From a virus (taxonomy: Duplodnaviria; Caudoviricetes), in IMG/VR virus record IMGVR_UViG_3300020044_011308, positions 5,070-69,069 of that record: a DNA stretch of 64,000 nt; one strand, written 5' to 3'. Every line of letters starts with the position of its first letter. Positions within the stretch are counted from its first letter, which is position 1. Position numbers and translations under genes: made by a program. This document shows positions 1 to 64,000 of the stretch, one piece after another. A model generated the notes under the pieces. That model saw only the letters and a program-made list of their open reading frames with translations. It did not search any database and was not told the origin of the DNA.

Positions 1-974
1 AAAATTGCTTCCGTTAATGATAAACCCCATCCTTCATTTGAAGTTAATAGAATTTGTGCATCCGCAATATTATACATCATGTTTAATTGTTGTGGTGAAA
101 GTGGATTGGTTGAAAAATATATTGCATCTGGATAATCATTGAATAGTATTTCACGTACTGCGTTTAAATCTGTTCCATGCTCGCTTACTATTTCTGTATG
201 CATTAATAGAGCACATTTAGCTGCTTTTTCTTTAGGTAAAGTATCTAAAAATATCTTAAAAGCAAGCATTGTGTCCGGAATTTGTTTTCTTCTAATGTTT
301 CTTGAATTAAAAAATACAACAAAATCTTTTTCTTTACCACCAAATATAGTAGACTTTAATGTCTCTAATTCTTTTAGCTCATCCTCTTTTACAATTGGAT
401 AGTACATATCGTGGTTTAAACCGTGAGGGACATACTCAATTATTTTTTTACCTCTTTTTTCATCTAAAACAAGCTCATTAATTAATTTAGTTTGCTTTGA
501 AATAGCTAACAATGCATCACACGATTCGTAAAATGCTTTATTGTATAGCGGTGCTGGGTAATCATCCCAAATGTTTAAATAAATGATGGGCATGTGTTTT
601 CTAATCTCGTTTTCAATTGCAAACAACCATTCAAAATATCTTGGATCAGTAATTAACATAATTGCATCTGGTTTTTCAACCTCAATCATGTGTCTGATCA
701 AGTCAGCATCTCCATAGTTATCTACAGGGTACAGAAAAACAGAAGCATCTGTTAATTTTGTGTTGATGTTTGTGTCTTGAGATAAGTCAAAACGTTTTCC
801 TTTTTCAGGATGGTTAATTGCACCTGCAATATTTACCCAATTAAAATGTTGAGCTGTATTTAATACTAGCTCTTTTGCTATAGTTGCTACTCCAGAGTGT
901 ACTCTAATGTCGTCACAAATTAGCATGATTTTTTTCCTCTCGTTTTGAGGAAGATAATTAAAACTTGAATTCAT
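1..974 (-). CDS. GT4 (GT-B) family glycosyltransferase, 3' end outside window
   Basis: Not in the ORF track; translated by hand from ATG at 974: MNSSFNYLPQNERKKIMLICDDIRVHSGVATIAKEL...NSRNIRRKQIPD...ILLTSNEGWGLSLTEA. The EGWGLSLTEA segment is the EX7E motif of GT4 enzymes. Confidence 0.85.
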   Translation of the reverse strand, partial: MNSSFNYLPQNERKKIMLICDDIRVHSGVATIAKELVLNTAQHFNWVNIAGAINHPEKGKRFDLSQDTNINTKLTDASVFLYPVDNYGDADLIRHMIEVEKPDAIMLITDPRYFEWLFAIENEIRKHMPIIYLNIWDDYPAPLYNKAFYESCDALLAISKQTKLINELVLDEKRGKKIIEYVPHGLNHDMYYPIVKEDELKELETLKSTIFGGKEKDFVVFFNSRNIRRKQIPDTMLAFKIFLDTLPKEKAAKCALLMHTEIVSEHGTDLNAVREILFNDYPDAIYFSTNPLSPQQLNMMYNIADAQILLTSNEGWGLSLTEAI

Positions 975-996
975 ATAACTTTATTTTGTTTTTATT

Positions 997-1027
997 TAAA
1001 TGTAATAACTTAATTTTGCTCTTCCAA
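997..1027 (-). promoter_or_regulatory. Class I promoter TTG-N20-TACATTTA
   Basis: Same geometry as 13 other copies; upstream of the GT4 gene. Confidence 0.65.
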
Positions 1028-1207
1028 ACTTAAATCGTTATGATTGTGAATTTGTCTTTTAAATTCATCATCTGTTAAGTAAAGGTGAATTGCTCGTTCC
1101 GATAGTTTTTGGAAAGAGAATTTACGTTTAATGCATTCTACTCTAAATTGCTCAAATAGATCTTTATCTAATTTGACACTTGTTAATTGTTGGTTTTTTT
1201 CACTCAT
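1010..1207 (-). CDS. Small ribbon-helix-helix-like DNA-binding protein
   Basis: Likely start MSEKNQQLTSVKLDKDLFEQFRVECIKRKFSFQKLSERAIHLYL; alternating strand followed by two helices, typical of the RHH/CopG pattern. Confidence 0.6.
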   Translation of the reverse strand: MSEKNQQLTSVKLDKDLFEQFRVECIKRKFSFQKLSERAIHLYLTDDEFKRQIHNHNDLSLEEQN

Positions 1208-1232
1208 AGTATTTACTTTTATGTTTATTGTA

Positions 1233-1240
1233 TATACATA
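1233..1240 (-). promoter_or_regulatory. Class II (late-type) motif TATGTATA
   Basis: Intergenic, upstream of the RHH gene; variant of the TATTTATA motif. Confidence 0.45.
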
Positions 1241-1250
1241 TGGTAGTATA

Positions 1251-2186
1251 TTAGTAGGTCGCAGAACATAAGTGAGTCTTATGAAATGAACACCAATTAC
1301 AATTTTTATGTGGGGTTGGTTGATGTTCAACATCTTTGTATCCATTTCGATCAAATGCTTGTTCTATAAATTCCTCAATTGATTTGGATACTTTATTTAA
1401 TTTTACTTTACCTGATGCTGGTTTAAATAATTGTACACGTTTGATTACGAATTTATCGCTTTCAAATGGTTTACGTTTTACTATCATGAACTCTATTTCT
1501 ATATTCTCTAATGGCAAATTGTAGGTTTCAGAGAAATATTTTTTATATAGTATAAGTTGAAATTGTTTATTTTCGTCTGATTTTTCTTTCTTGCTCCAAC
1601 CTTGTTTACTGGTTTTAATGTCTATGATCTTGATTGTGTTTGTTGGCTCGTGGTACATTACAATGTCAAGGTAACCTTGAAACATTACATTGTATAGTTT
1701 TGGAGAGGGGTGGAGTATAAGAGGTAACTCACATCCTACTAAATGCCAACCGCGTTTAGAAAAATATTTGTTTCTGTTTTTAGCAAATTCTCTTATGATT
1801 TCTACCCCATCTTCAAAAAATTCCCTAAGTTCTTCAGGGGAGGTAAAGTGTTGGTTGTTGTTTGATTTGTATTGCTTTTTATATTCTTCACGTAATGCAT
1901 CTTCAAGCATTTCGTATGTGTTTAGTTTATCTGCTTCTGCTCCACTTTTTCCATACATTGTAGTTAAATATGCTTGGAGTACTTCGTGTAATGCTGTTCC
2001 AAAAACAGTGTGGATGGAGGAAGTAAATTGTTTATATCCTTCTTTGTATTGAAGTGACCATTTTTTAGGACACTCATTGAACATGGATAATTGTGAATAT
2101 GAAATTGATTTTTGTGTTGCGTAATCAATTGTTGGTAATTGTTTACTTTTAATTTCTTTTAATAGTAAAGGTAACTTCTTTTTCAT
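1251..2186 (-). CDS. Cas4/RecB-like PD-(D/E)XK exonuclease with 4Fe-4S cysteines
   Basis: SYSQLSMFNECPKKW, GTALHE, GYLDIV...IIDIKTS, QLILY, C-terminal CNWCSFHKTHLC; start placed at ATG 2186, just below the promoter. Confidence 0.85.
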   Translation of the reverse strand: MKKKLPLLLKEIKSKQLPTIDYATQKSISYSQLSMFNECPKKWSLQYKEGYKQFTSSIHTVFGTALHEVLQAYLTTMYGKSGAEADKLNTYEMLEDALREEYKKQYKSNNNQHFTSPEELREFFEDGVEIIREFAKNRNKYFSKRGWHLVGCELPLILHPSPKLYNVMFQGYLDIVMYHEPTNTIKIIDIKTSKQGWSKKEKSDENKQFQLILYKKYFSETYNLPLENIEIEFMIVKRKPFESDKFVIKRVQLFKPASGKVKLNKVSKSIEEFIEQAFDRNGYKDVEHQPTPHKNCNWCSFHKTHLCSATY

Positions 2187-2190
2187 TACA

Positions 2191-2226
2191 CAAAGATACA
2201 AAAAAAGCCTGCCATAGGCAAGCTTT
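2191..2226 (-). terminator. Repeated intrinsic terminator fused to Class I promoter (TTG-N20-TATCTTTG)
   Basis: Minus strand AAGCTTGCC-TAT-GGCAGGCTT followed by a T-run then TATCTTTG, an exact Bacteroidota -7 element TAnnTTTG. Confidence 0.75.
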
Positions 2227-2243
2227 CTTTTAGTTTTTAAAAA

Positions 2244-2306
2244 TATCCCTGTAGCGATACTAGGATAATTTTTATAGCCGTAGCTATACGGTCCTAAGCC
2301 GTGGGT
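2244..2306 (-). ncRNA. Candidate structured RNA / 3' UTR element with three adjacent hairpins
   Basis: GC-richer intergenic island: ACGG-CTTAGGA-CCGT, TATAGC-TACG-GCTATA (cUACGg tetraloop on the minus strand) and an imperfect TATCC...GGATA stem. Confidence 0.4.
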
Positions 2307-2317
2307 TTAATTTTTAT

Positions 2318-3010
2318 TTAGTGTTTCTTTTTCTGAAGTTCCTTACTATATTCAGCAACTGGAAGTGGTGTTCCAACAGGGTAAGGGAAGCCTATTTTGG
2401 CTGCTGTTACCGAAGTCATACCATTTTCAACAGGTATTGCTTTACGTAATGGAACTGCAGCTTCATTAAGTGGGCCATAAACTTTCGCCAATATAATACC
2501 TGTAGATGTTGTGTCAAAAACAATTCCTGGCATTGCAAACATATTGCTCTCGCTTGTACTTGGGGAATTTAAATTAATTACAAATGATCTATTAAATGGT
2601 GTCATCAATTCCCATTCTTTAGTTGAAGGGTTAAATTGTGGAATTGTTGTTGTTGTATCGTAATACCAAAATAAAGACCACACAGTATTAGTTGTACCAT
2701 CAGGACTTTGGAAGTTGTCATTCACATTGAATTTTCCGTATGTTCCACTAACACCTTTCATCGCTAAGTTAGAAAGAGATGGACCTGATAATACGGGACA
2801 TATTGCACATCCTTCATCATATACAACTCCTTGTACTACAATCTTTTTTCCTGTGGGGAGGGCAGCCGATGCTCCACAAAAAGCAAAAGATCCATCATGT
2901 ATCTTTACAATTTTATTAAATTTAATATCTTCTGTTGTTTCAGTTTTTGTGTTTGTATTACAACTAAATAACATAGTTGCGGTAACAAATAATAATAACA
3001 ATTTTTTCAT
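2318..3010 (-). CDS. Lipoprotein of unknown function
   Basis: MKK + hydrophobic stretch + LFSC lipobox. Confidence 0.7.
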   Translation of the reverse strand: MKKLLLLFVTATMLFSCNTNTKTETTEDIKFNKIVKIHDGSFAFCGASAALPTGKKIVVQGVVYDEGCAICPVLSGPSLSNLAMKGVSGTYGKFNVNDNFQSPDGTTNTVWSLFWYYDTTTTIPQFNPSTKEWELMTPFNRSFVINLNSPSTSESNMFAMPGIVFDTTSTGIILAKVYGPLNEAAVPLRKAIPVENGMTSVTAAKIGFPYPVGTPLPVAEYSKELQKKKH

Positions 3011-3036
3011 AATTTTTATTTAATTTAGTTTAATTT

Positions 3037-3270
3037 TTATTTTATAATTCCTGCTCTTACTTGAAGCATTCTACGTTCATTAATATCTTCTTGGGATCCA
3101 ATTATTGTACTGTAATCTTCCATGGATAATGTTTTACCGGAAGCAGACAATGATATAATGTTTTCTGCTACATCATGTAAATCCATGTCTGTTTGAGCAT
3201 CTTCTCTAGCGTATTCGAGTAAACGAATAAATAGAGGAACGTCTACTGTAATTATATCTCTTGGGTTCAT
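3037..3270 (-). CDS. Hypothetical protein with C-terminal RMLQVRAGIIK tag
   Basis: 77-aa ORF directly downstream of 3272-3763. Confidence 0.7.
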   Translation of the reverse strand: MNPRDIITVDVPLFIRLLEYAREDAQTDMDLHDVAENIISLSASGKTLSMEDYSTIIGSQEDINERRMLQVRAGIIK

Positions 3271-3271
3271 A

Positions 3272-3763
3272 TTATTTTAATTCTAATTCTTCTGCAGGAT
3301 ATAACTCTTCTTCACCATTATGATCTACTTTATACCAAGGACCATTTAAAGCGCTTTCATCATATGCGTCTGCATCTACTTCATAATATCCAATATCTTC
3401 TGATGGGATAGAATTGAAATTAGGGTAAACTTTAGTAATTGTACCCTCATCTGTTTCTGCAGAAATATCTAAAGGGGCAGTAATTCTAACACTGTCATTA
3501 ACTGAAAGCATGTTTTCATTTACTTCTTCAACTTCATTTAAACCATATTTTTTACCTAAAAAATGTTCAAACGCTGTTTCATAATCTGCTTTAGCACGTG
3601 GTGGGATTTGGTTAATTGCTCCAATTCCTACAATTCCTCCAATCATAGATTCGTTTAAAGATGCTTTTTCAGCATCCTCAATTTCTTTATTGATAATAGC
3701 TTTATATTCACTTTCTGTAATTACACCTGAAAGGAATTGCATACGTAATGTGTCTTTTTCCAT
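3272..3763 (-). CDS. Acidic hypothetical protein with N-terminal LRMQFLSGVITE tag (possible internal head protein)
   Basis: 163-aa ORF with TATTTATA upstream; N-terminus resembles that of 10078-10419. Confidence 0.7.
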   Translation of the reverse strand: MEKDTLRMQFLSGVITESEYKAIINKEIEDAEKASLNESMIGGIVGIGAINQIPPRAKADYETAFEHFLGKKYGLNEVEEVNENMLSVNDSVRITAPLDISAETDEGTITKVYPNFNSIPSEDIGYYEVDADAYDESALNGPWYKVDHNGEEELYPAEELELK

Positions 3764-3777
3764 TTTATATATTTTAT

Positions 3778-3785
3778 TATAAATA
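3778..3785 (-). promoter_or_regulatory. Class II (late-type) motif TATTTATA
   Basis: 14 nt upstream of the ATG at 3763. Confidence 0.6.
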
Positions 3786-4004
3786 TTATGAATTTTTTGC
3801 TTCGCGCAATACTATTAAAGCTTTCTGAATATATAATATGTCATCCATTTTTTCTTGGATGCTATGTTCTAGCCATTCTTCTAGTTCTAAATCGTTACGA
3901 TCTAAATCTGTTCCATACTTTTGTTTTCCAATGGTGGCTCTAGCAACAAATTTGTCTATAATGGAGTCTACAATTGAGTCTGTAACCTTAATTTCTCTAT
4001 TCAT
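3786..4004 (-). CDS. Small phage protein, possible all-alpha NTP-pyrophosphohydrolase-like
   Basis: GKQKYGTDLDR...WLEHSIQEKMDDILY; acidic helix pattern. Confidence 0.45.
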   Translation of the reverse strand: MNREIKVTDSIVDSIIDKFVARATIGKQKYGTDLDRNDLELEEWLEHSIQEKMDDILYIQKALIVLREAKNS

Positions 4005-4432
4005 TTTTTCAATAATTTTTCTACTTCTTTTTCATCCATTCCCATATCGTAAAGTACCTTTCTGGTACCATGGTCACGTAATATGTCAATATATTCTTCT
4101 GCTTCCCCTAAACTACATTCAAAATATTTTGCTACATATTCTATCAATGTAGCAGATTTTTTCTTTGTTTTTGACTTGAGATATTTCAAAAACACTTTGG
4201 ATTTAGGGATCATTTCTCGATAAATTTGGTATAGTTGGTGTTTGTTATCGTATGGTATTGTTTGAATATAGTTTGCTAATTCAATATAGCGTATATCCAT
4301 CGATACGTATCGATTAACCACGTAAGAGTTCCATTTATCCCACGATTCTTCCGAAATGTTTTCAATAGGGGTTTTATAGAGGGTGATTTCATTTAACCAC
4401 CCCCATAAATCCTTAATTTGTTTTTTAGACAC
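4001..4432 (-). CDS. Clamp loader small subunit (T4 gp62-like)
   Basis: YVVNRYVSM...FLKYLK...VAKYFECSLGEAEEYIDIL pattern; near the gp44-like gene. Confidence 0.75.
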   Translation of the reverse strand: MSKKQIKDLWGWLNEITLYKTPIENISEESWDKWNSYVVNRYVSMDIRYIELANYIQTIPYDNKHQLYQIYREMIPKSKVFLKYLKSKTKKKSATLIEYVAKYFECSLGEAEEYIDILRDHGTRKVLYDMGMDEKEVEKLLKK

Positions 4433-4682
4433 TTAATGTAATATCTTTATATTCTTCTTTCAATTCTGAAGGTAACGAATCTGGAAGTATTTTCTTTGAT
4501 TCTAAATCGTAAAATACAGTGATTGGGATAAGTTGATCTTCATCTGTTCCTGCAATGAATTTAGATACTCTACGGATTACAAATGCTTGTCCGAATAATT
4601 TTTCCCCATTAAATCCATCAACTGATGTTGTATTGTTAAAGTCAATGTTCATTTGTGGGGGTGTTTTTGATTGTGTTTTCAT
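4425..4682 (-). CDS. Hypothetical protein
   Basis: 85-aa ORF between the clamp loader subunits. Confidence 0.7.
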   Translation of the reverse strand: MKTQSKTPPQMNIDFNNTTSVDGFNGEKLFGQAFVIRRVSKFIAGTDEDQLIPITVFYDLESKKILPDSLPSELKEEYKDITLSV

Positions 4683-4699
4683 TTGATTTTTATTTTGGT

Positions 4700-5608
4700 T
4701 TAAATTGTTTCTATGATTTTGGCTAAAGCCGACATTACATTTATTTCTTTATCTATTCTAAAATTTGCTTGATATAAATGTTCGTTTAATATAATTGCAA
4801 CAGAGCCTTCTTTTCCAGGAGCATATTTTGAACTGTATTCAAATAAATTTCGATACAGTTCTTCAAAGTCCTTAACGTTTGAATCTGCAATAATTTGTCT
4901 AACGGTAAGCCATTTTTTACTTCCCATCAGTTCCTTTAATACCTCTTTAATATAGTTGTTTGAGGTTAAAACTGTTTTATCTAGTTCAATACAGTCATCT
5001 TTTACAGACATTTGAAGTACATTCAACATTTTTCTCATGTCAGGGTAATACTGTACTATAAGTGATTTTAAATCTTCAGGTTTACATGAAATAGATAATT
5101 GATCCTTTAATATCCAATCTAAATGGTTGTATACATCTGTTTTAGATGGAGGTACTATTTTAAGCACCTGGCAACGTGATTGAAGTGGGTCAATGATTCG
5201 CTCAATAAAATTACAGGTTAATATAAATCGTGTTGAGCGAGAAAATGTTTCAATTACGTTTCGTAAAGCCGCTTGTCCTTGAATTGTGATGAAATCTGCT
5301 TCGTCTAAGATTACTACTTTAATACTTTTCCAAGATGCAGAACTAGCAAATCCCTTTACTTTCTCTCGAATAGTGTCAATTCCGTTTTCATCGGATGCGT
5401 TTATGTAAAGATAATCGCAATCTAGATTTTTAACGATAATTTTTGCTAGGGTAGTTTTACCTGTACCTGCGGGACCATAAAAGATAAAGTTTTGAATGTC
5501 ACCTTGATCAAGGTATTTTTGTATTGTGTCTTTTACATTTTCGTTACCAACATAGTATTTCAGTTTGGTAGGGCGAAAACGTTCTACATATAACGTATTT
5601 TCTTTCAT
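4700..5608 (-). CDS. Clamp loader AAA+ ATPase (T4 gp44/RFC small subunit-like)
   Basis: VERFRP, Walker A GPAGTGKT, INASDENG, Walker B ILDEAD, SRC motif; start placed at ATG 5608 (MKENTL). Confidence 0.95.
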   Translation of the reverse strand: MKENTLYVERFRPTKLKYYVGNENVKDTIQKYLDQGDIQNFIFYGPAGTGKTTLAKIIVKNLDCDYLYINASDENGIDTIREKVKGFASSASWKSIKVVILDEADFITIQGQAALRNVIETFSRSTRFILTCNFIERIIDPLQSRCQVLKIVPPSKTDVYNHLDWILKDQLSISCKPEDLKSLIVQYYPDMRKMLNVLQMSVKDDCIELDKTVLTSNNYIKEVLKELMGSKKWLTVRQIIADSNVKDFEELYRNLFEYSSKYAPGKEGSVAIILNEHLYQANFRIDKEINVMSALAKIIETI

Positions 5609-5612
5609 AACC

Positions 5613-5647
5613 ATATTATACAAAAAAAGCCTGCACTAGGCAAGCTT
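5613..5647 (-). terminator. Repeated terminator fused to Class I promoter (TTG-N20-TATAATAT)
   Basis: AAGCTTGCCTAGTGCAGGCTTTTTTTG on the minus strand; second copy of the repeat. Confidence 0.7.
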
Positions 5648-5659
5648 CTTTGTTTTATT

Positions 5660-6619
5660 TTATAATCCTGCTAATTTTTTCATTCTATATAAATCAAAAT
5701 CAAATTCCATTTCTTCTTTTAACGTAGATTTTTTAACTAGAAGTTTTTTACGTTGATCAGCTGAAATACCAGTTACAATTAGTTTGTATTGTGTTCCTTC
5801 TTCTGTTTTGGTTGTTTCGGTTTCGTATTTTGCTGTTGGAACTTCTCCAATTTCTTTTTGAAATTCTTTACGAATTTTATCTATTTTATCTAAACTATCT
5901 GCAGTTACAGATAATGGAGGAACAGTTTCAGCTTTTGGTTTTTCTACTGTTTTTGGTGCTTCACCACCATCTTGTTCAACATCCACTAATTGATATTCAA
6001 CACCTGCATTGTCCATAATTGTTTTTAATACTTTAGACAAATATGGTTTTGTTTTGTATGGATTTTCAAGTGTATAAGGGAAAACAATTTTTCCATCTTT
6101 TACTACATAGTGAATATCTTGTTCCAATTTACCACCATATTTTTTCAAATTGTCTGGTGTTTTCATTGGAAAGTAATTAGCACCATATCGTCCAATAATA
6201 TCTTTTGGAAGTTCTTTTCCGGATAATGTAAATAAGTAGTCGTTTATGCTACCATCGTTTCCTTCTGCTTGCCATCTTTCATATCCTGATTCTGCTTCTT
6301 TTTCAGCTGTAGCGAATGCTTCAGGTACTCTATTTTTCAAATCAATTAACTTGAATGCTTTTTCATCTTCTGAACGAGTATCCCAATCTTTCCAAGCAGC
6401 TCCTGCTTTTTGAGCAGGGATTGAAGGACCAAATGCTTTTACAATAGCTTGTGGATCACGCATGTTTTGAGCATAAATGCCATAATTTGAAATATTGTCC
6501 ATAGCTTCAAGAGCTGCGTCTATATCTTTTGGTTGAACAGCAAGATCGTAATTTACCTTCAATTGGCTCATTCCATCTTCTTCACCTTCAATTTCGCGTA
6601 ATATATCAGTTAATTTCAT
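5660..6619 (-). CDS. Hypothetical protein with MKLTDILRE N-terminus and RMKKLAGL C-terminus (possible internal head protein)
   Basis: 319-aa ORF; TATTTATA 3 nt upstream of the ATG. Confidence 0.75.
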   Translation of the reverse strand: MKLTDILREIEGEEDGMSQLKVNYDLAVQPKDIDAALEAMDNISNYGIYAQNMRDPQAIVKAFGPSIPAQKAGAAWKDWDTRSEDEKAFKLIDLKNRVPEAFATAEKEAESGYERWQAEGNDGSINDYLFTLSGKELPKDIIGRYGANYFPMKTPDNLKKYGGKLEQDIHYVVKDGKIVFPYTLENPYKTKPYLSKVLKTIMDNAGVEYQLVDVEQDGGEAPKTVEKPKAETVPPLSVTADSLDKIDKIRKEFQKEIGEVPTAKYETETTKTEEGTQYKLIVTGISADQRKKLLVKKSTLKEEMEFDFDLYRMKKLAGL

Positions 6620-6622
6620 AGT

Positions 6623-6630
6623 TATAAATA
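6623..6630 (-). promoter_or_regulatory. Class II (late-type) motif TATTTATA
   Basis: Lies between a terminator and the ATG at 6619. Confidence 0.6.
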
Positions 6631-6633
6631 TGT

Positions 6634-6662
6634 AAAAAAAGAGACCCGTTATTGAGGGTCTC
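6634..6662 (-). terminator. Intrinsic terminator of the groES-groEL operon
   Basis: GAGACCC-TCAATAAC-GGGTCTC followed by T7 on the minus strand. Confidence 0.8.
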
Positions 6663-6912
6663 CATATATGTTAAATCGTTTAATTGGTTCAGGTTGAATT
6701 TCTTTTTCTTCACTTCGTGTAACATAAATTTTGCTATCTAAAGGAGCTAAAAGAAATTCTACTTTCTCTTGATTTTTGTCAAACCATGCCTCTAAAACAT
6801 CTGTTAGTGATTTATGGATGATTTTATTTTTATCATCCACGAGCAACCAGGAATCTCCTGGTGGTACTCGTGTAGCGATAAGTTCGTGGTATTCTATTTT
6901 TTCTGTTTTCAT
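6649..6912 (-). CDS. Hypothetical protein
   Basis: 87-aa ORF directly downstream of groEL. Confidence 0.7.
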   Translation of the reverse strand: MKTEKIEYHELIATRVPPGDSWLLVDDKNKIIHKSLTDVLEAWFDKNQEKVEFLLAPLDSKIYVTRSEEKEIQPEPIKRFNIYGDPQ

Positions 6913-6913
6913 A

Positions 6914-8854
<1,941 letters not shown>

Positions 8855-8858
<4 letters not shown>

Positions 8859-9211
8859 AATTTTACTTTGTTTAACATTGTTTCTATTCCTTCTTTAACT
8901 GTGTTCCAAGTTTCAATATAATCTTGGATTGAATTGTACGAATTCTCGTTTTGATAAAATTTTTCTTTAGCCACGCGATTTAGTGCATTTGAAAAATTGC
9001 TGTAATGTCCAATTATTTTTTCTACCTCTTTACCAGTTGCTTTTTTACCAGCAAATCCTCTCATAGAAGTAGACAATTCCATTACTGTAAAGTTTGTTGC
9101 ATCTTTAACAATATAAAAGGGTTCCATGTTTGGATCCTTAATTGTGCATAAATTGGATTGTGTGTCATTCTCGTCTCTAGCGGGACGACCGCGTCTTTTG
9201 GTTTCTTCCAT
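8855..9211 (-). CDS. Hypothetical protein with AT-hook-like KRRGRP
   Basis: 118-aa ORF with ATGA overlap into groES. Confidence 0.7.
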
Positions 9212-9233
9212 AACTAAATTTAAATTTATAACT

Positions 9234-9279
9234 GTAATATACGAAAACTTATTTGAATTTCCTAATTCTATTATACATA
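9234..9279 (-). promoter_or_regulatory. Tandem Class II motif (TATGTATA 9272-9279) and degenerate Class I promoter (TAG-N20-TATATTAC)
   Basis: Both motifs lie upstream of the groES/EL operon. Confidence 0.45.
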
Positions 9280-10014
9280 CTAGAAGGCACTTTCCTCTTT
9301 ACGAACCATGTAATATTTGCTTGTAGTGTTCTCTGATTTAAATTCAAGTTTCATTAAACCCTGATAGCTTAAATATAAAGTACCGCTTTCTAAATCTTTA
9401 TTTACGTGAAGTATATTTTTAAATATATCTGAATTAAATGGTATCTCAATTTTTTGTTGTTTAATTTTACCATACATTTGGTAAGTGATCTTGTTGTTAT
9501 GGCCTTGCTCGTCTCCAAAAGTAAACACACACATGTCATCTCCGTTCAAGTCTTTGTCAACAGAAACAGTTAACAAACCAATACCTGCTAAAGCAGATTT
9601 TGCTTTAACTAAATTGTCAACATATTCTTTTTCAAATGGCAATACAGCATCCCATTCAGGTTCTGTTACAGCACCTACTCTACCAATAAGTAAAGGATCA
9701 GCTAAAGCATATGTTAAGTTAAAGTCACTATCTGCAAAATGCATTTTAGTGCATAAATTTCTATTTTTTTCTAAACTAAATAGCAAATCACCTGAGGTGA
9801 TGCCTATTAGGTTGAGTAGTTTTTTAGTGTCAAAGATGGCTAGCTCACTGTCTTCAATGTCTATATTGTTGTGTGTAATGTTTCCTATTACCTCTTTGGA
9901 AATTGACATAAAGTCAATGGTTAAGGTTTTGTCTTTGATTTTCCACTTGACGGACTCGTTTTCGCCCAAGTAGTATTTGTTTATAACCGATTGTAGAATT
10001 AACTTATTTACCAT
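9280..10014 (-). CDS. DNA polymerase sliding clamp (T4 gp45-like)
   Basis: 244 aa, two-domain alpha/beta pattern (LAIFDTKKLL, KYYMV); between PolB and the clamp loader. Confidence 0.7.
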   Translation of the reverse strand: MVNKLILQSVINKYYLGENESVKWKIKDKTLTIDFMSISKEVIGNITHNNIDIEDSELAIFDTKKLLNLIGITSGDLLFSLEKNRNLCTKMHFADSDFNLTYALADPLLIGRVGAVTEPEWDAVLPFEKEYVDNLVKAKSALAGIGLLTVSVDKDLNGDDMCVFTFGDEQGHNNKITYQMYGKIKQQKIEIPFNSDIFKNILHVNKDLESGTLYLSYQGLMKLEFKSENTTSKYYMVRKEESAF

Positions 10015-10018
10015 GTGT

Positions 10019-10053
10019 TAAAGATACAAAAAAGCCTGCTGGTAGGCAAGCTT
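10019..10053 (-). terminator. Repeated terminator fused to Class I promoter (TTG-N20-TATCTTTA)
   Basis: AAGCTTGCCTACCAGCAGGCTTTTTTG; third copy of the repeat. Confidence 0.7.
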
Positions 10054-10077
10054 TTCTATAGATGATTTGTTTAAAGT

Positions 10078-10419
10078 TTACCTAAGATGTGGACTAGTGT
10101 AAGGTGATTCCTTTATTCCAAATTCTTTTAAAACATCTAGCATATTTGCATTATCTCCCGCATTTGGGATAAATACTGAATACTCTTTAGTATGTGGATT
10201 TTTTCCAAATTTTATTTTTTTCGGGTTAACAAAAAACTTTTTCTTTGCTGCTAGTGCTATCTGTTCCTGCTCTTCCTCGTCTGGTTCTCTATTAATTGCA
10301 ATATAAAGACCATCTTCCATATCGCCATAATATCTATCTGCTTCTTCCATTTTTTCTTTGTACTGGCCTTCGGTAATAATACCAGCCAACATTTGCATAC
10401 GTAATTGTTCTTGTGTCAT
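10078..10419 (-). CDS. Hypothetical protein with N-terminal LRMQMLAGIITE tag (possible internal head protein)
   Basis: 113-aa ORF with TATTTATA upstream. Confidence 0.75.
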   Translation of the reverse strand: MTQEQLRMQMLAGIITEGQYKEKMEEADRYYGDMEDGLYIAINREPDEEEQEQIALAAKKKFFVNPKKIKFGKNPHTKEYSVFIPNAGDNANMLDVLKEFGIKESPYTSPHLR

Positions 10420-10433
10420 TTTATGTATTTTAT

Positions 10434-10441
10434 TATAAATA
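10434..10441 (-). promoter_or_regulatory. Class II (late-type) motif TATTTATA
   Basis: Immediately after the PolB stop codon, upstream of 10419. Confidence 0.6.
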
Positions 10442-13171
10442 TTATGAAAATGTGAAAAATTTAGCCTTAAATGGATTCAAATTGAAATCCCAACCAATAT
10501 CATTGTACACGGTTTCTAATTTGTTTCGCATTACGCTATCAAATAAACCATCTCTATCAATATATTTGTTAATTAATTCTGTAATATCATCTGGATCGTT
10601 GTATCCGTTGTATCCTATAGTGTCAATTTGGTATGGGTTTGGTTTTAGATTAGCTATATACATTTTATCTCCAATGGTAAATTCGGGATATTTTACATTA
10701 AGTTTTTTGTAACGTAAAAAATCGTTGTATCTAATAGCTGCTTTTGTGTTTACAGGACATTTTAATTTTAATTTAGAAAATAAATCACCGGCCATAGGTT
10801 TACGTTCAATATATTCACCCATTTTCTTTAATCCAGTTGGTTTCAGTAAGTTGATCCACTCAATTTCACCAACCATTTTCTTGAATTCCATTACGTCTTT
10901 ATCTATTTCTTCTTTTGGTTTACCAAATAGAATATTTTTGATTAGGTTTTCTCCAAAGTTTCTAAATAGAGGAGGAAAATTAGATTTCATAATGTCCATT
11001 CCTTTCATCTCTAATTCCTCAATTGATATACCTTCTTTGTTTACAATGTACATTGCGTAACGGCGTTTTCCGGACCAATACGCTTTTTCAGCGATTACCT
11101 CTTGTTTGAGCACAAAGTGGTGTGCTTCGGTCATATTGAATAGATCCTGCGATATATTGTTTAGATTATCGTTTGCTACTTGCTGGAGTTCCTCAGTTAA
11201 AATAAGTAAATGTTTGATTTTCTCTTCACGGTCTTCGTATTTTAAATCAGGGTTTCTATGTTTTAGCAAATCAGTTAACTCCATGTAAAGGGAATCCGTG
11301 TCTGAAGCTATCACGAATGGTTTTTGATCTATATCTAATTGTGTGGAGATGTAGTCGTTTACAAATGTAATTGATTCTTTAGTTAATCTCTGACCTGAAT
11401 TTGTAATAGCGGCTGAGCATATTTTAAATCCATCTGTAAAACGCCAAGAGTTAATTGCATATGTACCGTATAAAGCGTTTTGTAAGATTTTAAATGCCAT
11501 TTGGTACAAGTCATATAATTTATAGTTTGCCCAATCTTCTGCTTTACCTGCTTTTTTCTTAAGTGCTCTATAATGTTCTCTTTGATTAAACCAATCCTCT
11601 AGTACTTCACAAGCTATGCTCTTTTGATCGGTTCTATAAAATGCTCCACTAGCGGAAATAGTCCAATTATTGTCTTCAATTAATTTAATTAAAGCTCCCG
11701 CTGCTATAGTAGCATCTTTTAAAGTATAAGATCGTTTAACTAATTTTTGTATGTGTAGTTTTTCCTCGGGGTCAAGTTTCTTTAACTGCTCTAAAGAATT
11801 ATATTGTTCGTAATTGTCTTTTGTAACAATTCTACCTATTAGTGTTTCAACACCTAAATTCAAAGATTTAATGATTGAGGGATACAGTGAGGTAAAGTCT
11901 AAGTCACTTACATCTGAATATAGTCCAGGGATAGGGTCTAGTAGGTATCCACCTGCGTAGCTATCTTTTTTACGGATTGATTTAGGGTAACGGTTAACAT
12001 ATTTTCCTGCCATTGTTTTTACAACAATGTTGTCTTTTTCAAAGCTATATACAGTACCCTCAATTGTTGAAGTACCGCGTTGATGTACCACGTGATCACC
12101 GAGTTCAAGCTCTTTAATGGTGTGGTTTGTGGTAGTTGGTTTATTGGGTGCAATTATACCCTTGCGTTTTAAATACGTTAAAATCGCCCCCTCGTTTAAT
12201 ATGGTATTGTAGTAAATTGATTCATATGGTGTATGGCATAAATGGGAAATCAAAATAGTTAATTCAATAAATTTTTGTTTTTCCTCTAATGCTTCTATAA
12301 TTTCAACATCTCGAATATTGTATTCTATAAATTTAAGTGGATCTTCTCTAAATAAAGTATCTAAATTACCATTGTATTCAATTTTACCTAAATTAACATA
12401 TTTTTTGCCGATATCACCTAACTTGTAAGATGGTTCTTCTTTAGCAATATATTTGCGAAGCAATAACATATAGTCTAAACTGCTAACTAAACCAATTTTA
12501 ATTGGGGAATTTGGTTGAGATAATGTTTCTGTAATTTTTCCAATTGGAGATAAACGGTTTACTTCATCCCCCAAACATTTTCTAATTCTATAATATAAAT
12601 AAGGGATATCAAAGAAATCACTATTGTATCCTACTACAATTGTAGGGTCCATTTGCTCCCATTTTAATAAGAATTTACGTAGTAAAGTGTTTTCATCTGG
12701 GCATGAAATGATTGTTTTTCCATCTTGATCTAGGTCCTCTATTTTACCTGCTTTATCTAAAATAAAGCATATCTTTTCTTTAGTGGATGTATCAATTAAA
12801 GCAATGGCTGTAATTTCTGCATTAGCTTCTCTAATGGTAAATGGGGTAAGTGCACCTAGAATTTCAATTTCAATATCTAAATAAACGGTATTGTGGTATT
12901 CAGGCATTTCGTCTGTCTTGTAGTACAGATCTCTTAAGATTACAAGTTCACGGTCAATGTCTTTTTCATAAATTGTAGGATCTTTTCTATCGTATTTGCC
13001 GGATATTGGAGAACATTTTTCACCAAATAGTGTTTCATGTTCCCCGTATTCATCCAACTTATATAGAGTAGGCCAATATTGGAATTTGTGTATTCCTTTT
13101 TTATCGTCCCGTAGATAGTAGTACCATTGATCTTCTCCTGGTAACCTGTTGTAGTAAACACTTTGATACAT
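10442..13171 (-). CDS. Family B DNA polymerase (T4 gp43-like)
   Basis: ExoI DIE, ExoII YNSDFFD, ExoIII YNIRD, motif A DFTSLYPS, motif B KILQNALYG, motif C SDTDS. Confidence 0.97.
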   Translation of the reverse strand: MYQSVYYNRLPGEDQWYYYLRDDKKGIHKFQYWPTLYKLDEYGEHETLFGEKCSPISGKYDRKDPTIYEKDIDRELVILRDLYYKTDEMPEYHNTVYLDIEIEILGALTPFTIREANAEITAIALIDTSTKEKICFILDKAGKIEDLDQDGKTIISCPDENTLLRKFLLKWEQMDPTIVVGYNSDFFDIPYLYYRIRKCLGDEVNRLSPIGKITETLSQPNSPIKIGLVSSLDYMLLLRKYIAKEEPSYKLGDIGKKYVNLGKIEYNGNLDTLFREDPLKFIEYNIRDVEIIEALEEKQKFIELTILISHLCHTPYESIYYNTILNEGAILTYLKRKGIIAPNKPTTTNHTIKELELGDHVVHQRGTSTIEGTVYSFEKDNIVVKTMAGKYVNRYPKSIRKKDSYAGGYLLDPIPGLYSDVSDLDFTSLYPSIIKSLNLGVETLIGRIVTKDNYEQYNSLEQLKKLDPEEKLHIQKLVKRSYTLKDATIAAGALIKLIEDNNWTISASGAFYRTDQKSIACEVLEDWFNQREHYRALKKKAGKAEDWANYKLYDLYQMAFKILQNALYGTYAINSWRFTDGFKICSAAITNSGQRLTKESITFVNDYISTQLDIDQKPFVIASDTDSLYMELTDLLKHRNPDLKYEDREEKIKHLLILTEELQQVANDNLNNISQDLFNMTEAHHFVLKQEVIAEKAYWSGKRRYAMYIVNKEGISIEELEMKGMDIMKSNFPPLFRNFGENLIKNILFGKPKEEIDKDVMEFKKMVGEIEWINLLKPTGLKKMGEYIERKPMAGDLFSKLKLKCPVNTKAAIRYNDFLRYKKLNVKYPEFTIGDKMYIANLKPNPYQIDTIGYNGYNDPDDITELINKYIDRDGLFDSVMRNKLETVYNDIGWDFNLNPFKAKFFTFS

Positions 13172-13185
13172 AACTTTTATTTATA

Positions 13186-13220
13186 TGAAGATACAAAAAA
13201 GCCTGCGGGTAGGCAAGCTT
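13186..13220 (-). terminator. Repeated terminator fused to Class I promoter (TTG-N20-TATCTTCA)
   Basis: AAGCTTGCCTACCCGCAGGCTTTTTTG; fourth copy of the repeat, upstream of polB. Confidence 0.7.
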
Positions 13221-13228
13221 TTTAAATA

Positions 13229-13771
13229 TTATTTTAAAAATTGAGATAAATCAGGTTTAAAGTAATTTATTGATTTCATTACTTTCTTGTCAGAGCTTCT
13301 ATAGACGATATAATATCTACCAACCTTCTCATAGTGACACGGAGTCTTTTGCTCTTCGGAACGTACTCTAACGGTTTCTTGTGCCTCCTTTTTACTTGTG
13401 CAAGCTTTGCTAAGATTAGACGCTTGGACTTCTTGATATGCTGGCCATATTTTATCCTTAAGACCATGTAGCATAGCACCGTTGCCCAATGAAACGTAGG
13501 TAATGTCACATAGAGCATCAAGAACCTCAACAATATTCCCCGTTTCGCATGCATGTTTATACTCCTCTAATTCTTCTAAAATGAAATTATAGACAAACAT
13601 CCACTCTTTTTCATCGGGTATGTTCGGGGTATAATTATTGGGCTTTCCCATTATTGCATTAAATTCTTCAACTTCTGATACAAATGGTACATAGTTTTCT
13701 TTTGTATTGCTAACAACTTGTTTTGCTAGGAATTTTGTAATTTGATTTTTAAATCCTTTTAGTAGTTTCAT
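13229..13771 (-). CDS. MazG/PRA-PH-like nucleoside triphosphate pyrophosphohydrolase
   Basis: FILEELEEY...EVLDALCDITYV...EVQASNLSK. Confidence 0.85.
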   Translation of the reverse strand: MKLLKGFKNQITKFLAKQVVSNTKENYVPFVSEVEEFNAIMGKPNNYTPNIPDEKEWMFVYNFILEELEEYKHACETGNIVEVLDALCDITYVSLGNGAMLHGLKDKIWPAYQEVQASNLSKACTSKKEAQETVRVRSEEQKTPCHYEKVGRYYIVYRSSDKKVMKSINYFKPDLSQFLK

Positions 13772-13781
13772 ATTTTTATTT

Positions 13782-14012
13782 TTAAAATGGTAATGATTGG
13801 TCTTGATTAAAGGTAATTTGATTTAATGCTTCTAATTTATCTTGTGCATCTGCTAGTTGGGAAATTAATTTATCCATTTCCTCTAAATGTTGAGGGTGTT
13901 CTCCAATCCCAACTGAATTTTCAAAGTAAATTGATAAAGTTGCTTTTGCTTCTGCAATTTGAGCTCTATATTTTAACTCTAAAGCTTCATAGAGTAAAGT
14001 TGATGTTGACAT
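13782..14012 (-). CDS. Small helical hypothetical protein
   Basis: VGIGEHP motif between two helices; ends in SLPF. Confidence 0.7.
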   Translation of the reverse strand: MSTSTLLYEALELKYRAQIAEAKATLSIYFENSVGIGEHPQHLEEMDKLISQLADAQDKLEALNQITFNQDQSLPF

Positions 14013-14022
14013 ATTTTTATTT

Positions 14023-14721
14023 TTAGATTTGGTGTCCGCCGTTATTTATTTTTAGTGAGTCAAAAAATTCTTTGCGTGCTTGATTATCGTTTTCCATAAA
14101 CACACCTGATGCTTTAGTTGTAACCATTGATGCTCCTTGGTGTTTAATACCACGACATGAAACACAATTGTGTGTTGCTACTACAGTTACAATTACACCT
14201 CTGTTTAATTCACAGATTTTATTTACAGCATTGTGGATAGCTGATGTTAATTGTTCTTGGATTGCTCCTCTACGGCCAAATAGCTCTACTATTCGGTTTA
14301 ATTTGGATAAGCCAATTACTCTACCTTCATCTCCTACAACATATCCAATATGTACTACTCCTCCAATTGTTTGGTGGTGGTGTGAGCACATTGAATTGAT
14401 AGGAATATTTCTTTCAATTACTATACCGTCGTATCCATCACTTGGAAATGAGGTAATATCAGACATTGCTGTATATCGACCTGCAAATAAATCAAATACA
14501 TATGCTTTTGCTACACGGCGAGGTGTTTCTGATGAATTTGGATCATTTTTCCAATCTACACCTAATGCAGTTAAAAATTGACCATAAGCAAGTTCGGCTT
14601 TATCAACCATTTCCCATTTTTCTTGTTCTGTAAGCGGGAAACCAGGTGCAACTCCATTTGCATAACCTTCTTTTACACACTCTAAATCAGTGTGATTTTT
14701 TCTACGTTTGTTTTCTGTCAT
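14023..14721 (-). CDS. folE: GTP cyclohydrolase I
   Basis: ETPRRVAK, SMCSHH, IGLSKLNR, IQEQLT, HNCVSCRG. Confidence 0.95.
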   Translation of the reverse strand: MTENKRRKNHTDLECVKEGYANGVAPGFPLTEQEKWEMVDKAELAYGQFLTALGVDWKNDPNSSETPRRVAKAYVFDLFAGRYTAMSDITSFPSDGYDGIVIERNIPINSMCSHHHQTIGGVVHIGYVVGDEGRVIGLSKLNRIVELFGRRGAIQEQLTSAIHNAVNKICELNRGVIVTVVATHNCVSCRGIKHQGASMVTTKASGVFMENDNQARKEFFDSLKINNGGHQI

Positions 14722-14730
14722 ATATTTAAA

Positions 14731-15021
14731 TTAATCTTGTATTGTAATTTTATCTATTTTATATTGTTTTTTATATCTTTCAATATACGACTTTCCTATT
14801 CCAATGTCAATGATTTCATGATCATCTGAAATAACAGGTGTATGTTTTCTGTTTGATATAATAGAATCTATTTCAAGGTTTTTATATGTGTTTAAGTAAT
14901 GTTTTTTACCTGTTGGTTTTTTATAAACAACACATATTATCATTTTTTCAGATGATGGCCTTCCAGTTCTAACAAATGTAGGTTTAGTTGTGATTTTTTT
15001 AGAAGGTCTTCCTCTTCCCAT
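14731..15021 (-). CDS. Basic protein with two AT-hook-like GRP motifs
   Basis: MGRGRPSKK...RTGRPS. Confidence 0.65.
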   Translation of the reverse strand: MGRGRPSKKITTKPTFVRTGRPSSEKMIICVVYKKPTGKKHYLNTYKNLEIDSIISNRKHTPVISDDHEIIDIGIGKSYIERYKKQYKIDKITIQD

Positions 15022-15037
15022 AACTTATTATTTTATA

Positions 15038-15068
15038 TAAATGTACAAAAATTTTTTGGATAAGCCAA
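15038..15068 (-). promoter_or_regulatory. Class I promoter TTG-N20-TACATTTA
   Basis: Exact 20-nt spacer. Confidence 0.65.
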
Positions 15069-15069
15069 A

Positions 15070-15492
15070 TTAAAATTTGTAATCTTGAATAGTATTTGAA
15101 TCTTCTCTTTCCCACGGATAAACTATCCAATCATTTGAATTCCAAATACTAGAATAAAATGTAGGTTTAAATACAGAAGTTTGAGGTTTGTAATGCAAAC
15201 ATGCAAAATTTAAATTAAATGGAAAAGCATATTCTTTTTGATGCGTTTCAAAAAAATTAGCAAATGTAACTCCACTATCGCAAATATCATCTATAATTAA
15301 TGTATTTGGGGAAATAGTTCCTTTAGTCATTGGTATTCCTAGTTTATGGGAAACCATAACCGCTGGTATAAGTCCTCCTCTCTGTAATCCAAAAATATTT
15401 TCAATTTGAATTCCTGATTGGGCAATTTGTTGGGTTAATGAATTAACTAATTCATCTATTTCATTCCAACTAACATAATGTTTTTCTATCAT
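15070..15492 (-). CDS. Type I phosphoribosyltransferase (xanthine-guanine PRTase-like)
   Basis: RGGLIPA, PRPP-binding IIDDICDSGVT, WIVYPWE. Confidence 0.9.
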   Translation of the reverse strand: MIEKHYVSWNEIDELVNSLTQQIAQSGIQIENIFGLQRGGLIPAVMVSHKLGIPMTKGTISPNTLIIDDICDSGVTFANFFETHQKEYAFPFNLNFACLHYKPQTSVFKPTFYSSIWNSNDWIVYPWEREDSNTIQDYKF

Positions 15493-16271
15493 ACCATGCG
15501 TTTTGTGTCGAAGGCAATGATGTGGTCACGCCCTGTCATATTGTATCCTTTTTCAACACACATATCAAATACAAGTGGATACATTTCAATTAATGTTTCT
15601 CTAGTATCTCCAGCAGGCATAATGTATGTTTTGTCTTTTGGAATATTAAGTTCTACTCGATACGCTTCAATAGTAGCAAGATTTTCATCTGTACCATCCC
15701 ATACTGGTTTATAGTGGTAATCTGTATGAAACTCCATCATTTGCTTAATTACAGTAGTATTAAGTCTTAATTTATTGTGTTGATCGATCATTCTTTGATC
15801 CACAATCGCTCCTTGAGGCGTAACAGCACCGAGTACGGGTATAGAATTACCAAACTTTGGACTGAGAGATATAAGGCCAATAGGATAGTCGGTAGGTACG
15901 AAATGGCTACCTTCAGTTTCAATAGTAATGAGTATATCTCTTTCATGTGCAAAGTGTGTTAATTCGTTTACTAATTTTGGATGCATAGTTGGACTTCCTC
16001 CTGTTAACATCATTTCTTTTATATGAGGATTTTCGTCATATATTTTGATAATATCGTTAAAGTTAAATGTTCCTTTCTCTGGGTGTATGCTTGTATACCA
16101 GCTGTCGCACCACCCGCCTTCTCCAAAATAGCAACGATGTGTGCATCCTGTTGTACGAACTGCAATAGTGGGTCTTCCAAAACGAGAACCCTCGCTTTGA
16201 ACACATCTATACAATTCAAGTATAGGTAATGTTTTGCTATAATCTTCTATTCTTCCTAAATTTGATTCCAT
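15489..16271 (-). CDS. queE: 7-carboxy-7-deazaguanine synthase (radical SAM)
   Basis: VQSEG, R-TTGCTHRCYFGEGGWCDS (Cx3Cx7C), LTGG, IETEG, SLSPK; clustered with queC/queD/folE. Confidence 0.9.
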   Translation of the reverse strand: MESNLGRIEDYSKTLPILELYRCVQSEGSRFGRPTIAVRTTGCTHRCYFGEGGWCDSWYTSIHPEKGTFNFNDIIKIYDENPHIKEMMLTGGSPTMHPKLVNELTHFAHERDILITIETEGSHFVPTDYPIGLISLSPKFGNSIPVLGAVTPQGAIVDQRMIDQHNKLRLNTTVIKQMMEFHTDYHYKPVWDGTDENLATIEAYRVELNIPKDKTYIMPAGDTRETLIEMYPLVFDMCVEKGYNMTGRDHIIAFDTKRMV

Positions 16272-16504
16272 AATTCTTTTACTTGTGATTCACTTAAAAC
16301 TCCTGGTTTTTTATTAACTTCTTGTCCATCCTTTAAAAATATTAAAGTAGGTATACTTCTAATATTATATTGGGTAGCTAATGTTGGATTCTGATCAACA
16401 TCTACAAATTGAACAGGAATAGAAGCACTTACACTTTCCATAATAGGTTTAAAATTTTTGCACGGTCCACACCATTCTGCAGAGAAATAAATAATTTGTT
16501 TCAT
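16256..16504 (-). CDS. Thioredoxin
   Basis: WCGPC active site, SIPT cis-Pro loop. Confidence 0.95.
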   Translation of the reverse strand: MKQIIYFSAEWCGPCKNFKPIMESVSASIPVQFVDVDQNPTLATQYNIRSIPTLIFLKDGQEVNKKPGVLSESQVKELWNQI

Positions 16505-16572
16505 TTTGTTAAAATATATTTAAATTTAATGTCACCAAAAGTGGTGGTTGTCGTATAATAATTATTGTCCAT
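16501..16572 (-). CDS. 23-aa micro-ORF MDNNYYTTTTTFGDIKFKYILTK
   Basis: Starts inside the last codons of queD and ends in an ATGA overlap with thioredoxin, filling the gap exactly. Confidence 0.5.
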   Translation of the reverse strand: MDNNYYTTTTTFGDIKFKYILTK

Positions 16573-17026
16573 AGCTTGCACTGTTTTTTTCGTGTTCATA
16601 AACTTCTACTTTTATTGCTTTTACTCTATCTTCTGTTTCTTCTTTTAAGAATGCATTGATTATATAATATAAATGTTCTGCAAATTTTTCGCATCCAGTA
16701 GCTGGGAGTATTCGTAACTGTATGATACCATCTTCATCCATTTGTTGGAATTTCTTTAAGTATGGATCATCTATAGCTACAACTGTTGTGTGGTCTAATA
16801 AAAAGGAAAAATAATCTTTTGGAGACATTCCAGAAATTTTAGTTTTAGATCGCTTCATGCCCCCAAAGTCCCATACCCAGTTTCTGTGATCTAATTCACC
16901 TTCAAACCAAACTCTAAAAGATACTGCGTATCCGTGTAGGAATCTGCAATGGGTATCTTCTGCTTTCCATTGACGGAAACAAGTTGAGTATCCATCAAAT
17001 AATTTTGTACTAGTATATTTTGCCAT
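16562..17026 (-). CDS. queD: 6-carboxy-5,6,7,8-tetrahydropterin synthase
   Basis: CRFLHGY, WVWDFG, LDH, terminal E-HEKNSA. Confidence 0.88.
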   Translation of the reverse strand: MAKYTSTKLFDGYSTCFRQWKAEDTHCRFLHGYAVSFRVWFEGELDHRNWVWDFGGMKRSKTKISGMSPKDYFSFLLDHTTVVAIDDPYLKKFQQMDEDGIIQLRILPATGCEKFAEHLYYIINAFLKEETEDRVKAIKVEVYEHEKNSASYGQ

Positions 17027-17027
17027 T

Positions 17028-17288
17028 TTAATTTATTTTATCGTAAGTTAATTCAAAGATGTCCGGTTTGCATGGATAGAATTCTCCTTTAATACCTTTT
17101 ATAACGTAATCGTTCCAAGAGATTTCCATATCTCCTTCTAAGGTTCTTATAAAATGATATAATCCCTCACCATCTGATGTTGGGGTTACTATTAAGTTAT
17201 CTCCTAACATATCATACACCTCTTGAATGTTTTGAGATATAAACTGTACTGCTTCGATCTCTACTGGTTTTTTTCTGTATTTTCCCAT
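17028..17288 (-). CDS. Conserved small phage protein
   Basis: KYRKKPVEIEAVQF...TLEG...GEFYPCKPDIFELTY, a pattern familiar from phage proteins. Confidence 0.75.
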   Translation of the reverse strand: MGKYRKKPVEIEAVQFISQNIQEVYDMLGDNLIVTPTSDGEGLYHFIRTLEGDMEISWNDYVIKGIKGEFYPCKPDIFELTYDKIN

Positions 17289-17289
17289 T

Positions 17290-17775
17290 TTAATTTATTT
17301 TTTTATTATTTTGTATTGAAAATCCATCTCCTTGGTTTCCTATCACATATCCATCAGCTTTTAAATTAACTTTAATATATTGTAACCAAATTTTATCTTT
17401 TTGACCTTCTTTTCCTGGTTTATTTGTAGCTTCAATAAATAATTGTGTAGGTTGGTATTTTTTTATAAATTCATTTATTACTTGAACAACTGTTGAAATA
17501 ATTTTAAAGAAGTGATTTAAATCGGTTTTAAATGCTTCTACACTTTGGTTATTAATTGTAAATTCAACTTCATATCCATTTGAACCTTCTTTAAATCTAT
17601 GAAATCTAACACTAATATCATTTTGTTGTTCATCTTTAAAATCGGTATAAACCATATTTCCTTTTTCACTAAATAAAAAATCTTTTTCATATGGTTGAAC
17701 ACGTTGTTCTATTTCTAAAAGTTTTTGTTCACTTTCATTTAAGTTTTGTTTATAATTTAAATATGATCTTGCCAT
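17290..17775 (-). CDS. Hypothetical protein
   Basis: 161-aa ORF; N-terminal LNE/LLE motifs. Confidence 0.7.
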   Translation of the reverse strand: MARSYLNYKQNLNESEQKLLEIEQRVQPYEKDFLFSEKGNMVYTDFKDEQQNDISVRFHRFKEGSNGYEVEFTINNQSVEAFKTDLNHFFKIISTVVQVINEFIKKYQPTQLFIEATNKPGKEGQKDKIWLQYIKVNLKADGYVIGNQGDGFSIQNNKKIN

Positions 17776-17776
17776 T

Positions 17777-18616
17777 TTAATTATTGTGTGTTTCTAAAAC
17801 TTTTGTTACTTCATTTACTACGTGTTCCCAATTTACAGGACCTGTTTCATCAGCATATCCTACAGGATCTTTTCGTCCCAATTTAATAAAAGCCTCTACA
17901 CGCTCCACGGAACTTGCTGATTTGTAATCAGAAAACCATCCGGAAGCATCAATTATATCCATACCTTCCTCGTAAGCTAGTTCGTGGTATATAGGCTTAT
18001 ATGAAGTATTTGTGCGTTTGTATACTTCGTTAAAGTTTAAGCCAAGTTCATCACATAACATTTCACCATCTTGTAAAATAGTAAATTTATCTCCTTCAAG
18101 ATATGGTGTAAAGTAACCTACTTTTTCAGATCCCCAATTTCCAATTCTAAAGGCTGTATCATCTGCATCTCTAAATTCTTGTCTACAATCTGGATAAATT
18201 GCGTGATCGCCTGCATGGATCCCCATTGCAATATCACATTGCTCATCTGTTTCATCTGCGATTGAAAGTGCTACTGCTTGGATAATTGAAGCAAATATTT
18301 TATTTCTGTTTGGAACAACTGTTGCTTTCATGTTTTCTTCAGCATAGTGTCCTTCAGGTACTTCTTCTCCACCTGTTACTAAAGCTGAGTTTAGTAGGTC
18401 AGCTAATCCATTTAATTGAATTTGACGATAACGGATTGGAGAGTAAGTTAAATTAATATAATCTACTAATGACTGTGCTCTATCTAACTCTATTCGATGT
18501 TTTTGTCCATAATCAAAAGAGATTGCTGTTACTGTATCGTACTCTTTCAAGCAACGAAGTAACAATGTTGAGGAGTCCATCCCTCCGCTAAGACTAACTA
18601 CTACATGTTTTGCCAT
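17777..18616 (-). CDS. queC: 7-cyano-7-deazaguanine (preQ0) synthase lacking the Zn cysteines
   Basis: PP-loop SGGMDS, FDYGQKH, VPNRN, YPDCR. Confidence 0.93.
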   Translation of the reverse strand: MAKHVVVSLSGGMDSSTLLLRCLKEYDTVTAISFDYGQKHRIELDRAQSLVDYINLTYSPIRYRQIQLNGLADLLNSALVTGGEEVPEGHYAEENMKATVVPNRNKIFASIIQAVALSIADETDEQCDIAMGIHAGDHAIYPDCRQEFRDADDTAFRIGNWGSEKVGYFTPYLEGDKFTILQDGEMLCDELGLNFNEVYKRTNTSYKPIYHELAYEEGMDIIDASGWFSDYKSASSVERVEAFIKLGRKDPVGYADETGPVNWEHVVNEVTKVLETHNN

Positions 18617-18771
18617 AATTCACTATTTAAATTTTTATATTCTTGTTTGGTTAATCCTTTCATTAGCATATAACATTCAAAATCTATATCTAATAATCTC
18701 CAATGAGTATACCATTCTTCTTTCCACAGTTCACGGAATTTTTCAAATTCCTGTTTTGTTAATTTATCCAT
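18601..18771 (-). CDS. 56-aa hypothetical protein (below ORF-track cutoff)
   Basis: MDKLTKQEFEKFRELWKEEWYTHWRLLDIDFECYMLMKGLTKQEYKNLNSELWQNM; fills the gap and overlaps the queC start. Confidence 0.65.
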   Translation of the reverse strand: MDKLTKQEFEKFRELWKEEWYTHWRLLDIDFECYMLMKGLTKQEYKNLNSELWQNM

Positions 18772-18773
18772 AA

Positions 18774-19031
18774 TTAAAAGGGTAAATCATCTTCATCAAT
18801 AACTCTATTAAGTGTTCCCGGTAAATCTTCTTGATGGATTGATTCTGGTTCTCTAAAATAAAAATCTAAAAAATCTTTAGGATACAAATGTACAATACCT
18901 GTATATTTTGGATTTGAGATTTCTCTTTTTTGCATTTTAACACCTGCTTGATAAGCAGCAGATGCTACTTCTTTTCCTAATTCATTACCTGCGGCTTTAC
19001 CTATGTACTCATATAAACTTAAATATTCCAT
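18774..19031 (-). CDS. Hypothetical protein with SSB-like acidic tail (DEDDLPF)
   Basis: 85-aa ORF. Confidence 0.7.
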   Translation of the reverse strand: MEYLSLYEYIGKAAGNELGKEVASAAYQAGVKMQKREISNPKYTGIVHLYPKDFLDFYFREPESIHQEDLPGTLNRVIDEDDLPF

Positions 19032-19047
19032 AACTTTTATTTTTGAT

Positions 19048-19078
19048 TAAATATACGAAAAGAAAATATGGACTCCAA
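19048..19078 (-). promoter_or_regulatory. Class I promoter TTG-N20-TATATTTA
   Basis: Exact 20-nt spacer; heads the queC-queD-queE operon. Confidence 0.7.
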
Positions 19079-19079
19079 A

Positions 19080-19874
19080 TTAAAGTCCATTTATTGTGCG
19101 AAACATTTCTACATTAAAATCTACAAGATCCTCGTTAACAAATTCTTTGCTTATATCTTGGTGTTTGTTCATATTGGCCATTGGTTTTAAATGTAATCCC
19201 ATTTTTGTATATGGCATTTCACCAATTGCTGCCATAATTGGATTTGAGGTATCAATAGATTCAATAAATGGCATATTTTTATACATTCCAAATTCAATAG
19301 GGGAAGCAGTTCCAAGTAAATGGATTCGATCTGTATTGACGATTGTTTTATCTCTAAACATGGTAGAAATTACCATGAATCTTCCAATAGCTTTACCTAA
19401 ATCTTGGTTTGGATGTGGGCAAATATCATTGTAGTATGAAGCACCATATGAAAATGCAATTTTCTTGTATCCTAAATCTTTATATGCTTGAACACATAAA
19501 TTAGCTTCGTGTAAACTTTTTGCTTGCACAACAGCTACTTTAGTTGTATTTTCTGGGAGTTGGATGTTTGCCCATTGTTTTGCATTGCGGATTGAAGCTG
19601 AATAGTCTTCCCAAACATCAGGTACAATGAATTCATTCGGTTCAAGTTTATTTGCCCAATACATTAAACGGTCTGTACTATATGCTTCTCCAAGTTCATG
19701 GAGTGAATTGTCCATTACAATATAGCGTGCTATATTTTTTGAATTTTGAAAAAATACACGATATTCTTCGTTTTCATCCATTAAATGGGGTAAACAATAA
19801 TCGTAATCGTTAAATTCTCTACTTTTTGTCAATAGACAAAATGGTACTTCGTGGCTAATTTTTACTTTTTTCAT
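19080..19874 (-). CDS. Divergent tRNA-guanine transglycosylase-fold protein (DpdA-like base exchanger candidate)
   Basis: TGT-like motif order IVMDNS, IVPDV, AVVQ, IHLLG, SIDTS; no C-terminal Zn site; adjacent to the preQ0 genes. Confidence 0.7.
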   Translation of the reverse strand: MKKVKISHEVPFCLLTKSREFNDYDYCLPHLMDENEEYRVFFQNSKNIARYIVMDNSLHELGEAYSTDRLMYWANKLEPNEFIVPDVWEDYSASIRNAKQWANIQLPENTTKVAVVQAKSLHEANLCVQAYKDLGYKKIAFSYGASYYNDICPHPNQDLGKAIGRFMVISTMFRDKTIVNTDRIHLLGTASPIEFGMYKNMPFIESIDTSNPIMAAIGEMPYTKMGLHLKPMANMNKHQDISKEFVNEDLVDFNVEMFRTINGL

Positions 19875-19879
19875 GTTAA

Positions 19880-20128
19880 TTAATTTTCTACGTATACATG
19901 TTCGTATGATTCTATAGCTATTGATTCTAGGTTTGCAAAACGAGATGCATCATATCCTATCCAACGTAGTCCCATTTTAGTTGTTCCTTCATTTTTTATT
20001 CCATCTATAATAAACACTCGTTGATCGTAATTGTTTAAAAATTCTTCAACAACTTCATATTCTTTTCCATTTACAACTTCAGCACCCTCAGGTAACTTTC
20101 TATCATTGATACAAACTACTTTTTTCAT
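19880..20128 (-). CDS. Hypothetical protein
   Basis: MKKVVCIND start, ATGA-coupled to the SLT gene. Confidence 0.7.
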   Translation of the reverse strand: MKKVVCINDRKLPEGAEVVNGKEYEVVEEFLNNYDQRVFIIDGIKNEGTTKMGLRWIGYDASRFANLESIAIESYEHVYVEN

Positions 20129-20646
20129 CTCCAATCTATTTTATGATTATATACTCTTTCTGCGTATCCATTTACTCTAGGGTAACCAGTGTTGTAATAT
20201 CCAAATACAATTTTCCAATTTTTATATTGGTTATGTAACATTCTTAAATATTTCATTGAGGTCATTATGTTATACTTTACATCATTTAACAATATTTCTT
20301 TAGATACTTGATCTTTGTTTACCCAACGTGCAGTTGATTTTAAAACTTGCATAGGCCCTAAAGCTCCGGTAGGGGATATTTGAGTATTTTTATATTTCCA
20401 ATGAAATGGACCTTTATATCCTGTTTCTAACGATGCTATTCCATATGCATATTGTCTAGGGATATTAAATGAATCTGCATAAAATTCAATACAACTATAT
20501 ACTTGAATGCAAGGTGGGTCAGTTACATTTACTGTAAAACTTTTTCTTATTGGGGATGTGACGACTTCTTCAGGGGTTAAAAGCCTAAAGGAGGATATAA
20601 CCGCTAAAAATATAGCGGCTACACCCAAAAATTTTAATTTATTCAT
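20125..20646 (-). CDS. Lytic transglycosylase (SLT domain) with N-terminal hydrophobic anchor
   Basis: Catalytic ET (SLETG), SPTGALGPMQV, YNTG. Confidence 0.85.
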   Translation of the reverse strand: MNKLKFLGVAAIFLAVISSFRLLTPEEVVTSPIRKSFTVNVTDPPCIQVYSCIEFYADSFNIPRQYAYGIASLETGYKGPFHWKYKNTQISPTGALGPMQVLKSTARWVNKDQVSKEILLNDVKYNIMTSMKYLRMLHNQYKNWKIVFGYYNTGYPRVNGYAERVYNHKIDWR

Positions 20647-20956
20647 TTACATTTGCATTTTGATAAATTCTATTTGAATACATTTTAAATATTGTCATTC
20701 CAATTGAATCTGAATACATTTGGTAGTTTCCACTTGCACGGTCAATTAACATTAATTCATTTCCTTCATTTACCGCAATTGATACATTAGAGGTGGAATA
20801 AATATTTGAATATGCATTTGATTTTGGTGTAGGTGGATAATTTTGGGTATATCTTCCAATGAAAAATCCTAATACTAATGCTCCTACGATTATTCCGTAA
20901 CTAAATACTTTTTTTAATGTTGATAATACTAGTTCTTTATTCATAACTGATTTCAT
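20639..20956 (-). CDS. Single-pass membrane protein
   Basis: TM segment YGIIVGALVLGFFIG. Confidence 0.7.
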   Translation of the reverse strand: MKSVMNKELVLSTLKKVFSYGIIVGALVLGFFIGRYTQNYPPTPKSNAYSNIYSTSNVSIAVNEGNELMLIDRASGNYQMYSDSIGMTIFKMYSNRIYQNANVNE

Positions 20957-20974
20957 ATAACTGGTTTTAGGGGG

Positions 20975-21226
20975 TTACTTTTTTTTAGGTTGTTTAAATT
21001 TTACTGAATTTTTTAGTTCATGGTAAACATGGAGTTCAGATAAAAATGATTGGTTATTTAATGGTGCTTTTTCTACAAATCCACCATGTTCAATTACTTT
21101 GCCATCCGGCATAATTGTTCTTGAAATTCGAACTCCTTTTCGAGGTGGTTGTTTTTTCTTACATAACATTCCAAATCTGCGTAAAAATAATCGAAATTTG
21201 GTTTTAAATGTTTTTGTTGATGTCAT
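20975..21226 (-). CDS. Basic hypothetical protein
   Basis: ATG at 21226 with AATAAAAGTT leader below a Class I promoter. Confidence 0.6.
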   Translation of the reverse strand: MTSTKTFKTKFRLFLRRFGMLCKKKQPPRKGVRISRTIMPDGKVIEHGGFVEKAPLNNQSFLSELHVYHELKNSVKFKQPKKK

Positions 21227-21245
21227 AACTTTTATTTTTATAATT

Positions 21246-21276
21246 AAAATATACAAAAGAAAATTAATATTTCCAA
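21246..21276 (-). promoter_or_regulatory. Class I promoter TTG-N20-TATATTTT
   Basis: Exact 20-nt spacer. Confidence 0.65.
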
Positions 21277-21291
21277 GTTTTTTTAAATATT

Positions 21292-21792
21292 TTAGAATTT
21301 TTTAGGACGACCACGTTTTTCTACTTGTTTTCCAGAACGATCGAATGTTTTTAAACAATACATATAAAATTCTTCAGTTGTACCATCAAAATCTGTAATA
21401 TGATCTTCATATTCTTCTTTTGTCATTACAAATTCACGTAAAAATCCTTTTTTAAGGTTTGATAGTTTACTAGCTTCGTCTGCATTGAAATCCTCTATTA
21501 AACGTTTTCTACGAGCTAGATCTACTCCATTTTTCTCGAGTAATTTTTGTATATCTCCGTTGTATTCTACATATTTTTCGTTGATTTCTAACTCGGATAA
21601 TTTCCATTGCCAGTAGTAATGTGAAAATTCATATTCACCGTTTTTAATGCGATCAATAAATTTAACCCCACGTGGTAATGGTTTGAGTTTGGTATCAAAA
21701 CGTCTCCACCATTTAAATTGGTTGTAATTTAGGGGTTGTAATTTTGATATCTCTTTAAGTACTACTTTTGGATCAGATGTTGTAAATAGCAT
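21292..21792 (-). CDS. Hypothetical protein with C-terminal AT-hook-like KRGRPKK
   Basis: 166-aa ORF. Confidence 0.7.
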   Translation of the reverse strand: MLFTTSDPKVVLKEISKLQPLNYNQFKWWRRFDTKLKPLPRGVKFIDRIKNGEYEFSHYYWQWKLSELEINEKYVEYNGDIQKLLEKNGVDLARRKRLIEDFNADEASKLSNLKKGFLREFVMTKEEYEDHITDFDGTTEEFYMYCLKTFDRSGKQVEKRGRPKKF

Positions 21793-21806
21793 AACCTTTA
21801 TTTTCT

Positions 21807-21837
21807 TAAATATACTAAAAGTATTTTAAAAAGCCAA
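21807..21837 (-). promoter_or_regulatory. Class I promoter TTG-N20-TATATTTA
   Basis: Exact 20-nt spacer. Confidence 0.7.
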
Positions 21838-21843
21838 GTTTAC

Positions 21844-22722
21844 TTAAATTTTCTCTAAAATTTTAGGGATATCAAACATTTCCTCTAAACTGTAATATGG
21901 ACATTCATGAGTAACTCCCTCAAAAGAATAATCAAATAAATAAGCATCAATTAATTTTGTTGTATCAGTTGGGGTATTTGCAATTATGTTATTGTGAAGT
22001 GCATATCCAAAGTTTTTTGGAGAAGTTCCAATCCAAAATACTGTTGAGGGAACATTTAATGCTACTGCAGCATGTTGTAAACTAGAATCAATTAATATAC
22101 GTTTATCACTTACCGCTAACAATGTAAATAGTTCCATAGCAGATAGGGTATAGTCTAAAATTTCAGCTCCCTCAATTTTAAATGAGGTTGGTTTACATAC
22201 TTGTATAATGTGGTGGGTTTCTCTATATTTGTTAGCTATCTGGGCTGCTAGATTGAATGGGATATCTCTTGTCCAAGAATAGCCTAAATCGCTATTTAAT
22301 ATGCCTCCGTTAGTTTGGATTAATAGAATTGGTTTTTCTCGATTCCATTTTGTAGCATTTAATTGATGTATAAAATTAAAATTTAAAACAGGGGATTGGT
22401 TTTTGTATTCAATATCTAATATTTTACACCAATTTGCAATTAGATGTTTGTTTTTTAATATATGTTGTGTTTCATAGTATGGTTCATGTTTAAATACTAT
22501 TGTATCTTTATTTTTAATGTAGTCATCGTAAAAATATTGAGTTGAACCTAATCTATATACTCTGTAAACTGATGGCAAATTTAAAAATATTTCAGGGTAT
22601 GAAGCTACTACAACTATTTTCCTTTCTGGGTGTTTTTCTTTTAAACTACTTAATAATGATGTAGCAGCAATGTTTTTTCCTAGGCCACCTTCAATGTGCC
22701 AAACTATGTATTTTTCTTCCAT
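21844..22722 (-). CDS. GT9-like (heptosyltransferase-fold) glycosyltransferase
   Basis: GGLGKNIA (compare xxLGD) and DSSLQHAAVALNVPSTVFW (compare DSGxxHxAxA). Confidence 0.75.
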   Translation of the reverse strand: MEEKYIVWHIEGGLGKNIAATSLLSSLKEKHPERKIVVVASYPEIFLNLPSVYRVYRLGSTQYFYDDYIKNKDTIVFKHEPYYETQHILKNKHLIANWCKILDIEYKNQSPVLNFNFIHQLNATKWNREKPILLIQTNGGILNSDLGYSWTRDIPFNLAAQIANKYRETHHIIQVCKPTSFKIEGAEILDYTLSAMELFTLLAVSDKRILIDSSLQHAAVALNVPSTVFWIGTSPKNFGYALHNNIIANTPTDTTKLIDAYLFDYSFEGVTHECPYYSLEEMFDIPKILEKI

Positions 22723-22725
22723 TTT

Positions 22726-23172
22726 TTATTTTTTTGATCCTATTCTAATGTACTTATACCAAACACGTTCGTGAAAGAAATAAATTACAGGTTTAAGTAC
22801 TAATTCACCTACTCCAAGCATAGATGAAACTTCTAAAGAAGCACCTAAAGAATAAGCTATTATTACTGTAGTTAATGTACCTAAAATACGATACGATATT
22901 GTTTTTAGTATGTGTCGAGTCATCACTGATTCCTCTTTAATAGTTACTATGTATGCTATATTATTTTTAATACTAACATACCCCTCACAGCTAATATGCC
23001 ATTTGTAATCTTTGATATCTTGCATCCAATCTTTAGAAGTGGATGTGTGTCCATCTACTACAATGTTAGATACTAAAATTTCTTCACCATCGGTAATCAA
23101 TCTCCAACGATCTTCTTCGCATGTAGATACTGTGTTAAATCTAATCTGGAATTGCTTTGACTTTGTATTCAT
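22726..23172 (-). CDS. DUF2061-like membrane domain protein
   Basis: RHILKTISYRILGT...YFFHERVW. Confidence 0.75.
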   Translation of the reverse strand: MNTKSKQFQIRFNTVSTCEEDRWRLITDGEEILVSNIVVDGHTSTSKDWMQDIKDYKWHISCEGYVSIKNNIAYIVTIKEESVMTRHILKTISYRILGTLTTVIIAYSLGASLEVSSMLGVGELVLKPVIYFFHERVWYKYIRIGSKK

Positions 23173-23573
23173 AACTTTCCTTCTTTACGCATTTGTTCTC
23201 TAACTTTTGTTGCTGAAATATCGTGTATTTCTTGAGGTGGTGTATGTTCAATAATATCATAGCCAACTCCTCTACCAAATTCAACTGAGCATATGTCAGG
23301 GATAATACTAACTTTAACTTTACCTTGTCCACAAAGTTCTTTATATTCGTTTTCAATATTTTCAAGTACTTCTTGAGCATTAAATGGGTTGGATTCTGTT
23401 GTTTCAACATCTCTGATTGCAATCCAAACATTTTTACCTTCATTTAAAGCTTGTTGAAATAATGCTTTATGCCCATCATGTAGTGGTTGCCAACGACCAA
23501 TAAACATTGCATATTGATTCGGTTTAGATTCTAGGGATGATTGTACGTGTACTTTTTTACTCCAATTTTTCAT
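23169..23573 (-). CDS. HxGH (cytidylyltransferase-like) nucleotidyltransferase
   Basis: FIGRWQPLHDGH, NPF, ISATKVRE; ATGA-coupled to cysC. Confidence 0.85.
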   Translation of the reverse strand: MKNWSKKVHVQSSLESKPNQYAMFIGRWQPLHDGHKALFQQALNEGKNVWIAIRDVETTESNPFNAQEVLENIENEYKELCGQGKVKVSIIPDICSVEFGRGVGYDIIEHTPPQEIHDISATKVREQMRKEGKL

Positions 23574-23995
23574 AACTTTATAATTTTGTTTATACAATTT
23601 TCAACTGAAATGTTTGTTGTATCTATGTTGATATAATTTGATGTAGGGGGTTGATAATCTTTTACGTGAAAATTTTCTCTGCCTCTGATATCTGTTGTAT
23701 GAACATAAATCTCTTGAATTAAATCTCCAAGTTTTTCTTTAAATTCTTCTCTTTGATCTTTATATGGAGAAACTAAAGAAACAACTACATTACATTCTTT
23801 TTTAGATAGGAAATGGGATATATGTTGAGCTAAAGCAATATTTTTACGGCGTCCATCTTCGCTATAATCTTTATTATCAAATATATCTCGTAAATCATCA
23901 CCATCTATGTGAAATGTATTTTCTAATTGCTGTTTTAACGCGCTTGCTAAAACTGTTTTTCCAGCTCCTGGCTGGCCTGTAAACCAATAAATCAT
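23570..23995 (-). CDS. cysC: Adenylylsulfate (APS) kinase
   Basis: WFTGQPGAGKT, IDGDDLR, YSEDGR, SLVSPY, YQPP. Confidence 0.88.
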   Translation of the reverse strand: MIYWFTGQPGAGKTVLASALKQQLENTFHIDGDDLRDIFDNKDYSEDGRRKNIALAQHISHFLSKKECNVVVSLVSPYKDQREEFKEKLGDLIQEIYVHTTDIRGRENFHVKDYQPPTSNYINIDTTNISVENCINKIIKL

Positions 23996-24003
23996 AACCT
24001 TTT

Positions 24004-24825
24004 TTAAATATAATTAAATGCTTTAAAATACCAATCGTAATGTTGTTTTAATCGATCACTTTGTTCTTGACCTAAAATTTCAATGTAATCATCTTTTACT
24101 GGTTTTATTTGAGGTTGTATTTTGTGGTCTCCAAACATACCATGTATAATATCATTTTCTTGGGTTAATTGTTCAACATTATTAAAATCGTGTTTAAAAT
24201 ATGGCAATTCTAAATAATTGTATACTCTTTTAATTTCTGTTTCTGGATCAGTAGTAAAATCTTCAAAACGGATAAATAAAATATCTTTATCTAATCCTCT
24301 ATGAACAACATCTGCTAACCATTCCATTGAAGGACCAATTGGAGGAGCAACCGAAAAATGATCTATACGAGAAACTGTAGTCATATTTTTCAATTCAACA
24401 TTATTGATAATAAGTGAATCTTTATCTGGGTTTTTACGTAGGTTTTTTTCCATTGAAGCAAATACCGCTCTTAAGTCTCGCACCATGCATATGATTTTAG
24501 GTTTTTCTTCATTGAAGAATTCAAGAAAATCATAATGGCCTAACCATCCTCTACTTTTTTCCATTACGTAAGGACGATCTGTTATTTCTTCAAAGAAACC
24601 GTGCAATCCGTATTTGCAAAAACCTTTAAAACCATTTTTCATAGTTTCAGCATCTTGTGCTTTAAAGGCATCTCCTGTTGTATAAATAGTTCTTGCGTTT
24701 AACAAAAATTCTATTATACCTGAAGTTGGAGTTGAGTAAATTTCAGGGTTTTGCATCATTACATTTTGTAATAATGTAGATCCCGCCCGTGGGAGGGATG
24801 CATTGTAAAATATTTTTTTATCCAT
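24004..24825 (-). CDS. PAPS-dependent sulfotransferase
   Basis: 5'-PSB loop SLPRAGSTLL, 3'-PB motif RDLRAVFAS, RFEDF. Confidence 0.88.
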   Translation of the reverse strand: MDKKIFYNASLPRAGSTLLQNVMMQNPEIYSTPTSGIIEFLLNARTIYTTGDAFKAQDAETMKNGFKGFCKYGLHGFFEEITDRPYVMEKSRGWLGHYDFLEFFNEEKPKIICMVRDLRAVFASMEKNLRKNPDKDSLIINNVELKNMTTVSRIDHFSVAPPIGPSMEWLADVVHRGLDKDILFIRFEDFTTDPETEIKRVYNYLELPYFKHDFNNVEQLTQENDIIHGMFGDHKIQPQIKPVKDDYIEILGQEQSDRLKQHYDWYFKAFNYI

Positions 24826-24845
24826 AAACTTTATTTAATATAAAA

Positions 24846-24876
24846 CTAACATACAGAAATTTTTTTAAATTTCCAA
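24846..24876 (-). promoter_or_regulatory. Class I promoter TTG-N20-TATGTTAG
   Basis: Exact 20-nt spacer; heads the sulfation operon. Confidence 0.55.
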
Positions 24877-24891
24877 ATGTTTTTTTAAAAA

Positions 24892-25167
24892 TTATACTTC
24901 TTCAGTTTCTATATCTTCTATAATAGGTTCTGCAGTGTATGAATTTCCATTTGCTATACAACTATTAATATCTGTTAATTGTTGTTGTGTTAATGCCTCT
25001 AAAAACCATTCTTTTGATAACATTATTTCTAAATGTTGGACATTTCTTGTAACGGTAGATTTGTTATTATCATTTACTATTTCTAAAATAGTATTGTTAA
25101 TTAAATTAACTGAATCAAAAGCTGCACTTATTGATTGTTGAGGGTCTTGTGTGTTTAATTCTTCCAT
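24892..25167 (-). CDS. Hypothetical protein (fibre-associated)
   Basis: 91-aa ORF downstream of the fibre genes. Confidence 0.65.
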   Translation of the reverse strand: MEELNTQDPQQSISAAFDSVNLINNTILEIVNDNNKSTVTRNVQHLEIMLSKEWFLEALTQQQLTDINSCIANGNSYTAEPIIEDIETEEV

Positions 25168-25296
25168 TTTGTTTTGTTTGTTTATTTTGTTTGTTTTAAA
25201 TATTAATATATTTTTGTATTGTTATTGTTTAATAAAAATAATATGTTATTAAGATCATTTTTTGTAAAAAAGTTTAATTCAAGTAGCATATATGGT

Positions 25297-25623
25297 TTAA
25301 GTTATTTCCATATAAGATAATAGTGTGTCAGAACCACTTAGAAATGGTGTACTAATTTTTAATGAATCACCAGTCTGTAATACTATTGTATCTGATATAG
25401 GTTGAAATGATGTTTGAACCGGAACTGTTGCCCCTGAAATTAAATAATAATTAGTAGCCGATCCACTCTTGCTTAAAATAACATCTATGGTAACTCCACT
25501 AGAAGATACATTTGCAATGTATAAACTTTTTACAAGAGTAGTTGTACCTAAGGGTGATGTGTAAATTGTTGTAGAACCACTTGCGTTAAGTTTGTTTGCG
25601 TTTATTTTGTAAGTATTAGCCAT
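25297..25623 (-). CDS. Small beta-rich putative virion protein
   Basis: MANTYK...TIYTSP...LYIANVS; Ser/Thr-rich, in the fibre operon. Confidence 0.65.
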   Translation of the reverse strand: MANTYKINANKLNASGSTTIYTSPLGTTTLVKSLYIANVSSSGVTIDVILSKSGSATNYYLISGATVPVQTSFQPISDTIVLQTGDSLKISTPFLSGSDTLLSYMEIT

Positions 25624-25879
25624 TATTTTGTATATTGTTTGTTTCGATTAATAAAGGTTTAGATAGTCCCATTGTGTATACTTCAGGATACCATTCTATT
25701 TGAAAAAATTCATAAGCTTCTTGTTCTGTGTCAAACCAATACCATCCATCTATTGGATAGGTATAAGTATCTTTTTCTTCTCTTAGCAGTTTGTATTGGT
25801 CATAAGGCCCGAATACATAATTGAGGCCATATATCACTATTCCGCTTGGGTCTACTTTATAAAATCCTGATGTGTTCAT
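25616..25879 (-). CDS. Hypothetical protein (possible fibre chaperone)
   Basis: YTYPIDGWYWFD; directly after the fibre gene. Confidence 0.65.
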   Translation of the reverse strand: MNTSGFYKVDPSGIVIYGLNYVFGPYDQYKLLREEKDTYTYPIDGWYWFDTEQEAYEFFQIEWYPEVYTMGLSKPLLIETNNIQNNG

Positions 25880-25897
25880 ATTCTTTATTTAATATAA

Positions 25898-28846
25898 TTA
25901 TCCTGTCACAGCCCATCCTTTTGCTGTTGCAATTGAGGGAGTATCATTTGCTGCTCCCCAGTTACCAGTAACCGTGATGGTTTTTCCTGCACCGGTTGCA
26001 GATGCATTAGTATAAATTTCATCTAATGCTGTTGAATCTAAATTATTGTTTGAAACATCAAAACTAGCATTCATTCCCGTAGCGCGCATTCTTTTTAAGT
26101 TATTTCCGCCAAAGGCACCAATAGTTGTACTAGAAGTCATATTTAATGCTGGGATTTCAATCATAGTACCGTTGGTGAACATTCCAGTAAAAGTAGTTCC
26201 ACGAGATGTGTCTATTAGTGGAATATTTTTTAGTGATGAGCATTGGGAGAATAAATTGGAAAAATCAGTTGCTCGAGATGTATTAAAACCACCAACAGTT
26301 GTTAATGAGGTGCAACTTGCAAACATACCACTTACAGATGTAGCTGCTGAAAGGTCTAAATAGGGTACTGATATTAATGATTGGCAACCATTAAACATGT
26401 TAGTTACACCTGTAGTAGTACATTTAGATAAATTAAAAAATGGTACATCTGTAAGTGCATTACAACTAGAAAACATATATTGCACATTAGTAGCTTCTCC
26501 TAAATCATAAGCAGGAGCTTTTAGTAATGCAGTACAACCATTAAACATAAAACTAAAATTTGTTCCTTTGGATGTGTTAAAAAATGGAAATTCTCGTATA
26601 AAAACACCGGAAAACATACTACTAAAATTAGTTCCATTAGAAGTTTCAAGTGGTGGAATAGATGCTAAGTTAGGACTACTACTAAACATACTACTAAAAT
26701 CTGTATTTCTAGCAAAATTTAATTGTGGTACAGATGTTAAGCTATTGCAAAAAGCAAATAATGATCCTGCGGTTGTCACATTTATTGTATCAAACGGTAG
26801 TACATTTACTAAACGTTTACATTGTTGAAACATTGCAGTTATATTTGTTAAACTTCGTGTATTTGTAAGTCTTGGGGAAATTTTAATTGCAGTATTGTTA
26901 AACATAAAACCAGCGTTTGTACATGCTGTAAGATCCATTGTTAATGGTACTGATTCTAATTGGTAGCAGTTGTTGAATGTTTGTGCAAAAGATGTAACTT
27001 TTGAAGTACTACCAATAAATTTAACTTGTTTTAAATTATAGCAATTTTGAAATGTGCCATTAAAAGTAGTGTTATTACTAGTATTTATGGGTGGGAGTGT
27101 TGGTAAAGAATAACAATTATTAAATGTATTTTGATAATTTGTACTAGCACTACTAAATGTAGCGGCTATTGATTGAAGATTGTTACATGCATTAAAAGTG
27201 GAGGTCCAAGTTGTTACTTTTTGAGAATTTAATAGTGTTATTGTTCTAAGATTAAAGCAACTGTTAAATGTTGAAATAGCACTTGTTGCGTTAGTCCAAT
27301 CTAATGGAGGTAGTTTTCTTAAATTAGGACAACTTGAAAACGTGGTGGAAAAGTTACTACCGCTTGTTGTATAAAGAGATACAACTTCTACTAAACTATT
27401 ACAATTATTAAAAACGTTTTGAAAATCTGTTATTCTATTTGACCCAGAATACTCAAATCTTTCTAACTCCTTTGGTATTAAGAAAGAAGCGCCACTAGAT
27501 CCTACCAATAGTGTTTGAACTTGATCACCGGCCATTTTAATTGATCTCCAACCACTAGTTCCTCCGTTAACTAAGGATCCTGTTGGTGGTGTTGGTCGAG
27601 TGGTAAGAGTAACAGAACTAAAACTTGTAGCACTGCCTGATAAGGTTACATTAATTAACGCTGGTTTGTATAACTCAGTAACTGAGTATATAGAGCTTGT
27701 TAAGGCTGCAAATGAAGCAGTTGTATATTGTTTTGACCCAGTTACATTTGAATTATAATTGTTTGAAGTACCATCCCCCCAATCAACTGAGTATCCTCCA
27801 CCTCCATTTGTTGAAATTTGTAAACCAACAAAATTTGAGTTATTGTTATAAACACCATACCATGCCACTATTTGATTATTAGATACTGCAGGTAGTGGTG
27901 GCAAACCGCCGCTTATGTTAATTGAGGGTGCAGTTGAAAAACGTGATGAACCAGATGTAACAGATATTGATGATACTGCATTTCCAGATAATACTGCAGA
28001 TGCTGATGTGTATTGTGGGGCTGATCCTTGTATTTGTACGGTTGGTGGTGTAGTGTATCCGCCACCCCCATTTGTAACACCAATAGAATCTATTCCGGCT
28101 ATAAGAGATGATGATATAACTGCTCCAGTACCAGTAGGAGTGGTTATTGTTAAAGTTGGGTTTGAAGTATATCCTCTACCATTACGTAATACCGGTACTA
28201 ATACAGCGTGTGTTCCTCCAGCTGCTAGCCCTCCACCGGTTACTGTTATTGTTGGAAAGGCTGATGTAATGTAATTGCTACCCGATGTTACTATTGTAAC
28301 AGATGTTACCTTTCCATTTGTTATTGCCGCTGACCCAGTTGCGGTTTTAAGGGGTCTCCAAGTAGGATTGGTTGTAGGGGTTGAAAAAGTTAATGTTGGT
28401 GCTGAGGTGTATGGTCCTCCTCCATCCGCTATAATTACATCTTGAATTGAGTAGAAGGGAGTAACTGCAGTTATAATACCGCTGCTAATAGTAGCTACAA
28501 ATGCTGCGGCATCTTCACCTCCTCCATTAGAAAAACTCATTGTAACGTTTAAGTTACTAGCAGGATATCCTGTACCACCACTGTATAATATCATATTAGA
28601 TATTGACCCGTTTGATAATGACGCGGTTGCAAGTGAACCAGAACCTCCACCGGTTGATATAGATTCAGTTAAAAGTGGTCTTGTATCAACAAACGTAGGA
28701 CTTGACATTAGATTTGTGTCATTAGAATATGCATCATATTGTGTAAGATATCTAGTATCAAAATTTTTATTTCTAGATATTATACCTTGATTATCAAGTC
28801 CTAGTGTTGGATTACCTATATATCCGTTATTGTCTTTTTTAGCCAT
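25898..28846 (-). CDS. Putative tail fibre/receptor-binding protein: GGxGY repeats plus BspA/DUF285-like LRR solenoid
   Basis: N-terminal repeats (GGTGY, GGGGYTTPPTV); C-terminal ~22-24-aa repeats T-x-x-T-x-F-x-x-MF-x-x-C-x-x-L. Confidence 0.75.
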   Translation of the reverse strand: MAKKDNNGYIGNPTLGLDNQGIISRNKNFDTRYLTQYDAYSNDTNLMSSPTFVDTRPLLTESISTGGGSGSLATASLSNGSISNMILYSGGTGYPASNLNVTMSFSNGGGEDAAAFVATISSGIITAVTPFYSIQDVIIADGGGPYTSAPTLTFSTPTTNPTWRPLKTATGSAAITNGKVTSVTIVTSGSNYITSAFPTITVTGGGLAAGGTHAVLVPVLRNGRGYTSNPTLTITTPTGTGAVISSSLIAGIDSIGVTNGGGGYTTPPTVQIQGSAPQYTSASAVLSGNAVSSISVTSGSSRFSTAPSINISGGLPPLPAVSNNQIVAWYGVYNNNSNFVGLQISTNGGGGYSVDWGDGTSNNYNSNVTGSKQYTTASFAALTSSIYSVTELYKPALINVTLSGSATSFSSVTLTTRPTPPTGSLVNGGTSGWRSIKMAGDQVQTLLVGSSGASFLIPKELERFEYSGSNRITDFQNVFNNCNSLVEVVSLYTTSGSNFSTTFSSCPNLRKLPPLDWTNATSAISTFNSCFNLRTITLLNSQKVTTWTSTFNACNNLQSIAATFSSASTNYQNTFNNCYSLPTLPPINTSNNTTFNGTFQNCYNLKQVKFIGSTSKVTSFAQTFNNCYQLESVPLTMDLTACTNAGFMFNNTAIKISPRLTNTRSLTNITAMFQQCKRLVNVLPFDTINVTTAGSLFAFCNSLTSVPQLNFARNTDFSSMFSSSPNLASIPPLETSNGTNFSSMFSGVFIREFPFFNTSKGTNFSFMFNGCTALLKAPAYDLGEATNVQYMFSSCNALTDVPFFNLSKCTTTGVTNMFNGCQSLISVPYLDLSAATSVSGMFASCTSLTTVGGFNTSRATDFSNLFSQCSSLKNIPLIDTSRGTTFTGMFTNGTMIEIPALNMTSSTTIGAFGGNNLKRMRATGMNASFDVSNNNLDSTALDEIYTNASATGAGKTITVTGNWGAANDTPSIATAKGWAVTG

Positions 28847-28853
28847 ATCGTTA

Positions 28854-31760
28854 TTACATTAAAAAATAAAACTGTGCTTCAACAGATGTTGTGTCACCTC
28901 CACCACCTCCACCATTTAATGCAAATGATGCCGTTAACGCGTATGAAGCACTTACAACAGTTCCACTAAAAAATGAAGCCGTTTGAGCATATGAAGCACT
29001 TACAACAGTTCCACTAAAAAATGAAGCCGTTTGAGCATTTTGAACGAATGATGCTGTTTGTGCATATGAAGCAGTTGTTACTGTGCCTTGCAATGACCCG
29101 GTAAATCCTGCAGTTGAAGTAATACTTCCACTAAATATTGCGGGACCTATGTTTGTAAATGTACCTGATCCAGATACTATTAAAGATCCTGTAATTTGTA
29201 CTTGAGAACCTGAAGCAAAGATTAGATTTGATCTAGTAGAGTTTGATGTACCATTTCCTACTATAAATGCACTTTGAGCTGATGATGATTGGTTAAATTG
29301 ACCTTGTACATGTTGATAATTTCCTTGTGCTATTGTGTTATTACCTTCTGCGTGTGAATAATATCCTTGTGCTAATGTACCATAACCTTCTGCGTGTGAA
29401 GCAAGTCCAATTGTTGTTGTAGATTCACCTTCTGCGTGTGAATAGTTTCCTATAGGATAATTAGCTCCTGCTGGTTGGGGAGTACCAAAAATACCTATAA
29501 CTAATGCAGTACTGGTTGTATCAATTGTAGTATCAAAAAGGGTTACTTCGGTATATTCATCAATTCCTCCAGTAATATATATTGATGATGAAACTTGAGC
29601 TTTAATTACGCTAGGTGTTCCATTAATGAGTCCAGCGGTATCATCGAATAATGCAAATGAACTTGAAGTAAAGATAGAAGTTAAATCACCATATGCTGGG
29701 GCTAATGAAAATACTCCTGCGGTTACACCAGTTGCTCCAGAAAAATAACCGTAGTATCCTGCTGTTGTAGTATTTCCTTGTGCGTGTGAAGCGTTTCCAT
29801 TTGTTACACCAGTACCTTGATTTAAAGAACCTTGTAGAGTTAAATAACCTTGAATTATTTGATTACTAGTAAAAGTGTTGGGAGATCCAACTAGTGCAAA
29901 TAATGAGGCATTTAAAACGGTTTGTGCAACTGTTGCATATGAAGCACTTATAGCATTTAAAACGTATGAAGCAGTTTGTGCTGTTCTTACAAATGAAGCA
30001 GTTGAAGCAAAGCTTGAACTTATAGCATTTTGAACATATGAAGCAGTTTGAGCATTTTGAACGTAAGATGCTGTTTGAGCATTTTGAACATATGAGGCCG
30101 TTTGAGCATTTTGAACGTAAGATGCTGTTTGAGCATTTTGAACGTAAGATGCTGTTGAAGCAAAACTTGAACTTATAGCATTTTGTACAAATGAAGCCGT
30201 TTGAGCATTTTGAACGTAAGATGCTGTTGAAGCAAAACTTGAACTTATTGCATTTTGAACGTAAGATGCTGTTTGAGCATTTTGAACATATGAGGCCGTT
30301 TGAGCATTTTGAACGTAAGATGCTGTTTGAGCATTTTGTACAAATGATGCTGTTGAAGCAAAGCTTGAACTTATAGCATTTTGAACGTATGAAGCCGTTT
30401 GAGCATTTTGGACATATGAGGCCGTTTGAGCATTTTGAACGTAAGATGCTGTTTGAGCATATGAAGCACTTACAACAAATGAAGCTGTTTGAGCATTTTG
30501 TACAAATGATGCTGTTGAAGCAAAGCTTGAACTTATAGCATTTTGGACATATGAAGCCGTTTGAGCATTTTGTACAAATGAAGCCGTTTGAGCATTTTGA
30601 ACGTATGAAGCCGTTTGAGCATTTTGAACAAATGAAGCCGTTTGAGCATATGAAGCACTTATAACAGTTCCATCAAAATATGAAGCCGTTAAAGCAAAAC
30701 TTGAACTTATAGCATTTATAGCATTTGATATTGAACCGCTAAAATATGAAGCAGTTTGTGCTATTTCAACATATGAAGCCGTTTGAGCATATGAAGCACT
30801 TATAGCATTTATAGCATTTGATATTGAACCGCTAAAATATGAAGCAGTTTGTGCTATTTCAACATATGAAGCACTTGTTGCGTATGATGCACTAGTAACT
30901 GATCCTAATAAAGTTTGAGCTGTTAAAGCATATGAAGCAGTTGTTGCATATGATGCACTTGCGGAGGAAGTAGGTAAAGATACATAATCCTGTGGAGAGA
31001 ATTTCATAATCCAATCACCTCCTGATGTTGTATTTTTATAGTAGGTATATCCTAAAACTCTAACTATATTTAGTGAGGATGTTGGGGGAGTACAGTCCAT
31101 TACACCTACTCCATTTTCTTGTAAATATATTGGGGCCCCTCCTATATGACCTGCTATATAAGGACCAAAAGTTCCATAATCATCATGTACTACTAATTCT
31201 CCTTCTAATAATACAAGATTACCCGGAAGCCAAATACCTAAAACATATGTAGCTTGGGTTGATTTTGTAGATACTGGGTTCCAAGTAAATGTATCTTTAT
31301 CATAGGCTACAACATTATATAAAGCGGCTGAGGATGAACCTTGAATTGTTTTTCCTGCATATGATGATGTTGCAGAAAAAATATTTTGAGTAATGTCTAC
31401 AATTTCACTTGTATAGTATACAGGAGAAATAAGATTTAAATCATTTTGCCAATTTAATACTCTATTACCACCTGTAGATACTAGGACTCTTCCTCCCCAA
31501 TCTATACTTCCAACACCATATTGATCTGTTAAATTTAAACTTTCCCAAGATAACACAGCAGTTCCTGCACGATTATATAAAAATCTATTAGTAGTATCAA
31601 TACCATCAATTACAGTACTTTGTAAAGTAATTACGTTTGTTGAAGGTATATTTTTTTCTGTAGAATATACATTAGGATCAGGAGAAAATTCAGTGGATCC
31701 ATTTTCGTTTATAGTTTGAACCCATTGAATTTGAATTATTCTTGAATTTTTTTCAGCCAT
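28854..31760 (-). CDS. Putative tail fibre/adhesin with AQTASYVQN repeats and SHAEG (YadA/Hep_Hag-like) repeats
   Basis: 968-aa ORF; visible repeats; TATTTATA upstream. Confidence 0.75.
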   Translation of the reverse strand: MAEKNSRIIQIQWVQTINENGSTEFSPDPNVYSTEKNIPSTNVITLQSTVIDGIDTTNRFLYNRAGTAVLSWESLNLTDQYGVGSIDWGGRVLVSTGGNRVLNWQNDLNLISPVYYTSEIVDITQNIFSATSSYAGKTIQGSSSAALYNVVAYDKDTFTWNPVSTKSTQATYVLGIWLPGNLVLLEGELVVHDDYGTFGPYIAGHIGGAPIYLQENGVGVMDCTPPTSSLNIVRVLGYTYYKNTTSGGDWIMKFSPQDYVSLPTSSASASYATTASYALTAQTLLGSVTSASYATSASYVEIAQTASYFSGSISNAINAISASYAQTASYVEIAQTASYFSGSISNAINAISSSFALTASYFDGTVISASYAQTASFVQNAQTASYVQNAQTASFVQNAQTASYVQNAISSSFASTASFVQNAQTASFVVSASYAQTASYVQNAQTASYVQNAQTASYVQNAISSSFASTASFVQNAQTASYVQNAQTASYVQNAQTASYVQNAISSSFASTASYVQNAQTASFVQNAISSSFASTASYVQNAQTASYVQNAQTASYVQNAQTASYVQNAQTASYVQNAISSSFASTASFVRTAQTASYVLNAISASYATVAQTVLNASLFALVGSPNTFTSNQIIQGYLTLQGSLNQGTGVTNGNASHAQGNTTTAGYYGYFSGATGVTAGVFSLAPAYGDLTSIFTSSSFALFDDTAGLINGTPSVIKAQVSSSIYITGGIDEYTEVTLFDTTIDTTSTALVIGIFGTPQPAGANYPIGNYSHAEGESTTTIGLASHAEGYGTLAQGYYSHAEGNNTIAQGNYQHVQGQFNQSSSAQSAFIVGNGTSNSTRSNLIFASGSQVQITGSLIVSGSGTFTNIGPAIFSGSITSTAGFTGSLQGTVTTASYAQTASFVQNAQTASFFSGTVVSASYAQTASFFSGTVVSASYALTASFALNGGGGGGDTTSVEAQFYFLM
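29930..30960 (-). repeat. Intragenic tandem repeats (27-nt AQTASYVQN units interspersed with AISSSFASTAS units)
   Basis: Near-identical units such as ttgagcattttgaacgtaagatgctgt recur; a longer SYVEIAQTASYFSGSISNAINAIS block is duplicated. Confidence 0.9.
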
Positions 31761-31766
31761 ATCACA

Positions 31767-31774
31767 TATAAATA
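31767..31774 (-). promoter_or_regulatory. Class II (late-type) motif TATTTATA
   Basis: Upstream of the fibre operon. Confidence 0.6.
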
Positions 31775-32788
31775 TTAATATGTCTTTGTGTTATCATCGT
31801 TTAATGAAGATAATTTGTTATTAAGAGTATTTAATGCTGAACTTCTAGAAGAGCTAGATCCTCTATTGCTATTTTGGATTCTGCTCATTTCCTCTATTAT
31901 ATTTTGTTTTTCTTGTTCAATAGCAGGGTCTGGTTGATATTCTTGAGTTATTGGAGTAGGTTTTGGTTCTCCATAAATGTTAAGTTTTGGTTTTAAATTA
32001 TTAAATGATTGATTTGTAGCAATTACAAGTATAATAGCTAATGGATCAAATACAAAAATAATAAGCAAAATAAATATATTTGCTGTTTTCTTAATAGGCA
32101 TTCCCGTAAGCTCACTTACATATTTAATAGCACCTAGTTCGTTTCCTAATTGAGATTTAGATTCCATATTTAACACCTGGATATCTAGGTTAGTTAAACT
32201 ATCGTTTAGTGCTTCTATTTTTGTAGATATTTTAGTTTTATTTTCTACAGCTAATGTTAATTGTGATTCAAATGCTTTACGATTTCCTGTATTTGCTTTG
32301 CTTATAACTTGACCTGTTTTTTTGTCTATGGTTTGGGTTGTAGTATTTGTTGAGAGTGCATTTCTAAGTTGTGAAATATCCTTGTCTAATGTATTTTTTT
32401 CTAAAGTATATTCTTTTTTAATTTCATTAAATCGATCTCTTTTTAATTGGACATTTGCAACCTCTTTTCCACCAATTTCAAGTTTAGATATATTTTCTTG
32501 AAATCCAGTAGTTAATAGTCCATAAATTCCTAGAGAAGTTATAAATGATAGAATTACTAAAGCAGTAGTTAAATACACTTTTAACATAGTGTATGTTTTT
32601 TTCCACTGGTCGTGTAAATATGTTGTAATTGCTATTTTAGATAACTCTAAAAATGAACCCATTATGATTACAGGAATAGCTACGCTTGCAAATAGGATTG
32701 ATAATCCCATAACGCTATAATAAGCGGCTGTTAAAGATAGTCCTACTGCACAAAACAGTAGGAACCAAGATAGTAGTTTTTGTTTCAT
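31775..32788 (-). CDS. Multi-pass membrane protein with long coiled coil
   Basis: Three N-terminal TM segments, coiled coil, C-terminal TM with IIFVFDPLAI. Confidence 0.8.
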   Translation of the reverse strand: MKQKLLSWFLLFCAVGLSLTAAYYSVMGLSILFASVAIPVIIMGSFLELSKIAITTYLHDQWKKTYTMLKVYLTTALVILSFITSLGIYGLLTTGFQENISKLEIGGKEVANVQLKRDRFNEIKKEYTLEKNTLDKDISQLRNALSTNTTTQTIDKKTGQVISKANTGNRKAFESQLTLAVENKTKISTKIEALNDSLTNLDIQVLNMESKSQLGNELGAIKYVSELTGMPIKKTANIFILLIIFVFDPLAIILVIATNQSFNNLKPKLNIYGEPKPTPITQEYQPDPAIEQEKQNIIEEMSRIQNSNRGSSSSRSSALNTLNNKLSSLNDDNTKTY

Positions 32789-32792
32789 AGAT

Positions 32793-32823
32793 AAAAAATA
32801 AGGAGGCTTTTTTAAGCCTCCAA
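32793..32823 (-). terminator. Hairpin terminator overlapping Class I promoter (TTG-N20-TATTTTTT-N4-ATG)
   Basis: GGAGGCTT-AAAA-AAGCCTCC stem followed by a T-rich tract. Confidence 0.7.
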
Positions 32824-32827
32824 ATAT

Positions 32828-33421
32828 TTATTTAATATCTGTTGATTCAATCAAAGTATATGTAAATGAGTTTCCATGGATATCTCTTGCTTTACGACAA
32901 ATTGCCATAAATTCTTCAAAATCCTTAGCTTTTTTAAATACTTGACATCCTTCTGACCAATTTTCTACATAAGTAGAATCAACTCCTGCTTTGTGGATAT
33001 TGATTCCAAATACACCTTCATCGATTTTTGTTTCATCAAACTTCATATCTTTATTAGCATCACGATATACTTTAACGTTTTTTGCTTGACCTAAAGCCTC
33101 GTATTTTCCTTGATGTAATCTAATAGTGTGTGATCCTCTGTATTGACCTTCTACTAAACGTGCAACACCACCTTTGTTATGAAATTCCATAACACCTTTT
33201 TTACCTGGGTCAGTTGTGTTTGTCCATTCTTTATATTGCCATTCGCCTCCTACTTTATAGGATACTGTAATAACATCGTCAAATACATTTGTTACTGTTT
33301 GTCCAGTTGCTGCGTTTCTAACACCTACGATGTTTACGTCATAATCTTTTGCTCCTTCAAACCAAACATATCCTTTTGATTTTACTGCTGCTTCTACTTG
33401 TTCTTTTGTGTACTTTGCCAT
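32828..33421 (-). CDS. Putative endolysin / peptidoglycan enzyme with L,D-transpeptidase (YkuD)-like motif
   Basis: GINIHKAG...NWSEGCQV matches the H-x14-S-x-G-C catalytic signature; downstream of holin-like genes. Confidence 0.65.
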   Translation of the reverse strand: MAKYTKEQVEAAVKSKGYVWFEGAKDYDVNIVGVRNAATGQTVTNVFDDVITVSYKVGGEWQYKEWTNTTDPGKKGVMEFHNKGGVARLVEGQYRGSHTIRLHQGKYEALGQAKNVKVYRDANKDMKFDETKIDEGVFGINIHKAGVDSTYVENWSEGCQVFKKAKDFEEFMAICRKARDIHGNSFTYTLIESTDIK

Positions 33422-33427
33422 TTTATT

Positions 33428-34027
33428 TTATTTATTTAATATTTGTGCACTTGGTGCTGTTACTGTTAAACATTTACCTATTGCATTGGATGTTATTGGT
33501 CCGTAATGCAGAAACCCAACTGGTAGTGATGTAGTTGAAGATTGTGTTTCAAAGTTTACATAGCCAACAACTCCACCTGTTGTCATTTCCCATGCAAAAC
33601 CAAAATCAGTATTTGGATTCCATGTTGTTGATGTTGAAACCCTAAAAGTTCCAACTACTACTCCTGTGCCAGTTGGTATAAGAGGGGCTGTTTCGTTGGT
33701 AAAGATATTTGTTGCTGAGGAAAAATTTAATTTTCTTTGTCCTGAGATATACGGTAAGTTAGTTGTTACTTTAGGCCAACCTAACCATGAAGGATCAGTA
33801 TTGTTATTTAATGCTTTCCAAGTTATAGTTCCTGTTGTTATCTTTGGGGAATGAACTCCACGAATAATTAAAGCATTTAGTTTAACTGCTGTTGTACCAG
33901 TGCTTGTTAACCGGATTTGAAAATCTGCAGTGTTTGTTGTTGAACCTAACCACTCCATGTCCATTTTAACTGATACTGTTGGAGCAATGTTAGTTAATTC
34001 TTGCAATCTTTGTTCTTTAAGGCTCAT
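33428..34027 (-). CDS. Beta-sandwich hypothetical protein
   Basis: 199-aa ORF, Thr/Gly-rich beta pattern. Confidence 0.65.
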   Translation of the reverse strand: MSLKEQRLQELTNIAPTVSVKMDMEWLGSTTNTADFQIRLTSTGTTAVKLNALIIRGVHSPKITTGTITWKALNNNTDPSWLGWPKVTTNLPYISGQRKLNFSSATNIFTNETAPLIPTGTGVVVGTFRVSTSTTWNPNTDFGFAWEMTTGGVVGYVNFETQSSTTSLPVGFLHYGPITSNAIGKCLTVTAPSAQILNK

Positions 34028-34632
34028 TTTTTTATTGGTTTTTTAATTGGTTTCTTTTTTCTTACTGGTTTTATAATTTCTTTTTTATCAAATCTAATTA
34101 AAACAACTAAACCTAATAGCAATAAAATTAAAAAATAAATGTATATGTTGAGTTCTAAAACCGCTCGTTGAAGTTTATTATTTGACTTTTCATAAGTTAC
34201 ATTTCTTAAATTTTCTATACTAGTAATAATTCTAGTTTTATAAGATAAATACTGATCTGTAAAAAATGCAGTGTCATTCATAGCGGCAAATGCTGGGGCT
34301 TCTATAATTGTTGCTAATTCGTTACTTAAACTCAAGCCTTCATTGTAGTAAATTAACCCTTCAGGTATAATATCAAACTTAAGTTGCTTTCTTCTTTCTA
34401 AGTGAGAATTAAACTCATTAATAAATTTTTCTTTGCCCGTAGCAGTATATGCTATTGCTAAATAGGTTAAACTGTCCGTAGATGTTCTTAAGTAATATGC
34501 TGTCTTTTTTCCACTATCTAACTCTACATGAGCATCTTCAATGTCTTTTATTGCTGACATTGATAACAATGCAGCTATTGCAACTGGTATTGAAACAAGC
34601 CAAAGCTTATTTTTTATTTTTTCTAAAATCAT
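34024..34632 (-). CDS. Two-TM protein with helical periplasmic sensor-like domain and basic tail
   Basis: TM - LRTSTDSLTYLAIAYTATGKEKFINEF...LSNELATIIEAPAFAAM...YLSYKTRI - TM - Lys-rich tail. Confidence 0.65.
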   Translation of the reverse strand: MILEKIKNKLWLVSIPVAIAALLSMSAIKDIEDAHVELDSGKKTAYYLRTSTDSLTYLAIAYTATGKEKFINEFNSHLERRKQLKFDIIPEGLIYYNEGLSLSNELATIIEAPAFAAMNDTAFFTDQYLSYKTRIITSIENLRNVTYEKSNNKLQRAVLELNIYIYFLILLLLGLVVLIRFDKKEIIKPVRKKKPIKKPIKK

Positions 34633-34970
34633 ACAACTTTCTTTTTGGTAACTGGTTTTTTTATGGTTTTTTTACGTGGTTTTTTAACTTCAGGTTGAGG
34701 GGCTACTTGATTTAAGAATTTATTACTTAATACTTCTACTAATTTTAATCCTAAGAATCCAACAATAAAAGCCAACCCATTTTGTAATTTAGCTTCTTTT
34801 AAATTAAGTAATTCAATCATTACGGGGGTAAGGTAGTTTGCGGCGGCCATACCACCAAAAATAGATAATATAGTTGATCTAATACCAGTTTCAGTATTTT
34901 TAGATGCCATTAAAATAGCTCCAAATAATCCACTGATTAAAAAACTTATAGTTATGCCTATTTCTTTCAT
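34629..34970 (-). CDS. Holin-like 3-TM protein
   Basis: Three hydrophobic segments and a strongly basic C-terminal tail. Confidence 0.6.
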   Translation of the reverse strand: MKEIGITISFLISGLFGAILMASKNTETGIRSTILSIFGGMAAANYLTPVMIELLNLKEAKLQNGLAFIVGFLGLKLVEVLSNKFLNQVAPQPEVKKPRKKTIKKPVTKKKVV

Positions 34971-34979
34971 AAACTTAAA

Positions 34980-35279
34980 TTACCATTTTTTTATAGTGCG
35001 AGTAACAGAAAAGCCTAATCTTAAATCAGGTTGTTTTGAATCAATCCAATAATTAGCTCCAGCCCATCCACCAAACGACCACTTACTTGTACTATAATTA
35101 ATATTTAAAGAAGTCCAGGTATTTGATTGGTATCTTGATACTGGTTTTTTTATAGTAGATACATTGATATAACCAACACTTCCACTTAAAGACCAAGGTT
35201 TTGGTTTTGGGGTACATATTTGAGTAAAAGATATGTAACTAAATAGAGTTAATATAATACATACTATTATTTTTTTCAT
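34980..35279 (-). CDS. Secreted small amphipathic beta-strand protein
   Basis: Signal peptide; about four alternating strands; terminal Trp. Confidence 0.6.
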   Translation of the reverse strand: MKKIIVCIILTLFSYISFTQICTPKPKPWSLSGSVGYINVSTIKKPVSRYQSNTWTSLNINYSTSKWSFGGWAGANYWIDSKQPDLRLGFSVTRTIKKW

Positions 35280-35280
35280 A

Positions 35281-35535
35281 TTATTCTTCTGTATTTTCTC
35301 CTTCTTTTTTACCCCAAATTTTATCTACCGATGCTAATCCTAAACATCCAAACGCTAACATTGCTACTGCGTTTACTAAAGTATCTGCAGGTTTAATATC
35401 TCCGTGAGTGTAGCTATTAGCATATAGTGTGATACATAAAGTAATACCACACAATATACCAATAAATCTTTTAGATGATGGAGATCCTTTTTCGTCTTTA
35501 AATAATCCTGTTATCCAATTAAGAATCTTTTTCAT
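35281..35535 (-). CDS. Holin-like 2-TM protein
   Basis: DEKGSPSSKRF followed by two TM segments. Confidence 0.55.
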   Translation of the reverse strand: MKKILNWITGLFKDEKGSPSSKRFIGILCGITLCITLYANSYTHGDIKPADTLVNAVAMLAFGCLGLASVDKIWGKKEGENTEE

Positions 35536-35539
35536 GGCT

Positions 35540-35728
35540 TTATTTTTTAATAGGAGTAACTACTTTTTTATTAATAATAGACCAGATAGCACCAGTTAAA
35601 GTTAAAGCACCACCAATGCACTCGGTTACAAGTGTTTCATCAACAAGACCTCTTGCTATAACTATACCACCAATAAATGTTAGAGTATGCCTTACAATAC
35701 CCAATAATTGTTCTTTAGATAATTTCAT
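35540..35728 (-). CDS. Holin-like 2-TM protein
   Basis: IVRHTLTFIGG...GAIWSIINK. Confidence 0.6.
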   Translation of the reverse strand: MKLSKEQLLGIVRHTLTFIGGIVIARGLVDETLVTECIGGALTLTGAIWSIINKKVVTPIKK

Positions 35729-35758
35729 AATTTTAATTTTAGTTTTAAATTAATTTAT

Positions 35759-35766
35759 TATACATA
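35759..35766 (-). promoter_or_regulatory. Class II (late-type) motif TATGTATA
   Basis: Upstream of the holin/lysin cassette. Confidence 0.55.
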
Positions 35767-35769
35767 TGT

Positions 35770-37497
35770 TTAACCTTCACAACTAACGCAAGTATCATTT
35801 CTGGAGATATTATCTCCTCTTAAAATACTTTCACTTCTGCAATAATATAATGTTTTAATACCTTCTCTCCATGCTAATTTATGCACCTCACTAATGTATT
35901 TTGGTGAATCAGATGGATCAAATGTTAAATTTAAGGAAATTGCTTGGTCAACATATTTTTGTCTAATTCCATTTTGACGAACAATTTCGTAAGGGTTAAT
36001 TTCTTTAAATGTTAAAAATACTTCTTTTTCTTCAGCAGATAATATATGATCAGGTAAACCTATTACAGATCCTTTGTCTTTAGCTATTTGTTCCCAAATG
36101 CTATTAATGTTATATCCTTTTTTTTCAAGTAAACGCTCCAATGTTGGATTACGTTTAATGAATGTACCTTTAGCTGTTTTTAAATTAAATACATTTGCAG
36201 GGATTGGTTCAATTGAAGGGGAAACTCCACCTGAAATATTTGCATTTGATACTGTTGGGGCAATTGCTTGGTGATGTGTGTGTCTTAAGCCTGTTCCTTT
36301 ACACCATTCTGGTTCTCCATATTCTTTTGCTTGGTCTCGAGATGCTTTTAATGTTTCTTCTTCAATAAATTGAGACATCATTCGAGTGTATGAATTTGCT
36401 TGTAAACCTGCGAAAGGGATTCCTTTTTCTTGTAAAAATGTATGCCATCCAAGTACTCCAATACCAATTGCTCTACCTTTAACAGCAGAACGGTGAGTAT
36501 TTTCCATAAATTTAAGACTTTTAGAACGATCTATAAATTCTTGCAATACACCTTCTAAAAACCAACAAGTTAATTCAGGTAAAGTCATTCCATTTTCAAA
36601 TTTATAGTCTTTCCATTCATCCCATCTTGCTAAATTTAATGAAGATAAGCAACAAATAAATGAATGTAATGGATCTGTGTAAAGTGCTATTTCAGAACAA
36701 ATGTTTGTCATTGAGACATTCAAGTTAAAGTTTTTGTATGCTTGAGGATTTGCATTGTTTATATTATCTTCAAACATCAAATATGGTTCACCTGTTTCTA
36801 AACGAGTTTTTAAAATTTCACCCCATAGTCTTAAAGCACGTGGTTCTTTTTCCTCTAACTTGTTCATAAAATCATCATCGATAACAACGCATTGATGCAT
36901 GTTTAGGCATTGTCTATTAACATCTCCTTTAGGGCGGCGAACCATTAAAAATTCCTCTATATCGGGATGATTCACGTGTAAATTAACTGATGCTGCACCA
37001 CGTCTAACGGATCCTTGATTGGTAGCTAAAATTGTTGAATCATATATTTTAATCCAAGGGACTACACCCTCAGATACACCGTTTCCAGAAATTTCTTTAC
37101 CTCTACCTCTAATTCGAGACACACCAATTCCAACTCCACCACCTTGAGATGACAAACGCATTAATTCAGAATTTGCTAATGCAATACCCTCAATTGAATC
37201 GTCTGTATCAATCCCAAAGCAAGAAATTGGCATACCACGTTCTGTACCTAAATTAGATAAAACAGGGGATGCTAAACACAACCAATTTTTTTCCATTGCT
37301 TCCGCAAAAAATGGTTGAAGATCTTTACGTTTTAGTCTACGAGAGGCAGCCTTTGATACTCGATTAAATGCTTTAAATACATTTTCTTCTGGGAGTAAAT
37401 ATCCTTGTGAAACTATGGATTTACCAATTTCATCTAACCATTCAGGATAATCTTTACCCTTCACCCATTTACTGGTGTCTACATTTAATTTGCTCAT
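35770..37497 (-). CDS. nrdA: Ribonucleotide reductase class I alpha subunit (short, no ATP cone)
   Basis: ISCF, GGGVG, NICSE, APT, TLYY, C-terminal CVSC. Confidence 0.95.
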   Translation of the reverse strand: MSKLNVDTSKWVKGKDYPEWLDEIGKSIVSQGYLLPEENVFKAFNRVSKAASRRLKRKDLQPFFAEAMEKNWLCLASPVLSNLGTERGMPISCFGIDTDDSIEGIALANSELMRLSSQGGGVGIGVSRIRGRGKEISGNGVSEGVVPWIKIYDSTILATNQGSVRRGAASVNLHVNHPDIEEFLMVRRPKGDVNRQCLNMHQCVVIDDDFMNKLEEKEPRALRLWGEILKTRLETGEPYLMFEDNINNANPQAYKNFNLNVSMTNICSEIALYTDPLHSFICCLSSLNLARWDEWKDYKFENGMTLPELTCWFLEGVLQEFIDRSKSLKFMENTHRSAVKGRAIGIGVLGWHTFLQEKGIPFAGLQANSYTRMMSQFIEEETLKASRDQAKEYGEPEWCKGTGLRHTHHQAIAPTVSNANISGGVSPSIEPIPANVFNLKTAKGTFIKRNPTLERLLEKKGYNINSIWEQIAKDKGSVIGLPDHILSAEEKEVFLTFKEINPYEIVRQNGIRQKYVDQAISLNLTFDPSDSPKYISEVHKLAWREGIKTLYYCRSESILRGDNISRNDTCVSCEG

Positions 37498-38027
37498 TTT
37501 TTTATTATTATTTCTTTGTCTTTAAATTCCGTTGTAAAATCTTCGGGGGTAAATTTTTTAACTAAACGTTCAGCAAATTTCATTCTACTTGAAGAAATAG
37601 GTTTAATAACCATTATGTCTGTTAAAGTTTGTTGTTTAAAAAATGGTAATATTTCGTCTCTATAAATTTTTGCTACTGTATCTGAACGAGTATTAATATC
37701 TAATGTTGATGTATTTTGGTTTCCATACGGAACTGAGGGTTCATATGTAGCTTTTTTATTTTTGTCAAGCCACCCCGTTTTAAATTCAAAATAATTAAGG
37801 GGTTCAGGAGCATAATGGACTCGAACAAAAAATTCAACTCCATTCGGGTCTATATAAGTATAAAATCCTTTTTTTCCTTCATATGGAAGTGAATTGTCTG
37901 GGTTGAGTAGTTCTCCAATCATAACTTCATTTGTTATGATCATTTCATCTTTAAGAGAATATGGGTGATTTTTAAAATGTTTTTGAAGTTCCTCTTTAAC
38001 TATTTCTTTTAAATTATCTAGTTTCAT
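37494..38027 (-). CDS. Hypothetical protein with MKLDNLKEIVKEEL N-terminus
   Basis: 177-aa ORF between nrdB and nrdA; N-terminus shared with 55472-55843. Confidence 0.7.
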   Translation of the reverse strand: MKLDNLKEIVKEELQKHFKNHPYSLKDEMIITNEVMIGELLNPDNSLPYEGKKGFYTYIDPNGVEFFVRVHYAPEPLNYFEFKTGWLDKNKKATYEPSVPYGNQNTSTLDINTRSDTVAKIYRDEILPFFKQQTLTDIMVIKPISSSRMKFAERLVKKFTPEDFTTEFKDKEIIIKK

Positions 38028-38161
38028 AGTTTGTTTTTTATTAGTTCAATCAAGTTTTCTAAAGTTAATATATTTTCAACTTCTCCATCCTTTATTTCAA
38101 TATTATATTTAGATTCAATAAGTTGGAGAATTTCAATTTTATATATTATATTTTCGTCCAT
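38024..38161 (-). CDS. 45-aa acyl-carrier-protein-like fragment
   Basis: MDENIIYKIEILQLIESKYNIEIKDGEVENILTLENLIELIKNKL; resembles ACP helices II-IV without the DS(L) serine; ATGA-coupled. Confidence 0.55.
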   Translation of the reverse strand: MDENIIYKIEILQLIESKYNIEIKDGEVENILTLENLIELIKNKL

Positions 38162-38167
38162 ACTTGT

Positions 38168-39118
38168 CTACAAATCGCTCCAGTCAGCGGTTGATTTTGA
38201 ATAATCTGTTACTCTTCCTGCGAAGAAATCTTGGTGTGTTTTACCACTTGTTAAATGTCCGAACCATTCCATTTGTTTTAATAAATTTGGATCGATATCG
38301 TTGTATAAAGGATTATAACCTAATTCAATTAATTTTTGGTTGGCACGTTCCTTAATAAAGTTTTTTAATTGGTCTTTATTTAAACCTTCAACTTCACCCA
38401 TTTCAAATGCTTTGTCAATAAAATCAAATTCTAATTGTACTGATATATCACAAGCTATTGAAATTTGGTCTTCAAATTCTTTTGTAGCTAAATGTGGATT
38501 TTCCTCCATTAATGTTCTAAATAACCAGCATCCTGCTTTTGAATGTAAGGATTCATCTCTAACACTATATTCTACAATTTGACCTGTTCCTTTCATCATG
38601 TTTCGTAGTTGAAAAGACATTAAAATGGCAAATGAAGAAAATAAATTTACACCTTCAGTAAATGCAGAAAATATAGCTAATGAAAGAGCTTTTTCACTTA
38701 ATGTTTCTCCAGGAGTTTCAATTAAACGATCAATTTTAGCTTTTGCTTCTTCATCTTCCATAAAAGCTGCAAAATCATCTAATCCCAATTCTTCATTTAA
38801 GCGTGCATATGCTTCAGCATGTATCGATTCAAAATCAGCAAACACACGAGACATAGCTTGAATTTCTGGTTTTGGAAACCACATTGATACTTTTGTAGAC
38901 CAATAATCGTTAACATGTACTTCTGTTTGAGTAAATGATTTTAGAATATTTCCAATTAAGTTTTTTTCTGATTCGCTTAATTTAAGTTTCCAGTCATTTA
39001 AATCTGAAGATAAAGGTACCTCATCTGCTAGCCAGTGTACTCGATGTTGATCTTTAAAAAAGTCAAATGCAATTTGATATTCAAATGGTTTGTAAAAGTG
39101 TCTTGGTTCTGTTATCAT
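38168..39118 (-). CDS. nrdB: Ribonucleotide reductase class I beta subunit
   Basis: TE, ESIHAEAY, EG, RDESLH metal ligands; DFF...Y C-terminal region. Confidence 0.95.
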   Translation of the reverse strand: MITEPRHFYKPFEYQIAFDFFKDQHRVHWLADEVPLSSDLNDWKLKLSESEKNLIGNILKSFTQTEVHVNDYWSTKVSMWFPKPEIQAMSRVFADFESIHAEAYARLNEELGLDDFAAFMEDEEAKAKIDRLIETPGETLSEKALSLAIFSAFTEGVNLFSSFAILMSFQLRNMMKGTGQIVEYSVRDESLHSKAGCWLFRTLMEENPHLATKEFEDQISIACDISVQLEFDFIDKAFEMGEVEGLNKDQLKNFIKERANQKLIELGYNPLYNDIDPNLLKQMEWFGHLTSGKTHQDFFAGRVTDYSKSTADWSDL

Positions 39119-40473
39119 GTGTTTAATTCAAAAAATTTATTACTTAACATTTGTCTATCTAAATCATCAAAATTACCATTTAATGACTTTCTTGGTGCAA
39201 CTGTATCTGCTTCTTCATCGTAATGGTCTCCAATAATAATGTGACCATTTGATGTGTTAACATCTACTTGAAAAGTTAATCCATCCATCCCATATCTATT
39301 TTTCATGATATGGAATCTTCCGGTTCCATTAACTTTATCTTCTTTTTTTCTTGATAATGAAATTGATAAATCGGTAATCATCATTTTATCGTAACTACCT
39401 GCGGCTTTATCACCTTCAATAACATCATCTTTAGCTCCCGCGCGATTTACTTGGGAAACTGACCAAATTGGTAAATTAAGCTCTCTAGCTAATCCTTTGG
39501 TACTAGTATAAATATCGTCTATTTCTCCCTTACGGTCAACATTTCTTTTTCTTGTTGAAAGAAGATCAATATAGTCTATAAGGATAAGATCAGGTTCAAT
39601 CCCTAAATCTTTTACTTTTTGTATGTGAGATTCTATAGTGTTTATTGTAGTTTTTCCCATAGGATATTCCTTAATTATCAATTCACCTTTTAAATCAGAC
39701 ATCATGTTATTTACTTGATCTTTATTTTTGTCTAAAGAATCTACTGGTAAGCCTGTAAAAAATGCATCGTATCTTCGTCCTGTATAGGATTCACTTAATT
39801 CTAAAGTATAGTGAATAACATTGTATCCCATTTTAACAGCAAATCCACCTAAAGCAACTAATGTCCATGATTTTCCTCCACCCGGGCTACCAAAAATTAA
39901 ACCTAAATCTCCATTTCCTAAACCACCTTGAATTAATTCATTAATAGCGGGCCAAGGAGATGGAACTATTGTTCTGTGATCTTCACGGTAACGTGATTCA
40001 GTATCTTTTCTGTATTCGTGGCCTATGTTTTTATCTTGCCCCGCTTTCATTGCTGATTCAATCATATATTTAATTGAATCGTAATCTCCAGCTTTAAGTA
40101 AATCTACACTATTTAATAGTGCTTTTTTTAGTTGTTGATTTTTGCAAAATGTTGAGAATTCAAGTTGAACATATTCTAAATCTTCTAAATCTGCTCTATA
40201 TGCTTCACGTAATTGCTCTTTAACAGATACTTTAAGTACCTCGTTATCTAACTTTTTCATTTCAACTTTTAAAATATCCATTGAAATAGTAGTGTGATAA
40301 CTTTCGTAATATTGTATGATCTGATTTATAACCCATTTATGTGCAGGGTTAGAAAAATATTCATCGCTTAGTACATCATTTATGTTTTGTAAAAATTCTT
40401 TATGTGTTAATAAAGAAGATATAACTTTCATTTGAAACGATGGACCGTATTCGTCAATTGATTGGAGGGTCAA
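39115..40473 (-). CDS. Replicative DnaB-like helicase (T4 gp41-like)
   Basis: GSPGGGKS, YTLE, IDYIDLL, SQVNR, KNRYG; TTG start. Confidence 0.92.
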   Translation of the reverse strand: MTLQSIDEYGPSFQMKVISSLLTHKEFLQNINDVLSDEYFSNPAHKWVINQIIQYYESYHTTISMDILKVEMKKLDNEVLKVSVKEQLREAYRADLEDLEYVQLEFSTFCKNQQLKKALLNSVDLLKAGDYDSIKYMIESAMKAGQDKNIGHEYRKDTESRYREDHRTIVPSPWPAINELIQGGLGNGDLGLIFGSPGGGKSWTLVALGGFAVKMGYNVIHYTLELSESYTGRRYDAFFTGLPVDSLDKNKDQVNNMMSDLKGELIIKEYPMGKTTINTIESHIQKVKDLGIEPDLILIDYIDLLSTRKRNVDRKGEIDDIYTSTKGLARELNLPIWSVSQVNRAGAKDDVIEGDKAAGSYDKMMITDLSISLSRKKEDKVNGTGRFHIMKNRYGMDGLTFQVDVNTSNGHIIIGDHYDEEADTVAPRKSLNGNFDDLDRQMLSNKFFELNT

Positions 40474-40508
40474 AACTTTTATTTTTTAAATGATTAATAA
40501 CTTTTATT

Positions 40509-40539
40509 TAAATATAATAACTTATTGTTGGTTTTCCAA
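40509..40539 (-). promoter_or_regulatory. Class I promoter TTG-N20-TATATTTA
   Basis: Exact 20-nt spacer. Confidence 0.7.
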
Positions 40540-41553
40540 CAAATCTTTAAAAATATCGCGAACCCAATAATCTGTATTTCTTATTAGGTTCCCAATTTGA
40601 TCTTCATTGCACATTTCAACAAATGTATCAGGAAGAAAATTTAATGGTGTATTTTCTACAAATTTATCAATAAACATTTTATCTTTATCATCCATCATAG
40701 GATTTGATAAATCCATTACCCTATATTTGTCTTCTAGTAATGGTATGTTATGTAATACCCTTGCATATATGATATGCTCTTTTAATTTAGTTTCAGCTAA
40801 GCTTATTAAATCATCAAAGGATAAATCTTGGGTTGCAAGTTCAGGGAATCGTTTAAATAAACCTTTTGCCCCTAATCCTTTAATTCCAGTTACACCATCT
40901 GAATTATCTCCCATTAGTAACTTGTAAAGTAAAAAGTTATGGGGGGTAATATTGAATTTTTCTTTTACTGTATCTGTAGTGTAGTATTCTTTTTCAATTG
41001 GTCTGTAGACTATAACTTTATCGCTAATTAACTGCAGGTAATCTTTATCGCTAGATACTATGAATACTCTGTCTTCGGGTTTTGTAGGCAATGTACTGCT
41101 TAAATATGCGATGATATCATCCGCCTCTACTGTAGGTAGAGATACTGTTTTAACAGGTAATGTTTTTAAGTATTGGATGATGCGAACAATTTGATTTATT
41201 TTAGAATCATCTTCTTCTTCTAAATTGTCAAATAATTCGTGTTTGGTTACTCGAGATACATTTCGATTTGATTTGTATTCAGGAATAATATTTTTTCTAT
41301 TGTTAGAAGAGCCTACACCATCAAACACCATGTAAACTTGGGTTGGTTGTATTGTTCTAATTAAAGCTCCTAAAGATCGAAAAAATCCCCCTAAACCTCC
41401 TATATGGACTCCATTTGAATTTACGGCATTTATAGCACTAAAATTTCTAAAAAATAAGTTAAGTCCATCTATTAGCAGGTAGCGTTCTGATTGTGGCAAT
41501 TCTTCTCCATGTTCTTGTACAGTATCAAGGAGGTTTAAGAGGTCTTTTTTCAT
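40522..41553 (-). CDS. 5'-3' exonuclease / flap endonuclease (T4 RNase H-like)
   Basis: LIDG, VFDG, YKSNR, EADD, SSDKD, GDNSDGVTGIKGLG. Confidence 0.93.
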   Translation of the reverse strand: MKKDLLNLLDTVQEHGEELPQSERYLLIDGLNLFFRNFSAINAVNSNGVHIGGLGGFFRSLGALIRTIQPTQVYMVFDGVGSSNNRKNIIPEYKSNRNVSRVTKHELFDNLEEEDDSKINQIVRIIQYLKTLPVKTVSLPTVEADDIIAYLSSTLPTKPEDRVFIVSSDKDYLQLISDKVIVYRPIEKEYYTTDTVKEKFNITPHNFLLYKLLMGDNSDGVTGIKGLGAKGLFKRFPELATQDLSFDDLISLAETKLKEHIIYARVLHNIPLLEDKYRVMDLSNPMMDDKDKMFIDKFVENTPLNFLPDTFVEMCNEDQIGNLIRNTDYWVRDIFKDLLENQQ

Positions 41554-41554
41554 A

Positions 41555-42649
41555 TTAATCTTCGGTTTCAAATAAATCTGGGGTAGCTACTTTTTCATCC
41601 CACTCACTAGTATCTTCTTGGACTGAGTAGTTACCTTGTCCCAATATATCTGCCCATTCTTTAACGTGTGCATCTTTATATTTTTTAACTGCGTTTGGAT
41701 CATCTTTAATAAATCCATGTACTGTTGATATAATAGTTCCCATTGTAGTAATTCCATTAATGTGATTTTTATCACAAGCAATTTTAGTACGTAATGCGAA
41801 TTCAACTTTTTTCTTATCTTTAACAGCATTAATTTTTGATGTACCGGCATTTGTAACGTTACCAAATGTTAAACATAAAGAAACATCGTAATAAAATGTA
41901 TCTCCACCTTTGTTTGTCATTCTAGGTTGTGACATTGGAGTTAAGGCAGGTGCTACACCTACTTTATTTACAATAAACAGAGTATTCGTGTATTTTGAAC
42001 TTTCCTTACGAGACATTACAATCTGTTGATTGATAAAATTACCGAATTGAGTTGCGATTGCTCCTGCGTTCCACATTGGGTTGTTTTTCCCTTGATTAAT
42101 GGACATGTCACATGGAATTGAACCAACTGAATCCCATATAAAGAGTAAATCATATGGTAGATTACCTTTCTTTTGTTCAGTTAATAAATCAATTATGAAT
42201 GTAGCAATATCTTCAATTGAATTTAAAGAGCTTCTATCTCTGTAAATAAAGAATCCAGTTTGATCTACTATTTCTCCTGTATCGGTATCAACTACATCAT
42301 CGATTTCAAACCCCATTGTTTTCCAGTGGTTCCAATCGTGTTTCATCTCAGTGATGATTAATACAGGTAATATTCCCATTTTTTGAGCATTAACTGCTAC
42401 TTCAATGGTCATAGTAGATTTTCCTGTGTTACTTTTTCCTCTAACCATTGAATTATGGCCTAAAGGAATTCCAGGAATAGATAAAGCTTCTTGTAACGCT
42501 GGTGAAAATGGTATCCACTTTTGTTCTTTAAATTTAACATTAGATGCTAAACCTTTATTCGCTTTAAATTTGTCTAAACTAAAGGCGGACTTTAATTCTT
42601 TATCCGCCGCTTCAGTTAGCGATTTTCTAGTTGTTATTGTTTTTGCCAT
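41555..42649 (-). CDS. RecA/UvsX-like recombinase
   Basis: GIPLG, Walker A GKSNTGKS, WDSVG, KNH; between SSB and exonuclease. Confidence 0.8.
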   Translation of the reverse strand: MAKTITTRKSLTEAADKELKSAFSLDKFKANKGLASNVKFKEQKWIPFSPALQEALSIPGIPLGHNSMVRGKSNTGKSTMTIEVAVNAQKMGILPVLIITEMKHDWNHWKTMGFEIDDVVDTDTGEIVDQTGFFIYRDRSSLNSIEDIATFIIDLLTEQKKGNLPYDLLFIWDSVGSIPCDMSINQGKNNPMWNAGAIATQFGNFINQQIVMSRKESSKYTNTLFIVNKVGVAPALTPMSQPRMTNKGGDTFYYDVSLCLTFGNVTNAGTSKINAVKDKKKVEFALRTKIACDKNHINGITTMGTIISTVHGFIKDDPNAVKKYKDAHVKEWADILGQGNYSVQEDTSEWDEKVATPDLFETED

Positions 42650-42662
42650 ATTTTAATATAAA

Positions 42663-43481
42663 TTAAAATGGCAAATCATCATCTTCTTCAAATAAAGCAT
42701 CAAAATTATCTGCTTTAGATTTCTTAGATTCTGGTTTTGTAGTTAAACTGTAATTTGATTTTGGTTTTTCCTCTACTGTTAATTTTCCATCAGCAGGAGT
42801 GAATTCTTCTTCCTCTTCAGGATTTAACCATTCTGCAAGTGCTGCTTTGATTTCATCAAATGGAAGCATTTTGTAAGATTCTTTTGGATTAACTTGATCC
42901 TCTAACCATAATTCTAAAGATTTTTCATCTTCAGTTAATGGTGATGTTTTCATAGAAGGTGTAATTGTAGTTTTGTTATAAACTGTTCCTGTAGAATCAG
43001 GTCCAACTGTAACTAACTTAATGTCACGTCCCATCATAATGTCTGTAAAATCACCTACTTCTTCATCTGCGGCCATTTGTAAAAATGCTTCGTAAATTTC
43101 TTTACCAAATTCCCACATTTGAACTCCTTCCGACTCTTCACCACGTACAATTACAGGAGCAAAAATACGGTTTTTAGGGTCTAATTTCTTAGCTAATCTC
43201 CAATTTTCCTTGTCATTTGTGCCACGAAGTTGTTTTGCGAATTCAGCAATCGGATCTTTTTCACCCCAATTTAAAGGAGAAGCAATTACTTTTTTACTAC
43301 CAATTCCATAGTAAAATTTCATTTCCGTGAATGGAAATTCTTTGTTGTATTTGAACGGAACAACACGTACCGTTTGTTTACCAATTTGCGGTTTAAATCG
43401 CTTGGTTTGATTGTTTGCACCTCCCCCTGTTGGTTTGGACTGCATGGATTCAAGTTTCTTCTTGATTGCATCTAGATTCAT
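42663..43481 (-). CDS. Single-stranded DNA-binding protein (T4 gp32-like)
   Basis: VRVVP, DPIAE, WEFGKEIY, GRDIKL; acidic tail EEDDDLPF. Confidence 0.85.
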   Translation of the reverse strand: MNLDAIKKKLESMQSKPTGGGANNQTKRFKPQIGKQTVRVVPFKYNKEFPFTEMKFYYGIGSKKVIASPLNWGEKDPIAEFAKQLRGTNDKENWRLAKKLDPKNRIFAPVIVRGEESEGVQMWEFGKEIYEAFLQMAADEEVGDFTDIMMGRDIKLVTVGPDSTGTVYNKTTITPSMKTSPLTEDEKSLELWLEDQVNPKESYKMLPFDEIKAALAEWLNPEEEEEFTPADGKLTVEEKPKSNYSLTTKPESKKSKADNFDALFEEDDDLPF

Positions 43482-43508
43482 ATATAACTATTTTTTATTG
43501 TTTACAAC

Positions 43509-43539
43509 TAAATATAATAACCTTTATTTGCTAAGCCAA
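43509..43539 (-). promoter_or_regulatory. Class I promoter TTG-N20-TATATTTA
   Basis: Exact 20-nt spacer. Confidence 0.7.
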
Positions 43540-44001
43540 CTATAATTCAATAATCTTGAAAATCTTTGTATTAAGTTGCTTAATTTCATTGTGTTGGGTC
43601 AACAATATACAATTTCTGTAATGTTGCCAATTCACTGGGTAATTTGTATCCACTGCTCCGCCATTTAATTTTTTAATTAATTCATTTAATGCATTAATTG
43701 TATAGAGTGTGTTGGAATCTTTTTTTCTATGTACTAAAATTGTATTATCTGGGATGTCGTTTATGTTTCCTTGATCTACATTGTATGTTACAACATACTC
43801 ATTGTTGCTTTTAATATGCAGCACAAACATTTTGTTATACATTATTGTATAACGTGATGTAAGTCCATTTATCAATGAATCTAAATCATCCAATGGGGAA
43901 AAAGTGCAAAACAACCTATTGTTCATAAGTAATGAATCAAATGTGACATTGTAGTCATATTGATCATACATATTGATGGGTTGTTCAAGAATATTGTACA
44001 T
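43540..44001 (-). CDS. Conserved hypothetical protein
   Basis: LFCTF...HRKKDSNTLYTINALN. Confidence 0.75.
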   Translation of the reverse strand: MYNILEQPINMYDQYDYNVTFDSLLMNNRLFCTFSPLDDLDSLINGLTSRYTIMYNKMFVLHIKSNNEYVVTYNVDQGNINDIPDNTILVHRKKDSNTLYTINALNELIKKLNGGAVDTNYPVNWQHYRNCILLTQHNEIKQLNTKIFKIIEL

Positions 44002-44004
44002 AAC

Positions 44005-45252
44005 TTATTTTATATTATTGTAGTTTGTGCCGGTTTTAATTTTAAATTGAAAATTTTTACCATTTATTATCTTTGATATTTGCTCTATTACGTCTTTTTC
44101 ATTTTCATCAAAATCAAATAAAAATGAATCATAAACATATAATACGAGTTTAGTATTTTTCCCTCGTAATATTTTAAATATTTCATATAGTATACAAATA
44201 TTATTTGCGGTTTCCAAGTTTTGGAGTAAGTAATTTAAAAGTTTTTGTGGATTCATATTTTCCATTTCACTTTTTACAAATTTATGTTTTGAAATCGGAC
44301 ATTCAATGTATCCTCCATAATTAAATGTATCCCATAAATCATCAGTATATGCTATTACTTTTTTAAAGAAAGGAAGTTCTTGATATTCCTTCCAAACTCC
44401 TCCATAAATTTGTTTAAACGTGATTTCTTTTGCTTTGGCGTAATCCACTCCATACATTTTAGCAAAAGAGCCATGGACATCACCACTATCGAAAGTGTAA
44501 TTAAGTAAATTGGCAATAATGCTAGGATGGTAAGCACTAATATCCATTTCAATAAAAAGGTCATTGCGCGGGATAAAACATTCTCTTTCTCCATTGTCTT
44601 TATTTAAAGCTGAAAAATTAATTCCTCCAAATGCGTTGGAGGGTCTTGTTGTTAGTGTATTTAGGTTATATTGCGTGTATATAAACTCGTTTGCCTCTTT
44701 ATTGAAGTACTGCTCGAATTTAGTTTGGTCTATTTTTATACCCGCTTGTTCGAGTTGAGCAAACACGGTTGCTGCTTTATTGTAAAACGGGTTTACATCT
44801 TCTTTAAAGTTTAAATAATTTTGTTCACATACTTCATAGTGTTTTACAATCGGCACTATTATGTTTAAATCCTGTATATTTAGGTGTTTATTGTAAATAT
44901 GGTTATGAGCAGGTGTTAATTGAGGTATATACGGATGAGGGGTAGGGGGTGGTTGGTAAACATGCTTGAGACAGAAATAATGTAAAAATTCCTTTTTATC
45001 TCTTACATTGATTTTTTCTATACTGTTTAATACTCTCTCTACTGTCTCTAAATCAAAATTTATTGTTTCGCTATGGTTTACAGAAATAATATATCCTTTA
45101 TTGTCGTTTTCAAAACGAAGATAAATAGCACATACACTGTTTTCAACAGGGTGAAGTGTATGTGAACAGGGGATAATATCAATATAAGCTACTTGGTGCT
45201 TTGTGCGACAAATTGTTTCTATATGTTCAATATCTTCTATAAGCCAATACAT
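44005..45252 (-). CDS. Short, divergent family A DNA polymerase-like protein
   Basis: TTRPSN, RECFIP, motif A-like DISAYHP, motif B-like AKEITFKQIYG, NYLLQ, motif C-like YVYDS. Confidence 0.8.
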   Translation of the reverse strand: MYWLIEDIEHIETICRTKHQVAYIDIIPCSHTLHPVENSVCAIYLRFENDNKGYIISVNHSETINFDLETVERVLNSIEKINVRDKKEFLHYFCLKHVYQPPPTPHPYIPQLTPAHNHIYNKHLNIQDLNIIVPIVKHYEVCEQNYLNFKEDVNPFYNKAATVFAQLEQAGIKIDQTKFEQYFNKEANEFIYTQYNLNTLTTRPSNAFGGINFSALNKDNGERECFIPRNDLFIEMDISAYHPSIIANLLNYTFDSGDVHGSFAKMYGVDYAKAKEITFKQIYGGVWKEYQELPFFKKVIAYTDDLWDTFNYGGYIECPISKHKFVKSEMENMNPQKLLNYLLQNLETANNICILYEIFKILRGKNTKLVLYVYDSFLFDFDENEKDVIEQISKIINGKNFQFKIKTGTNYNNIK

Positions 45253-45256
45253 ACTT

Positions 45257-45287
45257 TAAAGATACAAACTATATTTTATGATCCCAA
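45257..45287 (-). promoter_or_regulatory. Class I promoter TTG-N20-TATCTTTA-N4-ATG
   Basis: Exact 20-nt spacer; marks the start of the replication block. Confidence 0.7.
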
Positions 45288-45875
45288 GTAATATTTTAAA
45301 TAATTTTCTTTAAAGTATTGAGAAAAGCCATACCATTTTTGATTTTGTTCAATTTTAAAAACAGATGTTTTATTTGTATTAAATACTGTTTCTTGGTTTC
45401 CTTTAATAACCCATAATAAAAAAGCAGGTTCATATAAATCCCATGCTATTTTTGGATCTTTAGATTGTAATTTAGTGTATGTTTCTTTATCTATTTCTAA
45501 ATATTTTAATTCATTGGTTTTTTTACAGAAATATCTATTAAATTGTCCGTTTTGTTTATCTTGATCAGTTGGTAATGTAGGGTTAAATGATGGAATAGTT
45601 CTAATAGGTGGGTTTAAAGGATAAGATCCATTACTAAGGTCATCTTGGGTTAAAATAACATTAGCGAATACCTTAGATGGTTCATTTGGGAATTTAGGGG
45701 TGGTGTTAGTATTTAATAATATATTAGGTGTATCTTCTGGGTTTTTACCTGTGTATTTTTGTCCTGTTGATATTTCGTAGTAATTTCCTTTATATATTTC
45801 TTTTGTAGTTGAAAGAATATATTCATCTCCATTAGTGTATAAATTAGTTTTAATTTGGGATTTTGGATAATACAT
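45276..45875 (-). CDS. Baseplate-region hypothetical protein
   Basis: MYYPKSQI...NLYTNG...RYFCKK; last gene of the tail operon. Confidence 0.65.
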   Translation of the reverse strand: MYYPKSQIKTNLYTNGDEYILSTTKEIYKGNYYEISTGQKYTGKNPEDTPNILLNTNTTPKFPNEPSKVFANVILTQDDLSNGSYPLNPPIRTIPSFNPTLPTDQDKQNGQFNRYFCKKTNELKYLEIDKETYTKLQSKDPKIAWDLYEPAFLLWVIKGNQETVFNTNKTSVFKIEQNQKWYGFSQYFKENYLKYYLGS

Positions 45876-45880
45876 ATTAA

Positions 45881-48800
45881 TTATACTATTATTGGAGTAG
45901 AGTTATTTAATTTAATTAATTCTTGAAGAGTGGTTTTTTCATTTACATTAGTAAAACCATTTTTATGGAAAAAAGAAATTATCCCAGATAAATATCCATT
46001 ACTTCCTCGAGCAGCTGTAGAATAAATTTTAATAAATTGTTCTAAAGTTCCACGGTATGGGGTGAATTTATATCCTGGGAGATAAGGATTCACGTTATAG
46101 TTAAAGATATTATTTGCTATTTCAGGAGAGTAATATGGGGGGATATTTTTATTTTTTCCTAAGGGATATGAAGCATGTTTTCCCTTAACAACTCTAGAGA
46201 TATAATCAAATTGGCCTTGAATTCCTGCTTTAAGTGTTGGGAATGAATTTGTTGCGCCCGTGTCGGTATTTCCAATATTTCCTGGGTTATTGGTTCTATA
46301 ACTTTTAGTATTTGAGTAATATCCTTCTTTTTGAGCTATAATTAATGCTAACATTTTAAGTCCTTTAGTTCCATTTATTTTCTTTAATTCTGGGATATAT
46401 TTGGTTTTAATGGTAGAATTAACAGAATAATTAGCATTAGATGTTGGTGGTGTTCCTGATGATGGAGATTCAATATCTAAAGGAACAGCATCATTAGGAG
46501 AATAATATGGCCATCTTGAAGGTTTAAAACCTATATTTTCTTTTATACTAGCTGCTACGATTTCGGCAGTGATCGCTACTAAAGCCATTTCTCCTGTTTT
46601 TGGCATAACAGTAGCTTCAATAGATGTTTCCCAATCATTACCATTTAATCTATGAGAAACACCTGTTATAATTAAATCAACTGTTTTACCATATGCTTTT
46701 GGTAAAAATTCAGTATTAACACGTAAAACATTATATATTTTTATTCCCGAAATACCATCTAAAGTTAAACCTAATTTAAAAGGAATAAATCCAACTGTTC
46801 CTCCAGATATTGATTTACCTTCTGCATTTTTTGCTATTAACCATTTGTAATATTCTGTTACTACGGAAATGTTTTTTTCTATAATATTATCGGAAAGTTT
46901 TTTGTTTTCTCCAAAGTAGGTAAGTCCGTAACGATTAGCAAATCCATCTATAATGAATGTCTGTATATAATTAATATCGGCCTCATTTTCATCTATTACA
47001 TCTACGTTTGGAGTTGGAAGAAATTCTTCTTTAAATCGATCTGTTAAACCCGTATTCCATTTTGAAAATGCTGTTGCTTCTACTCCTTTAACGTATCCTC
47101 CAGCTGTTGCCCCAACTGTAATCATGGTAGCATATTCAGGAGTTATAGCTGTTTTTAAATCAACTTTACGAACAAAATTAGAAATATAATTATTTCCTAA
47201 TTTGTCATACCCATATATTTGAAGTTTATATCCTGGTCCATTATCCGCTGCTGAATAACCAGGTATAGGGGTTGTGTCAATAATTTTAAGAGTATTAGAT
47301 GATTCATCTATTATAGGCTCTAGGTTATTTATTCCACCTAATGCTTTATTTAATCCTGTACATATGTTAGAAATTAATTGATATACACTAACATTTCCTT
47401 TATCATCGGATTTTAAACATTCTTGTACAAAATCAAAATTTAAATAAATATTTAAGGTATATGCAACATTATCATTTTTACTTCCATTATCTACTAGTTT
47501 AAAGTAATTTAATTTAGTAAAAGCAGAAGATTTCTTAGATTTACCTACTTCTATCTGATTATTACGGACAATACATACTCTTGGATCTAAAGAAATCTGA
47601 TTTGGTAAAGAATACATATAAGTATTCCATTCACCTGTATCTATTTTAAATATAGGATCAGTATCTTTATTCTTTATTTTTATAATAATATTTTTTTCAA
47701 TGTATTCTAATAATGCTCCAAATCTAATATAGTAGTGGTTTGGTTTTGTTAAAAGTTTAAAGGCATCATTCCATTCAAAATTAACTAAAGGATTAGATAT
47801 ATTAACAGCAGAGTTAGAATTTCTTTTTGTATATGGTTTAGAGAGGATTATTTTTGCTTCTTCTGTGTATTTTGTTTCATCATTTGTAACATCTTCTCTA
47901 GTACTAGTATCAATGTTGTTACTTGTAGAAGAATATGTTTCAGTAACTTTAAGTTCTTCAAGTGGAGTTATTGTTAACTTCCCTACATTACCTCCTTTTA
48001 TATATTGATTAATAATTAATTTATTTACTTCTTTAATAAATTCTCTTCTTGCGTCTACTGCTTGTTCTTTTCCATAAGAATCATTATTTGATGTAAATTC
48101 TTGAGTAACTTTATATTTACCTTTTCCATTTCTACTGGTTCCTGCAAAGAATGATGCTCCACTTACCTTAATATCAACAGTTGTTACAAAGGTGTAGGTA
48201 GTTGTTGAAGATGAAATAGTAGTATCTTCTTTATTTGAAGATAATAAAATTCCTACAGTATGTTCTTTTGTTGAGAAATCGGGAGTTAATATTTGAACAT
48301 TAGGTCCTGTTTCTTTATCTCTATTTATAAATTTCCAAATAGCAAGCATTGCTGTTATAGCATCTGAACTGGAGGTTTCTTCATCAATTGTAGAATCTTT
48401 ACTAGGTGTTGGGGTAATTGATTTGGAAGAATTAAATGTCTTTAAAAATTCATTTGTTATATTATCAACAGATAAATTTGATTTTAATGATTCAATAACA
48501 TCACCTAAACTAATTATAGTTAATTCAATATCATAAGACCCATCAGTATTAAATGACCAATTAAAATTTGATACTTTACCTAATAAAGCATCGTAATTTC
48601 CCGCATATTCAATTCTTTTATTTTCAATATCTTCAAGAAATGTAAAGTATGAATCACTTCCCGCGGATTCAAAAAATTTTTCTTCAATTAAAGTATTACG
48701 TAAAATTTCTTTATCTCCTCCATCAGTGGTATAAATACTATTACCCCATTCAAGTAAAACAGTATATCCTAATCGCATATAAAGCAAATCAATAATATCA

Positions 48801-49276
48801 AATTGTTGCTTATTATTTGCTGTTAATTTAACTGTTGCTTTTTTAAGTGAACCTCTAGTTAATGTTTTAACATCGGTACTAATAATTCCAGGCATTGGAG
48901 AAAATCCAAAAGAACCATAAGTATATGAACTGTTATCATTTCTTGGTAAAAATCCTTCTCTTTGTTCTAATTGAGTATAAGAGTTTCCCTCTACTGTTTG
49001 TGAAGAAATTTTAGAAATACCAGAAAATAATATGTTATTTTTAGCTAATCCCATACCTTTTAGATCGGAATTGTCTATATTAATATCTTTTAGTCTTGTT
49101 TCATTTACAGAAACTCCAGATGCTAGTTTTATCCAAGATGTATTTGAATTTAATAAGTTTATTTGTTTATCTGTTCTAAGGGTACCAGTATGGCCTACTC
49201 CACTACCGTGTAAAGTTTGACGGGCATTAATTTGGTCTTGTACATAACCTTCTAACTCTTCACCTATTACTGCCAT
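45881..49276 (-). CDS. Baseplate hub/tail protein with C-terminal lysozyme-like domain
   Basis: 1131 aa; hub-like LYMRLGYTVLLEWG and ITGVSH motifs; C-terminal KEG...RTNNPGNI. Confidence 0.65.
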   Translation of the reverse strand: MAVIGEELEGYVQDQINARQTLHGSGVGHTGTLRTDKQINLLNSNTSWIKLASGVSVNETRLKDINIDNSDLKGMGLAKNNILFSGISKISSQTVEGNSYTQLEQREGFLPRNDNSSYTYGSFGFSPMPGIISTDVKTLTRGSLKKATVKLTANNKQQFDIIDLLYMRLGYTVLLEWGNSIYTTDGGDKEILRNTLIEEKFFESAGSDSYFTFLEDIENKRIEYAGNYDALLGKVSNFNWSFNTDGSYDIELTIISLGDVIESLKSNLSVDNITNEFLKTFNSSKSITPTPSKDSTIDEETSSSDAITAMLAIWKFINRDKETGPNVQILTPDFSTKEHTVGILLSSNKEDTTISSSTTTYTFVTTVDIKVSGASFFAGTSRNGKGKYKVTQEFTSNNDSYGKEQAVDARREFIKEVNKLIINQYIKGGNVGKLTITPLEELKVTETYSSTSNNIDTSTREDVTNDETKYTEEAKIILSKPYTKRNSNSAVNISNPLVNFEWNDAFKLLTKPNHYYIRFGALLEYIEKNIIIKIKNKDTDPIFKIDTGEWNTYMYSLPNQISLDPRVCIVRNNQIEVGKSKKSSAFTKLNYFKLVDNGSKNDNVAYTLNIYLNFDFVQECLKSDDKGNVSVYQLISNICTGLNKALGGINNLEPIIDESSNTLKIIDTTPIPGYSAADNGPGYKLQIYGYDKLGNNYISNFVRKVDLKTAITPEYATMITVGATAGGYVKGVEATAFSKWNTGLTDRFKEEFLPTPNVDVIDENEADINYIQTFIIDGFANRYGLTYFGENKKLSDNIIEKNISVVTEYYKWLIAKNAEGKSISGGTVGFIPFKLGLTLDGISGIKIYNVLRVNTEFLPKAYGKTVDLIITGVSHRLNGNDWETSIEATVMPKTGEMALVAITAEIVAASIKENIGFKPSRWPYYSPNDAVPLDIESPSSGTPPTSNANYSVNSTIKTKYIPELKKINGTKGLKMLALIIAQKEGYYSNTKSYRTNNPGNIGNTDTGATNSFPTLKAGIQGQFDYISRVVKGKHASYPLGKNKNIPPYYSPEIANNIFNYNVNPYLPGYKFTPYRGTLEQFIKIYSTAARGSNGYLSGIISFFHKNGFTNVNEKTTLQELIKLNNSTPIIV

Positions 49277-49286
49277 TTTTTACTTT

Positions 49287-49601
49287 TTATGTAATACCAT
49301 TTAATCTTTCATAAAGTGATATTATGCTTGATAACCGAACAGGAGCAGGTATTCTTAATTGTGCTCCAACTGAGGGGAATAAAGATGCAGAATCTTGATT
49401 AGGATTTGCACGATTTATTATCCACCATAAACTTGAATCTTTATAAAATGTTAAAGCTAAAGAATCATATCTATCACCTTGTGTAGTATACACATAAATA
49501 TCTTGGGAACCAAGGGGGATTTGTGGGTAAATAACATTTACATACCTTAATTTAGGTAATTCGGGTGTTGATATTATATTAATTCTTGAATATCTTGACA
49601 T
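49287..49601 (-). CDS. LysM-like baseplate wedge protein (gp53/tail X-like)
   Basis: TTQGDRYDSLALTFYKDSSLWWIINRAN...QLRIP. Confidence 0.8.
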   Translation of the reverse strand: MSRYSRINIISTPELPKLRYVNVIYPQIPLGSQDIYVYTTQGDRYDSLALTFYKDSSLWWIINRANPNQDSASLFPSVGAQLRIPAPVRLSSIISLYERLNGIT

Positions 49602-49617
49602 TTATATAAGTGTTAAG

Positions 49618-51477
49618 TTAAGTTAGTGTTTCTTTATTTTGATTTTGAATTCTCCATTTTTCTAATTGGTCTTTTTCATAATTTGTGGTTGAAGGTCTTA
49701 ATTGATCTATATATCTTTGTTTTCCTGTACCTAATAAACGGATACTATCTGTGCCAAGTATATCATTTTGAAATGTTTGTTTTTCTGGTCTGAATTTATG
49801 AATTGGGGTGAAATTAAATCCAGTAACTTTTATCATGTGTGGAACTTGTCTAATATCATCCTTACTTTTTATTTGTTTTCCATCATCATCAATTCCTATC
49901 TCCCAAGGTGATTCTTCAGGGATATCAAAAGTTAGTGAGGTTATGATTCCGGGTTGATCATATATGTATTCTCCTAAAGTAATATATGCGATATTTCCAG
50001 CCATATATCCAGAGGTTAAACTATCTAAATATTCAGGTGCTAAAGAGGAAGCTAAGAAATTTAATTTATCGTACATTGCTGTAATTTCTTCTCTAGATTG
50101 GGCTACTACTGTAAAAGCCATTGATATTTTTCTTCCAAAACCTTTGTATTTATATAATTTTTCTGCTCTACCCATATAATCTATAGGTGACCAATCTGCA
50201 TCATATGAATCTGAAAAAGAGTCTATGAATGCTCTAAAATGCATATTTTTTCTATATGTTCCGGGATTTTCTGCTTCTTGGTTGTCGTTATTTAATATTG
50301 AAATAATGAATGGTATTATATCTGAGTATTCTCCGTCTTTTTTATATAATTCCTTACTAGTATCTGATTTATAGATATATGTAGCATTTAATTTATCTAA
50401 TGCTTTTCCTCCATCAGAACCATTTGTATAACTTGATCTATTTCTACTTCTTTTTCCTGGGTTTCCTAGATTAAGGTTGTCTTCAATATTATATTTTTTG
50501 TAGTCTGGAGAAAAGGATACAAATGTAGAATCACCTCCAGAAGAATCAACTCCCATAGTTGTTCTAAAATCTTCATTAATATCTCCATCTAAATTAAGTA
50601 ATTGAGAATTAATTAACGAATAATCCCATGTTTTATAACGTGCACCGTTAGCATTTACTAAATTACTAGAATTTTTACTATCAAATATTGTTAATGGGTT
50701 ACCATCATTTTTTGTAGCATATTTTATTTTAGTTGATCCAAAACCTAATTTAGATCCAGGACCTCCTCCATATTGGATTAAAGTATCTATAGTAGGTTTA
50801 TATTGAAATCCAGAAACTCCTAATAAATTAGTAACAAATGATGTTACTTGATTAAGTGGGTTTGTTTCTTTAGGTTCAGTTAAAAGAATTAGCCTATTAG
50901 TGTTTATGTATAAATTATCTTCAACTCGTTCTAATTGGTTTTGAGCAATTATATCTTGGTATTTGTTAATATTTGCTCCAGGAAATAAGCCTGTTGGATC
51001 AAGTCCTTGTTTATTTAAATGTCCTCCAGAAAATCCTATAAGAGCTTGCCCTATGGTAGATAAGGGAGTATATGCACCTTCATTTAAACCACCTCCTGCA
51101 TATCCTAAACCTTTAGATGCTTCTGTTTTTGTTCCTATTCGAGAAAGAATATTTTCTTTAGCTAAAAATAAAAGTCCTTTTGGATTTTTTATATCTGCAA
51201 AATATTTTGTTAAACGGGCAACATCCTCAAGTGCATTTAATGGGGCTAAAATTCCACCACGGATTGTAAAATCATTATAAAATGCAGAATCTAAAGAAAC
51301 ATTTAATAATCCTTTTTTAATATATGGTTGATTACTATCTTTTCCTCCAACTCTATCACGTCCAAAAGGAATTGTTCTTGGATTTTGGTTATTAGGACTA
51401 ATAGCACCTTTTTGATTACCTGTATAGAATTTAAAATCTTCAGGGTTAGTTAATAGTTTTTGTAAAAAAGAGCTCAT
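49618..51477 (-). CDS. Baseplate/tail-tube initiator-like protein
   Basis: C-terminal FRAFIDSFSDSY...YMGRAE...GIITSL tube-fold pattern; position after the tape measure gene. Confidence 0.6.
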   Translation of the reverse strand: MSSFLQKLLTNPEDFKFYTGNQKGAISPNNQNPRTIPFGRDRVGGKDSNQPYIKKGLLNVSLDSAFYNDFTIRGGILAPLNALEDVARLTKYFADIKNPKGLLFLAKENILSRIGTKTEASKGLGYAGGGLNEGAYTPLSTIGQALIGFSGGHLNKQGLDPTGLFPGANINKYQDIIAQNQLERVEDNLYINTNRLILLTEPKETNPLNQVTSFVTNLLGVSGFQYKPTIDTLIQYGGGPGSKLGFGSTKIKYATKNDGNPLTIFDSKNSSNLVNANGARYKTWDYSLINSQLLNLDGDINEDFRTTMGVDSSGGDSTFVSFSPDYKKYNIEDNLNLGNPGKRSRNRSSYTNGSDGGKALDKLNATYIYKSDTSKELYKKDGEYSDIIPFIISILNNDNQEAENPGTYRKNMHFRAFIDSFSDSYDADWSPIDYMGRAEKLYKYKGFGRKISMAFTVVAQSREEITAMYDKLNFLASSLAPEYLDSLTSGYMAGNIAYITLGEYIYDQPGIITSLTFDIPEESPWEIGIDDDGKQIKSKDDIRQVPHMIKVTGFNFTPIHKFRPEKQTFQNDILGTDSIRLLGTGKQRYIDQLRPSTTNYEKDQLEKWRIQNQNKETLT

Positions 51478-51480
51478 AAC

Positions 51481-51807
51481 TTAAAATTTATTATATAAAT
51501 CCGAATAAGTCTGCCCAGGGATTGGAGTATATTTTGGTTTATTGTCAGGATCTGCTGTTATAGGATCTGTTAAATCTAATTGAGTAGGTGGTGGAAGTGG
51601 TGTGTTTTTTCCATCTTCATATTCTTGATATGATGAATTAACAATTGAAAATTGAGTTCCTGTTACTGAATATCCTGGTTTATCTTCTGCTGTATTATAG
51701 TGGAGTTGGGATTCTTTAGTAGATAGTGGGTTAGTAAACGGAGTTTCTCCATCACTAAATGATAGTGTAGATCCATCTCCTATTGTTAATTTACTAAGTA
51801 ATCCCAT
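51481..51807 (-). CDS. Small tail-region protein, paralog B
   Basis: MGLLSKLT...YEDGKNTPLPPPTQLDL. Confidence 0.7.
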   Translation of the reverse strand: MGLLSKLTIGDGSTLSFSDGETPFTNPLSTKESQLHYNTAEDKPGYSVTGTQFSIVNSSYQEYEDGKNTPLPPPTQLDLTDPITADPDNKPKYTPIPGQTYSDLYNKF

Positions 51808-51823
51808 TATGTTATATATTTAA

Positions 51824-52144
51824 TTACCCGAATGGAGTAGCAATATTTGTGTCACCAATTAATCCTCCACCTTCAGGTAAGTTGTTTAAATATTGTGATG
51901 GTGTAATACCATTTAAATCTAAATTTGAAGGTTGAGGTAATGGATTGTTTATACCATCCTCATACTGTGCTACAAAAGCACCAATTGCATTTACATTAGA
52001 TCCATTTAATGAATATGAATTATTTACAATTCCCGTAGAATGAATTGAATTTCCAGGAGTAGTTAATGGATTTATAGCTGGTGTTAATCCATCATTAATG
52101 CTTAAATTTGATCCATCTGTTGTTAATTTTGTTAAAAGTCCCAT
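51824..52144 (-). CDS. Small tail-region protein, paralog A
   Basis: MGLLTKLT...YEDGINNPLPQPSNLDL. Confidence 0.7.
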   Translation of the reverse strand: MGLLTKLTTDGSNLSINDGLTPAINPLTTPGNSIHSTGIVNNSYSLNGSNVNAIGAFVAQYEDGINNPLPQPSNLDLNGITPSQYLNNLPEGGGLIGDTNIATPFG

Positions 52145-52159
52145 AATTATTGTTTTTAT

Positions 52160-52167
52160 TATAAATA
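52160..52167 (-). promoter_or_regulatory. Class II (late-type) motif TATTTATA
   Basis: Upstream of the baseplate operon. Confidence 0.65.
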
Positions 52168-52174
52168 TTAAATG

Positions 52175-54370
52175 TTATGAAATTTGATAGCTATTTTTTC
52201 TGCTTTCGTCTCCTTGTGTATTTGGATTAGCACCTGTTGTAGCTTCAATTACTTTTTTACCATCAATGGATACATTGATTGGTCTATTTGCAATAGCAGC
52301 TACCATATTTTTAAGTTCACGGATTTCAGCTGATGAGTTTCCTCCATTATTATTACCTCCACCACCTAAATTAGTTCCAGCAATAATGCTATCTTTTTTA
52401 TTTAATTGGATTGAACCTTCAGGACCTGAGACTACCATGCCTCCAGTAGGACTAATAACTCCATCATTCATTGTTGAATGAATTGCCATTGTTGCTCCTA
52501 CTGCTCCTGCTACTCCTAAACCTATTAGTGCTGCTACTGGGTTCATAATAGCAAAAGAAACAGCCATAGCTGCCATCATACCAACAACTATTGCTAATAT
52601 AGATTTTAAAGCAAATGTATTTGATAACATTTTTCCTAACATTTTAACAAAAGATGCTGCTGGGCCTTCTACTATAGAAGAAAGCATTGATTTTAATTTT
52701 TCTATAGATTGGTTAAATGTTTCTTGGGCATCAATTTTTTTTAAAGCAGCTTTTGCGTCCTCTTCATTACCTATGGAAGCCTCTAACATTCTAACTTTAT
52801 CCGTGTCCCCTAATTTTTTTGCAGCTTCAATTTGTTCTTCTACTTGACTTCTTGTTTCATCTCCTAATTTTTTTAAATTTTCTTGAGTAACTAAAGAGTT
52901 AGCTAAATCATCTGTACTCATTCCAACAGCTTTTGCAATAGCTTCTTGTTGAATTACATTCATATTAGCAAAGTCTGATGCTGATCCTACTTGAGCTAGC
53001 ATTTCTTCTGCTGCTCCTGCTGCATCCCCATTTAAAGCTAAACCTCTAGCTCTTTCTAAGTTTAAAGCCTTTCCAGTTAATAGTTCTGCTGAAAGTTCGT
53101 TTTCAATTGATGATTCAAAATCAAGTAATCCTTTAGCAGCATTAGCTGCGGTTTCTAAACTAATACCTAATTTTTCAGTTTGAACTACAGCTTTTGCTAT
53201 TAGCGTAGGATTATTAGCATATTGTAAACGTAATTGTCCTGAAACTTTAGCTACTTTTTCAGTTATTTGTTTATTATCTAATTGAATTCCTGTTTGTTTA
53301 GCAAGAGCGGCTGTTTGTTTAATAACAGAATCAGTAACATCTTCAGCTGTCATCCCATTAGCCATTGCTAATTGTTGAATACCCCCAGCAGCTTCAGCTG
53401 AAAGTTTCATTTCTTTAGTAAGCATAACTTGGTCTTTAACTTGTTGTTCAGTAAATCCCCTAGTAGCTCCTAATGCATCCGCTAATTCCATTTGAGCGGC
53501 AACTAAATTTTTAGTAGTGTTAAATATACCTTCTCCTGAGTTTTGTATTTCTATAAATCTATCTCTAGTAGCTGTTGCTTCTTCGTGAGAGACAGCCATT
53601 GATTTAGATAGATCGGTAATTTGTTTATCAGCAGCAAATCCTATATCTAGGAACATTTGAAAGCCTTTTACTAAAAATCCTACTAAAGCTAATGGATCTG
53701 TTAAACCAGATACTAAACTTTTACCTAAACTTCCAGCAGCCGCACCTATTGCACCTATTTTTCCTGCTCCCTCAGCTGCTGCTTTATTTGCAGCATTAAT
53801 AGCATCTTCAGCATCTAAAAATTGGCCTACTATAGGTATTTTACTAACTCCTTTTAAAAGTTTTCCAGTTGTTCCTACTGTTTTTTCAATTTTTTCTTGT
53901 GCTTTTAATTGTTCATCAAGTTGTTTTACATAAGCATCATTATATTCTTTAGATTTTATATATTCATTAACTAATAATTGTTGACTTTTATTTAATTTAA
54001 GTGAACCCTCATTTTGTTTTTTAATTAAATCTTCAATACTACTAGCTTCTTTTTTTTGATTTTTTAAATGGATTATTAATTGAGTACCTAAAGCTTCTTG
54101 TTGAATTTTTCTTTTAAGAATTTGTTCTTCTACACTTTTTGTTTTTAGTAATCCTTCTTGTAATCTTACAGCATTAGATGCAATATCATCTGTTACTTTA
54201 GCCATTTGATTAAAACGTTTTTGGATATCTTTAGTTGCCGTTTCTGTAACTTTATCCGCACCCGCCATAGCATGTTCAAATATATCTGATACTTTTGCTG
54301 CTATACTTTGTAATGCATCTTCAATTATGGATGCTGTTTCAAGAGCTTTTTTTTTAGGATCTTCAGCCAT
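52175..54370 (-). CDS. Tape measure protein
   Basis: Ala/Gln-rich helical protein with hydrophobic segments, downstream of the tube and chaperone genes. Confidence 0.85.
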   Translation of the reverse strand: MAEDPKKKALETASIIEDALQSIAAKVSDIFEHAMAGADKVTETATKDIQKRFNQMAKVTDDIASNAVRLQEGLLKTKSVEEQILKRKIQQEALGTQLIIHLKNQKKEASSIEDLIKKQNEGSLKLNKSQQLLVNEYIKSKEYNDAYVKQLDEQLKAQEKIEKTVGTTGKLLKGVSKIPIVGQFLDAEDAINAANKAAAEGAGKIGAIGAAAGSLGKSLVSGLTDPLALVGFLVKGFQMFLDIGFAADKQITDLSKSMAVSHEEATATRDRFIEIQNSGEGIFNTTKNLVAAQMELADALGATRGFTEQQVKDQVMLTKEMKLSAEAAGGIQQLAMANGMTAEDVTDSVIKQTAALAKQTGIQLDNKQITEKVAKVSGQLRLQYANNPTLIAKAVVQTEKLGISLETAANAAKGLLDFESSIENELSAELLTGKALNLERARGLALNGDAAGAAEEMLAQVGSASDFANMNVIQQEAIAKAVGMSTDDLANSLVTQENLKKLGDETRSQVEEQIEAAKKLGDTDKVRMLEASIGNEEDAKAALKKIDAQETFNQSIEKLKSMLSSIVEGPAASFVKMLGKMLSNTFALKSILAIVVGMMAAMAVSFAIMNPVAALIGLGVAGAVGATMAIHSTMNDGVISPTGGMVVSGPEGSIQLNKKDSIIAGTNLGGGGNNNGGNSSAEIRELKNMVAAIANRPINVSIDGKKVIEATTGANPNTQGDESRKNSYQIS

Positions 54371-54384
54371 TTAAAATATTTTGT

Positions 54385-54392
54385 TATAAATA
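54385..54392 (-). promoter_or_regulatory. Class II (late-type) motif TATTTATA
   Basis: Upstream of the tape measure gene. Confidence 0.65.
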
Positions 54393-54408
54393 TTAAATAT
54401 TAACATTT

Positions 54409-54718
54409 TTAACCGTATTTAATAGGTTTTTTGCTATTAGCGGGTTTTTGAAGTAAATTTGGAAGTTTAACTTTACCGTCTGAATCAATTACAGTTTTTG
54501 TATTTGAGTTTTTTCCTTTAGATTGGTTTTGTATAGCTTCATTTTCCTCTTCAAAATGTTTTTTAATTTCATTAAAAGTAAAACGGCGAAGCCAAATTGG
54601 CATATTGTAAACAGTATGCCAATCATATCCTCCTTTTCCGTGAAAAACTATTTGATGTATTTGAGAAAATAAAGATGCTCTAGCAGGAGCAATATTATCA
54701 GATGTCAGGCCAAAAAAA
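54409..54718 (-). CDS. Tail assembly chaperone extension (gpT-like), probably reached by frameshift
   Basis: Overlaps the end of 54698-55429 in the +1 frame across a T7 run; YNMPIWLRRF motif; no good start codon of its own. Confidence 0.65.
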
Positions 54719-55429
54719 GCTAACCCCAATTGGGATACTAATTCTGTCGCTCCCGTTGTCGGGAAAAAAAGTTAAATCAACATCTGGTTGAATTTCTTTA
54801 ATATATTCTCTTAGTGCCCGTGAGTCTTTGGCTAAGAAATAATTTTCTACAAATTCTCGAATATCTTTTTTTTCCCTACTTCCCTCCACAGAAGTAATTA
54901 AATATTTTAAACGTGTTGATAGTTCAGTTGAAGAATCTTTATTTATTTTTTTAAGTCCTTCTAACTCACGACTAATGTCTTGTTCGTCTTTATGTGTTAA
55001 AAGTCTAAATGTAACTGAGTTTTTTGAGTGTGGTAAGGTAAATTCAAATTCATTTACACGATTTGCAAATAATTCTTCTTTAAGTGGTTTGTTTTCTAAG
55101 GAAGATAAATCTATTGTTTGAGTTTCACCATTATGTTCAAATGAATATTCTGATCCATATCCTAAAATACGAGCTGAAACCATTATAGCGTTTTTGTCTC
55201 CAATTAATAAATCATCAAAGTTAATTTTTGAAACAATTAAGGATTTCATTAACTTATCTAGAACAGTACCATTTTTAATATATGATTGATTTGTTAAAAT
55301 ATCCTCTTCCTTAGCGGTCATATATTTCATTTCAAGAGTACCTTTTGCTAATTCAGAATCTTCAGGGTAAAGTAAACCTTTAGAGGGTAAGTCAATGGTT
55401 TCTGTTGGTAATTTAAATTTTTCGTCCAT
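54698..55429 (-). CDS. Tail/baseplate assembly chaperone
   Basis: IDLPSKG, MTAKEEDIL, GDKNAI...ARI..YG, ends FFWPDI; between tube and tape measure genes. Confidence 0.75.
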   Translation of the reverse strand: MDEKFKLPTETIDLPSKGLLYPEDSELAKGTLEMKYMTAKEEDILTNQSYIKNGTVLDKLMKSLIVSKINFDDLLIGDKNAIMVSARILGYGSEYSFEHNGETQTIDLSSLENKPLKEELFANRVNEFEFTLPHSKNSVTFRLLTHKDEQDISRELEGLKKINKDSSTELSTRLKYLITSVEGSREKKDIREFVENYFLAKDSRALREYIKEIQPDVDLTFFPDNGSDRISIPIGVSFFWPDI

Positions 55430-55461
55430 AATTTTTATTTAATATAACTTTATTTGTCTTA

Positions 55462-55469
55462 TATACATA
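55462..55469 (-). promoter_or_regulatory. Class II (late-type) motif TATGTATA
   Basis: Upstream of the chaperone gene. Confidence 0.5.
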
Positions 55470-55471
55470 TA

Positions 55472-55843
55472 TTAAAGAGTAGTAATATTATCAGGATTTA
55501 CGTTAAATGATAAAACTCCTTCTACTTTTAATATTTCTTTTCGTATTTCTTGCATTTTTGATCTATCAAATCCACCTTTTGCAATCCAAGGATGTCCATC
55601 TACTTTAACAGTCATTATAGCTTGAAATTTAGATTGATCTTGTTGACTAAATTCTAAAGGTTCTTTAGACGATATAACTGTAACACCTGGGATTGAACGA
55701 ATATCTGAGTATATTTCTTTTTGTGGTCTTAAATTAATGTTGGTAATAAGCATGCCTATCATTTTAAACTTATCTTGATATTCCTCAGTTAAACGATGGT
55801 TTAATGTCTCTTTTACTAGCGCACGTAAATTATCTAATTTCAT
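55472..55843 (-). CDS. Hypothetical protein with MKLDNLRALVKE N-terminus
   Basis: 123-aa ORF with its own TATTTATA motif. Confidence 0.7.
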   Translation of the reverse strand: MKLDNLRALVKETLNHRLTEEYQDKFKMIGMLITNINLRPQKEIYSDIRSIPGVTVISSKEPLEFSQQDQSKFQAIMTVKVDGHPWIAKGGFDRSKMQEIRKEILKVEGVLSFNVNPDNITTL

Positions 55844-55857
55844 GTTATGGTATATGT

Positions 55858-55865
55858 TATAAATA
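55858..55865 (-). promoter_or_regulatory. Class II (late-type) motif TATTTATA
   Basis: Upstream of the ATG at 55843. Confidence 0.6.
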
Positions 55866-55911
55866 TGGGTAGATATAGTTTAATTAACGTGTTAATGTGA
55901 TAATATATAAT

Positions 55912-55947
55912 AAAAAAATAAAAGCTCCAACGAAAACGTTGAAGCTT
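55912..55947 (-). terminator. Intrinsic terminator after the tail tube gene
   Basis: AAGCTTCAACG-TTTT-CGTTGGAGCTT followed by a T-rich tract. Confidence 0.75.
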
Positions 55948-55971
55948 ATATAATTATTTTTAATTTTAATT

Positions 55972-56460
55972 TTAGTAGTTTAAGATACAATAATCTGGTT
56001 GTACTTCTAAAGCAATATTTACTACTGTTCCGTCATCATCCCAATTATAATCTCCAAAGTTAGCACTTGTTACTACTGCTCCTTTAATTATCCATTCAGA
56101 AACTATATCTCCAACAGGACCAAGAACATTAAATGTTAAATCTTTTTTATAAAAATCAGAATAACCATCTCTACCAGTTACAGATTCGTGACCTAAACGT
56201 ATCCATTCCATTACGGCTTGTGCTCCAGATGGTGTGATAGATTCAAATAAAGTCATTGAAATTGCACCCCAAATAGTTTTTCCTTTTACATAACGTTGAA
56301 CGTTAATGTGGTTAAGGGCAACTGCTGTTTGAGCTACATTTATCCCTCCTACTCCTTTTACTAAAAATGATGGAATACCATCCATATAAAGGATAAAGCG
56401 ATTAGATTGTTTTGGTTCAAAAGCGGTAAAAAATATTTCGTTCGGATTTAAAATTGCCAT
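55972..56460 (-). CDS. Tail tube protein (T4 gp19-like)
   Basis: FEPKQSNRF, WGAISMTL, YKKDL, DIVSEW; directly after the sheath genes. Confidence 0.88.
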   Translation of the reverse strand: MAILNPNEIFFTAFEPKQSNRFILYMDGIPSFLVKGVGGINVAQTAVALNHINVQRYVKGKTIWGAISMTLFESITPSGAQAVMEWIRLGHESVTGRDGYSDFYKKDLTFNVLGPVGDIVSEWIIKGAVVTSANFGDYNWDDDGTVVNIALEVQPDYCILNY

Positions 56461-56487
56461 TTTGTTTTTATTTTAATTTTGTTTTAT

Positions 56488-56495
56488 TATAAATA
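56488..56495 (-). promoter_or_regulatory. Class II (late-type) motif TATTTATA
   Basis: Upstream of the tube gene. Confidence 0.65.
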
Positions 56496-56512
56496 TTTAA
56501 TAATTTAATTTT

Positions 56513-58234
56513 TTATCCAGGAAATTCAGCTCCTGTTGGTAATAAGATAAAATCCAATGAAATAAATTCTGCTGTTCTAGTTGGTTGAATATAAATTTGA
56601 CCTACTAATTGATTTTGATCAATTACTGCGGGTCCATTATTTGATTCATCCATTATTATTTTATAAGCATACAATCCTTGTTTTTGTTGGATGCCTTCTA
56701 AGAATGGAGTTACTCTAGCTACAAATGAATTTCTTGTTGCTATTGTATTTTGTTCAAATACTACTGTATCCGCAATTTGACGAATATAATTTTTCATTTC
56801 AATCATCAAACGTCTTACGTTTACACGGTCAAGAGCAGATGCTTGTTTTTGTAATGTTTTTTGTCCAAATACTACAACACCATTTTTAGGTAATGTAGCT
56901 AATGGGTTAATGTTATTACTATATAATGAATCTTTATTAGCTTGAGTTAATTTAAATTGAGCTTGTAGTACTGTAGATAATCCACCACGATTTATTCCTG
57001 CTGGTGCAAACCAAGGTGCAGATACTTTATCATTGAAAGCATATACTCCAGGAATTACTGTTGAAGCAGGTACCCATACTTGTCTTCCTGTTGCAGGATC
57101 AACGATACGAACCCAAGGCCAATACGAAGCAGCATATGATGTGTTTCTGGTTTGAGCCTGCGTTATAGTAGATGCAACTGTGCCATTATAATCGATTAAA
57201 TCTAGCACATATAAATTATCTCCTCTATTTTGAGTATTTGAAATTATTGTAGATACTACTGAGGTATGTTTGTCGTTTAATAGACCTGGGGTAAATAATA
57301 GATTAAATTGGTATGCTTCTTTATTTCCAAATAAAGCAACCATTTTATCATAATCTGATGCTGCTAATCCTTGAGTTGTTGTAGATATTAAGTCATACAT
57401 TGATGCTCCTACGTTTGCGGCAATTGTACCTGTAGCTCCACCAAATGATCCACTTCCATTTGCAGGTAGTGATCCTGAGTATAAATTGCTAGTAAGATTT
57501 CCGTTTGAATCTAAATATGTTGGGGTTGGGTAATTAACAGCTTTAACTCGTACATATCTTGAATTATTTGGATAACTTCCAGATAATTCCATTTGAATAT
57601 TTGTTGAATTATATGCTAATTTTTGATCACCAATTACTAAAGAAATAAAACGATCTGAATTGGGGTCTAAATTAACTCCATTGAATGATTCAAGTATATT
57701 TTTATTATTTATTGTATCATTTCCTTGTCTAATTAATACGTTGAATGTGCCTGATCCTGTATTTGTATTTGTAATTTCAAATCGTATATTATCTTTTGAA
57801 CCACTAATTAAAGCTCCATTAGTTTCTGATCCAGAATTATTCATAATAATTCCTTGTGAAATTGTTTCTAAAGTAAATGGAGATAAATTTAAAGTTCCAT
57901 TAGGGGTTCCAGAACCAGTTGGTATTAAAGAACTAGTTGCAGAAGTATATGTTCCACTTGCTACTCTAGCTACTAATAATGAAGATCCTCCATAATTAAA
58001 ATAATTATATGCAGCAATTGAAGTTAAATATGAATAATTTATTCCTCCACTTATAAAAGAATCTCCAAACAATGATGTATATTGTGAGTATGAAGTTACT
58101 AATGTTGGTACTTCAACAGGGCCTTTAACTGTTGGGCCTATAATAGCGGCTCCGGCTTGTACAGGTTGTCCTGTCAAAAATGTTTGATCTAATTCATTAG
58201 TAGTTACACCTGGTGATACTGTAAAGTTTGCCAT
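56513..58234 (-). CDS. Tail sheath protein 2
   Basis: SPGV, YWPW, WFAPAGINRG, FGQKTL, DRVNVRRL, PTRTAEFI. Confidence 0.93.
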   Translation of the reverse strand: MANFTVSPGVTTNELDQTFLTGQPVQAGAAIIGPTVKGPVEVPTLVTSYSQYTSLFGDSFISGGINYSYLTSIAAYNYFNYGGSSLLVARVASGTYTSATSSLIPTGSGTPNGTLNLSPFTLETISQGIIMNNSGSETNGALISGSKDNIRFEITNTNTGSGTFNVLIRQGNDTINNKNILESFNGVNLDPNSDRFISLVIGDQKLAYNSTNIQMELSGSYPNNSRYVRVKAVNYPTPTYLDSNGNLTSNLYSGSLPANGSGSFGGATGTIAANVGASMYDLISTTTQGLAASDYDKMVALFGNKEAYQFNLLFTPGLLNDKHTSVVSTIISNTQNRGDNLYVLDLIDYNGTVASTITQAQTRNTSYAASYWPWVRIVDPATGRQVWVPASTVIPGVYAFNDKVSAPWFAPAGINRGGLSTVLQAQFKLTQANKDSLYSNNINPLATLPKNGVVVFGQKTLQKQASALDRVNVRRLMIEMKNYIRQIADTVVFEQNTIATRNSFVARVTPFLEGIQQKQGLYAYKIIMDESNNGPAVIDQNQLVGQIYIQPTRTAEFISLDFILLPTGAEFPG

Positions 58235-58246
58235 TTTATTTTTTAT

Positions 58247-58254
58247 TATAAATA
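58247..58254 (-). promoter_or_regulatory. Class II (late-type) motif TATTTATA
   Basis: Upstream of sheath 2. Confidence 0.65.
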
Positions 58255-58279
58255 TTGATTTTCTTATTAAAGTATACTA

Positions 58280-60031
58280 CTAAGCAGGAAATACTGCACC
58301 TGTAGGTAAAATATTAAAATCTAAAAGGATAAATTCAATTGTTTTAGTAGGTTGTAAATAAATTTGACCTACTAATTGGTTTTGATCTACAACAGATGGA
58401 GGATTATTTGACTCATCCATAATTACTTTAAAACTAGTTAAACCTTGTTGTTGTTGAATAGATGATAAATAAGGATTAATTATTGATAATATTTCACTTC
58501 GTGTATTTGCATCATTTTGTTCAAATACAAATGTATCTGCTACTTGAGATATATAATTTTTTAATTCAATTAATAAACGTCTTACATTTACACGATCTAA
58601 TGCGCTTCTTTTCTTTTGTAATGTTTTTTGTCCAAATACTACAACACCAGCACCCGGGAAAGTTGCTATTGGGTTTACATTGGATTGATATAAAGTATCT
58701 CTATTTCCTTGGGTTAAAATACGTTCAGCTTGAATAATAGTTGGTAAAATACCTCTGTTTATACCAGCTGGTGCAAACCAAGGTGCAGCAACACTATCAT
58801 TGAAAGCATATACACTAGGAATCATTGTTGAAGCGGGAACCCACACTTGATTTCCTGTATTAGGGTCAACAGTTTTTAACCAAGGCCAATAAGTAGCCAT
58901 ATATGGTGTATTATATGAGGATACTGTTGAAGTTACAGTACCTATTGTAGCATTATATGGAACTAAATCTATAATAGCTATAGCATCTCCTCTTTCTTGT
59001 ACTGTAGTTTGGATTTGTGTAATAGCAGTTGATGAAGGAGCTCCATGGGAACTTATTAATCCAGGAGCAACTAATATATTATATTTATATGCATCTTTAT
59101 TTGCTAATAAAGAAATGGATTCAGTATATGCATTTGCTGTAAGGCCTTGGATATTATTTGATGTTATATTTTCATAATAATTACCGGCAGATGATGGAAT
59201 ATTAGTTCCTTTAGCTGATCCAAAAGTTCCACTTGATGCTGAGGGAAGTGATCCAGTAAATTGAGGTTTAAAAACTCCATTATTATCTAAATAATTTGGA
59301 GTAGTTTGGTTAACTTGTTTAACTCTAATAATAGAGGAATTATTTTGAAAACTTCCAGTTAATTGAACATAGTATTCTCCATTATCTGAGCGGATAGTTT
59401 CAACTTGATTGCCTATTACTTTTTCAATATAATTTGCAGCAAATGGATCTAATGATAATGGACCCCAACTTTCTACAACTGAAGGATTAATATCTGAGTC
59501 ATTTCCTTGTCTAATAAGTAATGAAAAAGTTCCATCATTTATGTTTGGTGATGTTGTTTGCCATCTAAAATTATCGGCTGAACCACTTAGTAGTGTTCCA
59601 AATGAACCTGTAGGGCCCGTGCTATTCATTATTATCCCCTCAGATAATGTTTCTAGTATAAAAGGAGAAGTATTATAAGGAGAACCTGCAGAATGAGCTG
59701 ATGATGAAATAAATGATGATGTGGCAGGAGTCCAATCTAAAGAGGTACTTCCACTTACTACACGTGTTACTAATAATGTATTTCCTCCACTATTAAAATA
59801 GTTATATGCTGCAATAGAGGTAAAATATGTGTAAGTTTGACTACCACTTAAAAATGTAGATCCAAATTTATTTAAATAATCACTATAAGTAGTACATAAA
59901 ACAGGGATACCAACTTTACCTTTTGGTGTTGGACCTATTATAGCGGCACCAGCTTGTACAGGTTGTTGGGTTATAAATGATTGATCATTTTCTATAGCTA
60001 ATACACCAGGTGATACGATTGTTTCTGCCAT
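58280..60031 (-). CDS. Tail sheath protein 1
   Basis: Same sheath motifs as 56513-58234. Confidence 0.93.
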   Translation of the reverse strand: MAETIVSPGVLAIENDQSFITQQPVQAGAAIIGPTPKGKVGIPVLCTTYSDYLNKFGSTFLSGSQTYTYFTSIAAYNYFNSGGNTLLVTRVVSGSTSLDWTPATSSFISSSAHSAGSPYNTSPFILETLSEGIIMNSTGPTGSFGTLLSGSADNFRWQTTSPNINDGTFSLLIRQGNDSDINPSVVESWGPLSLDPFAANYIEKVIGNQVETIRSDNGEYYVQLTGSFQNNSSIIRVKQVNQTTPNYLDNNGVFKPQFTGSLPSASSGTFGSAKGTNIPSSAGNYYENITSNNIQGLTANAYTESISLLANKDAYKYNILVAPGLISSHGAPSSTAITQIQTTVQERGDAIAIIDLVPYNATIGTVTSTVSSYNTPYMATYWPWLKTVDPNTGNQVWVPASTMIPSVYAFNDSVAAPWFAPAGINRGILPTIIQAERILTQGNRDTLYQSNVNPIATFPGAGVVVFGQKTLQKKRSALDRVNVRRLLIELKNYISQVADTFVFEQNDANTRSEILSIINPYLSSIQQQQGLTSFKVIMDESNNPPSVVDQNQLVGQIYLQPTKTIEFILLDFNILPTGAVFPA

Positions 60032-60050
60032 TTGTTATAAATTATTTTAT

Positions 60051-60058
60051 TATAAATA
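60051..60058 (-). promoter_or_regulatory. Class II (late-type) motif TATTTATA
   Basis: Upstream of sheath 1. Confidence 0.65.
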
Positions 60059-60077
60059 TGGCAAAAATTTGAATATA

Positions 60078-60350
60078 TTAATTTGATTTAATAATTTCGC
60101 CTGTTTCTGGGTCTAGATTAAATTTTCCATATTTATCAAATAAAGTTTTGGTGAATTCTTTTTCTTGATTTGATATTTCTGTTAGGTATGATTTTGCGGT
60201 TTCATATCTATTTTCAACTTGGATTTTAATTAGTGATATTTCACCTAACTCTACTACTAGAGATTCGGTTTTAGATTGTAAGTCTTTTAATGTAGTTTTT
60301 TCTTCTTCTGTTAAAAACTTTTTTTCTGTAACTTCTTGAATAATTGGCAT
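60078..60350 (-). CDS. Small coiled-coil hypothetical protein
   Basis: Ends KYGKFNLDPETGEI. Confidence 0.7.
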   Translation of the reverse strand: MPIIQEVTEKKFLTEEEKTTLKDLQSKTESLVVELGEISLIKIQVENRYETAKSYLTEISNQEKEFTKTLFDKYGKFNLDPETGEIIKSN

Positions 60351-60389
60351 ATTTTGTTTATTTGATTTGTGGTTATATATTAAATTTAT

Positions 60390-63300
60390 TTATGGTCGTC
60401 TAGATGTTCTTATCCATATTCCTTCCATATTTACAAAAGTGTCTACGGTACCGGTACCAATTATTGTAATTGCTCCACCGAGTGCATCTTGTGGTTGATA
60501 AGTAGCACCGTAATATCCGGCATATGTAGCATCTGCATTAATAATAATTATGGTTTGTCCGTCTTCGGGAGTAGCAGGATCGGGAAAATTTATATAATAA
60601 GCTCCTCCTGAATCCATTGATACAAAACGATAAACCCCTGGTCCAGCTATTGGATAATCAAAACCAACCGTAGATAAATTTCCTATAGCATTTGATGGGA
60701 TAAAATATCCAGTTGCGGAAATTGGGTTTGCGGTAATTGTAGTACCATCAAAAATAAGTGTACTTGTACCAGCTAATACTCCTGCATTATTATATTGTAT
60801 TTCAGTAGTTGAACCTGCAGGAGAGGCTGTTCCTAAAAGTGAACCAGTAAATGATGTTGCTGTTAAAGCCCCTGTAATATCTACGGTTTTTGCTGCAAAA
60901 TCACCTTTTATTAATGGTGTACCGGAGCCAGAGGCAATGTATAATTTATTGCTTTCTAAAGTATTTGCAGAAGGTCCTGCTCCAAATCCAATTGCTATAT
61001 TGTTTGAGGAACTTCCGGAAAACAAACATCCTGCATTTTGTCCAAATGCTATATTATTAGTTCCTGTTGTGTTAGAACATAAAGCAGCTTGGCCAAATGC
61101 TATATTATTAGTTCCTGTTGTGTTAGAATTTAAAGCAGCACGTCCTATTGCTGTATTAGCGTTTCCTGTTGTATTAAAAACTAAAGCACTAAATCCTATT
61201 GCTGTGTTGTAGCATCCTGTTGAGTTACTTTGTAAAGCCGTTCTTCCTATTGCTGCATTATAATGTCCTGATGTATTAAGCATTAAACCACGATAACCTA
61301 ATGCTGTGTTGTTGCGTCCTATTGTGTTAGAACATAAAGTGTCTGGACCTATTGCTACATTCTGGTTTCCTACTGTATTAGCTCGTAAAGTACAACGTCC
61401 TATTGCTGTGTTATTGGATCCAGATGTATTAGTGCATAAAGCTTGATATCCTATTGCTGTGTTAAAACTTCCTACTGAATTTGAAAATAAAGCATTACAT
61501 CCTATTGCTGTGTTAGATTGTCCTGTTGTATTATTTTTTAAAGTCTGACTTCCTATTGCTGTATTGTAGCATCCTGTTGTATTAGCATTTAAAGCTTGAT
61601 TTCCTATTGCTGTATTAGAATTTCCTATTGTGTTAGCTCGTAAAGCAAAAATTCCCATTGCTACATTACTGCCTCCTGTTGTATTGGAACATAAAGTACG
61701 ATTACCTATTGCTATGTTATTGTCTACTGTATTGGCGCATAACGCATATTGTCCTATTGCTGTATTGTTGGCTCCTGTTGTGTTAATACATAAAGCATTT
61801 CGTCCTATTGCTGTATTGTCGATTCCTGTTGTATTAGCTCGTAAAGCACAAAGTCCTATTGCTACATTGTAACATCCTGTTGTATTAGCTCGTAAAGCAC
61901 ATTGACCTATTGCTGTGTTATGAGATCCTGATGTATTAGTGCATAAAGCTTGATATCCTATTGCTGTATTAAAGTTTCCTACTGAATTTGTGGTTAAAGC
62001 ACGATTGCCTATTGCTGTATTGTTACATCCTATTGTGTTAGCACATAAAGCACTTTCTCCTATTGCTGTATTAAAGCCTGCTGTTGAGTTAGAGAATAAA
62101 GCACAATCTCCTATTGCTGTATTGCTGGTTCCTGTTGTATTAGAGCGTAAAGCATAACATCCTATTGCTAGATTGTTGTTTCCTGATGTATTAAAGCGTA
62201 AAGCACATTGTCCTATTGCAGTGTTTTTGCATCCTGTTGTACTATATCGTAAAGCACTAGGTCCTATTGCTGTATTACCGTCTCCGGTTGTATTATTACG
62301 TAACGCAGTATCTCCTATTGCTGTATTATTGGATCCTGATGTATTAGCTTGTAAAGTACAAAATCCTATTGCTGTATTGAAGTTTCCTACTGAATTTGTG
62401 GTTAAAGCACGATTACCTATTGCTGTGTTATTACATCCTATTGTGTTGGATTGTAAAGAGCCACTTCCTATTGCTGTGTTGAAACATGCTGCTGTATTAG
62501 AGCATAAAGCAAGAGCTCCTATTGCTGTATTGTGAAGTCCTGTTGTATTAAGACGTAAAGCATTACATCCTATTGCTGTATTGTGGCCTCCTGTTGTAGT
62601 ATTACGTAAAGCATAACAACCTATTGCTGTATTAAAACATCCTGAGTCAACACTAAATAAAGTATTATTACCTATTGCTATATTGCTGCATCCTGTGGTA
62701 TTGTTTCCAAATAAAGCAGCATTACCTATTCCTATATTGTTACATCCTGAGCTAATTCCAAATCCAGCAGATAGTCCTATTGCTACATTGTTGTATCCTG
62801 ATGAGTTAGCTTGTAAAGCTTGGCGACCTAGTGCTATATTGTAACGTCCTGATGTGTTACTTTTTAAAGCATAGCATCCTATTGCTGTATTGTGACATCC
62901 TGTTGAATTAGTAAATAAAGCACGATAACCTATTGCTGCATTGTTGCATCCTGTTGTATTAGCGGATAAAGCACTTCTTCCTATTGCTGTATTGTTGGAT
63001 CCTGATGTGTTAGTGCACATAGCAAGAGTTCCTATTGCGGTATTGTGGGATCCTACTGAATTAGGACCTAAAACAGTATTTCCTATTGCTGTATTGCCCG
63101 TTCCTGATGTATTACATTGTAAAGCACGAACGCCTATTGCTGTATTGCTACCTCCTGTTGTGTTAGTGCATAAAGCAAAAAGTCCTATTGCTGTGTTGTA
63201 ACATCCTGTTGTATTATTTCTTAAAGCATTTTGACCTATTGCTGCATTAAATTGTCCTGTTGTATTATTGCGTAAAGCACTATTTCCTATTGCTGCATTG

Positions 63301-64000
63301 TTGGCTCCTGTTGTGTTAGCACATAAAGCATTAAATCCTATTGCTGCATTGTAAGATCCTGATGTGTTAGTGTATAAAGCTTGATACCCTATTGCTGTAT
63401 TATGGTTTCCTACTGAATTATTTTTTAAAGTAGTATTTCCTATTGCTGTATTGTGGCATCCTATTGTATTAGAATTTAAAGCAAATCTTCCTATTGCGGT
63501 ATTGCTAGCTCCTGTTGTATTAAGGCGTAAAGCAACACATCCTATTGCTGTATTATAGCATCCTGTTGTATTAGCGCATAAAGCATTAAGTCCTATTGCT
63601 GTATTAGTGAAAACATTTCCACCACCTGTGCTTATAAGTAAATTATTAATTGAACCTGTTACACCTAAAGATCCTGTTATTTGAGCGGATCCTGTAAATG
63701 GAAATGCTGCACCACCTCCACCACCACTTCCGGTATTAACGGTAAGTGGAAATGTTGTACCATCACCTTTAGTAAATGTTATTGTATTTGAGGATACAGA
63801 TGCTGTTACTAAAGCATTTGGAGTAGATGAAGCACTTAGTGCTTGAGTTGCATATGAGGCAGTTCCTTGTAGTGAACCAGTAAATGAAGTAGCATTTAAA
63901 CTTCCAGTAATTGCATATGAACCTGTAAGTTGTTTTGAATTTATATATAATTTTTTACCATTACCATTACTCCCGGATGCTACTAGCAAATCACCATCAG
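60390..64000 (-). CDS. Tail fibre/adhesin with Cys-rich 17-aa NTAIG beta-roll repeats, 5' end outside window
   Basis: Frame stays open to the window edge; repeats NTAIGxxALxxNTTGxx resemble YadA-head-type beta-rolls. Confidence 0.8.
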   Translation of the reverse strand, partial: DGDLLVASGSNGNGKKLYINSKQLTGSYAITGSLNATSFTGSLQGTASYATQALSASSTPNALVTASVSSNTITFTKGDGTTFPLTVNTGSGGGGGAAFPFTGSAQITGSLGVTGSINNLLISTGGGNVFTNTAIGLNALCANTTGCYNTAIGCVALRLNTTGASNTAIGRFALNSNTIGCHNTAIGNTTLKNNSVGNHNTAIGYQALYTNTSGSYNAAIGFNALCANTTGANNAAIGNSALRNNTTGQFNAAIGQNALRNNTTGCYNTAIGLFALCTNTTGGSNTAIGVRALQCNTSGTGNTAIGNTVLGPNSVGSHNTAIGTLAMCTNTSGSNNTAIGRSALSANTTGCNNAAIGYRALFTNSTGCHNTAIGCYALKSNTSGRYNIALGRQALQANSSGYNNVAIGLSAGFGISSGCNNIGIGNAALFGNNTTGCSNIAIGNNTLFSVDSGCFNTAIGCYALRNTTTGGHNTAIGCNALRLNTTGLHNTAIGALALCSNTAACFNTAIGSGSLQSNTIGCNNTAIGNRALTTNSVGNFNTAIGFCTLQANTSGSNNTAIGDTALRNNTTGDGNTAIGPSALRYSTTGCKNTAIGQCALRFNTSGNNNLAIGCYALRSNTTGTSNTAIGDCALFSNSTAGFNTAIGESALCANTIGCNNTAIGNRALTTNSVGNFNTAIGYQALCTNTSGSHNTAIGQCALRANTTGCYNVAIGLCALRANTTGIDNTAIGRNALCINTTGANNTAIGQYALCANTVDNNIAIGNRTLCSNTTGGSNVAMGIFALRANTIGNSNTAIGNQALNANTTGCYNTAIGSQTLKNNTTGQSNTAIGCNALFSNSVGSFNTAIGYQALCTNTSGSNNTAIGRCTLRANTVGNQNVAIGPDTLCSNTIGRNNTALGYRGLMLNTSGHYNAAIGRTALQSNSTGCYNTAIGFSALVFNTTGNANTAIGRAALNSNTTGTNNIAFGQAALCSNTTGTNNIAFGQNAGCLFSGSSSNNIAIGFGAGPSANTLESNKLYIASGSGTPLIKGDFAAKTVDITGALTATSFTGSLLGTASPAGSTTEIQYNNAGVLAGTSTLIFDGTTITANPISATGYFIPSNAIGNLSTVGFDYPIAGPGVYRFVSMDSGGAYYINFPDPATPEDGQTIIIINADATYAGYYGATYQPQDALGGAITIIGTGTVDTFVNMEGIWIRTSRRP
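60980..63610 (-). repeat. Intragenic 51-nt tandem repeat (about 50 units)
   Basis: cctattgctgt(a/g)tt recurs every 51 nt. Confidence 0.9.

Follow-up and report, generated by a model that had tools for sequence, protein, structure and literature searches.

A five-gene phage cassette with a candidate miniature ATP sulfurylase and a probable self-sufficient sulfation pathway

We describe a cassette of five genes from a large freshwater phage that probably encodes a self-sufficient sulfation pathway, in which a very small nucleotidyltransferase (NT) would act as the ATP sulfurylase and the following steps would lead through to a sulfotransferase and an enzyme of the GT9 fold. This reading is based on comparative analysis of sequences, gene neighbourhoods and gene fusions. 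The cassette occupies positions 24825-21844 on the minus strand of the window (the whole stretch of 64,000 nucleotides of viral DNA that was analysed). The genes, together with an open reading frame (ORF) located directly upstream, are as follows:

24892..25167, minus strand: 91-aa ORF upstream of the sulfotransferase gene (phrog_7607, E 0.0012)
24004..24825, minus strand: sulfotransferase, 273 aa (PF13469/PF00685)
23570..23995, minus strand: shortened APS kinase, as judged by family profile, 141 aa (PF01583)
23169..23573, minus strand: HxGH nucleotidyltransferase (NT), candidate miniature ATP sulfurylase, 134 aa (PF01467)
22726..23172, minus strand: small two-part DUF2061 protein, 148 aa (PF09834)
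21844..22722, minus strand: predicted GT-B glycosyltransferase of the GT9 fold, 292 aa (Foldseek; sub-threshold for Pfam)

The five genes are separated, in gene order from the sulfotransferase to the GT9-like gene, by 8, -4 (ATGA), -4 (ATGA) and 3 nt. The tight packing and the two ATGA overlaps, already pointed out in a preliminary description of this DNA, are present in the ORF list and were confirmed by direct reading of the letters. We compared the cassette with the best 80 viral loci of at least 596 viral stretches that encode the NT, and with 45 NT loci from 43 genomes. The five families occur together, in variable gene order, in 28 of the best 80 viral loci, and this joint recurrence indicates that the arrangement did not arise by chance. 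The same description had noted no canonical Sat or CysDN, and indeed neither the Sat (PF01747) nor the CysD (TIGR02039) profile found a match in the 69-kb viral record, which is 43% complete (CheckV).

Translation of the NT gene from its ATG gives a protein of 134 aa, and from an alternative TTG at position 23597 one of 142 aa; the ATG is favoured, since most of the homologues listed are 133-134 aa long. The protein contains the motifs GRWQPLHDGH, NP, IPD, GRGVGY and ISATKVR and passes the PF01467 threshold (E 4.5e-7, 30.6 bits, Pfam cut-off 21). By this score and by both the HxGH and the ISxTxxR motif, it is a member of the HxGH nucleotidyltransferase superfamily. An alignment of 35 NT sequences revealed that H32 and H35 (HxGH) as well as S120 and R125 (ISxTxxR) are invariant, as is the G100-R101 loop, situated in the part of the NT that differs from NadM-type NMN adenylyltransferases (NMNATs).

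Sat enzymes belong to the same superfamily. Sat, bifunctional Sat-CysC proteins and PAPS synthases (PF01747; NF004040) catalyse the reaction that is proposed here for the NT, and share with it two histidines placed three residues apart, a C-terminal SxTKxRE-like stretch and a common genetic logic (adjacency or fusion to an APS kinase). They differ in size (112-134 residues for the NT, about 380-400 aa for stand-alone Sat open frames) and in the QTRNP and GRDHAG context of Sat, which is absent from the NT, whose GRGVGY loop (GRDVGY in the haloarchaeal protein P0188) is only reminiscent of it. The NT falls short of the cut-off of PF01747, the Sat model (16.2 bits against 24.3; E 0.0074), and an hhalign comparison of its profile with 12 Sat domains gave a probability of 60% and an out-of-register alignment, whose common part comprised only the C-terminal SxTKxRE. 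A Foldseek query with the NT model returned no ATP sulfurylase among the PDB matches listed to rank 50, the top ones being PPAT and NMNAT (E 2.6e-3, TM ~0.47 over ~75-80 residues). The NT is thus outside the Sat family. Its nearest relatives, by both sequence and fold, are NadM-type and archaeal NMNATs (2qjt at 1.8e-10, also 2qjo, 1f9a and 1ej2), with which it has in common the motifs GRxQPxHxGH, NPF/Y-T and C-terminal S-x-T-x-x-R. The NT aligns with NadM-type enzymes only over query positions ~6-65, and it is ~35-50 residues shorter than the 168-181-aa archaeal NMNATs; the part of these enzymes lacking a counterpart in the NT contains the NMN pocket.

By its Pfam score and conserved residues, the 141-aa protein is a shortened APS kinase. 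It passes PF01583 (E 3.3e-16; 60.1 bits, with the cut-off at 21.1; match to profile positions 4-110 of 152) and matches the archaeal APS kinase 8a8h in the PDB (3.9e-13), while its score against the CysC equivalog model TIGR00455 (72.3 bits) is below the cut-off of 138.7. The P-loop and the DGD..R, R..N and SP motifs are retained, and eleven positions are invariant in an alignment with three canonical CysC proteins (G7, G12, K13, D31, D33, R36, R49, N52, P77, R82 and R104). Compared with canonical CysC, about 14 residues are missing from the lid.

A survey of gene neighbourhoods, proposed in the preliminary description, revealed that the pairing of the NT with an APS kinase is recurrent and that sulfotransferase genes accompany it in phages, bacteria and archaea. 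The kinase gene adjoins the NT gene in 78 of the best 80 viral loci. It was also found near the NT in 38 of the 45 genome loci (36 by BLAST and two more, L023 and L043, by Pfam), and in 36 of these 38 the two genes are adjacent, overlapping or fused. No APS kinase was found near the NT in the other seven genome loci; three Marinoscillum loci have a TerB-like gene upstream of the NT, in place of the kinase. In most loci the partner is the shortened form, but L008, L009, L014, L023, G005 and G225 have a canonical CysC instead (PF01583 at 1.5e-67 to 5.9e-71 where scored). Since the partner varies in this way, the link appears to be with APS-kinase function and not with one particular protein.

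The two proteins are also found fused, with the APS kinase either first (L010, L036, L043) or second (L039-L042), and half of the ten long NT cluster representatives that were scanned contain PF01583 (E 1e-40 to 1e-68). CysC-NT proteins of 285 aa are encoded by cultured haloarchaea of the genera Haladaptatus, Halorarum, Natronococcus, Halalkalicoccus, Haloprofundus and Halopelagius, and are annotated by NCBI as adenylyl-sulfate kinase only. A sulfotransferase of the type present in the window is located near the NT in 32 of the best 80 viral loci, and Sulfotransfer_5 genes in 17 of the 45 genome loci; these bacterial loci also contain genes for GDP-mannose dehydratase, UDP-glucose dehydrogenase, GT4 and Wza-like proteins. 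Two sulfotransferases and an ABC ATPase were identified in L004, one sulfotransferase in L037, and on haloarchaeal megaplasmids the order is sulfotransferase, small ORF, cysC::NT. The kinase-NT pair stands alone (by BLAST) in 31 of the best 80 viral loci. About 30 viral loci, probably largely this pair-only group, have a DNA methylase gene downstream, and within 5 kb of them no sulfotransferase was recognised. In five large contigs of the pair-only group PF13469 gave no match, and PF00685 gave weak matches in two.

The distribution of the NT is complementary to that of the canonical enzymes. Among the 43 NT-bearing genomes, for most of which completeness is unstated, Sat was found in two and CysD in six (eight with one or the other), and neither in 35. 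An order-level comparison comprised 101 genomes of a single bacterial order, each at least 80% complete, of which 70 encode an APS kinase. Within these 70, Sat or CysD was present in none of the seven NT-positive genomes and in 58 of the 63 NT-negative ones (Fisher p = 6.6e-7). It should be borne in mind that the NT-positive genomes, each of ~1 Mb, may form one clade, so the test overstates their independence. In the NT-negative relatives Sat and CysC are direct neighbours on one contig or share a single open frame of ~570-600 aa; the NT holds the spot beside the kinase which Sat has in these relatives.

The earlier proposal that the NT is a minimal ATP sulfurylase, enabling the cassette to make its own PAPS, has thus gained comparative backing from gene neighbourhoods, fusions and complementarity with Sat and CysD. 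In the proposed pathway the NT would adenylylate sulfate with ATP, yielding APS and pyrophosphate; it would have arisen from a NadM-like adenylyltransferase and would be the third type of ATP sulfurylase, a very small one. The shortened kinase would then phosphorylate the 3'-OH of APS to form PAPS, as suggested by its family membership and conserved residues, and the sulfotransferase, judging by its family, would pass the sulfate to an acceptor. The GT9-fold enzyme might build or extend this acceptor by adding a sugar to a protein or to a lipid-linked glycan, with the DUF2061 protein as a putative accessory membrane component. The ATP sulfurylase reaction is highly unfavourable and depends on the kinase to draw it forward, a need which fits the stop/start overlap of the NT and kinase genes observed here and their fusions elsewhere.

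Four other explanations were considered. In the biosynthesis of the capsule phosphoramidate of Campylobacter jejuni, a nucleotidyltransferase makes a nucleotide that is then phosphorylated by a CysC-like kinase. The NT and kinase might, in parallel, produce a PAPS-like donor of a group other than sulfate; the shortened lid and low TIGR00455 score of the kinase, the position of the NT outside the Sat family and the methylase-bearing viral loci would all be compatible with such a donor. We consider this improbable, since several genomes pair or fuse the NT with a full-scoring canonical CysC, the recurrent third partner is a gene of the sulfotransferase fold, and the NT complements Sat and CysD specifically; moreover, no glutamine-kinase-like or amidohydrolase partner was found in the neighbour clusters scanned. 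Alternatively, the NT might be a non-catalytic or regulatory partner of the kinase, with APS supplied by the host or by another route (e.g. a reversed APS reductase). Sat or CysD is indeed kept in some NT-bearing genomes, as given above, and the host of the phage may have an ATP sulfurylase of its own. The invariance of the catalytic HxGH and ISxTxxR residues in 35 diverged sequences, and the 35 of 43 genomes (completeness mostly unstated) in which no canonical enzyme was found, make this quite unlikely.

Still less probable is activation by the NT of a sugar phosphate for the GT9-fold enzyme, with APS derived from the host. The adenylyltransferase half of HldE makes ADP-heptose, and domain II of HldE is a small PF01467 protein. 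This precedent, the co-occurrence of the NT and GT9-like genes in one cassette, and the use of ADP-heptose by the matched GT9 enzymes (according to the titles of their structure entries) speak for such a role, but the constant partner of the NT is the APS kinase (78 of the best 80 viral loci, as against 32 of the 80 and two of the 45 genome loci for the GT9-like gene), APS kinase is the main fusion partner among the long forms scanned (5 of 10), and the neighbours scanned included no gene for a heptose isomerase, kinase or phosphatase. A role of the NT in NAD salvage as a small NMN adenylyltransferase, with the kinase as a nucleoside kinase (as in bifunctional NadR-type enzymes), would agree with the NadM-type top matches (NF002243, E 1.9e-8; 2qjt, 1f9a and 1ej2, as above) and with weak tblastn matches in phage NadM/Nudix genes, and is likewise very improbable, given scores far under the curated cut-offs (34.1 bits against 127 for NF002243, 30.9 against 181.2 for TIGR01527), a match restricted to the ATP-binding N-terminal half, a partner which by Pfam and conserved residues is an APS kinase (often a canonical CysC), and neighbours that are sulfotransferase and polysaccharide genes instead of NAD genes.

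Turning to the later steps of the proposed sulfation pathway, the sulfotransferase passes both PF13469 (E 9.8e-14, 52.6 bits, cut-off 27) and PF00685 (E 7.8e-12, 45.6 bits, cut-off 22), and is the sole match to PF13469 in the viral record. Its family has an invariant N-terminal PRAGST stretch (P12, R13, G15, S16 and T17), which we take to be the 5'-phosphosulfate-binding loop, as well as invariant R116 and S124. The solved structures nearest to the family profile are protein-tyrosine sulfotransferases (PDB 5wri and 3ap1; TPST1 at 1.2e-11, TPST2 at 3.9e-07), followed by the CurM sulfotransferase (3.6e-06) and StaL (2.1e-04). The best-scoring matches to TPST span only profile positions 5-124, the N-terminal half in which PRAGST is located, and do not indicate the acceptor.

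The acceptor may be a virion protein or the host envelope. Modified DNA bases, a third candidate in the preliminary description, lost ground, as deazaguanine genes lie near the cassette in just one of 80 related viral loci (L124). A more far-reaching reading, which we put forward tentatively and regard as rather doubtful, is that the virion itself is sulfated, on sugars or as sulfotyrosine (e.g. on the fibre with Ser/Thr/Tyr-rich repeats encoded 4 kb away), by means of a new class of ATP sulfurylase of ~110-130 residues, a TPST-like sulfotransferase and a TibC-like GT9 enzyme, and that phage "cysC" genes serve sulfation and not sulfur assimilation. If true, this would mean that a bacterial virus makes a sulfated particle with a pathway of its own.

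The GT9-like character of the last gene, initially proposed from sequence alone, is backed by structure comparison. The protein is below the PF01075 threshold (E 0.064, 13 bits, cut-off 22), and a profile of 23 GT9-like sequences aligned a C-terminal stretch with the nucleotide-sugar half of WaaF (1psw) at E 2.1. With its AlphaFold model (pLDDT 87.9), the best Foldseek match was 3tov (1.5e-10, TM 0.65), followed by WaaF 1psw, WaaC and TibC, and all 12 matches listed through rank 13 are GT9 enzymes. The model thus supports a GT-B glycosyltransferase of the GT9 fold. Its likeness to GT9 heptosyltransferases (3tov, 1psw, 2h1h and 4rb4; TM 0.55-0.65, E 1.5e-10 to 4.5e-7), which act on LPS or, like TibC, on protein, is one of fold, at 12-14% identity, and does not indicate donor or acceptor. 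The Atlas clusters of this family are viral without exception. A GT4 enzyme had been suggested as a further partner; both PF00534 matches (record positions 3623-4000 and 5021-5179) are more than 20 kb away, which argues against this.

The DUF2061 protein consists of two parts, encoded by separate ORFs in other loci: a soluble one (residues ~1-80), which matched no known family, and the DUF2061 part proper (residues 88-138; PF09834 E 6.2e-16, 59 bits against a cut-off of 23.1), a predicted membrane domain. PF09834 is present in 98-100% of the members of the DUF2061 Atlas clusters. The family accompanies the NT frequently but not constantly (46 of the best 80 viral loci), and occurs in two of the 101 genomes of the bacterial order, neither of them among the seven NT-positive ones. 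Positions 22918-23168, within this gene, are missing from the contigs of three RNA-library runs.

Private sulfate activation beside a sulfotransferase which decorates a glycan is known from rhizobial nodulation, where NodPQ (CysDN/CysC homologues) operate with NodH. The phage cassette resembles NodPQ with NodH or NoeE in that the sulfate-activating enzymes adjoin the sulfotransferase, and differs in that its first enzyme comes from another family and the whole set is virus-borne. Literature searches revealed no description of the NT family or of the cassette, in agreement with the earlier view that the system is undescribed. The closest published data are those of Chen and Banfield (Nat Microbiol 2024, PMC10914622), whose main text describes 62 cysC genes from genomes of freshwater phages, significantly larger genomes for the phages that carry them, and transcription of phage cysC above that of non-phage cysC at some sampling points. 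The setting is shared, as the DNA of the window occurs mainly in freshwater, river, lake and estuary samples. In that main text cysC is treated as part of assimilatory sulfate reduction and the words "sulfotransferase" and "sulfurylase" do not occur; the kinase described here would instead serve sulfation, within a cassette that also encodes a candidate ATP sulfurylase.

If the NT is an ATP sulfurylase, it would be a third, non-orthologous sulfate-activating enzyme, about one third the size of stand-alone Sat. It would account for the apparent lack of a first sulfate-activating enzyme in genomes with an APS kinase and sulfotransferases but neither Sat nor CysDN (streamlined marine bacteria, Bacteroidota, Planctomycetota and haloarchaea), and would correct the annotation of the fusions (NCBI) and of stand-alone NTs, labelled by JGI as adenylylsulfate kinase, FAD synthase or NMN adenylyltransferase. 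Viral "cysC" auxiliary genes would have to be read differently in surveys of the sulfur cycle, sulfation of the virion or host surface would be a widespread phage trait (considering the number of NT-encoding viral stretches), and enzymatic PAPS regeneration would gain a very small part.

All genes in the region of the cassette point the same way, two AT-rich gaps (66 nt and 129 nt) lie upstream, and a sigma-70 scan gave 34 sites against 27.6 +/- 5.1 expected. The 91-aa ORF may belong to the transcription unit of the cassette in this phage lineage; it is situated inside the cassette in four of the best 80 viral loci (L049, L061, L090 and L097).

The phage from which the window derives is, judging from its gene content, a large myovirus-type phage. 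The viral record is 69 kb long and 43% complete (CheckV); the GC content of the window is approximately 31%, every large ORF lies on the minus strand, and the PHROG matches include tail sheath, DNA polymerase, clamp loader, DnaB-like helicase, UvsX-like recombinase, ribonucleotide reductase and GroEL. DNA nearly identical to this stretch was found mostly in freshwater, river, lake and estuary metagenomes, and 14 DNA runs from 9 studies contain at least half of its sampled words. The following features are of importance here:

6914-8557, minus strand: GroEL-like chaperonin (phrog_5725, 2.9e-147)
14023-19874, minus strand: deazaguanine DNA-modification gene set (GTP cyclohydrolase, QueE-like, QueD-like and QueC-like; PHROG)
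24825-21844, minus strand: the cassette, with genes for a 273-aa sulfotransferase, a 141-aa APS-kinase-like protein, a 134-aa HxGH nucleotidyltransferase (NT; length counted from its ATG, position 23573), a 148-aa DUF2061 protein and a 292-aa GT9-like glycosyltransferase
25898-28846, minus strand: 982-aa protein with C-terminal repeats
28854-31760, minus strand: 968-aa fibre-like protein, with 23 QTAS[YF] units in the whole protein

A 264-aa ORF within the deazaguanine set matches phrog_19058, for which no function is given, and may encode a transglycosylase.

The five-gene cassette reported in the preliminary description was confirmed from the ORF listing and by direct reading of both gene overlaps, and it proved to be real, widespread and coherent. 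The spacing of its genes is, in order, 8 nt, ATGA, ATGA and 3 nt. Four of the five proteins pass the Pfam thresholds, the GT9-like one falling below (E 0.064). A promoter and terminator scan of the region revealed no enrichment, and no megablast match to it was obtained among cultured phages. Contigs from four metatranscriptome runs (90-99% alike) include portions of every cassette gene and extend across junctions between genes (e.g. 23361-24666 in run X16, and 22661-22917 plus 23169-24042 in run X17); they are no proof of an operon, since a single transcript cannot be demonstrated from contigs and carry-over of DNA is possible.

The central question about the cassette is the nature of NT, which had been proposed to be a minimal ATP sulfurylase. 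As regards function, this proposal is the best-supported reading of our data and we consider it fairly likely, on the basis of evidence (partners, fusions and a missing-gene pattern) drawn entirely from comparative genomics. Membership of the Sat family, one of the two known types of ATP sulfurylase, did not stand: NT is below the threshold of the Sat Pfam model, and an hhalign comparison of its profile with 12 Sat domains gave an alignment which was out of register and unusable as homology evidence. NT is therefore not a Sat, but its function is probably that of a Sat.

By sequence, NT belongs to the PF01467 superfamily, whose members carry out adenylyl transfer to an oxyanion. It is closest to the NMN adenylyltransferases of NadM type, with all scores far below the curated cut-offs. 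The NadM match is confined to the N-terminal, ATP-binding half, and the remainder of the protein, shorter than in the 168-181-aa archaeal enzymes, carries an invariant G100-R101 loop. The catalytic motifs are invariant in the family alignment, and this chemistry likewise favours the ATP sulfurylase reading. The AlphaFold model (pLDDT 90.9) matched PPAT and NMNAT structures weakly in a Foldseek search of the PDB (E ~3e-3, TM ~0.47, ~75-80 residues), and no ATP sulfurylase was among the matches listed. NT forms a large family of its own, with 5532 related proteins of 78-249 aa at E <= 0.001, 339 longer ones, and 100 cluster representatives at E <= 1e-30. No NT-specific model was present among its Pfam, NCBIfam and PHROG matches; phrog_10255 (“kinase”) covers NT, but it represents a fused form.

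A scan of IMG/VR for relatives of NT yielded at least 596 stretches, and the neighbouring genes were counted in the 80 best loci. In 78 of these, NT adjoins an APS-kinase gene. DUF2061 lies downstream in 46, the window-type sulfotransferase and the GT9-like gene are each present in 32, and the full five-family set occurs in 28, with varied gene order. Constancy of membership despite the shuffling of gene order speaks for a functional unit. The same five genes were also identified on two contigs of metagenome-assembled genomes, assigned to Sediminibacterium (L003) and a Flavobacteriaceae bacterium (L007). In both cases they are situated beside DUF285-repeat proteins resembling the 982-aa protein of the window (L003:11327-12412 and L007:7912-11211, the latter with PF03382 in 13 stretches). 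These contigs look like related phages, and their assignment hints at Bacteroidota hosts.

The coupling of NT with APS kinase extends to cellular genomes, where the kinase gene is near NT in 38 of 45 loci, and adjacent, overlapping or fused in 36. The kinase concerned may be of the shortened type or a canonical CysC with scores of 1e-67 to 1e-71. In an alignment of the two types, the shortened form keeps every residue that is invariant between them (P-loop, DGD..R, R..N, SP and the lid arginine), with a lid approximately 14 residues shorter. Fusions occur in both orders, kinase-NT and NT-kinase. Among the 150 best NT cluster representatives, 51 (counted from the list) are at least 240 aa long, and a full APS-kinase domain was found in 5 of the 10 long ones scanned. 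Fused forms are encoded by Xylella phage Sano and Stenotrophomonas phage DLP_6, and also by cultured haloarchaea, in which a 285-aa fusion of canonical CysC with NT is named merely “adenylyl-sulfate kinase” by NCBI. The ATP sulfurylase reaction has a highly unfavourable equilibrium and depends on APS kinase to draw it forward, which would explain both the tight coupling and the fusions. Complex prediction for the kinase and NT (score 0.00, mark 0.32) counts neither for nor against this.

A sulfotransferase is the recurrent third partner, in phages, in bacterial polysaccharide loci and on haloarchaeal megaplasmids. Sulfotransfer_5 is encoded in 17 of the 45 cellular loci, amid genes for GDP-mannose dehydratase, UDP-glucose dehydrogenase, GT4 and Wza-like export proteins, and a sulfotransferase gene is likewise found near NT in the bacterial loci L004 and L037. 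The megaplasmid block has the order sulfotransferase, small ORF, cysC::NT and a YqcI/YcgG family gene:

L128:8531-11627, haloarchaeal locus: 407-aa sulfotransferase, cysC::NT (annotated plain cysC), YqcI/YcgG gene
L129:8518-11628, haloarchaeal locus: the same block

This arrangement is conserved in Haladaptatus pallidirubidus and Halostagnicola larsenii (the intervening ORF, of 53 aa, is annotated in the Haladaptatus record), and the cysC::NT fusion was detected in 8 further haloarchaeal plasmid records.

A further line of evidence is a missing-gene pattern. Of 43 NT-bearing genomes, 2 contain Sat and 6 CysD, the other known type of ATP sulfurylase, while in 35 neither was found; the latter include a 0.97-Mb record titled as a chromosome (locus L020, genome G001). 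We also recorded the presence of these genes in 101 genomes, each at least 80% complete, from the bacterial order to which L020/G001 belongs, and found APS kinase in 70, Sat in 58, CysD in 2 and NT in 7. In all seven NT-positive genomes NT adjoins the APS-kinase gene, and Sat and CysD are both absent. APS kinase without NT was found in 63 genomes: Sat is present in 57 of them, CysD alone in 1, and neither in 5. In two of these five the kinase matches are fragmentary, covering 43 and 33 of the 152 profile positions, and in another the first 25 positions are missing from the match. This complementarity is significant (Fisher p = 6.6e-7), with the reservation that the seven NT-positive genomes are all of about 1 Mb and may represent one event. 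The reservation is softened by the spread of the pattern across many phyla (Bacteroidota, Planctomycetota, Verrucomicrobiota, Patescibacteria, Omnitrophota and others). In Sat-bearing relatives, Sat adjoins CysC or shares with it one open frame of ~570-600 aa; NT thus fills the position next to the kinase that is otherwise occupied by Sat.

The DUF2061 protein was rejected as a general partner of sulfate activation. It is encoded in 2 of the 101 genomes and in none of the 7 NT-positive ones, and the sole match exceeding the cut-off lies on another contig than the Sat gene of that genome; its absence from the NT-positive genomes marks it as an accessory. The protein consists of an N-terminal part and a membrane part, which are encoded by separate ORFs in other loci. 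Its N-terminal part behaves as an optional module: in contigs that come from related strains (three RNA-library runs), the corresponding 251 nt (22918-23168) are replaced by 17 nt, and the single match among longer relatives (database protein P0121) joins this part to a fibre-like tail. A role as a membrane anchor or as a sulfate-related channel would be pure conjecture. The GT9-like label is below the Pfam threshold by sequence, but is borne out by the predicted fold: the model (pLDDT 87.9) gave Foldseek PDB matches of which all 12 listed through rank 13 are GT9 enzymes, among them WaaC and WaaF (LPS heptosyltransferases) and TibC (a protein heptosyltransferase). For both proteins, Atlas look-ups returned only viral clusters of the same families.

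Three acceptors of the sulfate group had been suggested. A virion protein is one candidate. The cassette is situated among tail or fibre genes in the window, tail-sheath and neighbouring tail genes are within 5 kb of it in 17 of the 80 viral loci, and the GT9 fold includes a protein heptosyltransferase. The sulfotransferase itself is TPST-like: in its family profile, protein-tyrosine sulfotransferases are closest (1.2e-11), followed by CurM ST and StaL, although the best TPST stretches span only the N-terminal half of the profile and so do not fix the acceptor. The adjacent 968-aa fibre contains a region of ~390 residues composed of 20% Ser, 10% Thr, 7% Tyr and 20% Ala, in which charged residues are almost absent. 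However, this fibre was found in just 3 of 38 related viral records (L048, L065 and L106, each with the cassette), was absent from all 5 complete records, and was rejected as a constant companion of the cassette. Its relatives are open frames of 1829-2372 aa in two of these records and a short match, truncated by the record end, in the third; tblastn against the 80 viral loci placed neither fibre within 5 kb of the cassette. The host envelope is the other candidate, as cellular versions of the module are located in polysaccharide loci. Modified DNA bases are disfavoured, since deazaguanine genes, rejected as cassette companions, accompany it in 1 of the 80 viral loci. Participation of a GT4 enzyme, also envisaged earlier, is not favoured either, the GT4 genes of the record being more than 20 kb from the cassette.

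Our full-text literature search, with subscription journals and supplements outside its scope, found neither a phage sulfation cassette nor a link between sulfate activation and DUF2061 or a small nucleotidyltransferase. Freshwater phages with “cysC” have been described as having larger genomes and in-situ transcription, and the gene was interpreted in terms of assimilatory sulfate reduction (PMC10914622); the words “sulfotransferase” and “sulfurylase” have 0 occurrences in the main text of that paper.

Several further observations concern the surroundings of NT. Many database proteins of the series P0122-P0145 (278-326 aa) join an unrelated cysteine-rich N-terminal region of ~190 aa to NT. 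In P0122 and P0128 this region is homing-endonuclease-like by eye, and P0142 has a NUMOD3 domain (PF07460), which suggests mobile endonuclease genes inserted just 5' of NT, or merged gene calls. One Marinimicrobia single-cell genome (contigs L014, L023 and L029 of one assembly) has at least 3 NT loci, and in L014 a second, inverted NT copy lies directly downstream of the first. In viral loci showing only the kinase-NT pair, the window-type sulfotransferase is absent within 5 kb; among 5 large contigs of this kind, 2 contain weak Sulfotransfer_1 ORFs a few kb away. In phage Sano (L001:4555-6324, gp33-gp35), the gene for the kinase-NT fusion (gp35) is preceded by one with a NADAR domain (gp34) and by one for a 195-aa protein whose Sulfotransfer_4 match is weak and under the cut-off (E 4e-4). 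An N6/N4 DNA methylase gene (PF01555) is found directly 3' of NT in ~30 of the 80 viral loci (L074, L095, L098, L099, L109, L114 and ~24 more). A DUF3310 gene is present in 26, in L074 immediately 5' of the kinase gene, and the gene order of this second viral group is DUF3310, APS kinase, NT, methylase.
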